Of a stretch of 48,710 bases of DNA, positions 1 through 48,710 are shown piece by piece. The stretch is from a virus. Lineage: Duplodnaviria > Caudoviricetes. The notes below the pieces were generated by a model, which did no database searches, was not told the origin of the DNA, and worked only from the letters and a program-made list of their open reading frames with translations. How positions within the stretch are numbered: the stretch's first letter is position 1; every line of letters starts with the position of its first letter. The DNA lies in IMG/VR virus record IMGVR_UViG_3300027707_000028, positions 1-48,710 of that record; one strand, 5' to 3'. A program made the position numbers and the translations under genes.

Positions 1-281
1 ACAGCGCAATGAAAGTGTATGTTAACACATATGCTGAGAACGACAACGTTCTTATCGGTTACAAAGGTGGTTCTGAGTCTGATGCAGCAGCATTCTATTG
101 CCCATACATTCCATTGATGAGCAGTGGAGTTGTTCTTGACCCAGCAACTTTCGAACCAGTCGTGTCATTCATGACACGTTATGGTTATGTTGAGTTGACA
201 AACACAGCTTCTTCTCTAGGTAATGCAGGTGACTACCTAGCGACTGTTGCTGTAACATCCGCTAACCTACGTTTTGCTTAA
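1..281 (+). CDS. gp23: Major capsid protein, C-terminal part (5' truncated by window edge)
   Basis: Frame is open from the window start. LIGYKG..E.DAAAFYCPYIPL and DPATFEPVVSFMTRYG are hallmark T4-type gp23 C-terminal motifs. Confidence 0.95.
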   Translation, partial: SAMKVYVNTYAENDNVLIGYKGGSESDAAAFYCPYIPLMSSGVVLDPATFEPVVSFMTRYGYVELTNTASSLGNAGDYLATVAVTSANLRFA

Positions 282-306
282 TCCGTAATACGTGTAGTGA
301 AAGTTC

Positions 307-334
307 AAAAAGGCTCTTCGGGGCCTTTTTGTTT
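307..334 (+). terminator. Rho-independent terminator after capsid gene
   Basis: AAAAAGGCTC-TTCG-GGGCCTTTTT: stem with a C(UUCG)G tetraloop and U-tract, typical of T4-like terminators; the A-tract on the left could make it bidirectional. Confidence 0.9.
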
Positions 335-338
335 GACT

Positions 339-344
339 TAAATA
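339..344 (+). promoter_or_regulatory. T4-like late promoter core TAAATA
   Basis: TAAATA 5 nt upstream of ATG 350; matches the core of the T4 gp55 late promoter TATAAATA and recurs before many genes here. Confidence 0.7.
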
Positions 345-349
345 GCAGG

Positions 350-619
350 ATGAAAGTAGAATCAGACAAGGATTTTAAACAACTTCGTGAACAGTTTAGT
401 GTATGGCGACATCGCTTTCCTATGTTTGTCCATGATGTACAGCGCATTGAAAAAATAATAAATCTGCATGTTACTGCGCACAGTAAAATAATGGTCATGT
501 ACAGACAGACCAAAAATCGCAGCTACTTAGAAAAAGCACAACAAGAGATTGACACTATTAACGTAGTAATATCTACAGTAGAAAAACTAGAGCTAATGGT
601 TCTATTAAGTAAAGGATAA
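350..619 (+). CDS. Hypothetical helical protein (89 aa)
   Basis: ORF 329..619; ATG 350 preferred because the upstream TTG lies inside the terminator. No recognisable motif. Confidence 0.7.
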   Translation: MKVESDKDFKQLREQFSVWRHRFPMFVHDVQRIEKIINLHVTAHSKIMVMYRQTKNRSYLEKAQQEIDTINVVISTVEKLELMVLLSKG

Positions 620-621
620 TT

Positions 622-1311
622 ATGGGAATTGAAAATTATTTTTTTAAAAACATTCATTCTGTGATATCACGGAATGATACAAAATCAAAGAAAAAAGTAT
701 TATCGTTGGGACATCCAGATTTGCTTCTTGATAAAGATTTTTTGCAAACAATATACGACGATAGTTTCATTGAAAAAATTCCCGAAGACGCATATCATGC
801 AGATATACGTAGATTACACAAAAGAGACACAAATTTTTTTATTTACGATCCTTATTTTATTTTTCAACAATACAATTACGAACTTTATATTTTAGATGTT
901 AAGCAACATAGAGGCAACGAAATAATAGTTGACTTAAATCACGAAATTGATCAACAATATTACGAATATTTTGATCTTATCCTAGACGGTGGGACACTGG
1001 AACATTGTTATAACATATCTCAGGCATTTAAAAATGTATGCCGAATGGTAAAAGTTGGAGGATTTTCTCTCCACTCAAATCCGATAAGCAGAATTAATCA
1101 TGGATATTTTAATTTCAATCCTTTATTTTACGATCATGGATTTAAAAAAAATGGATTTAACATACATGATTTATGCATACTTGATCGATCTCAATGCGTT
1201 CAAAATCTAAAAGAGATAAAAAGAGCTGGCGTAATACCACTAAAATCATCAGTTTTTTGTAAAGCAGAAAAAATAACACAAGAAAATTTTGTCTGGCCTT
1301 CGCAATACTAA
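622..1311 (+). CDS. Putative class I SAM-dependent methyltransferase-like protein
   Basis: VLSLG...LDV...IIVDLN...FDLILDGGTLEHCYN...MVKVGG pattern of Methyltransf_11-like proteins; AAGGA RBS; visibly AT-rich. Confidence 0.65.
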   Translation: MGIENYFFKNIHSVISRNDTKSKKKVLSLGHPDLLLDKDFLQTIYDDSFIEKIPEDAYHADIRRLHKRDTNFFIYDPYFIFQQYNYELYILDVKQHRGNEIIVDLNHEIDQQYYEYFDLILDGGTLEHCYNISQAFKNVCRMVKVGGFSLHSNPISRINHGYFNFNPLFYDHGFKKNGFNIHDLCILDRSQCVQNLKEIKRAGVIPLKSSVFCKAEKITQENFVWPSQY

Positions 1312-1317
1312 CGCGGA

Positions 1318-1323
1318 TAAATA
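1318..1323 (+). promoter_or_regulatory. Late promoter core TAAATA
   Basis: GGATAAATAAAG in the intergenic gap before 1392. Confidence 0.7.
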
Positions 1324-1328
1324 AAGTA

Positions 1329-1368
1329 TCTAGAATTTATTATGCGGTACCCGCCGCGTAGACCTAGA
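1329..1368 (+). other. Structured 5' leader (candidate cis-regulatory RNA)
   Basis: TATGCGG(1341-47)/CCGCGTA(1354-60) stem nested in TCTAG(1329-33)/CTAGA(1364-68), between the late promoter and AAGGAG RBS. Confidence 0.45.
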
Positions 1369-1391
1369 ACGTCAAATTAAGGAGAAACAAA

Positions 1392-1787
1392 ATGGGACGT
1401 CCACTAAACAAGAAATTTTTTGGTTTATTAACTGATGGTACTAACATCACAGTAAACTGCCAAGTAGGATCAAATGCAGAATCTGCAGTAGGTTATATCT
1501 TACGCCAACGCTCATCGAAGAGATTTTTAGTCAACGATGCCAAAGACGGTACAGCAGTATTACCAGGCGGCGCAGGCACAGGCAATGTAGGAGTTTGCCA
1601 ATTAGTAAATGCGGCAGACGGTGCATTAGGTGCAAATGAAATGAGCATCATGGGCGAATTCAACGGCCAGGGTATAAGAATAGCCAAGTTGACCAACAAG
1701 ATCGCTGTAGATTATAACGGCACAAGATACAAATGGACAATAACCAACGACTCTACGACCAGCATACTTTCTTTAACGACACCATAA
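1392..1787 (+). CDS. Hypothetical virion-associated protein (131 aa)
   Basis: Strong AAGGAG RBS, late promoter upstream, beta-rich composition; first gene of the structural block. Confidence 0.75.
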   Translation: MGRPLNKKFFGLLTDGTNITVNCQVGSNAESAVGYILRQRSSKRFLVNDAKDGTAVLPGGAGTGNVGVCQLVNAADGALGANEMSIMGEFNGQGIRIAKLTNKIAVDYNGTRYKWTITNDSTTSILSLTTP

Positions 1788-1800
1788 TCAAGGAAGTTTA

Positions 1801-2859
1801 ATGGGACAGTTTCTCAGAGTCAGTGGTGACTACAACATTCGAGCAGGTGATGGTGCCAAGATAACACTTGACACTGGCCCTGCTGTGAGTGGAGGTTCGG
1901 TACGAGTAACTGGTAATCTTGTGGTAGAAGGTAATACTGTTAATGTTAGTGCCACCAACTTAGCCATTGAAGACAACATTATATCGCTGAACACTGGAGA
2001 AGTTGGCCCGGGTGTCACGCTAGGATATTCTGGTATTGAAATTGAACGTGGCAACACCACCACAGTATCACCGCAGAACAACGCCAGCTTTCTCTATGAT
2101 GAAAGCACTGACTCCTGGATTCTAGCACATGGCTCAGCACCGGGACCGTTTAACTTTGATAGCAGCAGTCTCCGCCTTAAACAAATACTAACTAATTCTA
2201 CAACAGATTCGGGTGACCTTACACTGATAGGCACAGGAACAGGAGTAGTTAAGGTTGGTGATCGAGGCGGATCTGGATACGAAACATTAGTGACAGATGA
2301 TGATGATGTTCCCAACAAGAAATTTGTTGATGATGCAATTCAAAATAATCCCACATTTCAGATCGTAGCACCTCAGAGTCAAGATACCAGAGTGGTTATT
2401 GCAGACAAAGAAATAACACCTAACATTTCAGGCCAAGCTGGATCTCTGGCATATTTTACAGCAACTACTAGTTATAACACCTTTGGTGAGAGCGCAGTTT
2501 CAATAATAGTAGACAATGCTCTAGTCGGACAGTTCTATGCAAATAGGTTTGAGGTCGGCGATTTAGAAATTGGTGGTGGCTTGGATCGCAATGAGATCAC
2601 CAGTCGTGCTGGAATAACCAATGAAAACATCTTTATCAGAACTCAAGGAACAGGCAAACTACATACAAATTATGCCATACAGTTTGAAAAAATCGGCACC
2701 GTCCCTAGTTATGTTTCAAATAATGTTCTAGTATATGCAGCCGAGCCAGGCACAGGCACCTCGGGTGTATATTTTGTCAATGACAGCGCAGAAACTGCTA
2801 GACAGAACGGCGAGCTGATAAGTAAAAACAAAGCACTGGTATTCAGTATGCTATTTTAA
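1801..2859 (+). CDS. Putative virion structural/fibre protein (352 aa)
   Basis: G/T/S/N-rich beta-repeat character (VRVTGNLVVEG, IEDNIISLN, GIEIERG) typical of T4-like fibre proteins. Confidence 0.7.
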   Translation: MGQFLRVSGDYNIRAGDGAKITLDTGPAVSGGSVRVTGNLVVEGNTVNVSATNLAIEDNIISLNTGEVGPGVTLGYSGIEIERGNTTTVSPQNNASFLYDESTDSWILAHGSAPGPFNFDSSSLRLKQILTNSTTDSGDLTLIGTGTGVVKVGDRGGSGYETLVTDDDDVPNKKFVDDAIQNNPTFQIVAPQSQDTRVVIADKEITPNISGQAGSLAYFTATTSYNTFGESAVSIIVDNALVGQFYANRFEVGDLEIGGGLDRNEITSRAGITNENIFIRTQGTGKLHTNYAIQFEKIGTVPSYVSNNVLVYAAEPGTGTSGVYFVNDSAETARQNGELISKNKALVFSMLF

Positions 2860-2868
2860 GAGACGACT

Positions 2869-3270
2869 ATGATAAGAAATTATGAAAATCCAGAAGGCAC
2901 ACTATCACTGATAGATTCCAGCAGCGTCACAGTTCCTGTAAAAGTTTTTACCAGTTCAACCACAGGTGCTCCGATTGCAGGCGGTGTCACAGGTAGAGAA
3001 AACGCTGTGACCACCATAGCATTGTGCAACACCGCAGCACCGGATCCAGCAGACGAAACAACTAATTCAGTTACAGTTAACATCTATGTGGTTCGCAGCG
3101 GACTGAGTTATGGACCTGGTAATCTTGTGGTTAACAGCCTAGTTGTGCCTGCAGGCGAAACTGTGTTTTTCTCAGAAGAACGCATAGTGACAGCCAGTGG
3201 TGATGCTATATGGGTTGGTACCTCAACGGCTGCGAGGTTGGCTGTTACTGTGAGTGTTCTAGCAGTATGA
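2869..3270 (+). CDS. Small beta-rich virion protein (family with 6282 and 20503)
   Basis: AVTTIALCN...VTVNIYVV...VPAGET...ERIV...GDAIWV...VTVS pattern shared with two other small ORFs. Confidence 0.7.
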   Translation: MIRNYENPEGTLSLIDSSSVTVPVKVFTSSTTGAPIAGGVTGRENAVTTIALCNTAAPDPADETTNSVTVNIYVVRSGLSYGPGNLVVNSLVVPAGETVFFSEERIVTASGDAIWVGTSTAARLAVTVSVLAV

Positions 3271-3992
3271 AATTCTTAAAGACCAAAAATATTTCGCAGT
3301 TCAGCATCAACGATCGTGCGTTGATCTATTACCCAGCCGGTAATGGACCGGGCAACAGAGTGGTAGTCAACGCCAACGGAGGCATGATGCTGCCCAAAGG
3401 CACAACAGCACAACGTCCACAGCTGACCAGTGTACGACAGCCCACAGATGCCAACGGCACTATTAGATATAACACAACTATTCCTGCACTAGAAGCTTAT
3501 GTAGGAGGAGCGTGGGTCACAGTGGCCAGCCCATTTGGTGCTGCTATTACCAAACAAACACTAGGTCCAGGAGACGGTACCAGTACTATTTTTGGACCGT
3601 TAAACACTACTTATGCACCATCATATGCTGCCAGTGCAGACAATGTGTTGGTATTGGTAGAAAACGTCATGCAGATTTCTACCACTAACTTTGGTATATC
3701 TCAAAATCCTTCAGCCACAGGAACAGGTGCTGAAATCAATGCCACGGCATTGAGCAGTGCCAACAACGGTACTGATTATGTGATCACCGCAGTTGGAACC
3801 ACGGACTTCACCACTTCTGGTGCAGGTGCTAACACAGTAGGAACGGTATTTACAAAAAGTGGCGGAACACCCACAGGCACAGGTAAAGTGCGAGTTGCTG
3901 GATATTACCTTTCATTTACATCAGCAATACCAAACACCGGAGGAGGCGGCAATCCAGTCTACGTAACTGTATACTACGGATACGCCAACTAA
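3267..3992 (+). CDS. Putative virion structural protein (241 aa)
   Basis: Start moved to ATG 3267 (ATGA overlap with the previous stop). Contains the LPKGTTAQRP...GTIRYNT...LEAY.GG.W module and GDGTSTIF. Confidence 0.75.
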   Translation: MKFLKTKNISQFSINDRALIYYPAGNGPGNRVVVNANGGMMLPKGTTAQRPQLTSVRQPTDANGTIRYNTTIPALEAYVGGAWVTVASPFGAAITKQTLGPGDGTSTIFGPLNTTYAPSYAASADNVLVLVENVMQISTTNFGISQNPSATGTGAEINATALSSANNGTDYVITAVGTTDFTTSGAGANTVGTVFTKSGGTPTGTGKVRVAGYYLSFTSAIPNTGGGGNPVYVTVYYGYAN

Positions 3993-3994
3993 CA

Positions 3995-5092
3995 ATGAGT
4001 CAATTGGGGCGCATAGGTGGACAGGTACTCACAGATAATCTGTTACGTGCCGGTGTTGACCTTGCGTTTGAAACTGATCTACTGTATCTTAATGTAACCA
4101 ATCAACAGATTGGTATAAGAGACTCGTCTCCTGTTTACACTCTTGATGTTAACAACAACATTTACACCGATGATCTCACAGCAGTCACTCAACTTGCTCC
4201 GGGTAATTTGCGTTTTAATGCTCCTAACACTATTTCTACCAGCGTGGGCGGCATTGATGTGTATATCAACGGCAGCGGTGACATCTTTCATGATAGACTT
4301 GGCACAGACAATCTTATCCTAGATGGCAATCTTATATCTAGTATATCTAACAGCAACATAGTGTTAGACACCAATGGCTCTGGCACAGTAGAGTTAAGAG
4401 CCGATACCAACATCACCGGGGATCTTGCAGTCAGCGGAAATATTAATATCAGCGGCAATCTCTCAAATCAAGGCACACTGACCTTTGGTGATAACCAAAC
4501 ATTTGACACCGTGACCATAAACACTGATTTCACACAGAGTATTATACCTGGAGATGATCTTACATTTGCTATGGGAGCCGACGCAGGTGATTCTACTGCA
4601 AGACGTTGGAGTCAATCTCATGCACCCGATTGGACTTATATCACAACTGGTGCATGGCCCGGAAGCGGCATCGTACCGTTGTCCGCTACAATCAGTGATC
4701 AATTAACTCTTGATGGAATAATTAATAAAATATCAGCCACGCAGAGCAATGATGACGTGCGATTATTGCCGTTTACCGGTATCACACGCATAGAAGCCAC
4801 ACAATGGCAGAACAACGATATTACCAATCTTTTAAATACACCTCTAACTTTTGTCAGTACTGGGATCGGGTACACAAGATTTATGGGAGACAACGGTGTT
4901 GTGATCCCTGCAGGTACATCTGGACAACGACCTGCAAGTCCTGAACTAGGCGAAACTCGATGGAATGTCACTGAACAATATCTCGAATGTTATGATGGCT
5001 CAGTGTATTTGATAGCCACCGGCGGCGGCGATCTTGTCACGCAACAGTTCATGGAAGATCTTGGATTTATATACAGTGCTATACTGGGATAA
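3995..5092 (+). CDS. Putative fibre/virion protein (365 aa), paralog of 5222..6274
   Basis: N-terminus GRIGGQVLTDNLLRAGVDLAFETDLLYL; C-terminal IPAGTSGQRP...GETRWN module. Confidence 0.75.
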   Translation: MSQLGRIGGQVLTDNLLRAGVDLAFETDLLYLNVTNQQIGIRDSSPVYTLDVNNNIYTDDLTAVTQLAPGNLRFNAPNTISTSVGGIDVYINGSGDIFHDRLGTDNLILDGNLISSISNSNIVLDTNGSGTVELRADTNITGDLAVSGNINISGNLSNQGTLTFGDNQTFDTVTINTDFTQSIIPGDDLTFAMGADAGDSTARRWSQSHAPDWTYITTGAWPGSGIVPLSATISDQLTLDGIINKISATQSNDDVRLLPFTGITRIEATQWQNNDITNLLNTPLTFVSTGIGYTRFMGDNGVVIPAGTSGQRPASPELGETRWNVTEQYLECYDGSVYLIATGGGDLVTQQFMEDLGFIYSAILG

Positions 5093-5104
5093 TGCCAAAA
5101 TTGA

Positions 5105-5110
5105 TAAATA
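5105..5110 (+). promoter_or_regulatory. Late promoter core TAAATA
   Basis: TTGATAAATAAG at the start of a 129-nt intergenic gap. Confidence 0.7.
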
Positions 5111-5216
5111 AGTTTAATTGCAGAAAAGACCATTTTTGCAGGATTCGACTGCGGTAAACCGGCAAAGAGCGCAAGCTGAGAATCTGGTTAACGGTGTAAC
5201 ACCGGGTAAATTGGAG
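5111..5216 (+). ncRNA. Candidate multi-stem structured leader RNA
   Basis: Five predicted helices: TGCAGAAA/TTTTTGCA; GGATTC/GAATCT enclosing TGC-GG(TAAA)CC-G-GCA and AGC(GCAA)GCT; CGGTG(TAA)CACCG; followed by GGAG RBS. Confidence 0.55.
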
Positions 5217-5221
5217 AGCTA

Positions 5222-6274
5222 ATGGCTATCGGTCGCATTTCCGGTCAGCTCTTGAAGTCAAATCTTCTTCGCGCAGGCGAAAATTTGGCATTCGAGACAG
5301 ACTTACTCTATCTAGATGTTGTGAATTCTCGAATCGGAATACGCACAGCGACCCCTACGGTTGACCTCGATGTCAACGGACACACCCGGTCTACAAATAT
5401 CACCGTAGACAATCAATTAAATATCGGAAACCTACACTTCACTGGTAACACAATCACCAGTGATTCCAGCACCATAAATTTTGCAGCAGCAGCAGGCGAA
5501 GCCACAGTTTATCATTCAAGACTGCAGATAGACGATCTACAATTGCAGGGCAACATCATATCAACCACTGTCAGCAACAGCTCGATAGAAATTGATCCCA
5601 ACGGCTCAGGCACAGTTAACATCATAGCCAATACCAACATCACCGGAAATCTCGTGGTATCAGGCAATGTTAATGCCACTGGAAATATAGTCATCGGTGG
5701 TAATATAACCATTGGTGATGCTCTCACAGACAACATTGTGATCAACGCCAGCATTCGCAGTGATCTAGTACCAGAAACTGATAACACTTACGATTTAGGA
5801 TCCGCCACATATAGATGGCGAGCTATTTACGTTAATGAGTTTTTTACAACTGCATTAAATGTTCCAACGCTGGATGTTGGAAACCTGATGTTCCGTGACA
5901 ACGAAATCACTACTACTACTGGTCAGGATCTTTACATTGACGGAAACGGTGCGGGTGGGGTGATATTAGGCAATTTCCGTATAGTAGATAATGTTATTAC
6001 AAATGTGTCTACAAATGCAATTACACAAATAGCACAGAGCGGCACAGGATATTTCAAGATACAAGGCACCAACGGTTTTGTTCCACCTAGGGGCAACGAC
6101 GCAGAGCGCCCAACTGCATATGCAGTGTTGGGTATGACCAGATATAATACAAACTCAAAGGCTTTAGAAATATGGGACGGTATATCATGGGCATCTCCAG
6201 CAGGTGCATCAGGAGCTGTTTCAGAAGTTGGTGCCAACGACATTTCAGCATCATTTGCTATTGCACTAGGATAA
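5222..6274 (+). CDS. Putative fibre/virion protein (350 aa), paralog of 3995..5092
   Basis: GRISGQLLKSNLLRAGENLAFETDLLYL; NITGNLVVSGNVNATGNI beta repeats; P.TDNTYDLGS...RWR motif; ends FAIALG. Confidence 0.8.
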   Translation: MAIGRISGQLLKSNLLRAGENLAFETDLLYLDVVNSRIGIRTATPTVDLDVNGHTRSTNITVDNQLNIGNLHFTGNTITSDSSTINFAAAAGEATVYHSRLQIDDLQLQGNIISTTVSNSSIEIDPNGSGTVNIIANTNITGNLVVSGNVNATGNIVIGGNITIGDALTDNIVINASIRSDLVPETDNTYDLGSATYRWRAIYVNEFFTTALNVPTLDVGNLMFRDNEITTTTGQDLYIDGNGAGGVILGNFRIVDNVITNVSTNAITQIAQSGTGYFKIQGTNGFVPPRGNDAERPTAYAVLGMTRYNTNSKALEIWDGISWASPAGASGAVSEVGANDISASFAIALG

Positions 6275-6281
6275 AAATAAA

Positions 6282-6614
6282 ATGCCAACCCTATTTAGAC
6301 ACGCAGTCACAACATCAGTAGGTATTACACCGGTAGATGTGTTACAGATTCAAGAAGGAGTTAGAGCCACTGTGATTGGTTGTAATATTGCCAACGTCAC
6401 TGACTATGACACTGTGGTTGTCAACATGTATGTAGTTGACGAAAACTCTACGCAAGCTACCTATGTGAGAGGTATTATCATAGCGCCTAACACTACGGCC
6501 AAAATTATCACACAAGGTGAAAAATTAATTTTACCTGCAACATCGGGAATTCGGATTGAAACAGATACCGAGGACAGCGTGGATGTTGTGATCAGCTATG
6601 TTGAAATATCATAA
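6282..6614 (+). CDS. Small beta-rich virion protein (110 aa)
   Basis: ATVIGCNIAN...GEKLIL...IRIE...VDVVISYVEIS; similar to 2869 and 20503. Confidence 0.75.
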   Translation: MPTLFRHAVTTSVGITPVDVLQIQEGVRATVIGCNIANVTDYDTVVVNMYVVDENSTQATYVRGIIIAPNTTAKIITQGEKLILPATSGIRIETDTEDSVDVVISYVEIS

Positions 6615-6623
6615 GGATATATT

Positions 6624-6989
6624 ATGCCAAGCCCATATTATTTAGGTCAAAGCCCAGATGAAGCACTAGGAGATTCACCAAGGTATTGGTATGCCCTGCG
6701 CAGGAATCAAGACGGAGAACTGTTTCTTTTAAGAAGTGATCAACTCAAGGACAAAGACAGCATCGAATTAAATCTTCCCGGCGCACCAGATGAAAACTTT
6801 GAAGATTTTGAACCAGGGATTGACTATTTTGACGGCATCACACAAGATCACGAAGTGGAATATGATAATTTGGTGTGGACTCAATATCGCTGGGACAACA
6901 GAAACATGTTGTACTACATCGACAATCAGGGAAGACTAACACAAAGAATAAATCAGGGATACACCTATCCTACCGGACATTCAAGTTAA
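6624..6989 (+). CDS. Hypothetical protein (121 aa, acidic)
   Basis: AAGGA RBS; fills the gap in the structural operon. Confidence 0.75.
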   Translation: MPSPYYLGQSPDEALGDSPRYWYALRRNQDGELFLLRSDQLKDKDSIELNLPGAPDENFEDFEPGIDYFDGITQDHEVEYDNLVWTQYRWDNRNMLYYIDNQGRLTQRINQGYTYPTGHSS

Positions 6990-7002
6990 AACGGAATAAA
7001 TT

Positions 7003-10000
7003 ATGGCAGAATTTAGAATCAGTAGAATTAGATATACATGGAGAAACTCGTGGAGTACAACCACGGTGTACAATCGTGATGATGTGATAAGATACGGCGG
7101 ATCTACATGGATCTGCCAACGTCAACACACCGCTGCAACATTTTCCGCTGATCAAATATATCTAGCCAACGAAAACGACACAGCGCCAACACCTGCCTGG
7201 CTGAAAATGACCGACGGCTACGCATGGAGAGCTGCTTGGGCTATCACTACTTTATATAATCCAGGCGATCTTGCTTTATATGGCGGAGTGATATATCTAT
7301 GCGTTGCTAGCCATACTTCAGCAGCCACATTTGATGCCGGCTTAGCAAATTGGGCCGTGTATCTTTCTGCAGACAATTGGCGATCAGCATGGGCTCCTGC
7401 CACACGCTACGGCATCGGAGATATAGCAAGATACAACGGAGTGGTCTATCGTTGCATAGTAGGACATACATCGTCAACTACAGCGTTAGGATTAGAGATA
7501 GGTAACAATGATACTCAAGATGACAGCACAGGCGAGTTATGGCAGGTCTATTACGAAGGTATAGCCTATGCTGGCGCATGGACCGCAGCTACAAGATATC
7601 GTGCTAACGATTTAGTTAAGTACGGTGGAAGCGTATTACGTTGCACTATAGGACATGTTGCAACATCATATATAACAAATGCTAACTTTGTCACAGAATT
7701 TTCTGGACAGAATTTTTACAACTCGTGGACCATCACAGTTTACTACGCTGTCGGAGACATAGTTAGACATGGTGGATATCTCTATGTAGCTGCCGCTAAC
7801 AATTACGCCAGTATAAGCCCAGTAGAAGACACTGCAAACTGGACACTATTATCCAAGGCAGTGAATTTTGTAGGTACATGGAATTCAGATGTTGATTATA
7901 AAATTGGCGATGTTGTGCGACGAGGAGGAAATCTCTATGTAGCCACAGCAGATACCACCAACGATGGCAGTTCATTGGATTATTTAGATGCAGGAAATTG
8001 GGAAGTAGTTACCACGTCTCAATCTTGGCGCGGCTCATGGACTCTAGACAACATCTATAGTGTCAACGATATAGTGGTATATTTTGGTAACACATATGCC
8101 TGTAATTTTGAACACACCGCTGCTGATCAAAATCTTCCAGGGGACAACGGATCGGGTTTCTTCTATTGGGATCTAATTCTACAGGCTGGCCAACTGTCTG
8201 GCATGAGTCAACGAGGAGATCTGCTGACCTTTGATCTTTCAAGGACATTGCAAGGAGACGGTAGCTCATTTGGCCCTACATCTGTACCTATTGGAGAGTC
8301 TGACCAAGTAGTCATAGTCAACGACCAAAACGGAGTTGACTATGCACACTGGGGCGATCTTGCTAGAGTGAGATATGTGAGTGTAAATGGTGTTGATGAT
8401 GACACAGATCCAGAAAGTGGTACAAGTCAGTTCCTTCCTTGGAGAACCATACGCTACGCCTGCGAACACGCGGATGACGGGTTTGCCGGTAACACCACTA
8501 TTAAAGTTGCAGTGGGAGAATATGTAGAGATTACCCCTATCATAGTACCACGCAACACTGTGGTCCTAGGCGCAGAATTGAGATCCACAACTATCAAACC
8601 GTCTCCATCGATAGTATCTACAACAGATCGTCTCTATACCATTGCAGTATTGAATAGACTCTCAGGAGTAATACAGGCGATTGTAGCAGGAACAGCAATT
8701 AGTCCTGCAAAATCTGCAGGTAATATATTAGATCCTGTAATCGTAACTGAGTCAGTATCTGTGCCATTTAATCCTGTGCAGTATGATGCCCTCGGCAATC
8801 AAATTTATGACGAAGTGATACAACCTCGAGCTACCAGCAGTGTTGCTGCAATAGCTATTCAGGCTAAAATTGCCAACATGATATCCTATATTAATTTTTA
8901 TATTAATTCAACAGGTTTACCACCAACATTAGTGGGCACAAACACTGCGGTAACAACTGAAACATATGCCAACACTGTTTTACAACTAGAAGCCAACAAA
9001 GAATTCTTGGCTGCAGAAGCCGTGGCGTATATGCAGGCAACATACCCCGCATACGTATTCGACATAGAGTTATATAAAACAAATGTGCGTAGATATATAG
9101 ACGCCTGGAAATATGACATAATCTATACCGGTAATTATAAATCGTTGTTTGAAGCAAGATACTACAGAAACAGTGTGCTAGGTTGTACCGACACAGAAGA
9201 CATGTTCTATGTGAGAAATGCCACAGGCATCAGAAACTGCACATTGAAAGGTCTTGAGTCAACACTGAGTCCTCCGGTGGCATTTGAATTATATCAACTT
9301 CCATTAGGGGGCGCATATGTGTCACTAGATCCAGGATGGGGTACTGCAGACACACGCACATGGATCGATACCCGCTCTCCATATATTCAAGGTGTGACCA
9401 CCATAGGCACAGGCTGCGTTGGACAAAAAATCAACGGCGCTTTGCATGGTGGTGGCAATAGATCTATAGTGTCTAATGACTTTACCCAAGTACTCAGCGA
9501 TGGCATCGGTGCATGGGTGTTGAACAATGCCCGAGCTGAATTGGTATCTGTGTTCTCATACTATGCACACATCGGATACTTGGCACAAGATGGTGGAGTA
9601 ATCCGAGCCACCAACGGTAACAGCTCATACGGTAGCTACGGAGCAATTGCAGACGGCATCGACGCCACTGAAGTACCGCAAGTTGCAAGAAACTATACCA
9701 GAGCACAGCAGGCCATAGTGGCAGCAGCGTTTGCCGGAGACTTTGTTGACGAAATACAGATTTTAGAGTGGACCAATGCAGGACAAGACTATTCCAGTGC
9801 GACAGCTGAATTTACTGGAGCAGGTGTCAATGCCAGCGTGGTATTTGAAGATTTTCGAGATGATGCTGTGTTTGAAGCTAGGATCCTAGATGCCAATGCA
9901 GGCACTGCAACCATTGCGCAGTCCATAGGAGGGGGTGGGTACATCCTGGTACAGAACAACGCCCAGACCGGCACGGCTACTACTATTACCATAGCTACCA

Positions 10001-12606
10001 ATGATGCAAATTCTATAACACAATATCTTGGCATGCGTATAATTCTTACCAGCGGAGCAGGTACAGGACAGTATGGCTATATCACTGCCTACGACAATAT
10101 ATCTAAAGTGGTAACAGTATACAGAGAATCAGATGATCAGCCAGGATGGGATCACGTGGTTCCGGGCAAATCCCTCACAGTACCTTTGCTGACCAATACT
10201 ACATACAGAATAGAACCCAGAGTGATATTTTCAGCTCCTACATATGCAGCACAAGAGATCGTTGTACCAACTAGTACTCTCTGGAAAGACATAATCTACG
10301 GTGATACCACCGAATCCTATACTGGCATAGCAGTTAACGAGCCCGGCACAGGTACAACTGTAGATGTTGCAGCAGCCTTGGCCACATTTGATGTGGTAAA
10401 GCAGGGCAGGGATTATACTCTAACTATCAACAACGGTGGTGCGGGATATCAAGCTGGGCAGCTACTAACCATTGATGGTAATCTCCTAGGCGGCGCAACT
10501 CCACTTAATGATTTAATTATTCTAGTCAATGATGTCAGCGACGACAGCACCAACTCGATATTAGCTGCACAACAAAAAACCTACGGCACAGGAGAAGACA
10601 ACGAAGCTGCCAGCGGAAGATTTGTAGCAGTTGCTTCAGGCGGATCAGCTGCACTTTACAGTGAAGACGGCATTGAATGGAATCAGTTTAATATGCCGAC
10701 CGCAGGCGATTGGAAGAGTCTAGCAGCGGGTAGAGTTCAGTACCCTACCGTGGGCAATCATCTGTTTGTAGCCATACGTCTAGACAGTGATGTTGCGGCT
10801 AGCTCAATCGACGGTATAACCTGGACAACCCGAGCCATGCCGGCATCACGACTATGGAATTCAGTTATATATGGCGGCGGGTTATTCATCGCAGTGGCCA
10901 CTGATTCAAATTCAGCAGCATATAGTTTGAATGGAACTAGTTGGTCGGCAGTGACTCTGCCATCAGGTGATTCCACTATCAACGAATGGACAGATATAGC
11001 CTACGGAAAGAATACGTATGTGGTGTTAGGCAACAATGGAAACACTGTGGCCAAGGGCACATACAATTCCACACTGAACACATGGTCGTGGAATGTATTC
11101 ATCATGGACGTGATCGCAGATTCCAGTGCCAAAGCATGGGTCAGCATTGCCTACGGTAACGACAGATTTGTTGCTATAACTAACACGGGCGATGTTGCTT
11201 ATAGTTTCGACGGCGCAGACTGGTTGCCAGCCACCATGCCATCACAAGACGGCAGCTCAGCCCATAACTGGAAGAAGATTCGCTATGCACAAGGAGTATT
11301 CTTTGCCATAGGTGACACAGGCGGACGTGATGTATTCGCAGATCCAGTAGAAGTGCCTACTAATTATGCAGCTCAGTCTGCAGATGGCGTGGTATGGACA
11401 TCAAGAACCCTGGCTTCGTCCGCAGAATGGGTCAGCGTGGCATTTGGTAATCCACATGTGGATGCCAGAGATTCCACAGCAGGCAAAAGCACACCAATGT
11501 GGATAGCTATTGACAACACAGATAAGTTCAATAAAATACAGACAGGTGCACGAGCATTGGGACGAGTCACACTAAGTTCTGGAATCATACGCTCAGTGAA
11601 ACTGTGGGATCCAGGCTCAGGATACACAGAAGGACCTTCATGTACGTTTATTGATCCCAACAATGGAACCAACGCAGTCATCGAATCTCGAACAGCTGAT
11701 GGTGTTATAGGCAGTACCAGTTGGATCAATCGCGGTCTAGGATACCGTACTGCCAGTACCACAGTCACAGTCACAGGCAACGGATTTGCAGATGTCATTC
11801 CTTTTGGCAAACTTATTGTGATAAATGATTTGACGACGTATCCAACCCTTGGTGCTAATTTAGTAATCACAGGGTTGACCGGATCATACACATTAGTGGC
11901 CCTTGAAGAGATAGGCCTCACTGATAGAGGGCTAGCTGCCAGAATACGTGTTACGCCAGAAATCAAAGTTCGCGATAATCTACAACATCTCACAGCAGTC
12001 ACAATTAGATCACAGTTTAGCCAATGCAGAATTACAGGACACGATTTTCTAGACATAGGCACAGGCAATTTTGAAGAAACCAATTATCCATTGCTGTATT
12101 CGGGATTCTATGAACCTGCTCCAGAAAACGAAGTAGTAGAGTTGGATCGAGGTAGGGTGTTTTATACTTCAACCGACCAAAGCGGCAACTTTAGAACTGG
12201 CGAGTTATTTGCTGTTGAGCAGAGCACCGGGGTGGTAACTATTAGTTCTGATTTCTTTGATCTAGCAGGCTTGACAGAATTGAGATTGGGCGGAATTAGA
12301 GTAGGTGGAACTGGTGCGGTGGTCCGAGAGTTTTCCACAGACCCGTTGTTCACAGCAGATTCCAACAACATAGTACCAACTCAACGTGCTATTGCAGCAT
12401 ACCTTGCTGGAAGACTCAGCGTTGGCGGATCGGAAATTGCAGTGGGCAGTTTTATTGCTGGTACTATCCTAGTAGGTCCTGATAGAATCAACAGCACTGC
12501 GGGGTTGCGTATTATAGTGCCGGTATTAGCAGAATTTAATGGTGCACTATCTGGAATAACTGGTATAATGCTAGCACAAACAATGTTTTACAGGTCTTTC
12601 GATTGA
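7003..12606 (+). CDS. Giant virion structural/fibre protein (1867 aa)
   Basis: N-terminal W..Y..GD.V.YGG..Y.C...HTS repeats (CBM5/12-like), pectin-lyase-like beta-helix (SPYIQGVTTIG, SNDFTQ), propeller-type FVAV...S.DG..W repeats; C-terminus shared with the 12645 paralog. Confidence 0.85.
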   Translation: MAEFRISRIRYTWRNSWSTTTVYNRDDVIRYGGSTWICQRQHTAATFSADQIYLANENDTAPTPAWLKMTDGYAWRAAWAITTLYNPGDLALYGGVIYLCVASHTSAATFDAGLANWAVYLSADNWRSAWAPATRYGIGDIARYNGVVYRCIVGHTSSTTALGLEIGNNDTQDDSTGELWQVYYEGIAYAGAWTAATRYRANDLVKYGGSVLRCTIGHVATSYITNANFVTEFSGQNFYNSWTITVYYAVGDIVRHGGYLYVAAANNYASISPVEDTANWTLLSKAVNFVGTWNSDVDYKIGDVVRRGGNLYVATADTTNDGSSLDYLDAGNWEVVTTSQSWRGSWTLDNIYSVNDIVVYFGNTYACNFEHTAADQNLPGDNGSGFFYWDLILQAGQLSGMSQRGDLLTFDLSRTLQGDGSSFGPTSVPIGESDQVVIVNDQNGVDYAHWGDLARVRYVSVNGVDDDTDPESGTSQFLPWRTIRYACEHADDGFAGNTTIKVAVGEYVEITPIIVPRNTVVLGAELRSTTIKPSPSIVSTTDRLYTIAVLNRLSGVIQAIVAGTAISPAKSAGNILDPVIVTESVSVPFNPVQYDALGNQIYDEVIQPRATSSVAAIAIQAKIANMISYINFYINSTGLPPTLVGTNTAVTTETYANTVLQLEANKEFLAAEAVAYMQATYPAYVFDIELYKTNVRRYIDAWKYDIIYTGNYKSLFEARYYRNSVLGCTDTEDMFYVRNATGIRNCTLKGLESTLSPPVAFELYQLPLGGAYVSLDPGWGTADTRTWIDTRSPYIQGVTTIGTGCVGQKINGALHGGGNRSIVSNDFTQVLSDGIGAWVLNNARAELVSVFSYYAHIGYLAQDGGVIRATNGNSSYGSYGAIADGIDATEVPQVARNYTRAQQAIVAAAFAGDFVDEIQILEWTNAGQDYSSATAEFTGAGVNASVVFEDFRDDAVFEARILDANAGTATIAQSIGGGGYILVQNNAQTGTATTITIATNDANSITQYLGMRIILTSGAGTGQYGYITAYDNISKVVTVYRESDDQPGWDHVVPGKSLTVPLLTNTTYRIEPRVIFSAPTYAAQEIVVPTSTLWKDIIYGDTTESYTGIAVNEPGTGTTVDVAAALATFDVVKQGRDYTLTINNGGAGYQAGQLLTIDGNLLGGATPLNDLIILVNDVSDDSTNSILAAQQKTYGTGEDNEAASGRFVAVASGGSAALYSEDGIEWNQFNMPTAGDWKSLAAGRVQYPTVGNHLFVAIRLDSDVAASSIDGITWTTRAMPASRLWNSVIYGGGLFIAVATDSNSAAYSLNGTSWSAVTLPSGDSTINEWTDIAYGKNTYVVLGNNGNTVAKGTYNSTLNTWSWNVFIMDVIADSSAKAWVSIAYGNDRFVAITNTGDVAYSFDGADWLPATMPSQDGSSAHNWKKIRYAQGVFFAIGDTGGRDVFADPVEVPTNYAAQSADGVVWTSRTLASSAEWVSVAFGNPHVDARDSTAGKSTPMWIAIDNTDKFNKIQTGARALGRVTLSSGIIRSVKLWDPGSGYTEGPSCTFIDPNNGTNAVIESRTADGVIGSTSWINRGLGYRTASTTVTVTGNGFADVIPFGKLIVINDLTTYPTLGANLVITGLTGSYTLVALEEIGLTDRGLAARIRVTPEIKVRDNLQHLTAVTIRSQFSQCRITGHDFLDIGTGNFEETNYPLLYSGFYEPAPENEVVELDRGRVFYTSTDQSGNFRTGELFAVEQSTGVVTISSDFFDLAGLTELRLGGIRVGGTGAVVREFSTDPLFTADSNNIVPTQRAIAAYLAGRLSVGGSEIAVGSFIAGTILVGPDRINSTAGLRIIVPVLAEFNGALSGITGIMLAQTMFYRSFD

Positions 12607-12620
12607 ACCACATAACAAAC

Positions 12621-12626
12621 TAAATA
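12621..12626 (+). promoter_or_regulatory. Late promoter core TAAATA
   Basis: Intergenic CTAAATATAG, then GGAG RBS and ATG 12645. Confidence 0.7.
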
Positions 12627-12644
12627 TAGAATACGGAGTAGAAA

Positions 12645-15600
12645 ATGGCAGAATTTAAATTAGGTAGAATTCGATTTGTATGGAAGAATACATGGACCGC
12701 GGCAACAACATATTATATTGATGATGTTGTTAGATACGGTGCTCGTACATATATTTGTGCGATAGGGCATACTTCTGGTGCAGATTTCAACACAGATTTA
12801 GAATACAGTCCAACCAAATGGAATCAGATGAGCGACGGCCAATCGTGGACCGGCGACTGGAATGTCAGCACTTTCTACAAACTCAACGACGTGGTCAAGT
12901 ACGGCGGCCTCTTATACATTTGCAACGACAGCCACACTTCTGCTGCTACCACAGCGTCGGGTCTAGAAGCAGACCAAGCCAAATGGACTGTGTATGCAGA
13001 AGGATTCGATTGGAAAACCAGTTGGACAGTGTCTACCCGTTACAAGGTAAATGATCTAGTCAAGTACGGTGGTTACACCTATGTGTGTAACCTTTACCAC
13101 ACTTCAGCTGCTACCGCAGCATCAGGACTAGAAGCAGATCAAGCCAAATGGGATACATTTAATCCTGGCGTAGAATACCAAGGCACATGGACCACTGCTG
13201 TTAGATACAAACTCAATGATGTAGTCAAATACGGCGCTGGCCTGTGGATCTGTGCTATTCAGCATACCGCAGATGCTGCATTCTTAACCGACAGCACAGC
13301 AGGTCGTTGGACTCAGTTCAATGAAGGCACTGAATTTGAAAACACCTGGAGCAATTCAACTCTGTATCAACCAGGCGACATCGTTGTTTACGGTGGTAAT
13401 CAATACATAGCTAAAACTGTGCATACTGCTGCATCTGCAGCAGCGACTCCTGTAATCACAACAACAGATTGGGACCTGTACACAGAAGGATTTAAATTTC
13501 AATCTGCATGGGCCAACACTACATCATACAAGATAGGCGAAGTGGTATCTATAGGCGGCTACACATATTTGGCAGCACAAGATGCTCCTTCAACTACCGT
13601 TACTGTCACAGAGGTAACCGCAGCCACTGATACATTTACCATAGCCTCAACCACAGGCATAGTAGTAGGCATGGCAGTGAGATTTACTGGCACAACATTT
13701 GGTAATGTGTTTACCACTGCCAGATACTATGTGAAAACTGTGGCAGCAGGTAACATCACAGTCAGCACCACTCCAGGCGGCACAACCTTCAATATCACTG
13801 CAGATGCCGCAGGCACAATGACTGCTACTGTATCGGCAGAACCACCAAACACCACATACTGGTCAAGACTCAATGCTGGTATCAGCTGGCAAGGTCTATG
13901 GTCAGATGACAGAGATTATCTGCTAGGTGACGCTGTGAGATTTGGCGCAAACGCCTATATCTGTTTGTTATCTCACAGATCAGAAGGCGACGACGGATCC
14001 ACAGTAGGTGCAGCAGGCGGCGGACAGGTTTACAGTAGACCTGATCAAGACAGCACCGGCACATACTGGAGTCTACTAAGTGTGGGTTCTGAAACTGATA
14101 TTCTTTCCGTAAGAGGCGATTTGGTCTACTATGGCGGTGCAGGTCCTACAAGACTGCCAATTGGCAGAGAAGGACAGGTCTTGGTTTCCACAGGTATTGA
14201 TCCAGAATGGGTCACCTTAGGCGAAACAGACCACACATATTTTGTAGCAACCACAGGTACAGATCTACCTTCACCCGTGCATGGAAGAACTTGGGACAAA
14301 CCATTCAAGACCATTCGCTATGCCTGTGAACAGGTAGAACGTGGTCCTAGAAATCCCGATGCACGATATCTGCTGGAATTGAATCGTGTGTTTGTCCAAC
14401 GCGAAGTCACAGAATTTATACAGAATCAAATCACCAACAACATTGCACCATTTATTGGATTTGTCTACGATGATTTTAAATGTGAGCGAGATGTAGGATT
14501 TACACTAGATGCAGTGATCTATGATTTATGCCATGGTGGTAATATTAAATCACGTGGAGTGGCCAATTCATTGATTGGCGGACTCAGCCCAGGTGAGACA
14601 GAAGCATATCCAGGGTTGACTACCGAAGGAACCAAATCCGTAGCTGCCTACAACTACATGCTCACAGTTGTCGGCAATGTTTTGGCACAGACAGCTCCAA
14701 CAATAAATTATCAGACACTGAACGGCGACAATTCCACTGCCACAGTGGCTCAATATTTCAACAGCGGCCTCACAGCAGAAGCTACTGCATTGACCACAGT
14801 AACAGCAAGTGTTACACTTATCACAAATGCTATCACTGCTAGAGTAGCAGCGGTTACAGCACCTCAGATAGCTGCTGCTATAGCCAGTGTACCAGCAAGA
14901 TACAGTCCTAGCAATCTTATAAGAATTGCCACAGGTCAATATCGTGAAACACTGCCTATTATTGTACCAGAACAGACCTGTGTGATCGGTGATGAACTAC
15001 GTTCGACCAACGCAGGACCTGCAGGCAGTCAGACTAATAGATCTGATGCAGGCTACAGCGTAGGTGCATTGACTAGATTGCAAACAGTGGTTGATCAGAT
15101 CGTACGAGGAACCAACGTCACAGAAAGCTCAGGTAATACCACAGTTCAAAGTGCAGTATTCCCATATGCCAGCACTGACGAAGCAGCTGATGCTGCACAG
15201 TTGGTCAGAGTCATGCAGCATCAAATTGATTTCAAGATCAGCTCTACGTTCATGGAGAGTTCTGCGAACCCCACAGGATATAATACTGCATTCTTAACAG
15301 GGTTTGGCGATGCAAGAACACTGCTGCGTGAAAACAAAGAATTTATCAAAGAAGAAATTACTGCGTATTTGACAGTGAATTTCCCCGCAGTGAAATATTC
15401 TAGAACCAAATGCAAACGTGATGTGGCATTTATTGTTGATGCCATGGGCTATGACTTGACCTATGGCGGAACTTGGGCCACGTTAGTAGCTGGCACAGCC
15501 TACTTTGACGGCGATAACAGTACAACATTACAGATTGACAGCACAGAAATTGCTGCCACTGTTGCTGCCTACGGCAGACTAAAAATCATTGTGCAGGAGA

Positions 15601-18600
15601 TTATCGCTAATACCTCAGTCACAAAGTCCACAGGCAACGCTGCCACTCAATGGACTGACAGTACTAATTTAACAGGCGGAGCCGCTGCCAATGTCACAGT
15701 GGGAGCATTGGTAGACATCATTACCAATATCATACAAGGTGATTCCACTGAGGCTACAACACCTCAGATCAATGTGACCACCATTGCAGGTACAAATACA
15801 TTCACATCTACTGCACACGGTTTGGCAGTAGGAGATGCGGTAATTCCAAGAATCACCGCCAACGGACTAGTCAACGGGGTCAAATATTGGGTGTCGGCAG
15901 TCGCTAGTGCCAACACATTTAGTTTGGCAGCTACCTACGGTGCTGGAACACTTACAACGTTTACCAACGGCAGCGGTCTTGCCATTGATCTTGAAACTAT
16001 TGATTACCCAACTGCAACTAACGCTGTTACATCAACCACTGCATTGATCACAGCAGCTAACACATTAGATGCTGCACAAGAAACCATTGTTCAAAATGTT
16101 GTAGATGACCTAAATGCAGTAGCATGGCACACTGACTTTGTGGTAGATGAAACATCATTGACTTCAACAAATTTTAGAATATACGTTGGAAAAACCAATC
16201 TAGTACATACATATGTCAGCGGTGGAACAGTAACTAAGTCTGATAGTTCAACCTTGGCAATTAGCAACTTTGTCTACAACGAATCTACAGGGTATGCGAT
16301 AGTAACCACTGCAACACACGGTCTAGCAGCAGGTGATATTGTTAACATAACAAGTATCACTGTATCTTGCTTATCGTCGGGCGGTACTGCCTTTAATGCA
16401 ATATTCCCGAGTGCCTACAAAACTGATGGGGTTACAGCTAAGATTCTATATCTCCAAACCAAGTGTATTAGAGATACTCGATTGATATTAGAAGCTGTGA
16501 TGTTTGACTTCATGTTTAACAGCAACTTTAAAACTAGAGAAGCAGCATACTCATACCTAAGAGCATCAGCATCAGAAGTATTTGTCGGTAACCAAAAAAC
16601 TATCACTAGAGATGCATTAACTAATGCCAAGACAGAAGCCATAGCCAATGTAGGCGGCAATGCTACTGCACAGGCTCGTATTGAAACACTAATGACCTTG
16701 GTAGATGATATCCTCTACGGCGCTACCAATGAAGGCAGTCGTTGCGCCACAGGTAATAGAATGGTTGATTATGCTGTGCTGCAATTAGAGCGCAACAGAG
16801 ATTATATAGTTGCGGAAATTGATGCTTACATCGATTCCACATATACTACCACAGTTACCGTTGCCACAGCAGCCACTGACTTGTTCACCTGCTCATCTAC
16901 TTCTTGGATGACAAGAAACGCAGCTATAAGATTCACAGGTACTATTGGCGGAGTGAGTACAACTACCACTTACTATGTACAGAATGTGGTGAGTGCAACT
17001 ACTTTTAAGATTGCCACCACAAGAGATTCAAACACAGCGTTTGATATTGCCACCGACGGCAGTGGTTCGATGACCGTGGCTTTGTATTACAGCAGCACAG
17101 CCTGCCTCAGAGATGTCAACACCTATATCGATGCACTCAAGTACGATTTGAAATATCCAGGTAATTACAAATCTAGATATGCAGCTAGATATTATGCCAA
17201 CAGTGTCACAGGTAGCCTAGAAGAGGACATGTACTATCTACGTGATAGCACCGGAGTTAGAGATCAAACTCTACAGGGACTAACTGGTGATTTGTTGGCA
17301 CCTAATGAATTTGGCACATCAAGAGTGAGTGCAGGAGCATACGCAAGTCTTGATCCAGGTTGGGGCCCAGAAGATTATCGCACATGGATCATCACACGTT
17401 CACCATATGTACAGGGTGTGACCACATTGGGCACAGCTTGCATTGGTCAAAAAATTGATGGTGCATTACATAATGGTGGCAACGATTCCATAGTTAGCAA
17501 TGACTTCACCCAGGTGCTCAGCGACGGTATCGGCGCATGGATTACCAATAATGGTCGTGCAGAACTTGTTTCTGTGTTTGCTTACTACAATCACATAGCA
17601 TATCTAGCAGAAAACGGCGGCAGAATCAGAGCTACCAACGGCAACAATTCCTATGGTGATTTTGGTTCTGTGGCAGAAGGATTTGACGCAACGGAAACAC
17701 CAGACACCGGCATAGTAGACAACAGACTACAGTTTGAAGCAGTAATTGATCGTGTTATCACTGATGGATCTGCACTGCTACAAATAGAATTCCAAAATGC
17801 AGGTATAGACTACACAGAAGTTAATTATACGCTCACAGGTGGTGGCAGCGGACAAGTTGTTGAAACTGACGAGTTCCGTGACGATGCTGTATTTGAAATT
17901 CGCATGTTGGATCTTATAGATGACAGTACCAATGCTCCAGAGGCCGACGGCAATCTCGGAGGCTTTGGTTATATCACCAACTCCAACACTGCACAGGGTG
18001 GTACATCAACGTCTGTTACCATTGCTGCCACAGACGGAGAATCCAGCACTGCTTACATAGGTATGAAAATTGTGATCACAGGTGGTGCAGGCGTTGGCCA
18101 GTTTGGTATCATCAACACATATAATTCAGGTACTAAAGTGGCCGGATTGATCAAAGAATCAGACGGCACAGCAGGATTTGATCATTTAATAGCAGGCACA
18201 ACAATTGCATCACCCGATGCGTCTACCACATATATCATTGAACCAAGAGTCACATTTACTGCACCTGGCTATACTTCTACAGCGGCCACACTGCCAACTT
18301 CAGGAGACTGGACCGCAGTGAAATACGGTGAAACCGCCGCAGTGTATACCACACTAACAGGTACTTACACAGGTTCCGGCTTAGGTGCTACTTTCACAGT
18401 GATACGCAATGGATGGAAATACACACCATCTGTGCAGGCTGCAGGCACAGGTTATACTAGATTGCAAACCATAACAATTTTAGGTACCAGCCTAGGCGGC
18501 ACCACAACTACTAATGATCTAGTGATCACAATCACAGCAGTGAATTCAACCACAGGCGCTATCATAGACTTTGATCATTCAGGCTACGGCATAGGTGGTA

Positions 18601-20480
18601 GATATGTGGCAATAAGAGGAAGTAGCACAGTAGGTGCAACCTCAGAAGACGGAGTATCATGGACCACAAGAACCAGCTTGATGCCTAGTGTGGAAACCTG
18701 GTCAGCTATGGCTGCAGGCCTGTTTGACGACAATTCTTCTTTAAGTAAAGTCAGCAGATTCGTAGCAGTAGCAGGAGTTGCCGCTAACACCAAAGGCGCA
18801 TACAGTGACGACGGTATTACTTGGTCAGCAACTAGCATGGTAACGTCTGCTGCATGGGTTGATGTGGCATTTGGTGCACAAAAATTCGTGGCAGTCAGCA
18901 GTGATGTAACCACAGTACGAATCAGTAACGACGGCGAAAACTGGGATCAAACTGGAACGTTGACCACAACTGGATTCACAGCAATTGCCTACGGTAAAAA
19001 CAGATTTGTAGCCATAAAGAGAGGTAGCTCAGTGGCCAATTATGCTACTTCAACCACAGTCACAGGCACTTGGACTGCAGGTGCATTGCCTAGTTCATCA
19101 AACTGGGAAAGCATTGCCTACGGTAACAACAGATTTGTTGCTATTTCAAATACCAACGGCGCAATTGCAGCTTATAGTCTAGACGGTATAACTTGGACAG
19201 CCAGCACACTACCGGCCACAGCAGATTGGTACAAAGTCACTTACGGCCAAGGAGTATTCCTTGCTGTGAGCGAATCCACAGCAGCAGCAACATCACCAGA
19301 TGGCATTACTTGGACTACAAGAACCACATCTACAGCAGCCAGCGGTTTCAACTCAATCACTTTTGGTAATAGAGACAGATACGGCTTGTTTGTGGGAGTT
19401 GGGGCCAGCACTGGTACTGTAGCCACATATATCAGAACAGGAGCCACAACTAGAGGTCGAGCCAAAGTGGCTGCTGAAAAACTGTTCCAGGTCAATATCA
19501 CAGAACCTGGATCAGGCTATACCACTGTGCCTACAATCACATTCACTGATCCCAACAACACATTTGAATCTCCTGTAACAGTGAGGAAGAACAGTGGCGT
19601 ATTAGCTAATCCTAGCTTTGTGAACAGAGGCACACAGTTTGTCACAGGCAGCGGTGAAGTAAACACCGGTGATGGTTATTCAGATCTGTTTCAATCTGGC
19701 ACGTTTGTGGCCAGCCGCAGACTCAATCAACGACCTACACCAGGTTCCAATGTGGTATTCAGTCATTTACCTGACAGAGTGTTTAAGTTAGTGAATGTGG
19801 TGACTTTCCTCGGAGACAATGAAGGATCTCACACAGCGTTTCTACAGCTGAGTCCTACTCTAACTATATCAGAAGCGCCACCCGACGGTGCAGCCATCAC
19901 TATGCGACTGAAATACAGCCAAGTTCGACTCACTGGACACGACTTCTTAGACATAGGTACAGGCAGTTTTATTGATACCAATTATCCAGGATTGCCACTG
20001 CAACCGGCAATTCCTGCAAATGAAGCTGTGGAATCAGGCGGTGGGCGAGTGTTCTTTACAAGCACGGATCAAGACGGTAACTTCCGAGTTGGCGATTTGT
20101 TTGCCATTGAACAAAGCACTGGTGTTGCTACCTTGAATGCAGATGCGTTTAATATTTCAGGTCTGCAAGAACTTAACCTAGGCAACGTAACACTGGGTGG
20201 AGGATCAGCTACTATCACGGAATTTTCAACAGATCCGTTCTTTACCGCTGATTCAGATAATATTGTGCCCACACAACGAGCAATCAAAGCATATATCGCA
20301 GGCCAAATTGGTGGCGGTGGTGCTAGCTTGAACGTGAACTCCGTGACAGCAGGTAGTATTTTTATCAGCTCAAACGTGATAACTACTGTGACAACAGGAC
20401 CAATCAAGATGAATGCAGTCTTTGAGTTCAGAGGCGGGGTTATTGGATTACCGATAGCGTTCAATTACTTTTTAACATAA
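12645..20480 (+). CDS. Giant virion structural/fibre protein (2611 aa) with phycobiliprotein-like helical repeats
   Basis: Colinear paralog of 7003..12606 (MAEF..RIR..W; GHDFLDIGTG; EFSTDP.FTADS.NIVPTQRAI) with four C-x-R-D helical units and extra beta modules. Confidence 0.85.
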   Translation: MAEFKLGRIRFVWKNTWTAATTYYIDDVVRYGARTYICAIGHTSGADFNTDLEYSPTKWNQMSDGQSWTGDWNVSTFYKLNDVVKYGGLLYICNDSHTSAATTASGLEADQAKWTVYAEGFDWKTSWTVSTRYKVNDLVKYGGYTYVCNLYHTSAATAASGLEADQAKWDTFNPGVEYQGTWTTAVRYKLNDVVKYGAGLWICAIQHTADAAFLTDSTAGRWTQFNEGTEFENTWSNSTLYQPGDIVVYGGNQYIAKTVHTAASAAATPVITTTDWDLYTEGFKFQSAWANTTSYKIGEVVSIGGYTYLAAQDAPSTTVTVTEVTAATDTFTIASTTGIVVGMAVRFTGTTFGNVFTTARYYVKTVAAGNITVSTTPGGTTFNITADAAGTMTATVSAEPPNTTYWSRLNAGISWQGLWSDDRDYLLGDAVRFGANAYICLLSHRSEGDDGSTVGAAGGGQVYSRPDQDSTGTYWSLLSVGSETDILSVRGDLVYYGGAGPTRLPIGREGQVLVSTGIDPEWVTLGETDHTYFVATTGTDLPSPVHGRTWDKPFKTIRYACEQVERGPRNPDARYLLELNRVFVQREVTEFIQNQITNNIAPFIGFVYDDFKCERDVGFTLDAVIYDLCHGGNIKSRGVANSLIGGLSPGETEAYPGLTTEGTKSVAAYNYMLTVVGNVLAQTAPTINYQTLNGDNSTATVAQYFNSGLTAEATALTTVTASVTLITNAITARVAAVTAPQIAAAIASVPARYSPSNLIRIATGQYRETLPIIVPEQTCVIGDELRSTNAGPAGSQTNRSDAGYSVGALTRLQTVVDQIVRGTNVTESSGNTTVQSAVFPYASTDEAADAAQLVRVMQHQIDFKISSTFMESSANPTGYNTAFLTGFGDARTLLRENKEFIKEEITAYLTVNFPAVKYSRTKCKRDVAFIVDAMGYDLTYGGTWATLVAGTAYFDGDNSTTLQIDSTEIAATVAAYGRLKIIVQEIIANTSVTKSTGNAATQWTDSTNLTGGAAANVTVGALVDIITNIIQGDSTEATTPQINVTTIAGTNTFTSTAHGLAVGDAVIPRITANGLVNGVKYWVSAVASANTFSLAATYGAGTLTTFTNGSGLAIDLETIDYPTATNAVTSTTALITAANTLDAAQETIVQNVVDDLNAVAWHTDFVVDETSLTSTNFRIYVGKTNLVHTYVSGGTVTKSDSSTLAISNFVYNESTGYAIVTTATHGLAAGDIVNITSITVSCLSSGGTAFNAIFPSAYKTDGVTAKILYLQTKCIRDTRLILEAVMFDFMFNSNFKTREAAYSYLRASASEVFVGNQKTITRDALTNAKTEAIANVGGNATAQARIETLMTLVDDILYGATNEGSRCATGNRMVDYAVLQLERNRDYIVAEIDAYIDSTYTTTVTVATAATDLFTCSSTSWMTRNAAIRFTGTIGGVSTTTTYYVQNVVSATTFKIATTRDSNTAFDIATDGSGSMTVALYYSSTACLRDVNTYIDALKYDLKYPGNYKSRYAARYYANSVTGSLEEDMYYLRDSTGVRDQTLQGLTGDLLAPNEFGTSRVSAGAYASLDPGWGPEDYRTWIITRSPYVQGVTTLGTACIGQKIDGALHNGGNDSIVSNDFTQVLSDGIGAWITNNGRAELVSVFAYYNHIAYLAENGGRIRATNGNNSYGDFGSVAEGFDATETPDTGIVDNRLQFEAVIDRVITDGSALLQIEFQNAGIDYTEVNYTLTGGGSGQVVETDEFRDDAVFEIRMLDLIDDSTNAPEADGNLGGFGYITNSNTAQGGTSTSVTIAATDGESSTAYIGMKIVITGGAGVGQFGIINTYNSGTKVAGLIKESDGTAGFDHLIAGTTIASPDASTTYIIEPRVTFTAPGYTSTAATLPTSGDWTAVKYGETAAVYTTLTGTYTGSGLGATFTVIRNGWKYTPSVQAAGTGYTRLQTITILGTSLGGTTTTNDLVITITAVNSTTGAIIDFDHSGYGIGGRYVAIRGSSTVGATSEDGVSWTTRTSLMPSVETWSAMAAGLFDDNSSLSKVSRFVAVAGVAANTKGAYSDDGITWSATSMVTSAAWVDVAFGAQKFVAVSSDVTTVRISNDGENWDQTGTLTTTGFTAIAYGKNRFVAIKRGSSVANYATSTTVTGTWTAGALPSSSNWESIAYGNNRFVAISNTNGAIAAYSLDGITWTASTLPATADWYKVTYGQGVFLAVSESTAAATSPDGITWTTRTTSTAASGFNSITFGNRDRYGLFVGVGASTGTVATYIRTGATTRGRAKVAAEKLFQVNITEPGSGYTTVPTITFTDPNNTFESPVTVRKNSGVLANPSFVNRGTQFVTGSGEVNTGDGYSDLFQSGTFVASRRLNQRPTPGSNVVFSHLPDRVFKLVNVVTFLGDNEGSHTAFLQLSPTLTISEAPPDGAAITMRLKYSQVRLTGHDFLDIGTGSFIDTNYPGLPLQPAIPANEAVESGGGRVFFTSTDQDGNFRVGDLFAIEQSTGVATLNADAFNISGLQELNLGNVTLGGGSATITEFSTDPFFTADSDNIVPTQRAIKAYIAGQIGGGGASLNVNSVTAGSIFISSNVITTVTTGPIKMNAVFEFRGGVIGLPIAFNYFLT
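12933..13151 (+). repeat. Near-identical intragenic repeat, 165-nt period
   Basis: 12933-12986 and 13098-13151 both encode HTSAAT(T/A)ASGLEADQAKW with mostly conserved codons. Confidence 0.8.
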
Positions 20481-20483
20481 ATA
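20478..20483 (+). promoter_or_regulatory. Late promoter core TAAATA overlapping the stop codon
   Basis: ACATAAATATATAC, then GGAG RBS before ATG 20503. Confidence 0.65.
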
Positions 20484-20502
20484 TATACATGGAGAATACA
20501 TT

Positions 20503-20832
20503 ATGGCAACAGGAAGACTAGGAGTAGCAAATCTATCAGCGGCGACCAATACCACGGTATACGATGTACCAGACAGTACATTTGCAGTGGTAACACTCAG
20601 CATATGCAATCGCAGCGCATCAGCAGTCACTATTCAAGTGGCAATTTGCACTGCGGCAACGGCAGCAACCCCGGACGTTTCGGAGTACATTGAATTTGAT
20701 ACTTCATTATCGGCCAAGGGTGTGTTGGAGCGCACAGGTATTGTTATGGATGCAGATAAAAGATTAGTGGTCCGCTCAAGCGCTGTAAGCGTGAATGCTG
20801 TGGTCTACGGTATTGAAACTGCAACAGCTTAA
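20503..20832 (+). CDS. Small beta-rich virion protein (109 aa)
   Basis: TVYDVP..TFAVVTLSICNR...VLERTGIV...LVVRS...VNAVVYGIE; family with 2869 and 6282. Confidence 0.8.
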   Translation: MATGRLGVANLSAATNTTVYDVPDSTFAVVTLSICNRSASAVTIQVAICTAATAATPDVSEYIEFDTSLSAKGVLERTGIVMDADKRLVVRSSAVSVNAVVYGIETATA

Positions 20833-20847
20833 TAAAAGGATAAGACT

Positions 20848-21720
20848 ATGTCAAGAAAAATCACAGGCGGCCTTGTAGGTAGTTCATCGCTGGTAGGAGC
20901 TATCCAAATTTCGCCCGACTCGGCATTGTCCACCGCGGCGAATCAAGATATTACGTTTAGTCCGGGCGGAACCGGTCGGATGGTTTCTACTGCAAGCTTT
21001 CAATTAAATACGCAGAAAGCTTTGAGATTCGGCGACTTAGACAGCTCGAACTATGTTGCGTTTGCTGCACCTGCAACGATAGCGGCTGATTTAACCTGGA
21101 CACTGCCTGCTGCCGACGGCTCAACGGGCCAAGTACTCACAACCAATTCATCAGGGATCCTGAGTTGGACATCAAAATCTGTTACAGTTACTGATCAAAC
21201 ATCATCAGCAAGCACCCATTATCCTTTATTCGCCCTTGCCACTGGCACAGTGTCTGACTTAAATGTGTCAACTACCAAAATGACATTTCAGCCAAGCGTT
21301 GGCAAGTTGAATTTGTTAGGCGCTCAGACCAGCAACAGCAACACCTCTGGAACACTGGTAGTAACTGGCGGAGTTGGCGTAAGTGGTGCATTGTATGTAG
21401 GCGGAGAAGTTGTTGCATATGCAGCTTCGGATATTAAACTAAAAGAAAATCTTTCAAAGATTGAAAATAGCCTAGAAAAATTGTTAAAAATATCAGGCTA
21501 TCAGTATCACTGGAATAAAATTGCGCAAGAAATGTATCCAGAACGCACCATGCTGGACGTGGGAGTTATTGCTCAAGAAGTAAAAGAAATAGTACCATCA
21601 GCTGTGGTTGAAAGAGAAGACGGATATCTTGCTGTAAAGTATGAAAAACTGATTCCCTTGCTGATAGAAGCGGTCAAGGCGCTAAAAGCAGAAATTGAAG
21701 ATATGAAAAGAGAGAATTAA
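20848..21720 (+). CDS. Tail fibre protein with C-terminal intramolecular chaperone (peptidase S74-like)
   Basis: SDIKLKENL...YHW...GVIAQEV..IVP.AV...DGYLAVKYEKLIPLLIEAVKAL coiled coil; GALYVGG/GTLVVTGGVGV fibre repeats. Confidence 0.88.
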   Translation: MSRKITGGLVGSSSLVGAIQISPDSALSTAANQDITFSPGGTGRMVSTASFQLNTQKALRFGDLDSSNYVAFAAPATIAADLTWTLPAADGSTGQVLTTNSSGILSWTSKSVTVTDQTSSASTHYPLFALATGTVSDLNVSTTKMTFQPSVGKLNLLGAQTSNSNTSGTLVVTGGVGVSGALYVGGEVVAYAASDIKLKENLSKIENSLEKLLKISGYQYHWNKIAQEMYPERTMLDVGVIAQEVKEIVPSAVVEREDGYLAVKYEKLIPLLIEAVKALKAEIEDMKREN

Positions 21721-21722
21721 AA

Positions 21723-22550
21723 ATGCCAGTACAGTTATCAAATTGCGGTATAATTTTTTCCAATGGTCAGCACAAGTGCAGGATTGAAGAACAAAGAGAA
21801 ATTTATGTCTGGAATCTCAACAATTGGTCACCACAGAATGGCGGCCAGTGTTGTGCGTGGACAGTACCCACAGGGACTACTTCAATCAAGTTTGAAATAC
21901 TGTCAGGTGGCGGCCCAGGTGGCTCGTCAGGTGGTGACTATGATCACGGCATCGGTGGCCAAGGCGGCAATTATGGTGTAAGATCACTGCAAAAATCAGT
22001 GAATGGATTTGTAGATGGCGCAACATATACTGTATGCGCTGCTGGCTCATCGGATTGTAGCTGCTGCTGTTCATGTAACCAAAATTGTCGTCATGGATGC
22101 ACCAGCTTTGTTAATGGCACTGGTCTCAGCAATTTCTGTGCCATCGGCGGCATGGGTGGCTTTACTATGTGGGATATGACCTCCAGCTGCTATAACTGCC
22201 ACATTGGTAATGTTCAGTGTAACGTGGGTAACTTCAATGCCGGTTGGGGCAATAATGCTTGTGACTCGCCAGTATACGGGTCTGATATGTGTTTTAGAGG
22301 AACAGCTGGATCATACAATTCTTCATATGACTGTTGTGCAGATAACTTTTCTGTTGCAGGAGCACCTTCTGGACCAATTAGTACACAGCACGGAGTTGGC
22401 GGCAAACATCGCTGCGTGGGTAACTTGGCCTGCTGTTCAGCACACGCAACTTTCCCAGGTGGCGGCGGCGCAGGCCACGCAATTGACTCATCAAGTGCCT
22501 GCTGGGGCAGTTTTGGCTCAGGTGGCCTCGTTAGAATAACATATAGTTAA
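21723..22550 (+). CDS. Cys/Gly-rich fibre-associated protein, copy A (275 aa)
   Basis: WTVPTGTTSIKFEILSGGGPGG...GGQGGNY...GSGGLVRITY glycine-rich-domain frame; 24 Cys including CSCCCSC. Confidence 0.8.
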   Translation: MPVQLSNCGIIFSNGQHKCRIEEQREIYVWNLNNWSPQNGGQCCAWTVPTGTTSIKFEILSGGGPGGSSGGDYDHGIGGQGGNYGVRSLQKSVNGFVDGATYTVCAAGSSDCSCCCSCNQNCRHGCTSFVNGTGLSNFCAIGGMGGFTMWDMTSSCYNCHIGNVQCNVGNFNAGWGNNACDSPVYGSDMCFRGTAGSYNSSYDCCADNFSVAGAPSGPISTQHGVGGKHRCVGNLACCSAHATFPGGGGAGHAIDSSSACWGSFGSGGLVRITYS

Positions 22551-22560
22551 GGAGAAATAA

Positions 22561-23388
22561 ATGCCAACGTGTTTATCGAGTACAGGAATAATTTACGGCA
22601 ACAGCCAACATCAATGTAAAATTGCAGAAATTAATGAAATTTATGTCTGGAATGTCAACAATTGGAGCCCACAGAATGGCGGTCGTTGTTGTGCATTTGT
22701 AGTACCCAATGGTACTACATCTATAAAGTTTGAAATACTGTCAGGTGGCGGCCCAGGTGGCTCATCAGGTGGTGACCATGATCACGGAGTTGGTGGCCAA
22801 GGCGGCAATTATGGCGTAAGAACACTGCAAAAATCAGTGAATGGATTTGCAGATGGCGCAACATACACTGTGTGTGCCGCTGGATCATCGGACTGTAGCT
22901 GCTGCTGTTCATGTAACCAAAATTGTCGTCATGGATGCACCAGTTATGTCAACGGCACTGGTCTCAGCAACTTCTGTGCCATCGGCGGCATGGGTGGGTC
23001 GACTTCATGGGACATGATCTCAAACTGTTACAACTGCCACATTGGAAATACTCAATGCGATCTAGGCAACTACAATGCTGGTTGGGTCAATCATGCTTGT
23101 AATAGCCCAGTATACGGGTCCGATATGTGTTTTAGAGGCACAACTGGATCATATAATCACCAATACAACTGTTGTGCCGATGCGTTCGCAGTAGCAGGTG
23201 GTCCAAGCGGCCCGTGGTCTGCACCTCACGGAATTGGCGGCAAACATCGCTGCGTGGGCAATTTGGCCTGCTGTTCAGCACACGCAGCTTTCCCAGGCGG
23301 TGGCGGCTCAGGCCACGCAATCGACTCATCGAGTGCCTGTTGGGGCAGTTTTGGTTCTGGTGGTCTTGTTAGAATAACATATAGTTAA
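22561..23388 (+). CDS. Cys/Gly-rich fibre-associated protein, copy B (275 aa)
   Basis: Gap-free paralog of copy A; 24 Cys; AAGGAG RBS. Confidence 0.8.
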   Translation: MPTCLSSTGIIYGNSQHQCKIAEINEIYVWNVNNWSPQNGGRCCAFVVPNGTTSIKFEILSGGGPGGSSGGDHDHGVGGQGGNYGVRTLQKSVNGFADGATYTVCAAGSSDCSCCCSCNQNCRHGCTSYVNGTGLSNFCAIGGMGGSTSWDMISNCYNCHIGNTQCDLGNYNAGWVNHACNSPVYGSDMCFRGTTGSYNHQYNCCADAFAVAGGPSGPWSAPHGIGGKHRCVGNLACCSAHAAFPGGGGSGHAIDSSSACWGSFGSGGLVRITYS

Positions 23389-23398
23389 GGAGAAATAA

Positions 23399-24115
23399 AT
23401 GGCACACATAACCAAAATGCTGACATACAGCATACCAGATCACTTATTTTCGTTGGAAAATACGTTGGGTAAAACCAGTACACAGTTATACGAAGGCCCG
23501 GACGAAATAGTCATGTGGCTCGATAAAGAAACTGGCTATTTGACGCAGGCGTTTGCACCAGAAGACGAGCCAGATCGTCCCCTACCATTGGATCTCAAAA
23601 GAGAAATATTAAAAGCAGATACCGACATAAACTGCTGCAAAATTGGATTGATCTACGGCGGATTAGAAGCACCAAAGATTTACGAAGTTTCTGTTGGTCC
23701 AGTTGATCAACCAAATGCCACAGTTGTAGATCCTTCTGATATTAGAATTGTTTATGATAAACAATCTGTAACTGACGATTACACAGCACCGCTTAAATTC
23801 TTTGAGAACAAAAGAGAGTTTAGTGATGAGCGGCTTAGAAAGATGAGAGATACAAGGCTAGCTGCGAGTGATGGCAAAATTGCTCCAGACATGCCAGAAG
23901 CTCTGAAACAACAATGGCTGGATTATAGACAAAAACTTAGAGACCTTCCTGCAGATTGGGCAGATGTACCTAACTATCTTGTGAGATTTCCTCGGAGTCC
24001 TGAAGACGGTCCTAACATGGAGTTTGAACATGAGCACGTTCAGGTTATTAGAATCGCAGACAGAGATGCCTCCGATGCTGATGCTTTACAAAATCTACCC
24101 CCAGGCGTTAATTAA
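23399..24115 (+). CDS. Phage tail (fibre) assembly chaperone-like protein
   Basis: LRKMRDTRLAASD...PDMP...WLDYRQKLRDLP...FP motif of the phage tail assembly chaperone family. Confidence 0.8.
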   Translation: MAHITKMLTYSIPDHLFSLENTLGKTSTQLYEGPDEIVMWLDKETGYLTQAFAPEDEPDRPLPLDLKREILKADTDINCCKIGLIYGGLEAPKIYEVSVGPVDQPNATVVDPSDIRIVYDKQSVTDDYTAPLKFFENKREFSDERLRKMRDTRLAASDGKIAPDMPEALKQQWLDYRQKLRDLPADWADVPNYLVRFPRSPEDGPNMEFEHEHVQVIRIADRDASDADALQNLPPGVN

Positions 24116-24118
24116 TTT

Positions 24119-24160
24119 CGAGTAGTATTGTGCTGGCAACAGCACAATACTCAACGCTCG
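24119..24160 (+). other. Long stable hairpin (possible atypical terminator or processing site)
   Basis: Perfect 12-bp stem AGTATTGTGCTG-GCAA-CAGCACAATACT (24124-24151), extendable by CGAGT/GCTCG; no U-tract. Confidence 0.7.
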
Positions 24161-24193
24161 CTCACATTATTCTTAGAGGCCTAGCCCTCAAAA

Positions 24194-24199
24194 TAAATA
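24194..24199 (+). promoter_or_regulatory. Late promoter core TAAATA for the enzyme cassette
   Basis: AAATAAATATCG, 30 nt before ATG 24230. Confidence 0.7.
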
Positions 24200-24229
24200 T
24201 CGTACTAGATAGCAAAGGTTACGATATCA

Positions 24230-25216
24230 ATGAAAAAAGCATTTTTTATAAATGGCGGCGCAGGTCGAGTACTATGTGCCATTCCCGCACTAGAGCACTA
24301 TGTCAAGCACACTGATCCAACAGCAGTCATTGTTGTTGAAGGTTGGATAGATCTATATTTAACCAGCAAAATATTAGCAAATAATGTGCATCATGCTACC
24401 AACCCAGATCTTTTTGAAAAATTAAAAGATAGAGAAATCATAACTCCCGAACCGTATAAACTAAACGCATACTTTACTCAAAGATGCAATCTTGTGCAGG
24501 CGTTTGACATGTTGATCAACTACGATGTTCCGCCCGAAATCATCCCAGAAACCAAAGAATACAATATCTTTATTGGCAAAAAGGATATTGCACAAGCCAA
24601 CGAACTGGTCAACGAAGCTAGAAATCATTTTAAAAAGCAACAAGTAGTAATCTTCCAACCATTTGGAAAAACAGCTGGATTACAGGGCAATACTATCATT
24701 GACGAAAGTGGTAGATCATTTGAAGTCGATGATATTGTAAAAATACTTGAAGAACTGAATAAAGATTATGCTGTTATAATGATGAGCGAGTTAAAAATTC
24801 CTGGAAACAGAGCACTAGGAGTAATGGTACCAGAGAGTGTTAGTTTATTACAATGGACTGCAATTATTAATGCTGCTGATTATTTCTTGGGCTGCGACTC
24901 AGTGGGACAGCATGTTGCACATGCTCTAAAGAAACCAGGCACAGTGGTTATAGGCGGTACATTCCCTGAAAATATTTCGTATCCTGGCAGCAGCACACTT
25001 ACTATAATTGATAACGGCAAAGACGAAAGACGGTATTCTCCAATAAGAGTTGCGGTAGACATTAGGATTGATAGACACAATGAAAATCTAATGGTGCTTA
25101 GTGACGAAACTATCAAGACAATCGTCAAAAAAATTAAAACTACATTAGGTAAAACTGCCAAGGCATATGTTGAACCTAAACAAGCTGCTGGGTGTTCTGC
25201 ACCCAGCTGTGCTTGA
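24230..25216 (+). CDS. Glycosyltransferase family 9-like (heptosyltransferase-like)
   Basis: N-terminal GGAGRVLCAIPAL and C-terminal AIINAADYFLGCDSVGQHVAHAL resemble GT9 (G.GD...P.L; DSG..H.A.AL). Confidence 0.72.
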   Translation: MKKAFFINGGAGRVLCAIPALEHYVKHTDPTAVIVVEGWIDLYLTSKILANNVHHATNPDLFEKLKDREIITPEPYKLNAYFTQRCNLVQAFDMLINYDVPPEIIPETKEYNIFIGKKDIAQANELVNEARNHFKKQQVVIFQPFGKTAGLQGNTIIDESGRSFEVDDIVKILEELNKDYAVIMMSELKIPGNRALGVMVPESVSLLQWTAIINAADYFLGCDSVGQHVAHALKKPGTVVIGGTFPENISYPGSSTLTIIDNGKDERRYSPIRVAVDIRIDRHNENLMVLSDETIKTIVKKIKTTLGKTAKAYVEPKQAAGCSAPSCA

Positions 25217-25240
25217 AATAAATGTCACAAGGAAAAAATA

Positions 25241-27064
25241 ATGCAAAAAACAGGATATATTGCAGGTATTGCTCGAGGGCATAATGCAGGAGTTTGTCTT
25301 TTAAAAGATGGAAAAATTGTATTTTCTATTGAAGAAGAAAGACTATCTCGCTACAAATATGACGGCGGCCCGCTTGCGAGTATGGTTAAAATTCTTGACT
25401 ATACTGATAAGATTGATTATTTGGCAATATCACACACACAAGGTCATGACGAACCAATAAACGATTATGTAAGGCAAGATGTGTATTCTGCACTTGCTAG
25501 GAAGTTGAGATTAATCGACGATATTAATACCCAAGTATTTAAATATCACGATCAACACCATAGAAGTCACGCCGCGTTGGCATTTTATAGATCTGGGTTT
25601 GATAAAGCAAGTGCTATCATTGTAGATGGTGCAGGTACATTTATTGAACGCCCAGACGGTCAAACCATGTTTGAAGTTGAAAGTATATATGATTGTTCAT
25701 ACCCTGCAAACTTTGAGGAAGTGTACAAGCATTTTGGAGGCAACGGACCTTGGAGGACTGAACACTACAATAGTGATGGGAACGGTACAGAAGTTATAAT
25801 TAATGATAAAACAGGTATTGTTAAAGCATATGAAGCAGTAACTAGATTTTGTGGATTCGACTCGATAGAAGCGGGTAAAACTATGGGTCTGTTTCCGTAT
25901 GGAGAACCGAACAAAGCACCTAAGATTTATGGTAATTTTGGCGGTAATAAAGATCTATTTGCTAATACATATCCTAATGGCGCACTGGTCAATGAAGAAG
26001 GCTATGCTGAGCTAGATGACAGAATACACGATCCAAAAATTATTCATAGATCAGTAACTGACCCCAACGATCGACGACAAATGCAGCGGTACGAGCAACA
26101 AATGAGTGAAGCTGATGCAGAAGATCTAACACAATTGGCTTCTAGAAGAAACATGGCCTACAATGTCCAAACTGAATCTCAGCAACTAGTACTTGACTTG
26201 ATTTTAAAATCAATTAAACGTACAGGTAATAAAAATATTGTTATCAGCGGAGGGTACGGGTTGAATTGTGTTGCTAATTATTTCTACTTACAGCACTTAC
26301 CGGAAGGTGTAAAGATATATGTTGAGCCAGTATCAAACGATGCAGGTACAGCTATGGGTGCAGCATTTTATCATTACTATAAAACATCTCAAGATACAAA
26401 AGTAAGATCAAAAGATGAAAATTTATTTTTAGGTCCGATACAACATATCACTGAAGATGCAGTAATAGAAACTGCGGCCAAGTATGGTGGTAGTGTAACA
26501 ATAAATGTTGATTACAAAGATGTTATTAAGACTATTAGATCTAAAAACATCGTAGCACTATTCCAAGAACGCTGCGAAAACGGTCCTAGAGCACTAGGCA
26601 ACAGATCACTGATGTTTGATCCAACATTTGCCGACGGTAAAGATTTTGTTAATTTGATTAAAAAACGAGAATATTTTAGACCATTTGCTGCATCAGTATT
26701 ACAAGATGATGTGCATGATTGGTTTGATCTGCGTGGCATGGAAGATTCTCCGTCTATGATGTATGCTGTAAATTGTCAGCCAGGTGTGAAAGAAAAGATT
26801 CCAGCAGTTATACACGTTGATGGTACCTGTAGAATTCAAACAGTGACTGAAGAACAAAACTTTCATTGGTATAATCTGATTAAAGAATTTAAAAATCAAA
26901 CAGGTGTTCCTGCATTGTTTAATACCAGCTTTAACCTAGGCGGCGAGCCATTGGTTGAAACCATTGACGATGCCATGCGCACCCTTTATAACTCAGGAAT
27001 TAATTACATTTATTTTCCAGCTGTTAAAATGATGGTAGAGATTGAACATAATGATAGAGCATGA
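25241..27064 (+). CDS. Carbamoyltransferase (NodU/CmcH/TobZ family)
   Basis: GHNAG..., EEERLSRYK, HHRSHA, IVDGAG, GKTMGL, SGGYGLNCVAN, NDAGTAMGAA, GPRALGNRS, KKRE.FRPFA, HVDGTCRIQT, NTSFN. Confidence 0.95.
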   Translation: MQKTGYIAGIARGHNAGVCLLKDGKIVFSIEEERLSRYKYDGGPLASMVKILDYTDKIDYLAISHTQGHDEPINDYVRQDVYSALARKLRLIDDINTQVFKYHDQHHRSHAALAFYRSGFDKASAIIVDGAGTFIERPDGQTMFEVESIYDCSYPANFEEVYKHFGGNGPWRTEHYNSDGNGTEVIINDKTGIVKAYEAVTRFCGFDSIEAGKTMGLFPYGEPNKAPKIYGNFGGNKDLFANTYPNGALVNEEGYAELDDRIHDPKIIHRSVTDPNDRRQMQRYEQQMSEADAEDLTQLASRRNMAYNVQTESQQLVLDLILKSIKRTGNKNIVISGGYGLNCVANYFYLQHLPEGVKIYVEPVSNDAGTAMGAAFYHYYKTSQDTKVRSKDENLFLGPIQHITEDAVIETAAKYGGSVTINVDYKDVIKTIRSKNIVALFQERCENGPRALGNRSLMFDPTFADGKDFVNLIKKREYFRPFAASVLQDDVHDWFDLRGMEDSPSMMYAVNCQPGVKEKIPAVIHVDGTCRIQTVTEEQNFHWYNLIKEFKNQTGVPALFNTSFNLGGEPLVETIDDAMRTLYNSGINYIYFPAVKMMVEIEHNDRA

Positions 27065-27651
27065 TTAAAAAAATAAATGAACAAGACATATTTGCAGTTA
27101 ATCCTAATTTTGAAGTACATGTACATCAGTTAGGTGATACCAAATGTGTCATTGTTGATAACTTTTATCTTAGCCCTGACAAAGTTAGAGAATTAGCTCT
27201 TTCTATTCCTGCATCTAAGAGCATGATTAGAAATACATATCCCGGCCTGTCAATTAGTCTTGGGATTGATCTAACAAGTTTAGCCGATACTTTTGTTAAA
27301 CTAATCAGTGAAAATTTCAATGACGGACCACGCAAGATCGATAAAGACATACGTGAAACATTCAAGTTTATAACATTCATGGTAAATGTAATGCAAGGAC
27401 AAGACCAGCCAACTCCCCATAGAGATAGTGCAGATCCGGGTAGATTTGCAGCATCTGTATATTTAAACTACAATGACGAATCTCACGGCGGCACAGCGTT
27501 TTATTCTGAAACCGGACAAGAACTGGGATATGCAGAAATGGCTTTTAATAGATTGACATTATATAGACAAACTGATGTTCACACAGCAGTGATGCAACCT
27601 GATTGGTTTGTTGGCGATGCCTACAGAATCAATCAGATGATGTTTATTTAA
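27061..27651 (+). CDS. Putative 2OG-Fe(II) oxygenase-like protein
   Basis: IVDNFY.PDKVR; PHRD...ASVYLN...GGTAFY...FNRL.LY...H.A. Confidence 0.7.
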   Translation: MIKKINEQDIFAVNPNFEVHVHQLGDTKCVIVDNFYLSPDKVRELALSIPASKSMIRNTYPGLSISLGIDLTSLADTFVKLISENFNDGPRKIDKDIRETFKFITFMVNVMQGQDQPTPHRDSADPGRFAASVYLNYNDESHGGTAFYSETGQELGYAEMAFNRLTLYRQTDVHTAVMQPDWFVGDAYRINQMMFI

Positions 27652-27664
27652 AGATGGAGAAAAC

Positions 27665-28294
27665 ATGAATAATCAAACCGAAGGCCGAATTTACTCCTTG
27701 TTTCCTTCTCCCCTATACACATACAAAACAGAAGGTAAAGAATATACCGAAATACAGGCCGAGATGCAGACTGTGGTTGATAAACTGCATCTAGAAGATC
27801 GTTGGGGGCCAAATCCATATTGGAATTCCAGCACTCATTACCTATCTAATCAAGGCGATTTTAGCCAGTCTATTTTAAAAGACGAAACAATGAGAGTGAT
27901 CACCTCGTGTATAATGCACCATTGTTTCAATTATATGAGAATGATGAATGTTAAACCGTGTTACAAAGCAGCCATCGAAACTTCATGGCTAACACTAACC
28001 AAACCAGGTCAGTATGCTCATGTTCACGATCACGGTACTAGCCACGTCAGTGGAGTATATTGGTTTAAAACAAATGGACAAGACGGTGATATCGTTTTTA
28101 GAAATGCTCTTAAATCATTAAAATGCAATCCAATTGGAAGTTCATATGCTCATGAAAACGCATTCGCCCCAGAACAAGGTAGATTAAGTATGTGGCCAGG
28201 CTATTTAGATCACAGTGTTAATGAAAATACAACCAATGAAGATCGTATTAGTTTGTCTTTCAACATTTTATTAGAAACCGGAGCAACTAACTAA
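27665..28294 (+). CDS. Putative 2OG-Fe(II) oxygenase (TIGR02466-like)
   Basis: LFPSP...SWL...HDH...SGVYW...P.QG...WPGYLDHSV..N...RISLSFN. Confidence 0.82.
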   Translation: MNNQTEGRIYSLFPSPLYTYKTEGKEYTEIQAEMQTVVDKLHLEDRWGPNPYWNSSTHYLSNQGDFSQSILKDETMRVITSCIMHHCFNYMRMMNVKPCYKAAIETSWLTLTKPGQYAHVHDHGTSHVSGVYWFKTNGQDGDIVFRNALKSLKCNPIGSSYAHENAFAPEQGRLSMWPGYLDHSVNENTTNEDRISLSFNILLETGATN

Positions 28295-29022
28295 TGTTAT
28301 ATATTTTCGGCGATAGTTTTAGTGTACCCGATGCACACAAGAATGAAGTTATTGGGCCTACAGGCCTGATAACATTCATGCCTTTAGAAAAGAATTGGAC
28401 TAGGATTGTTAGTGAAAGTATAATCGGGGATGATAATCATATAAATGACTGTGTGCTCGGGTGTTCCAATGAATACATTTTCCATACCCTAAGAGATCGT
28501 GAATCGTCGTTTAAAAGTGGGGACTATGTTATAGTACAGCTTACTTCTTATTACAGAGAATGGATTTTTGAAGATAAACCAGAGATGGCAAACTTCCTAA
28601 ATGCAAAATGGGTGCCAGGAGTTCATGTTACAAAAGAACAAGCCAAGGCATTAGAAATGTATAAACAGTATCTGCATTCCGATCACCGGCTTTTTATACA
28701 CTATGATGCAATTTTTGATGCAATAACTTTTAGAACTAAGCTATATGCACAACACGACATTCGATGTTTGATCCTGCCAGGGTTTCACAACGTTGCAGGA
28801 GTACAAGGAAATATGTTTGAAACCTCAAACTTAGAGTTTGACAGTAGCGAAACATGTAACACATATTATAATAGAGTTGGCGGCGATTTTCGGTATAACC
28901 ACTTTTCAGAAGTTAATCATAAAATTTTAGCAAATAAAGTAATTGACTTCTTTAACACTGGTACCACTGTAGATCTTACAACTGGGTTTGAAACTGGCAT
29001 ATATACCAAAGATAATATCTAA
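28294..29022 (+). CDS. Hypothetical protein, SGNH/GDSL-like fold
   Basis: IFGDSFS at the N-terminus, GCSN, and C-terminal RYNHFSEVNHKILA. Confidence 0.55.
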   Translation: MLYIFGDSFSVPDAHKNEVIGPTGLITFMPLEKNWTRIVSESIIGDDNHINDCVLGCSNEYIFHTLRDRESSFKSGDYVIVQLTSYYREWIFEDKPEMANFLNAKWVPGVHVTKEQAKALEMYKQYLHSDHRLFIHYDAIFDAITFRTKLYAQHDIRCLILPGFHNVAGVQGNMFETSNLEFDSSETCNTYYNRVGGDFRYNHFSEVNHKILANKVIDFFNTGTTVDLTTGFETGIYTKDNI

Positions 29023-29633
29023 TGAAAATACAACTCGAAGGATATCCAGTAAGCATTTCTCGATTGAATCTCGGAGATTTAAAAATTCTACAGGATCATT
29101 ATCTTCCATTGATATTAAATGGCAAAGAAGATGAATTCAAGGGCGAAGAAAGTAGGATTTCTAAAAATGCATCTCAACGCTGGAGCGATGCTGACTTTTT
29201 TAAAAAATGGAATGATACATTACTACCTGCGCCCTATATTCAATCTTATATAGACTCGTTTATGTTTCAATTTTCCTATAAAGTTGAAATAGATACATGG
29301 TATAATGTGCATAATCAATATGATCATCAACAGTTACACAATCACATAACAACAAATGTACCGGCATTTTCGTGTGTGGTCATACTAAAACAACCTAATG
29401 AAAATTCAGGTCAGTTGGTATTCAGGACTCCTAATTTATCAAATCATTTAAAATATCTAGAATTAGATCCGCAAGATCACTATCAAAACATATATAAACC
29501 ACCAATGGAAGAAGGAATATTGATAATATTCCCATCCTGTCTTGAACATTATGTATATTATAATCAAACAAATGAATCAAGAGTTGTGTTTGCATCAAAC
29601 ATAGTAATAAAAAGACAAGGTAGCTTGTACTGA
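29022..29633 (+). CDS. Putative 2OG-Fe(II) oxygenase (TIGR02466-like)
   Basis: WYN...QQLHNH...FSCV...EEG.LIIFPSCLEHYV...RVVFASN. Confidence 0.78.
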   Translation: MKIQLEGYPVSISRLNLGDLKILQDHYLPLILNGKEDEFKGEESRISKNASQRWSDADFFKKWNDTLLPAPYIQSYIDSFMFQFSYKVEIDTWYNVHNQYDHQQLHNHITTNVPAFSCVVILKQPNENSGQLVFRTPNLSNHLKYLELDPQDHYQNIYKPPMEEGILIIFPSCLEHYVYYNQTNESRVVFASNIVIKRQGSLY

Positions 29634-30193
29634 TGTCGTCTACTGTTATACCGTTTCCTATAAGCATTAAACCATTTAAGGAACATGTTCAACTAAAGCA
29701 ACAAGTACTAGATGCCATTTCAAGACAAGATCAGGTAGAACACATGCTGGCATTTAACAGCGATATCATTAGATGTGATTGGAGTACATCTCGATGTGAT
29801 GGCGAACGAGAGTGGCTAAAAATTATAAATTATCCTCTTGCTGTTCATCTCAACGAATGGTGTAATACCATGGGCTATCAAACTTTCGGCATCACTGAGA
29901 TTTGGTTTCAGCAGTATGCCACTGGAGGCAAGCATGCCTGGCATACCCATAGCAATAACTTTACCAACGTATATTATGTGCATTTGCCTGAAGGCGGCAC
30001 TCAAACAGAATGGATAGATCCAGTGACCAAAGATATACACATATTTGATGTACATGAAGGTGACATTATTACATTTCCTAGCTGGGTAATTCACCGAGCT
30101 CCGATTAATACCTCAGCAGAAACTAAAACAATCATTTCGTGGAACATGGACGTGTCGGTAAAAGATCATGATGCAGCCGGCATCTACGGCTAA
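29633..30193 (+). CDS. Putative 2OG-Fe(II) oxygenase
   Basis: WFQQY..GGKHAWHTH...VYYV...EGDIITFPSWVIHRA...KTIISWN. Confidence 0.78.
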   Translation: MSSTVIPFPISIKPFKEHVQLKQQVLDAISRQDQVEHMLAFNSDIIRCDWSTSRCDGEREWLKIINYPLAVHLNEWCNTMGYQTFGITEIWFQQYATGGKHAWHTHSNNFTNVYYVHLPEGGTQTEWIDPVTKDIHIFDVHEGDIITFPSWVIHRAPINTSAETKTIISWNMDVSVKDHDAAGIYG

Positions 30194-30211
30194 TGCAGGA
30201 GAATTTTTATT

Positions 30212-30727
30212 ATGACTAAAAAATCAGAGTACGAAGTAATAGATAATTTTTTAGATAAAGAATATTTTGATACAATAAAAAATACACTAACATCAGATGA
30301 CATAAATTGGTTTTATAGAGACAATATGACATCAAAAGATGAGCACGGTATGTGTTATTTTACACATAACTTCTTTATAAACAACCGTGTTTGTAGTCCG
30401 TTTTTTAATTTACTAGAACCATTATTATTATATAAATTAAAAGTTTTTTCATTACTACAAGCTAGAGCAAATATGACTATAAGTAAAGAAGATCGATACG
30501 AATCTTCTTGGCATGTTGATTACCCCGATGGAGATTCTAAAACAGCCATATTATATATAACAACTTGTAATGCTAAAACGATGATAGATGTTGAAAAAGA
30601 AATAATTGAGATTGATTCTGTTGAAAATAGAATACTAATTTTCGATACTGCTATTTCTCATAAAATGAAAAGTGCAACAGATGCAAAAAGAAGAATTATT
30701 ATTAATTTAAATTACTTTCAAAAATGA
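30212..30727 (+). CDS. Putative 2OG-Fe(II) oxygenase
   Basis: VIDNFL...WHVD...TAILY...SVENRILIFD...H...RIIINLN; AGGAG RBS. Confidence 0.78.
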   Translation: MTKKSEYEVIDNFLDKEYFDTIKNTLTSDDINWFYRDNMTSKDEHGMCYFTHNFFINNRVCSPFFNLLEPLLLYKLKVFSLLQARANMTISKEDRYESSWHVDYPDGDSKTAILYITTCNAKTMIDVEKEIIEIDSVENRILIFDTAISHKMKSATDAKRRIIINLNYFQK

Positions 30728-31086
30728 AATTATTTGGTAAAATAGAAAAAGGTTGGGGACACGAAATAATATTTTCTTCCACTGATCAATACTGTGGAAA
30801 ATATCTGGTGTTTGCCAAGGCCGGCGACAAGTTCAGTATGCACTTTCATCTTGTCAAAGATGAAAGCTGGAACGTCAATCAGGGTCGCTTCTTGTTGAGA
30901 TATATAGACACAAAGACTGCCACGATGCAGGAAAAAATCTTAAACACAGGCGATAATTGGCATAATCCTCCAGGGTTACCGCATCAACTTGAAGCGTTGG
31001 AAGACAATTCAATCATAGTCGAAGTGAGCACCCCTGATTCAGTAGAAGATAATTTTAGAATATTTCCCGGAGATAGTCAACGATGA
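30724..31086 (+). CDS. Cupin-fold protein (sugar-phosphate isomerase-like)
   Basis: KGWGHE...SMHFH..KDESW...PPGLPHQL...EVST cupin metal-binding motifs. Confidence 0.8.
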   Translation: MKLFGKIEKGWGHEIIFSSTDQYCGKYLVFAKAGDKFSMHFHLVKDESWNVNQGRFLLRYIDTKTATMQEKILNTGDNWHNPPGLPHQLEALEDNSIIVEVSTPDSVEDNFRIFPGDSQR

Positions 31087-31652
31087 ATTTTATTGAAGTG
31101 TATCCAGACGCATTTCCCAAAGACTACTGTGAAACTATCATACAAAGATTTGAAGATATGGTCAAAATGGGTCAACATCTCACACAAAACAGCATGATGA
31201 AAAATCAGGACGATCGAATATTTTTTGATTGGGCATTTCACAGTCAACAAAATTTCAGCGTAGATCCTGACCTGTGTTCTTTCTTTTATAAAACTCTAAA
31301 CAAGTATTATATAGAACAGTATTTTGAAAAATATCAGAGTCTTGGATTTTGTTTTCAACACACCCCCAAGGGCATGAGCGTACAGAGAACCGGCCCGCGC
31401 CAAGGCTACCATGCGTGGCATTGTGAAAATGCAGATCAATCATCAGCCAATAGAATCCTAGCCTATACCTTGTATCTCAATGATATTGAAGAGGGTGGCG
31501 AAACAGAATTTCTGTATCAAGGTATTAAGATTAAACCAGAAACTGGCAAGTTGATTATTTGGCCAGCCTATTTTACTCACCCTCACAGGGGGAATCCCAT
31601 ATATAAGGGTTACAAATACATTATAACCGGATGGTATTCACTGGATCACTGA
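31083..31652 (+). CDS. 2OG-Fe(II) oxygenase (prolyl-4-hydroxylase-like)
   Basis: GYHAWHCE...R.LAYTLYLND.EEGGETEF...KPETG...WP..FTHPHRG...KY..TGW. Confidence 0.88.
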   Translation: MNFIEVYPDAFPKDYCETIIQRFEDMVKMGQHLTQNSMMKNQDDRIFFDWAFHSQQNFSVDPDLCSFFYKTLNKYYIEQYFEKYQSLGFCFQHTPKGMSVQRTGPRQGYHAWHCENADQSSANRILAYTLYLNDIEEGGETEFLYQGIKIKPETGKLIIWPAYFTHPHRGNPIYKGYKYIITGWYSLDH

Positions 31653-31653
31653 C

Positions 31654-32052
31654 ATGGCTACAATAATAGTTAACGGCACATTTGATATTTTGCATCCTGG
31701 GCATGTTGCTATGTTGAACACAGCCCGTGGTCTGGGAGATTATCTTGTTGTATGCATTGATACAGATAGAAGAGTTCGAGAATTAAAAGGCCAAAGCCGT
31801 CCGATCAATGACCAGATTGATCGCAAAGTGATGTTACAAAATTTAAAAGCTGTTGATATTGTAGAATTTTTTGACAGCGAAGAAGAACTGATAGCATTAA
31901 TCAAACTGTATAAACCAAGTGTGATGGTCAAAGGCAGTGATTATCGCGGCCAGCGCATAGTAGGCGAAGAACACGTACCAAAGGTATTTTTTTATGACAG
32001 AGTCAGCGACTATTCAACAACTAAAACAATTCAGGATATTACTAATAGGTGA
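31654..32052 (+). CDS. rfaE2: Heptose-1-phosphate adenylyltransferase-like (RfaE domain II / HldC)
   Basis: NGTFDILHPGH (HxGH), LKG.SRPIN, VKGSDY, YSTT. Confidence 0.88.
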   Translation: MATIIVNGTFDILHPGHVAMLNTARGLGDYLVVCIDTDRRVRELKGQSRPINDQIDRKVMLQNLKAVDIVEFFDSEEELIALIKLYKPSVMVKGSDYRGQRIVGEEHVPKVFFYDRVSDYSTTKTIQDITNR

Positions 32053-32761
32053 CGACTGTCACGACATTTACACTTACGGTTATGTAAATCGCATCAGTCC
32101 CGAAGCACCCGTTCCTGTCTTTGAACCGCACTATACCATTCACAAGGATGGCATGGCAGGCAACGTGTGTAAGAATCTAGAAACATTGGGATGCACAGTC
32201 AACTTCCTACATGGAAAATCCAGCGAAAAGAATAGGCTAATTGATGCACGTACCAAGCAACAATTATTACGCATGGATCGAGATGTTGCCAGCGAACCCA
32301 TCACATTTGAAACTGCAATACCACCAGTGTACGATGCCATTGTGATCAGTGACTACAACAAAGGCACAGTGACCTACGAACTTATTGAAGAGCTAGTTAA
32401 AGCAGTCAACGTACCTATCTTTGTAGATACAAAGAAAACGGACTTGGCAAGACTCTCAGGATGTTATATCAAGATCAATGCATTAGAAAAAAGTCGTGCA
32501 ACAAGTTTACCTGACCCAAAGCATCTAATTGTCACACACGGCGGGGACGGCGCAGTATGGGATGGTTGGGTATATGCCGCTGAAATTGTAGGCGATGTAA
32601 CTGATGTGTGCGGTGCTGGAGATACATTTTTAGCAGCATTGGTATATGAGTTTTTGAAAACCGGACACATGGCCGATGCTGTTAAGTTTGCAAACAAAGC
32701 ATCGTCGATCACAGTACAACACGTTGGAGTTTATGCTCCTAGGCTAGAACAAATCAAATGA
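31994..32761 (+). CDS. rfaE1: Heptose-7-phosphate kinase-like (RfaE domain I / HldA, PfkB family)
   Basis: RISPEAPVPV, GMAGNV, ISDYNKG, DVCGAGDTF; exact start uncertain (59-nt overlap with the previous gene). Confidence 0.88.
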   Translation: MTESATIQQLKQFRILLIGDDCHDIYTYGYVNRISPEAPVPVFEPHYTIHKDGMAGNVCKNLETLGCTVNFLHGKSSEKNRLIDARTKQQLLRMDRDVASEPITFETAIPPVYDAIVISDYNKGTVTYELIEELVKAVNVPIFVDTKKTDLARLSGCYIKINALEKSRATSLPDPKHLIVTHGGDGAVWDGWVYAAEIVGDVTDVCGAGDTFLAALVYEFLKTGHMADAVKFANKASSITVQHVGVYAPRLEQIK

Positions 32762-33627
32762 TTATACTAACTGGGGCCGGGGGATTTATCGGCAGTGTGG
32801 TGTTAGGATACTTAAATTCTCAAAAAGTCAATGATATTATTATAGTTGACGATCTGCCTTATCAAAATCAATATAAAAATCTCATAGGTAAACAGTACAA
32901 AAAACTTGTTTCTATAGATGATATTGATTCAATCGATGAAGATATCACCGGAGTTATACACATCGGTGCCAACGCCAATACCCTAGAAAAAAATTGGAGT
33001 TCAATTTATGCAACAAATGTTAAATCTACAAGGAAATGGAATGCATTTTGTAAACAACGCAAAATACCTTTTATTTTTACTTCTAGCGCATCTGTATATG
33101 GCAACGGCTCCGGTCCGATGAATCAATACGCATTCAGCAAACTGCTCAGTGAAAATGAAGTGGAAGGAGTTGTCCTTCGGTTGTTTAATGTATATGGACC
33201 CAACGAGTATCACAAAGGAAGAATGGCTTCTACAGTTTTACATTGGTTCAATCAAATCAAAGACACTGAAGAAATAACGATATTCGAAAATAGCAAGAAT
33301 TATTTTAGAGATTTTGTATGGGTCGAAGATATAGCAAAAACTATACATTATTTTATGTTTGAAAATTATCAACCTGGAATTTATGATCTCGGCAGCGGAT
33401 CTAGCATAGATTTTGAAACCATAGCAGATCTTGTAATATTCAACACAAACAAAGGCAAAAAAAGATTTGTGGATATGCCCGATGATCTTAAAAAACAGTA
33501 TCAAATAAATACATCAGCTGATACGAAATTGTTAACAAAATCTGGGGTAGATGTCAAAAGTTTTACCAACGTGCATGCGGGCATCGCAACATACATAGAT
33601 TATTTGGCTAAAGATCGTTATTACTAA
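32758..33627 (+). CDS. rfaD: ADP-L-glycero-D-manno-heptose 6-epimerase
   Basis: TGAGGFIGS, SSASVYG, YAFSK (YxxxK), RLFNVYGPNEYHKGRMAS, RDFVWVED. Confidence 0.9.
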   Translation: MIILTGAGGFIGSVVLGYLNSQKVNDIIIVDDLPYQNQYKNLIGKQYKKLVSIDDIDSIDEDITGVIHIGANANTLEKNWSSIYATNVKSTRKWNAFCKQRKIPFIFTSSASVYGNGSGPMNQYAFSKLLSENEVEGVVLRLFNVYGPNEYHKGRMASTVLHWFNQIKDTEEITIFENSKNYFRDFVWVEDIAKTIHYFMFENYQPGIYDLGSGSSIDFETIADLVIFNTNKGKKRFVDMPDDLKKQYQINTSADTKLLTKSGVDVKSFTNVHAGIATYIDYLAKDRYY

Positions 33628-33633
33628 TTTGAA

Positions 33634-33639
33634 TAAATA
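33634..33639 (+). promoter_or_regulatory. Late promoter core TAAATA (leaderless context)
   Basis: TAAATA-ATAAT-ATG; no Shine-Dalgarno. Confidence 0.7.
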
Positions 33640-33644
33640 ATAAT

Positions 33645-35738
33645 ATGGCAAAGATACCAGTACTTGACGCAGTAAGAATCATACCTAGGGAAGCGGATTT
33701 TCTTGACAGAAGGTCCGGAAATCGCGGTGAAATTTTCATCGACGATGATATCGGTACCCTACGGTTGTATAATGGAGAAGTCGGCGGGATCAACCTTCTC
33801 AAAGACGATCTTTCTAATATTTCAGCGGCAGCCCTTAATAAAAACGTGAATTTTGGTACAGGTACTGTTACTGCCACTCAATTTATCGGAGCAGGAATTG
33901 GTGCTGTGTTGGGAGATACTCCCCCGACAGCTGCTGCCGGAACCCTTTGGTTTAACACCAGCACGGGTAAACTGTATATCTACTATAATGATGGCACTAG
34001 CCTGCAGTGGGTTCAGCCTATGACTCCCAGCGTTGGAGGCGGCAGTGGTAGCGGCGGCAGTGGTAGCGGCACAGTAAATTCCGGGGCAGCAGGCAAACTT
34101 GCCTACTATCCCAGTGCCGGAACAACTGTGGATGACTTATCTGCTGTTGGATGGGCTGGTAGCACACTCAGCGTCACTGGCAGCATTAATGTAAGTGCTC
34201 AAAAAAACTACGTGAGATTTCACTGGGACACCCTTACTGATCTCAACAGCGAAGCACCCGCGGCCACTTGGCACGGCATGGTGGCACACGTACACGCCAC
34301 AGGTAGACTATATGTAGCACATGCTTCTAATTGGTTGCCATTGGCACTATTATCGGACGTTGGAGTTACTGGTCTCCTAGCTGGTACCAACGTAACTGTA
34401 TCAAACACTGATGGAGTGTATACCATAAATGCTGTGGTTGGTGGCGGTGGCGGCGGCATCAGCTTAGAAGATGCTCAAGACGGGGCTGCTTCGTTATTTG
34501 CAACTGGCACACATACTGGTATTAGTTTTAGTTACAATGATGTAAGCAACACTATTTCTGCAACAGTTGGCGCAATTACTCTAGGAACAGGTACCTCAGG
34601 CAACTATGTTGCCAGCGTACAAAATGGCTCAGGTATCACAGGCGGCGCAGCTGGATCAGCAGGATCAGCTCTTACGCTAGCCGTTGATACCACTGTGGTC
34701 AGTACATTAACAGGTGCCCAGACGTTAACCAACAAGACCATAAGCGGTGCATCAAACACCATATCTAATATTGGCAATGCAGCATTAACCAACAGCAGTA
34801 TCACAATAAATGGTACTAGTGTCAGTCTTGGCGGCACAGTTACAATTTCCACTGCATCTAATTTAGATAGTCTAACCGATGTAACTATTACTACTCCAAG
34901 TCTTGGACAAGTTCTGAAATACAACGGTTCAATCTGGATCAATGATGCAGATGCCACAGCTGGCGGCGCTGGCGCTGGCACAGTTACTACTGTAAGTGTT
35001 GCTAGTGCAAACGGATTTACCGGCACAGTGGCCACTGCTAGTTCGACTCCAGCAATCACGATCACAACCAGTATTACTGGCCTATTAAAAGGCAACGGCA
35101 CTGCTGTATCAGCTGCAACGGCTGGAACTGACTATCAGTCAGCGCAGAGTGTTACTGGCATTGTAAAATCTTCAGGAACAACCCGTTCAGCCGCAGTAGC
35201 CGGCACTGATTATCAAGAACCTATCACATTGACCACTACTGGATCAAGTGGTGCAGCCACTTTTTCTAGCGGTACTTTAAATATACCACAATATTCGGGG
35301 GGCGGTGGCGCTACTGCACTATCAAGTGTAACTGAAGTTTACACCGCAGGTCTCACCGTGGACCAGTTCTATCTACCGGCAATCACGAGATTAAATGTCA
35401 CTGCCAACGGATCAGCGGCATATAGATTTGACCAATACGGTACCACAGATGATCCTACAATATACGCTATTAATGCTACCACCATAGCATTTAATTTAGC
35501 AGGAGCCGCCGGTCACCCTTTCTTGATACAAGACGGCGCTGGTGTAAATTATAACACTGGGTTGGTACATGTAGACTCTACTGGTACAGTTAGTACAGGA
35601 GCAAGCGCACAGGGCAAGTCGTCTGGTACCTTGTATTGGAAGATTCCGGATAGTATTAGTGGCGGTTACAGATATCAGTGTGCTTCTCATGGTCCTATGG
35701 TAGGAAGTATCTCAATTAAGAACTTTGCTTCGATATAA
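33645..35738 (+). CDS. Tail-fibre-like protein with C-terminal cupredoxin-like domain (697 aa)
   Basis: G/T/S-rich fibre modules (GTLWFNT..GKLYIYY.DG...W; QTLTNKTI; LDSLTDV...GQVLKYNG..W); C-terminal GHPF...YQCASHGPM. Confidence 0.78.
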   Translation: MAKIPVLDAVRIIPREADFLDRRSGNRGEIFIDDDIGTLRLYNGEVGGINLLKDDLSNISAAALNKNVNFGTGTVTATQFIGAGIGAVLGDTPPTAAAGTLWFNTSTGKLYIYYNDGTSLQWVQPMTPSVGGGSGSGGSGSGTVNSGAAGKLAYYPSAGTTVDDLSAVGWAGSTLSVTGSINVSAQKNYVRFHWDTLTDLNSEAPAATWHGMVAHVHATGRLYVAHASNWLPLALLSDVGVTGLLAGTNVTVSNTDGVYTINAVVGGGGGGISLEDAQDGAASLFATGTHTGISFSYNDVSNTISATVGAITLGTGTSGNYVASVQNGSGITGGAAGSAGSALTLAVDTTVVSTLTGAQTLTNKTISGASNTISNIGNAALTNSSITINGTSVSLGGTVTISTASNLDSLTDVTITTPSLGQVLKYNGSIWINDADATAGGAGAGTVTTVSVASANGFTGTVATASSTPAITITTSITGLLKGNGTAVSAATAGTDYQSAQSVTGIVKSSGTTRSAAVAGTDYQEPITLTTTGSSGAATFSSGTLNIPQYSGGGGATALSSVTEVYTAGLTVDQFYLPAITRLNVTANGSAAYRFDQYGTTDDPTIYAINATTIAFNLAGAAGHPFLIQDGAGVNYNTGLVHVDSTGTVSTGASAQGKSSGTLYWKIPDSISGGYRYQCASHGPMVGSISIKNFASI
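34038..34067 (+). repeat. 15-nt perfect tandem repeat encoding a Gly/Ser linker
   Basis: GGCGGCAGTGGTAGC x2. Confidence 0.85.
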
Positions 35739-35742
35739 CCGA

Positions 35743-35748
35743 TAAATA
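35743..35748 (+). promoter_or_regulatory. Late promoter core TAAATA
   Basis: CGATAAATACG in the intergenic gap; AGGA RBS before ATG 35767. Confidence 0.7.
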
Positions 35749-35766
35749 CGAATAACAGGATAACAT

Positions 35767-36264
35767 ATGGCCATCAATTTTCCAAGCAGTCCAGCAGTAA
35801 ATGACACCCTGGCTGTGGGAGCCGACACATGGAAGTGGAACGGAATAACATGGGAAGTACAACCAGTTGTATCTCCTAGTTTCAACGATATCACAGTTTC
35901 TGGCTCAGTTATTGGGTCAGTTACTGGCAATACTCAAGGTACACATACCGGTGCAGTTGTTGGAAATGCCACAACTGCAACAACGCTACAAACAGCAAGA
36001 TCGATAAATGGTGTGAGTTTCAATGGCAGCACAAATGTCACGGTAACAGCAGCAGCCGGAACATTAACTGGCGCCGCTATAAATTCATCAGTGACGTCCT
36101 CCAGTCTTACCAGTGTAGGCACACTAACTAGTCTAGCAGTAACCAATGATATTACAGCCAGTGCTAATGTTGTGATTAACCAGACTCCACAATTACCAAC
36201 ACATGCTACCAACAAACGTTACACAGATTCCAGAGCGATTGCTTTTTCAGTGGCACTGGGTTGA
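35767..36264 (+). CDS. Short fibre-like virion protein (165 aa)
   Basis: MAINFPSSP..ND...WKWNG..W; GNATTATTLQTARSINGVSFNGS; SSLTSVGTLTSL; HATNKRYTD; ends AFSVALG. Confidence 0.8.
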   Translation: MAINFPSSPAVNDTLAVGADTWKWNGITWEVQPVVSPSFNDITVSGSVIGSVTGNTQGTHTGAVVGNATTATTLQTARSINGVSFNGSTNVTVTAAAGTLTGAAINSSVTSSSLTSVGTLTSLAVTNDITASANVVINQTPQLPTHATNKRYTDSRAIAFSVALG

Positions 36265-36281
36265 AACAAGGACAAAAATAA

Positions 36282-39200
36282 ATGGCAAAGAAACAGTTAA
36301 GCAATTATAAATTTTTTCCTGGAGTGGTGCCCCCGGCCTACGGCCAGTATCCAAACGCAGTGGCGTTGATCACTGCCAACAAGAATTTTGTAATAGAAGA
36401 AGCTAATCAATATATCAAAAATCAAATAGCTGCCAACGTTGCTAATTCCGGCAGTTTTTGGTATGGTTATGTTTACGATGCCACAAGAGAATTGAAATGT
36501 AAAAGAGACATAGAATATGTATTAGATGGATATATCTACGATCTTACCTATGGCGGAAATTCTTTAACCTATGCCAACGCTTCACGATACTATATCAATG
36601 GCGTCTTGCAGGTAGTATCAGGAGCAGTCGAAGTTGATGTACAAACTGAAATCAGGACACAAATTAGTGATCTAATCCTAACCAACGAAATTGATTCATC
36701 TGTGTTAAATCTTGTAGGCGAGACTCAGATTCTACTGCCCGCTGCAGAAGCCAGTGCATATTCTGAATTCCTTGCCTTGGCCAACATCATCATTGACGTT
36801 ATTGACACGGGTCTCAGCACATTACCTGCTCCAGTGGCACCTGATAGTCAAGGCGGCGGCCTACTACCCAATGCTGTTTATCTACTTGAAGCCAACAAGC
36901 GATTCGTACAAGAAGAAACTATTGCTTACATACAATACAATGTTGATAACAATATTTCACCTTATGCGAATTATACATACAATGCAGAAAAATGCAGACG
37001 AGATGTTAGTTACATTTTAGAAGGTTATCTCAGCGACTTGAAGAAAGGCGGTAACAGACAGACTTATTTCAACGCAGAAAAATATTGGGAAAACGGGGTT
37101 GCACAGGTAGATGGAGATCGCCAGCCTGAAATATATGCACATACCTTTATTAGGGATCTCATAGACAACTTTATTTGGACAAATGTAGCATTTACCCCTA
37201 GACAGATCTTAGTTAGTCAAGTTCGTGATCTGTCCTACACAGCAGAGCAACCATCACAGACTAGGTTAAAAGAACTCAGCAACATTGTCTTGGATGTGAT
37301 TGAATTTGGAATATCAAGATTGCCAACTAAGATCAGCAATCGTGGTTACGTCAAAGTACCTGGCTTTTACAAACTCAAAGATCTACTATTGATCACCAAC
37401 AGTTCACGCAACATCATCATGTATAATTTTGCTGATGATAGTTTGGCTGCGGAAATTACCTATTCAGAAAATTATGATGACAGTTTTCCAGGAGCATTAT
37501 ACGGTGTAGATAAAATCACCAGCATAACTCTTGACATAGATACCAGTGCCATGATGGTCACTGACAACATACAGATTTTTGTTGAAGCCAAGGAACAGGC
37601 AGTGCGTATGAACTCCATAGCCACTGATGCCATGGAAAGACACAAAGTAGGTATTCCGCAAAGCATGTTAGATGCTGACTTTGAATATGGACTTCAACCT
37701 ACCAAGTGGCAGGCCATTGCATTGATGCGTAACTATCCCAGCATCTATGAAATACCAGGCAGTGACATTCCTGTGACCAATGTGACCACAGATGCCAGCT
37801 CAGGTACCGGCGGAGTAGGTGCCAGTCTTATCACCGTAACTACCACAGCTGCTCACGGATTGGCTGCCTATGATCCCATAACCATCAAGGCTCTAAGTAA
37901 CAGTGTGCAGGGGTTTAGTCGATCTGAAGGAAGTTTTTTGGTTGCTGTGGTAGGATCAGCAACGCAGATATCTTATTACGCCAAGGCCAAAGTAGGAACC
38001 ACCAACGGTGAAGTATTGGCCAGCACATATACACAGTTGAGAAAAGGTGGCTTTTATACTGGATCTGCTGTGGGATCTCCTAGTTTCACGGTTGTGGCGG
38101 GAGGTAGTTCCGGCACCATAACCACCAGTTTGATCACACCCGCCGGTAGTACAACAATCGGATTTAGTGCAGGCGGTCCACAGATAGGAGCACCCGTTAG
38201 CGGCACCGGAGTTAACATTGGCTCACAGATCACAGCAGTCACCGGCTCTGGCGGTACAGCAGCATCGACCACTCTCAGCGCCAACGCTGATATCAGCGAC
38301 ACTACCATAGAGGTTACCAGTACCACAGGTATTGGTCCTGGACTGGTGTTTGATCGTGGCAACGGACAGGCATTAGTTGTAACCGATGTCACAGGTAACA
38401 CAGTTACCCTTAGTGGGGCATTGACTTCAGCAATCATAGGCACAACCAAAACCTACACTGCACTCACACAAAGCGCCACTTCCGGATCAGGCTCTGGAGC
38501 ACAATTCAGTATATCAAGAAGTCCTGGTTACGGTGTCACTGTGACCACTCCGGGTTCTGGCTACGCAGACAATGATACCGTGACCATTCCGGGCGCCAGT
38601 CTAAATGGCGCTACTCCTGCGAACAATGCCACTGTTACTGTGACGTCAGCCTCTCCTCTAAATGTAGCTGCTACTCTCGGTGCAATTACCTTAGGGGGCA
38701 CAGGGTATTTGACTGCTGCTGGAGTCACCACAACCAGTGGCGGTTCAGGCACAGGCCTTACAGTAAACATTACTGCGTCAGCTGGAGTCGTCACAGCTGT
38801 TACAATCAGTGCAGGCGGAACTGGCTACGCAGCCAACGAAGTCATCACTGAAGCCACCACCGGCCGTGTTAGCACTGCTGGTACAATAGTAGCAGGTACA
38901 GGGTATACCACTGCCAGCGGATTGTCAACCACAGGAGGAGCTGGCACGGGGATTACAGTTAACATCGTCGACGACGGCTCAGGCGGCATCTCTTCAGTCA
39001 CAGTCAACAGTACAGGATCTGGATATGTTGTTGGTAATACACTAACAGTGGTGCAAAGCGGTGGTGCCGCCGGCACATTTGACGTAGCTACCCTACATGA
39101 TCAGGCACAATTCACTGTGGCCACAGTGACCGCCGGCGGTGTAATTCAATCTGCCACTGTGGCAGGCACAGCAGTCACAGCTCCTACGAAAAACTTTATC

Positions 39201-42200
39201 AGTGCGTTTACCATCACTGAAGCAACTACTGCTCAAATAGCCAGCGGCAACACTGGTCTTACATTCTCAGCTATTTCTACCATACAAGCCACATTTGCCA
39301 CAGCCCACGGATTTGTACCAGGTAATACTATCACGGTACAGATCACAAGCTCAGGTGCCAATGCTCAATTAGCAGCTGGTGCTTACTTTGTAGAAAGTGT
39401 GCCTTCTTCAACCACGTTACGTTACACAGCTAGAGCTGCTGGTACCATAGACAATACCTTGGTTGGGCAGGTATATGGTAGACCAGATTCGTTCTTTGTA
39501 CACAGACCCTACGACGGCGGAGTGCAATTAGGCACAGCTGGACCAGCACACGGTGCTACTGCTATACGTATGAGTAAAAAATACATACGTTATCAATCAG
39601 GCAAGGGTGTTATGTATAACACTGGTGCGCTGTTTGCGCCTAGTTACGATCTACGTTCAGTCGCTGCCACCGGCACAGCAATAGGCAGCATCATTACTAT
39701 AATTTGTGATGACACAGACCACGGATGCCAAGTTGGTGGAGTTATCACAATCACAGGTGTTACTACTTCTGGATATAATGGCACTTATACAGTTGCTACT
39801 ATAACCAATGAAAGACAATTGAGTTTTGTAGCCACACAGATCTTAGGTAGTGCAACACCGGTGTTGGGCAGTCCTTGCTTGATGAGTGTGAAGAATTGGC
39901 ATGGTGCTACTATTCGAGCAGGTATATTTGATGATCAGAACGGCATGTTTTTCCAGTATGATGGTATAAGAATGGCTGTGTGCAGAAGAAGCAGCACATT
40001 TCAAATTGCAGGAACTATCAGCATCAATGCAAATGCCAACACAATAACAGGTACCAACACTCGATTCACAGAACAATTATCATCAGGCGACAGGATTGTC
40101 ATCCGTGGTATGACTCATGTGGTTTCCAATGTGGATTCAAACACATCAATGACAGTGACTCCAGATTTCCGCGGTGTTAGCAATGTCAACAGTGTAAAGA
40201 TCACCAAAGTTGTGGATACTTTGGTGCCTCAAAGCGATTGGAATCTAGATACCATGAATGGATCTGGGCCCAGCGGATATAACATAGACGTGACCAAGAT
40301 GCAGATGATCAGTATACAGCACACATGGTATGGTGCTGGATTCATTGATTTTATGATGCGAGGCCCAGACGGCAACTATGTATTTGTGCATAGATTCCGC
40401 AACAGCAACGTGAACTTTGAAGCTTATATGCGCACAGGTAATCAACCGGTGAGATATGAAGTGATCAACGAAGGCTTCAAAGGCAGATTGTCAGCAGCGA
40501 TGACCAACAGCCAGACCACAATACCCATGAGCGCAGACGACTTGTTTTGGTTTCCAAATTCAGGAACTGTGTATATAGACAATGAGTTGATCAGCTTTAC
40601 TGGTAACAGTGGCTCAGCGTTGACTGGCTGCACCAGAGCCGCTACTCTGAATCAATTCGTAGCAGGGTCGTCGAGAACTTTCAGCGCAGGCACAGCTGCC
40701 AGTCATGTCATACGCAGTGGAGTGGTATTGGTCTCCAACACAGTGACTCCGATCATCAGCCATTGGGGTTCAGCATTTATGATAGACGGACAGTTTGATT
40801 CAGATCGTGGATATATCTTTAACTATGCTGCTACTGGTCTATCAGCATCGGTTGACAAAGTCACTGCTTTCTTGATTAGACTGGCACCTAGCGTGAGCAA
40901 TGCGCTGATTGGTGATCTCGGCGAAAGAGAATTGTTGAATCGTGCGCAGTTGTTGTTGTCAAGTCTTTCTATCACCAGTGATACCGTTGCAGGTGGAGGA
41001 GCTATTGTTGTTGAAGGAGTTTTAAATCCAATCAATTATCCCACAAACCCAGCTAACATAACCTGGGGAAGTTTGATCACACAGGCAGCTGGTGGCCAGC
41101 CCAGTTTTGCACAGGTAGCAAGTGGTGGTTCTGTGACATGGAGCGGAAACGTTTCTACTACTACTTCGACTGTACAGGGAGCATTTAGTACCACACTCAC
41201 CGCTACAGGACAGGCAGCAGTTACGAACACGCTTACAGCAACAGCATTCAACGCTATCACACAGAATATCACAGCCGCAAGTTTTGGTCAGACCGTCTCA
41301 GCCCAGGGATTCAACGCAGGTCAGCCTTATGGTGGTAATACCTATGTCAGCGCAACCAGCACCTCCCGTAGCGATTTGTTGATTACAAACACACAATACG
41401 ATGGATTGGTAAATCCTATAACTGCGGGAGATTTGATTTCTGGTACTGGGGTAAACAGCACAGTGGCATCGGTGACCAGAGCCTATTTGGGTGGTATATA
41501 CACAAGAATCGTTATTAACAATTTACCAACAGTGACCAGTACAGCAGGCAATGGACAGAACGTTACATTGACAATTAATCCTGCATTATATAACAGATCG
41601 ATCTCAACTACTCGATCAGATTTCTTGATCACACAAGCGTCATATGCAGCTTTAACATCCTCACTGATTGTAGGCGATCCACTCACTGCCGCAGGCACCA
41701 TAGCTGGTGGTACTACTATTTCATCAATCACTCCAAGCTATATAACCATAGCAGGCACTGTGTATGCTAGAATTGTCATGAGTGCAGTTGGAAGTAGTAA
41801 CAGCACACTGCCTACCAGCAATGGCGCTAGCACCATAACCGTCACAGTGACCAGTGGCCAGGCCTCAAGATTTAACACAGCGTTGTCCACAAGTAGAAAT
41901 GACTTTCTTGTAACGCAGACACAGTATGCTGCTTCAACCATTGCTGTTTCAGATGTTTTATCTGTTGCAACGTTCCTCACAGGCGGACAAACTATTTCAA
42001 GTATAACACCAAGCTATGTCACATTGAGTGGAACAGTGTATGCAAGAATAATCATGAGCGGAAATGCCACGGCAACCAGCACCGCTGGCTCTGGCAACAC
42101 TGCGTCAGTGACCAGCACCAGTGCGATCACAGCTGCCTATGGATCAGCTATATCTGCTTCAAGAAGTGATTTTTTAATTGCCGACAGTACTGCTACAGTA

Positions 42201-43124
42201 TCTGGAATAGCTGTCAACGATGTGTTGAGTATTGCGGGCACAGGTACTACATTGGCAGCTGTGGTGATAACAGGTGTTGCCGGACAGTTTAGCTGTACAG
42301 CTACCACGCTGTTTACCGGAGAAAAAATAACCATCACTGGCACATATGGCGGCGGAGGCAGCATCAGTGGTTACACAACTGGCACTCAGTATTTTATTGT
42401 GGCCACCAACGGCTCTACTACGTTTACTCTAAGTACCACCTTTGGAGGAGCTGGAGTAACAACCACCACCGGTACACCAACAGGATTGACTTATACTCTG
42501 CAGACATTTATCAGTGGCAGCCAAATCATCACCAGTATCACCCCTAGCTATGTTACTATCAGTGCAACTCCCTATACCAGGATTACAATGAGTGGCGCTG
42601 CCAATCTTACATCTACAGCAGGCTCCGGTAACAATGTGGTTGTCACCATCACAGCTGCATTATCTGCTGCATCATATGTGAACAAAAACTATTTGTTCTT
42701 TACATCTACTTCTTGGTTGGCCAGCAATGCCGGAGTCAGCACCAAATTGGCTACTAGTAACACACAGTTTGCTGCTGGAACCAGCATAACGGCGGTGGAG
42801 TCAAGAACCTACGGAGCCACTACTGTTTACAGAGTGGTGTTTAGCCAAGCATCTAACACCACTATTTCGGCTGCTGCTAATATCACATGGCAATTTGGTG
42901 CGCTGTATGCACTGCCAGGTGAACAGGTATTCTCCTTTATTGCCAATCCCGGCAACACTGAACGATTGGATCTAGATGCGTTGAAAGAATTAACAAGCAC
43001 TGCCATTGGCGGCCGTGGTACATTCCCCAACGGTCCAGACGTGTTGGCTATCAACGTGTACAAGGTTGCAGGCTCAGCTACACCTGTAAACGTTATTCTA
43101 CGTTGGGGTGAAGCACAGGCTTAA
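36282..43124 (+). CDS. Giant virion structural protein (2280 aa) with two N-terminal phycobiliprotein-like units
   Basis: Uninterrupted ORF, very T/S/G-rich; SMLDADFEYGLQPTKW; repeated G.GY...D/E..T modules; KCKRD and KCRRD helical units. Confidence 0.85.
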   Translation: MAKKQLSNYKFFPGVVPPAYGQYPNAVALITANKNFVIEEANQYIKNQIAANVANSGSFWYGYVYDATRELKCKRDIEYVLDGYIYDLTYGGNSLTYANASRYYINGVLQVVSGAVEVDVQTEIRTQISDLILTNEIDSSVLNLVGETQILLPAAEASAYSEFLALANIIIDVIDTGLSTLPAPVAPDSQGGGLLPNAVYLLEANKRFVQEETIAYIQYNVDNNISPYANYTYNAEKCRRDVSYILEGYLSDLKKGGNRQTYFNAEKYWENGVAQVDGDRQPEIYAHTFIRDLIDNFIWTNVAFTPRQILVSQVRDLSYTAEQPSQTRLKELSNIVLDVIEFGISRLPTKISNRGYVKVPGFYKLKDLLLITNSSRNIIMYNFADDSLAAEITYSENYDDSFPGALYGVDKITSITLDIDTSAMMVTDNIQIFVEAKEQAVRMNSIATDAMERHKVGIPQSMLDADFEYGLQPTKWQAIALMRNYPSIYEIPGSDIPVTNVTTDASSGTGGVGASLITVTTTAAHGLAAYDPITIKALSNSVQGFSRSEGSFLVAVVGSATQISYYAKAKVGTTNGEVLASTYTQLRKGGFYTGSAVGSPSFTVVAGGSSGTITTSLITPAGSTTIGFSAGGPQIGAPVSGTGVNIGSQITAVTGSGGTAASTTLSANADISDTTIEVTSTTGIGPGLVFDRGNGQALVVTDVTGNTVTLSGALTSAIIGTTKTYTALTQSATSGSGSGAQFSISRSPGYGVTVTTPGSGYADNDTVTIPGASLNGATPANNATVTVTSASPLNVAATLGAITLGGTGYLTAAGVTTTSGGSGTGLTVNITASAGVVTAVTISAGGTGYAANEVITEATTGRVSTAGTIVAGTGYTTASGLSTTGGAGTGITVNIVDDGSGGISSVTVNSTGSGYVVGNTLTVVQSGGAAGTFDVATLHDQAQFTVATVTAGGVIQSATVAGTAVTAPTKNFISAFTITEATTAQIASGNTGLTFSAISTIQATFATAHGFVPGNTITVQITSSGANAQLAAGAYFVESVPSSTTLRYTARAAGTIDNTLVGQVYGRPDSFFVHRPYDGGVQLGTAGPAHGATAIRMSKKYIRYQSGKGVMYNTGALFAPSYDLRSVAATGTAIGSIITIICDDTDHGCQVGGVITITGVTTSGYNGTYTVATITNERQLSFVATQILGSATPVLGSPCLMSVKNWHGATIRAGIFDDQNGMFFQYDGIRMAVCRRSSTFQIAGTISINANANTITGTNTRFTEQLSSGDRIVIRGMTHVVSNVDSNTSMTVTPDFRGVSNVNSVKITKVVDTLVPQSDWNLDTMNGSGPSGYNIDVTKMQMISIQHTWYGAGFIDFMMRGPDGNYVFVHRFRNSNVNFEAYMRTGNQPVRYEVINEGFKGRLSAAMTNSQTTIPMSADDLFWFPNSGTVYIDNELISFTGNSGSALTGCTRAATLNQFVAGSSRTFSAGTAASHVIRSGVVLVSNTVTPIISHWGSAFMIDGQFDSDRGYIFNYAATGLSASVDKVTAFLIRLAPSVSNALIGDLGERELLNRAQLLLSSLSITSDTVAGGGAIVVEGVLNPINYPTNPANITWGSLITQAAGGQPSFAQVASGGSVTWSGNVSTTTSTVQGAFSTTLTATGQAAVTNTLTATAFNAITQNITAASFGQTVSAQGFNAGQPYGGNTYVSATSTSRSDLLITNTQYDGLVNPITAGDLISGTGVNSTVASVTRAYLGGIYTRIVINNLPTVTSTAGNGQNVTLTINPALYNRSISTTRSDFLITQASYAALTSSLIVGDPLTAAGTIAGGTTISSITPSYITIAGTVYARIVMSAVGSSNSTLPTSNGASTITVTVTSGQASRFNTALSTSRNDFLVTQTQYAASTIAVSDVLSVATFLTGGQTISSITPSYVTLSGTVYARIIMSGNATATSTAGSGNTASVTSTSAITAAYGSAISASRSDFLIADSTATVSGIAVNDVLSIAGTGTTLAAVVITGVAGQFSCTATTLFTGEKITITGTYGGGGSISGYTTGTQYFIVATNGSTTFTLSTTFGGAGVTTTTGTPTGLTYTLQTFISGSQIITSITPSYVTISATPYTRITMSGAANLTSTAGSGNNVVVTITAALSAASYVNKNYLFFTSTSWLASNAGVSTKLATSNTQFAAGTSITAVESRTYGATTVYRVVFSQASNTTISAAANITWQFGALYALPGEQVFSFIANPGNTERLDLDALKELTSTAIGGRGTFPNGPDVLAINVYKVAGSATPVNVILRWGEAQA

Positions 43125-43162
43125 TGATATCAGGACAGTGCAATTAAAAACGTTGAAAGTAT

Positions 43163-43441
43163 TTAATTGCGTTTTGCTTGTGACCAGTCTTTGATTCTGG
43201 TCTCTAATTTTTTTCTTATAGCTGTGATGTCCTGTTTCATTTCGCCGCCCATGGTAGGCAGTTGTCGACTATAGACCATCTCCATGTGCATGCTGTCTAA
43301 TTTTTTTATTTCTGCAATCAGTTTATTCAACAGTTGTTGGGATTCATGTTTGGCTGCACCGTCGGGCATGCTATCAATGGCTGTACAATATTTTTCACAG
43401 TCCTCTTGAAATCTACTAGACTTTTGCAATAGATTTGACAT
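43163..43441 (-). CDS. Hypothetical helical protein (92 aa)
   Basis: GGAG RBS on the minus strand; overlaps the upstream gene by 26 nt. Confidence 0.7.
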   Translation of the reverse strand: MSNLLQKSSRFQEDCEKYCTAIDSMPDGAAKHESQQLLNKLIAEIKKLDSMHMEMVYSRQLPTMGGEMKQDITAIRKKLETRIKDWSQAKRN

Positions 43442-43811
43442 TTTCTAACTCCAATATGGTTTCTATTTTTACACGTATTACTTGATTATTTAATGTGGTA
43501 CGCAGACCTGAATGCAATTGTTTGGGCAAGCAATCTAAATCTGCCCAGCACACAGTCTTTGATGCCAGTGTCAAAAACTCTTGATCGACCACACACACAT
43601 ACGTGCCATACTCAAACCCACGATCTTCACTGAGATATAGTTCAATGGGGACTATACGGCCCTGTGCGTATTGATTTAACAATTCGTTGGCATCTTCTAG
43701 GAGGCTGTTACTGCGCTGAAATGTGGGCACAGTCCATCGCTCTGCATCTAGGATCAGCAGGATGCGACCTGTGGTTTTAGCTAAGAATAATAGTCCGGCA
43801 CGCTGTTGCAT
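43416..43811 (-). CDS. Degenerate NUDIX-fold-like protein (131 aa)
   Basis: AGLLFL...GRILLI...W.VP...FEY.TYVCVV..EF...W...LP..LH.GL follows the NUDIX scaffold but lacks the GX5EX7REUXEE box; start at ATG 43811. Confidence 0.55.
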   Translation of the reverse strand: MQQRAGLLFLAKTTGRILLILDAERWTVPTFQRSNSLLEDANELLNQYAQGRIVPIELYLSEDRGFEYGTYVCVVDQEFLTLASKTVCWADLDCLPKQLHSGLRTTLNNQVIRVKIETILELENVKSIAKV

Positions 43812-43816
43812 GCAGA

Positions 43817-43822
43817 TACTTA
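43817..43822 (-). promoter_or_regulatory. Variant late promoter TAAGTA
   Basis: Minus-strand GATAAGTA-TCTGC-ATG, the same 5-nt spacing as the TAAATA cases. Confidence 0.5.
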
Positions 43823-45385
43823 TCCACCTGCGAGCTTGAAGCTCCATTCTCCTGGCAAGTACTCACCTTCAAATGCCTTGAGCCATTGAGCACCGTCCCA
43901 CTTGTATTTGATACCTGTGCGTATGTTTTGTATGTAAAACGGCGCAAATTCTTCACCTAGTATATCTGCTGCCTCTAAGGTATTTTGATCTGGATCCCAT
44001 ATTGTTGTCCATGTGCTACCAGTCCATTCTACAATAGAGTTGGCTGTGATAACAGGATCTGTGCCGTCTTGATTTTCCCATGATGAATCATTGTTGCTGG
44101 GTTCTCTCCAGGCCTGCGGCCCACGATAAGGCACGCTGGTACTGTCTGCTGGATTAGAAGGTAGATTGATGTATCCGCCGCGGTTCTCACTGTTGTTGAC
44201 ATCGTCTAACATTAAAAATCTCAATCCTAGAGGAATAGCTGCATGTGATCCGTATACCTCTAAAGGATTGTACTTGTAGGGATCAATAATAGCATCTATG
44301 GTGCCACTGGTAGTTACTCCAGCTATATCATCATTGCCTGGATATGTATCTGTATCCAAGGACACTATTAGTATACTAGGTTCTATTGGGTTAATTACAA
44401 ACGTTCCTACTATTTCGAATCCGTTGGCTTTTTTAAACAAAACTTCGCTGCCCGGAACATATCCACCTTGTGTGTTCAATATTATATTCCAATCAATCGG
44501 CTCACCGTTTTTCACTTCCTTTTCGCTGAGACCTAGTGATGTCACTGCCTCTATGGGATTAACTAATGTTAGGTCGTATTGATTATCGTTAGGATTACCT
44601 GTATTTGATTTAAACAACAGAACTCCGTATCTACCATATGGTTGCCCGGATATGTTGGTACTAGAAGCACTGTTATTATAAATTAAATCTTCAAGATTTA
44701 ATACTTCGCCTTGTTCGGTAAACACATTGGCTACAATACTCTGCACTATACCTAACTTTTTAACCTTGGCTGGCGGAGATATGAACACAGGCATCTCAAA
44801 GTCTAGACTGCAGATGTCTATGTCCGATTCTGCTCCTTGTGGTATGGTTCTACTTGAAAAATTAGTGCCGGTTAGATACATGGCGCTGAGACTGGTCCAA
44901 TCAATGTAGTTGTCAGTGGTCTGCAGTTCCAGACTGGGATTAAACAACACCAGTATCTGTTCAAGCAACTGTAGTTTTTGATCTGTGTTAGAAGTCCACA
45001 CATCTGCTTTCATGGTCAATTTAAACGGTGTGGGCATCAATCGTTCTACAGTATAACTGCCGCCTTGCGCACCTGTGTATTCTCTAGTGCCGCCGGCATC
45101 TGTGAACCTACGCTCTCGAATATGTATCTTTGAAACAAATGTAGGATCGCTGAGCCTACTGGTGTCCATTTCAAGTCCTGTGATATAACAGGCGATTCTA
45201 GGCACAGTGGGCATTTTGTTTTCTGAGTTGTCTTTGATGATGCTGGCTACCTGCCTAGTTAGGTCTCCGTACATCACGGGTATCTGTCGCTGTTCGCCAT
45301 CGCCTGCTTGATACTTGAATCCAATGAACACACGCATGAACTGTGTGACATAGCGTCTTAGCTGTCCGTCGTAGTGAAAATCCAT
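43820..45385 (-). CDS. gp15: Tail sheath stabiliser / tail terminator gp15-like protein with C-terminal extension
   Basis: HY...LRRY...F..VF...IPV.YG, VPRI, MPTPF.L...., QKLQLLEQILVLFNP, L.FEM..FISPP match T4 gp15-type motifs; located next to neck genes. Confidence 0.8.
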   Translation of the reverse strand: MDFHYDGQLRRYVTQFMRVFIGFKYQAGDGEQRQIPVMYGDLTRQVASIIKDNSENKMPTVPRIACYITGLEMDTSRLSDPTFVSKIHIRERRFTDAGGTREYTGAQGGSYTVERLMPTPFKLTMKADVWTSNTDQKLQLLEQILVLFNPSLELQTTDNYIDWTSLSAMYLTGTNFSSRTIPQGAESDIDICSLDFEMPVFISPPAKVKKLGIVQSIVANVFTEQGEVLNLEDLIYNNSASSTNISGQPYGRYGVLLFKSNTGNPNDNQYDLTLVNPIEAVTSLGLSEKEVKNGEPIDWNIILNTQGGYVPGSEVLFKKANGFEIVGTFVINPIEPSILIVSLDTDTYPGNDDIAGVTTSGTIDAIIDPYKYNPLEVYGSHAAIPLGLRFLMLDDVNNSENRGGYINLPSNPADSTSVPYRGPQAWREPSNNDSSWENQDGTDPVITANSIVEWTGSTWTTIWDPDQNTLEAADILGEEFAPFYIQNIRTGIKYKWDGAQWLKAFEGEYLPGEWSFKLAGG

Positions 45386-46776
45386 TATAGGTCTGCCTCA
45401 GGTCTTAGAGCCTTGCTGAGACTCTGCTTTTCTTTGACTGTGTGCCCGTCAATGGTACTCACAGTAGGATTGTTGATGAATGTAGATTTTTGTGCCTGTC
45501 GCAGATCCTTGCCTGCAAAAGTTTCACCAGCAGCAACATCACTGGCTCCGAGATTGCTCATGGTCATCCGCACATTGTCCTCAAACTTACGCCATCTCAC
45601 TCCATCAAATCTAAACAGTCTATTGGGTAGATAATCTGTGCGCAGTGCAAACTGCCCATTCACAGGATTGTTTGGAAAGGAAATACCTGCGGTAAATGGA
45701 GCACCGTTAGGAGGTACACCGTCTTTGGTTAGATAACCTTCATAGCCATCTCCGTCTGACGGTAATATCACGCTGCTGGCAGTCTGACCAACGTATACCG
45801 CGTTACCGTCTGTGTCATATAATAAGTTACCTGCTTCGTCGGTGGCCTGTGTAGCTGCATCTACTGTGACGGATCCTGCATCTACAGTGGCTAATTCTGT
45901 GGTGCCATCTGCTGCTCTCTGTAGTGTATAATACTTGCTGGTGTCGTAGCCGCTGCGTGGTGCATCTGCTTCAGCTTGATCTAACACCGCAGCAGTAATC
46001 TGCATTTCTTTTTCGTAGGTGCTAACAACATCTCTCAATGTGTCGGCTAGTGCATAGTAGGTATTGTTAGGAGGAGCAATGCCTGTGACTTCTTGTATGA
46101 CCTGATATTTTTTACCGTTAGCTGCTAGTACCACATCACCTGGATAGTATGTGATGCCTGCGTTATATGTTCCTTGATAGGAATCACTGTCGGCAATGCC
46201 ATCTAAAATCTGTTTGAATTCTTGACTGTCTACCAATGGTTTGCACTTGGCACGATATAAGTGCGGGTACCATGTGGCTGAAAATCCTTCGGCTGCTCTG
46301 CTGACTTCTTCTATGACAAAGAAACGTTTTAGGGCAAAGGTTAAATCATTCAAAGCATATTCATCTTTGAGATGAGGTAATTCTATTACGTCGCCAGCTA
46401 TGATTTTACGACCTAATTTTTCCACAGTATCAGTGATATGAAACGTGATAAAAATTGTATCATTTTGTAGAAATAGTCCAAACTGGCTGAGATTAAAATC
46501 GATATCAGATATATTGTAGACACCGCGCATGACATAAACATCGGGATCGTACTTGCGATCTCTGTTTTCTAAAAACAACAGATCCTGTATGTTTGCCACA
46601 TTATCAGTGGCATATGTAGGTGTGCTAGGAGTGTCGCCTTGTATTGCGGCTCCTGTTCCTATATATCTGTGAACCAGTACATCCGTGCCTCCAACCTGGA
46701 ACATTTCCCAAGCGGATCTATCTATAAAGCGGAAATCGTTGCCCTTTTCGGGACGGTATAAACTGAGTCTTGGCAT
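45385..46776 (-). CDS. gp14: Neck protein gp14-like, extended (463 aa)
   Basis: DLLFLENRDRKY..., LSQFGL...D...ITF, GDVIELP, FVIEEV resemble gp14; lies between gp13 and gp15 homologs; start MPRL at 46776. Confidence 0.65.
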   Translation of the reverse strand: MPRLSLYRPEKGNDFRFIDRSAWEMFQVGGTDVLVHRYIGTGAAIQGDTPSTPTYATDNVANIQDLLFLENRDRKYDPDVYVMRGVYNISDIDFNLSQFGLFLQNDTIFITFHITDTVEKLGRKIIAGDVIELPHLKDEYALNDLTFALKRFFVIEEVSRAAEGFSATWYPHLYRAKCKPLVDSQEFKQILDGIADSDSYQGTYNAGITYYPGDVVLAANGKKYQVIQEVTGIAPPNNTYYALADTLRDVVSTYEKEMQITAAVLDQAEADAPRSGYDTSKYYTLQRAADGTTELATVDAGSVTVDAATQATDEAGNLLYDTDGNAVYVGQTASSVILPSDGDGYEGYLTKDGVPPNGAPFTAGISFPNNPVNGQFALRTDYLPNRLFRFDGVRWRKFEDNVRMTMSNLGASDVAAGETFAGKDLRQAQKSTFINNPTVSTIDGHTVKEKQSLSKALRPEADL

Positions 46777-46783
46777 AGTCATA

Positions 46784-46805
46784 TATTTACCGCTACCGAT
46801 AAATA
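46784..46805. promoter_or_regulatory. Back-to-back divergent late promoters
   Basis: TATTTACCG-CTAC-CGATAAATA: TAAATA on minus (46784-89) and plus (46800-05) strands forming an 8/9 inverted repeat. Confidence 0.75.
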
Positions 46806-46810
46806 CTCGT

Positions 46811-47566
46811 ATGAGCACATCAGACCAAGCCAAAAACTCTGTTTACAACTACTGCAAAACCATGCTAGGCGATGGTATGGTAGATGTAGAATTAGATCCC
46901 ATACACTACGACACAGCACTTAATCGTGCCTTAGCAGTTTTTCGTCAGCGTAGCGATAACGCTGTAGAGGAAAGCTATGCGTTTTTAACTCTAACTGAGA
47001 GCACTAACGAGTATATACTACCTAAAGAAATACAACAGGTACGACAGATATTCCGTAGATCAGTGGGATCAAGAACCGGTAACGGCACCGGTGGTACGGT
47101 ATTTGAACCATTCAATTTGGCCTATGCCAACACCTATTTGTTAAGCTCAACCAATATGGGAGGCTTGCTAACCTATGAACTGTTTAGTCAATATCAGGAA
47201 TTAGTAGGCAAGATGTTTGGTAGCTACATTAATTTTACCTGGCATCCACAAAGTCATAAAATTATCATACATCAACGTCCACGGGGTGAGGAATCAGTAA
47301 TGCTACAAGTATACAATTCCAAGCCAGATTTTGCCATCGTAGATGATGTGTATTCGGGTCAATGGATCAAGGACTATGCTTTGGCCAACTGTAAAATGAT
47401 GTTGGGTCAGGCCCGAAGCAAGTTTGGGCAAATTGCAGGCCCACAAGGCGGCACACAACTCAACGGCACAGCACTGATCACTGAAGCTCAAACCGAAATG
47501 GAAAAACTAATGGAAGATCTTAAAACTGGAATTACCACACAGGGATGGGGTTGGATTACTGGTTGA
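46811..47566 (+). CDS. gp13: Neck protein gp13-like (251 aa)
   Basis: YCKTMLG..MVDVEL...; WIKDYALA.CK..LG..RSKF..I.GPQGG.QLNG..L..EA..E.EKL; start at ATG 46811. Confidence 0.85.
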   Translation: MSTSDQAKNSVYNYCKTMLGDGMVDVELDPIHYDTALNRALAVFRQRSDNAVEESYAFLTLTESTNEYILPKEIQQVRQIFRRSVGSRTGNGTGGTVFEPFNLAYANTYLLSSTNMGGLLTYELFSQYQELVGKMFGSYINFTWHPQSHKIIIHQRPRGEESVMLQVYNSKPDFAIVDDVYSGQWIKDYALANCKMMLGQARSKFGQIAGPQGGTQLNGTALITEAQTEMEKLMEDLKTGITTQGWGWITG

Positions 47567-47591
47567 CCTTATAACTAATCTATATTATAAT
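47563..47591 (+). promoter_or_regulatory. Sigma70-type early promoter
   Basis: TTGACC (47563-68), 17-nt spacer, TATAAT (47586-91); AGGGG RBS before ATG 47612. Confidence 0.8.
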
Positions 47592-47611
47592 TGTTCTAAA
47601 GGGGACAAGTT

Positions 47612-48268
47612 ATGATCATAGGTGTATGCGGTTTTATAGGCTCAGGCAAAGATACTGTGGCCGACTATCTAGTTAATTTTCACGAATTTCGCAGAGAAAG
47701 TTTTGCTTCAACACTCAAAGATGCTGTGGCAGCAGTGTTTGGCTGGGATCGAACCATGCTGGAAGGACGCACAGCACAGGCCCGAGAATGGCGAGAACAG
47801 GTAGATCCTTGGTGGGCAGAAAGACTAGATATGCCCACACTAACTCCTAGATGGGTGCTACAATACTGGGGCACAGAAGTATGTCGTAGATCGTTCCATG
47901 ATGATATATGGATTGCTTCATTAGAAAACAAACTACGTACCAGCAAAGATCACATAGTTATTTCGGACTGTAGATTCCCCAACGAAATTAAATCAATTAA
48001 AGATGCCGGCGGACAGATTGTTTGGGTGCAGCGTGGCGAGTTGCCCGACTGGTATGCAGATGCTGTGAGTGCTAATCAAGGCAACAACGTAGGTCTTAAT
48101 GCTATGAAGATGCGCAAAATACATGCATCGGAATGGGCATGGTTGGGCAGTGATTTTGACAGCACCATCAACAACAATGGCTCTATCGATGAGCTGTATG
48201 CGCAGAGCGCAAATCTAGTAGTCAGCCACAAGGTCGCCTTGTCGCCACGTGATCCCTTCTTTGCCTAA
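47612..48268 (+). CDS. gp1: Deoxynucleoside monophosphate kinase
   Basis: IIGVCGFIGSGKDT (P-loop), SFA..LKD, TPRWVLQYWGTE, ISDCRFPNE, HASE. Confidence 0.92.
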   Translation: MIIGVCGFIGSGKDTVADYLVNFHEFRRESFASTLKDAVAAVFGWDRTMLEGRTAQAREWREQVDPWWAERLDMPTLTPRWVLQYWGTEVCRRSFHDDIWIASLENKLRTSKDHIVISDCRFPNEIKSIKDAGGQIVWVQRGELPDWYADAVSANQGNNVGLNAMKMRKIHASEWAWLGSDFDSTINNNGSIDELYAQSANLVVSHKVALSPRDPFFA

Positions 48269-48553
48269 TATAGCAGCACAGTTCAAACACACAGTTTTAA
48301 GATTAGCGGGCCTGCAGTTGTTGAGATTTTCATCTACATGAAACACTCGAAATACTTCTGCGTGTTGAGATCGACATCCACATTTTTCACACACGGCCTT
48401 GGGCTTGTATCCTGCACGTTGCCAACGAGGAACATGCGCACCTGCACCGTGTGACAGACAAATCTCACACAGTGTTCTATAATAGGTTCGAGTGTCTTTG
48501 TAATAATTAATGGCTCTAGGGCGCTGTGCGCAGGCCTTGCAGAGTGGTCGCAT
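48215..48553 (-). CDS. Zn-finger / HNH-like protein (112 aa)
   Basis: Four CxxC pairs (CKAC, CEIC, CEKC, CLNC) and VFHVD.NLNN...NL HNH-like segment. Confidence 0.7.
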   Translation of the reverse strand: MRPLCKACAQRPRAINYYKDTRTYYRTLCEICLSHGAGAHVPRWQRAGYKPKAVCEKCGCRSQHAEVFRVFHVDENLNNCRPANLKTVCLNCAAILGKEGITWRQGDLVADY

Positions 48554-48557
48554 TAGG

Positions 48558-48563
48558 TATTTA
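48558..48563 (-). promoter_or_regulatory. Late promoter core TAAATA (leaderless context)
   Basis: Minus-strand GGTAAATA-CCTA-ATG. Confidence 0.65.
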
Positions 48564-48618
48564 CCCTTTTAGACCCCTTTTGTTATGTGCCTAACTCGCT
48601 GTTTTTAGGATAGTATGC

Positions 48619-48624
48619 TAAATA
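48619..48624 (+). promoter_or_regulatory. Late promoter core TAAATA for tail sheath gene
   Basis: GCTAAATATT, followed by AGGAG RBS and ATG 48658. Confidence 0.72.
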
Positions 48625-48657
48625 TTATGAGCAACTATTACCAGGAGAATAGGCGAT

Positions 48658-48710
48658 ATGGCACTAACATCACCAGGCGTACAAGTTACGGTAATCGACG
48701 AGAGTTTTTA
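48658..48710 (+). CDS. gp18: Tail sheath protein, N-terminus (3' truncated)
   Basis: Translates MALTSPGVQVTVIDESF, the classic SPGV.V...D N-terminus of myovirus sheath proteins; too short for the ORF track. Confidence 0.85.
   Translation, partial: MALTSPGVQVTVIDESF

Follow-up and report, generated by a model that had tools for sequence, protein, structure and literature searches.

Light-harvesting phycobiliproteins occur as free α and β subunits, in which the N-terminal X/Y helices and Arg93 serve the α-β heterodimer; in phycocyanin, an Asp and an Arg hold the pyrrole nitrogens and a propionate of the bilin. As a precedent among large multidomain proteins, the core-membrane linker ApcE begins with a phycobiliprotein domain, there a single one within the phycobilisome scaffold. 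Outside the cyanobacteria, the bilin biosynthesis-associated globins BBAG-1 and BBAG-3 (Rockwell et al. 2023; PMC10151467) bear a CXRD motif, bind bilins without lyases and are, in the passages covered, photoinert and of low fluorescence. The same passages describe them as proteins of bacteria whose genes cluster with those for pre-PcyA, heme oxygenase, V4R and Fe-S proteins, a description that sets them apart from the domains reported here. Phages themselves carry bilin genes (hemO-pcyX, ho1-pebS/pcyA, cpeT), for which published readings send the product to the host antennae or call the purpose enigmatic; the part of PMC11480375 covered describes as "still enigmatic" the hemO and bilin reductase genes carried by phages whose hosts are non-photosynthetic. 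The literature passages on phage bilin genes name no phage-encoded bilin acceptor.

Here we describe a lineage of phycobiliprotein-like units in phage structural proteins, which is real and, as far as the literature covered goes, apparently unpublished: among the titles and abstracts listed in searches of the open full-text literature, none describes phycobiliprotein-like or bilin-binding phage structural proteins, although the supplementary globin tree of PMC10151467 may include phage sequences. The DNA analysed, hereafter the window, is a 48.7-kb IMG/VR virus fragment (IMGVR_UViG_3300027707_000028, positions 1 to 48,710), 18% complete, with tail-fibre, neck and tail-stabiliser genes. Its relevant features are the following.

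36282..43124, + strand: 2280-aa giant protein, predicted virion structural protein with two N-terminal phycobiliprotein-like units (PHROG 5838 "virion structural protein", E 6e-235)
36351..36818, + strand: unit 1, aa 24-179, KCKRD, Cys73 codon at 36498-36500 (Pfam PF00502 E 0.0045, below cut-off)
36867..37316, + strand: unit 2, aa 196-345, KCRRD, Cys238 codon at 36993-36995 (modelled, pLDDT 94)
37332..43121, + strand: protein body after the units; aa 351-1500 related to cyanophage virion structural proteins (S-CAM1 50%, S-PM2 33.5% identity)
14355..14843, + strand: unit in ORF 12645 (tail-fibre-like, 2611 aa), CxRD at C613 (profile match)
15309..15740, + strand: unit in ORF 12645, CxRD at C923 (profile match)
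16440..16706, + strand: unit core in ORF 12645, CxRD at C1274 (partial profile match)
17067..17213, + strand: unit core in ORF 12645, CxRD at C1487 (partial profile match)
8971..9195, + strand: degenerate seventh unit in ORF 7003 (1867 aa), aa 657-731, triad lost (E 3e-16)
43820..45385, - strand: T4 gp15-type tail sheath stabiliser; among isolates, nearest to those of PA5oct-like and other proteobacterial jumbo phages (30-33% identity)

Relationship of the units to phycobiliproteins

As anticipated from the sequence, the 2280-aa protein (ORF 36282-43124) opens with two units that contain C73 and C238, each within an intact CxRD, and with the four motifs of ORF 12645 (C613, C923, C1274, C1487) the predicted window total of six is reached. 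Over aligned columns, the two units share 42% identity. There are 8 Cys in the protein, whose composition leads to an expected 0.009 CxRD motifs; together with the concordant profile and fold results given below, this rules out a chance occurrence of the motif. BLASTP comparison with ORFs 7003 and 12645 returned six matches at E ≤ 1e-3, all of them pairing unit with unit, so that the remainder of the protein is unrelated to this pair, in line with the original prediction. The annotations of its S-CAM1 and S-PM2 relatives and PHROG 5838 point to a location of the protein in the virion.

Profile and structure searches, set beforehand as the test of a phycobiliprotein-like identity, both ranked phycobiliproteins first. 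With a profile built on a 26-row unit alignment (A1), all 59 PDB matches at E ≤ 1 were phycobiliproteins or derivatives (best CpcA, E 5.4e-6), spanning the first 62 profile positions and centred on the bilin-attachment helix. Pfam PF00502 matched aa 25-95 with E 0.0045, its 17.4 bits on aa 1-360 staying below the gathering cut-off of 22.2 bits; unit 2 alone gave no match to this family, five of the 26 aligned units matched at E ≤ 0.1, and the Pfam label is carried by 3 of 120 among the homologues listed. In a Foldseek search of the PDB with the model of unit 2 (pLDDT 94, pTM 0.89), biliproteins or their complexes made up 32 of 32 among the matches listed (TM 0.49-0.61), with a best E-value of 7e-3 and none under 0.001. 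A wide structural search (VIA) was headed by allophycocyanin 8or7 (Z 13.3, rmsd 2.3, 116 aligned) and phycoerythrin 5aqd (Z 13.2, rmsd 2.8, 140 aligned), with ApcE 4xxi next (Z 12.7); non-bilin globins, including globin-coupled sensors, reached Z 8-11.5, the best of them (Z 11-11.5) within 2 of the top. The ESM Atlas search yielded no usable match.

By profile and predicted fold, the units are phycobiliprotein-related globin domains, which likely work like a biliprotein, yet outside the light-harvesting subunit family. With that family (PF00502) they share the globin core, about residues 33-160, and their K-C-x-R-D, the following Tyr and a GG turn align with CpcA 83-104, the motif corresponding to C84/R86/D87 of CpcA. 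Their nearest phycobiliprotein is CpcA by sequence, and allophycocyanin and phycoerythrin by fold. Unlike phycobiliproteins, they are without the X/Y helices, since model residues 1-149 match known chains from residue 32/33 on (range across searches 32-39). The position of CpcA Arg93 is an Asp in 75% of units (532/710), an extra invariant Asp is present and the scores here lie below the Pfam cut-off. In contrast to free subunits, the units form 1-37 repeats inside giant phage proteins and, in contrast to the single domain of ApcE, tandem arrays in a predicted virion protein. A model of the tandem (pLDDT 81, pTM 0.64), for which the fold search matched single chains only, contains two domains whose relative packing is unreliable; as both fold complete in this model, the construct proposed earlier for expression (residues ~20-350) appears sound.

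ORF 7003, in which no CxRD occurs anywhere, retains a unit (8971-9195) with Cys, Arg and Asp all gone, and its orthologues in two related genomes, G005 and G006, are likewise without CxxD; it amounts to a negative control provided by nature. The third and fourth units of ORF 12645 (16440-17213) gave core-only matches, inserted beta-rich modules appearing to part the N-terminal helices from the core.

Conservation, spread and shuffling of the unit

A word-based search recovered 433 proteins; with the unit profile, 1615 clusters (50% identity) were found, in which a single protein has up to 37 matched stretches. Conservation was assessed on 120 + 150 proteins among the matches listed, which gave 2035 units, 1983 with a complete core and 710 after dereplication at 50%. 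CxRD is intact in 637 of these 710, with C in 665 (94%), R in 654 (92%) and D in 694 (98%), which upholds the proposed selection for the Cys/Arg/Asp triad. A disulfide role for the motif Cys was ruled out for lack of a conserved partner, the best other Cys column reaching 55/710. An Asp 14 residues after the Cys, without phycobiliprotein counterpart, is found in 700/710 units. Heme-binding globins have a conserved proximal histidine; here, none of the 150 profile columns is mostly His (highest listed share 16%). Among 50,697 GenBank phage records, the tandem query had 213 matches, all named Synechococcus, Prochlorococcus or Cyanophage, and a second unit as query found 197 records, 196 of them so named.

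The unit had also been called a mobile module. It has indeed been shuffled between proteins, because the cyanophage virion relatives of the body carry no units there: the body homologue of S-PM2 lies at 126-128 kb and its units elsewhere, at 55-58 and 166-170 kb, and that of the genome G026 is likewise without units. The 119 proteins sharing aa 346-600 hold 2, 3, 4, 5 or 7 units each, zero-unit cases being absent because the proteins were selected through the unit, and a relative of the 2280-aa protein in the genome G024 holds one; the copy number on body relatives thus runs from 1 to 7, with up to 37 stretches in other proteins. Proteins of 73-300 aa provided no convincing stand-alone unit (17 of 20 short matches lie on contigs of ≤6.2 kb, and the two significant matches on long contigs seem to be cut short), so that "mobile" stands in the sense of domain shuffling but not of an independent form.

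Bilin genes, hosts and light-dependent adsorption

In the genome G006, which is colinear with the window (280 kb; completeness 79%), a heme oxygenase gene adjoins a bilin reductase gene. The reductase resembles PcyX 5owg most closely (E 2.6e-70) and bears an Asp at the PcyA Glu76 position, given as the PcyX signature in the passage covered of PMC13446030. The genes on either side of this hemO-pcyX pair are clpS, an hsp20-like gene and dnaK, and the unit genes lie about 150 kb away. Among the best 80 of 386 viral reductase relatives, 80/80 have an oxygenase gene ≤3 kb away and 80/80 the PcyX Asp. Units are present in seven of the eight other contigs >120 kb picked by pcyX (the exception is 50% complete), and both units and reductase in 4/4 new contigs >140 kb picked by hemO from 80 hemO loci; long contigs picked by either gene thus carry units in 11 of 12 cases. 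G024 (353 kb; completeness 98%), selected through its neck gene only and the sole new long contig among 80 neck-gene loci, encodes a bilin reductase along with its unit-bearing relative of the 2280-aa protein, and is without a photosynthetic reaction-centre gene.

The reductase was seen in only two of 12 IMG/VR records (G006 and G001), nine of the other ten being ≤40% complete. No bilin gene was found within the window (18% complete) or seen in the closest near-complete relative, G005, whose contig ends just before the syntenic region, so that its lack of hemO-pcyX is uninformative. The distant relatives PA5oct and Phosso have neither units nor bilin reductase. The SAR11 phage Mosig (with hemO-pcyX), P-SSM2 and S-SSM7 have the reductase, and three unfiltered HMMs detected no units in them. 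In Pelagibacter phage Mosig (L348:2445-6678), hemO-pcyX lies directly upstream of neck and tail-stabiliser genes with no unit detectable, and a different bilin acceptor may be present in that structural module.

Phage hemO-pcyX, ho1-pebS/pcyA and cpeT hence co-occur with units in the same genomes. With the BBAGs, as published in the passages covered, the units have in common the CXRD, an occurrence outside cyanobacteria and a genomic tie to heme oxygenase and a PcyA-lineage reductase; unlike BBAGs, they are domains of phage structural proteins and in G006 lie far from hemO-pcyX. cpeT was not found in G005, G006, G016, G017, G018 or G020, which for G006, G016, G017, G018 and G020 parallels the lyase independence of the BBAGs.

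The source is an uncultured jumbo phage, and its host is probably a non-cyanobacterial proteobacterium, since its gp15 is akin to that of jumbo phages of Proteobacteria, the best matches of the G006 DnaK are from Gammaproteobacteria including Burkholderiaceae (75-76% in the best segment; 6/64 parts of the collection scanned) and a reaction-centre gene is present in 0/5 relatives. These results leave a cyanophage identity of the window unsupported. Ribosomal protein S21 is encoded in 5/5 relatives.

Units also occur in cyanophages. In a hand-chosen, non-random set of 18 T4-like cyanophages, 11 have units and cpeT (S-PM2, P-HM1, P-HM2, P-SSM4, P-SSM7, P-RSM4, Syn9, S-SM1, P-TIM40, S-WAM1 and S-CAM7) and six have neither (P-SSM2, S-SM2, S-SSM7, S-CRM01, P-TIM68 and S-CAM9); S-SKS1 has one unit and cpeT was not found in it, giving a concordance of 17/18. 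The naive Fisher p of 3.8e-4 ignores kinship and is not counted as support. On a gp23 tree of the 18 cyanophages and two SAR11 phages, the unit label changes three times and cpeT twice, with one independent pair on well-supported branches (three on the best tree), so that the match is not significant once kinship is considered. In S-PM2, cpeT lies about 1.5 kb before a unit-bearing gene. S-RIM32, S-CAM3, S-H9-2, ACG-2014j and Sf-FP1 have it no further than about 3-7 kb from a unit, whereas in P-HM2, Syn9 and S-SM1 the distance is 35-60 kb. P-SSM4, said to lack cpeT in a passage of PMC2984593, has a CpeT family match above cut-off (W08:C1:16642-17064).

Unit presence can also be set beside adsorption phenotypes. 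According to the passages covered of PMC6628666, P-HM1 and P-HM2 do not adsorb in the dark and P-SSM2, P-SSP7 and P-GSP1 do, P-SSM2 still adsorbing better in light; the same paper cites a light-dependent, photosynthesis-independent adsorption of S-PM2 and leaves open which light-sensitive receptors or tail fibres make adsorption depend on light. Units are present in P-HM1, P-HM2 and S-PM2 and absent from P-SSM2, P-SSP7 and P-GSP1, a match of 3 vs 3 in which P-HM1 and P-HM2 are near copies and two of the negatives are podoviruses. The correlations of units with cpeT and with adsorption are both confounded by kinship. A preprint (10.1101/167650) states, in the part covered, that adsorption is unaffected by dim red light, which fits a green-absorbing pigment without singling one out.

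Candidate functions of the units

We consider it highly probable that the units are bilin-carrying virion modules, and rate covalent bilin binding as just as probable. As the best overall explanation, with a probability of roughly 0.4, we propose that these bilin-loaded modules give the particle a light response. The proposal starts from what the sequences show: kinship with phycobiliproteins, the predicted fold, a retained motif, missing dimer helices and the presence of hemO-pcyX in relatives that are near complete. Heme would be opened by phage HemO and then reduced by PcyX, likely to phycoerythrobilin in view of the PcyX-type Asp. One bilin would be attached per unit, at its Cys, during assembly, with the Asp and Arg of the motif gripping it at the same points as in phycocyanin, the pyrrole nitrogens and a propionate. 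By analogy with BBAGs, loading in this phage group may occur by lyase-free self-ligation, and in cyanophages by ligation through phage CpeT. The pigmented protein would then be built into and displayed on the particle, and the finished particle would respond to light, e.g. by gated attachment, acting as an antenna array or a conformational switch. Arguments against a classic switch are the photoinert BBAGs, the probable heterotrophy of the host and phycoerythrobilin chemistry: isomerisation in classic biliprotein switches takes place at a 15,16 double bond, which this pigment lacks.

The strongest competitor, though itself unlikely, accepts the bilin and dispenses with signalling: the pigment would merely screen out light, or coat the particle as an antioxidant, so that particles last longer in sunlit water. 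The same profile, fold and motif evidence for binding applies to it, and up to 37 matched stretches per protein, with 41 in one genome, suggest bulk pigment more than a single switch. The low-fluorescence, photoinert BBAGs and the probable non-cyanobacterial proteobacterial host fit this screen as well, and the PcyX Asp in all 80 of the best reductase loci predicts a pigment unsuited to classic isomerisation. Yet unit presence tracks light-dependent adsorption in the six phenotyped isolates, and it is mainly on this match that we favour the light response; moreover, a green-absorbing bilin is a poor UV shield for DNA.

We regard as improbable that the unit is a bilin-free structural spacer, i.e. 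a reused phycobiliprotein-derived globin that keeps its motif for folding. Such a role would accommodate the persistence of the degenerate unit in ORF 7003, the incomplete triad in 73/710 units, the near-invariant Asp 14 residues past the Cys and the three phages with reductase and no units, but folding alone hardly explains why an unpaired Cys is retained by 94% of units that share less than 50% identity, when Cys makes up 0.6% of their proteins; the co-occurrence of units with hemO-pcyX and cpeT also speaks against it. Least probable is non-covalent binding of heme, or of a tetrapyrrole from the host, which would serve to recognise the host or to deliver iron via an uptake receptor, which the near ranking of other globins in the fold search (Z 8-11.5), the presence of units in tail-fibre-like proteins and the iron supply mentioned as a proposed role of phage hemO in a passage of PMC11480375 would suit, but against which stand the missing His column and a sequence similarity to phycobiliproteins only, centred on the bilin-attachment helix.

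Taking the light response further, we put forward as a doubtful but consequential generalisation that many aquatic phages might make their own bilin, load virion globin arrays with it and use the resulting photoreceptor to time attachment to daylight. If true, this would at once identify the missing acceptor for the bilins that phage PcyX, PebS and PcyA make, the true CpeT substrate and the light-adsorption sensor; phages would have a reason to encode pigment-making enzymes, and bilin chemistry would be found in a new location, the virion. Two puzzles, as posed in the passages covered on phage bilin genes (PMC11480375) and light-dependent adsorption (PMC6628666), become testable, and units occur in culturable phages of known phenotype (S-PM2, P-HM1 and P-HM2). 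Monomeric, possibly self-ligating 150-aa biliproteins, of which there would be 1615 clusters, bear on phycobiliprotein origins and on fluorescent-tag design.

Some further features were observed in passing. A 6682-aa ORF (G020:C1:104042-122812) holds most of the 41 unit matches of its 400-kb complete genome, and another unit-bearing protein of G005 (2485 aa; G005:C1:208838-216292) misses CxxD in two of three units. In G006 (L224:3731-9260), a curli-like cassette (CsgG E 1.6e-49, CsgA-like, FecR/LipL45-like) lies beside hemO-pcyX, clpS, dnaK and rpsU. Each of the two tail-fibre-like proteins encoded by ORFs 7003 and 12645 opens with six CBM_5_12 carbohydrate-binding repeats (7003-8100 and 12645-14100). 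Finally, the stretch between the tail-fibre genes (24230-33627) encodes a carbamoyltransferase, a glycosyltransferase-like protein, at least five 2OG-Fe(II) oxygenases, a cupin, a cytidylyltransferase, a PfkB protein and an epimerase, and possibly serves virion or glycan modification.
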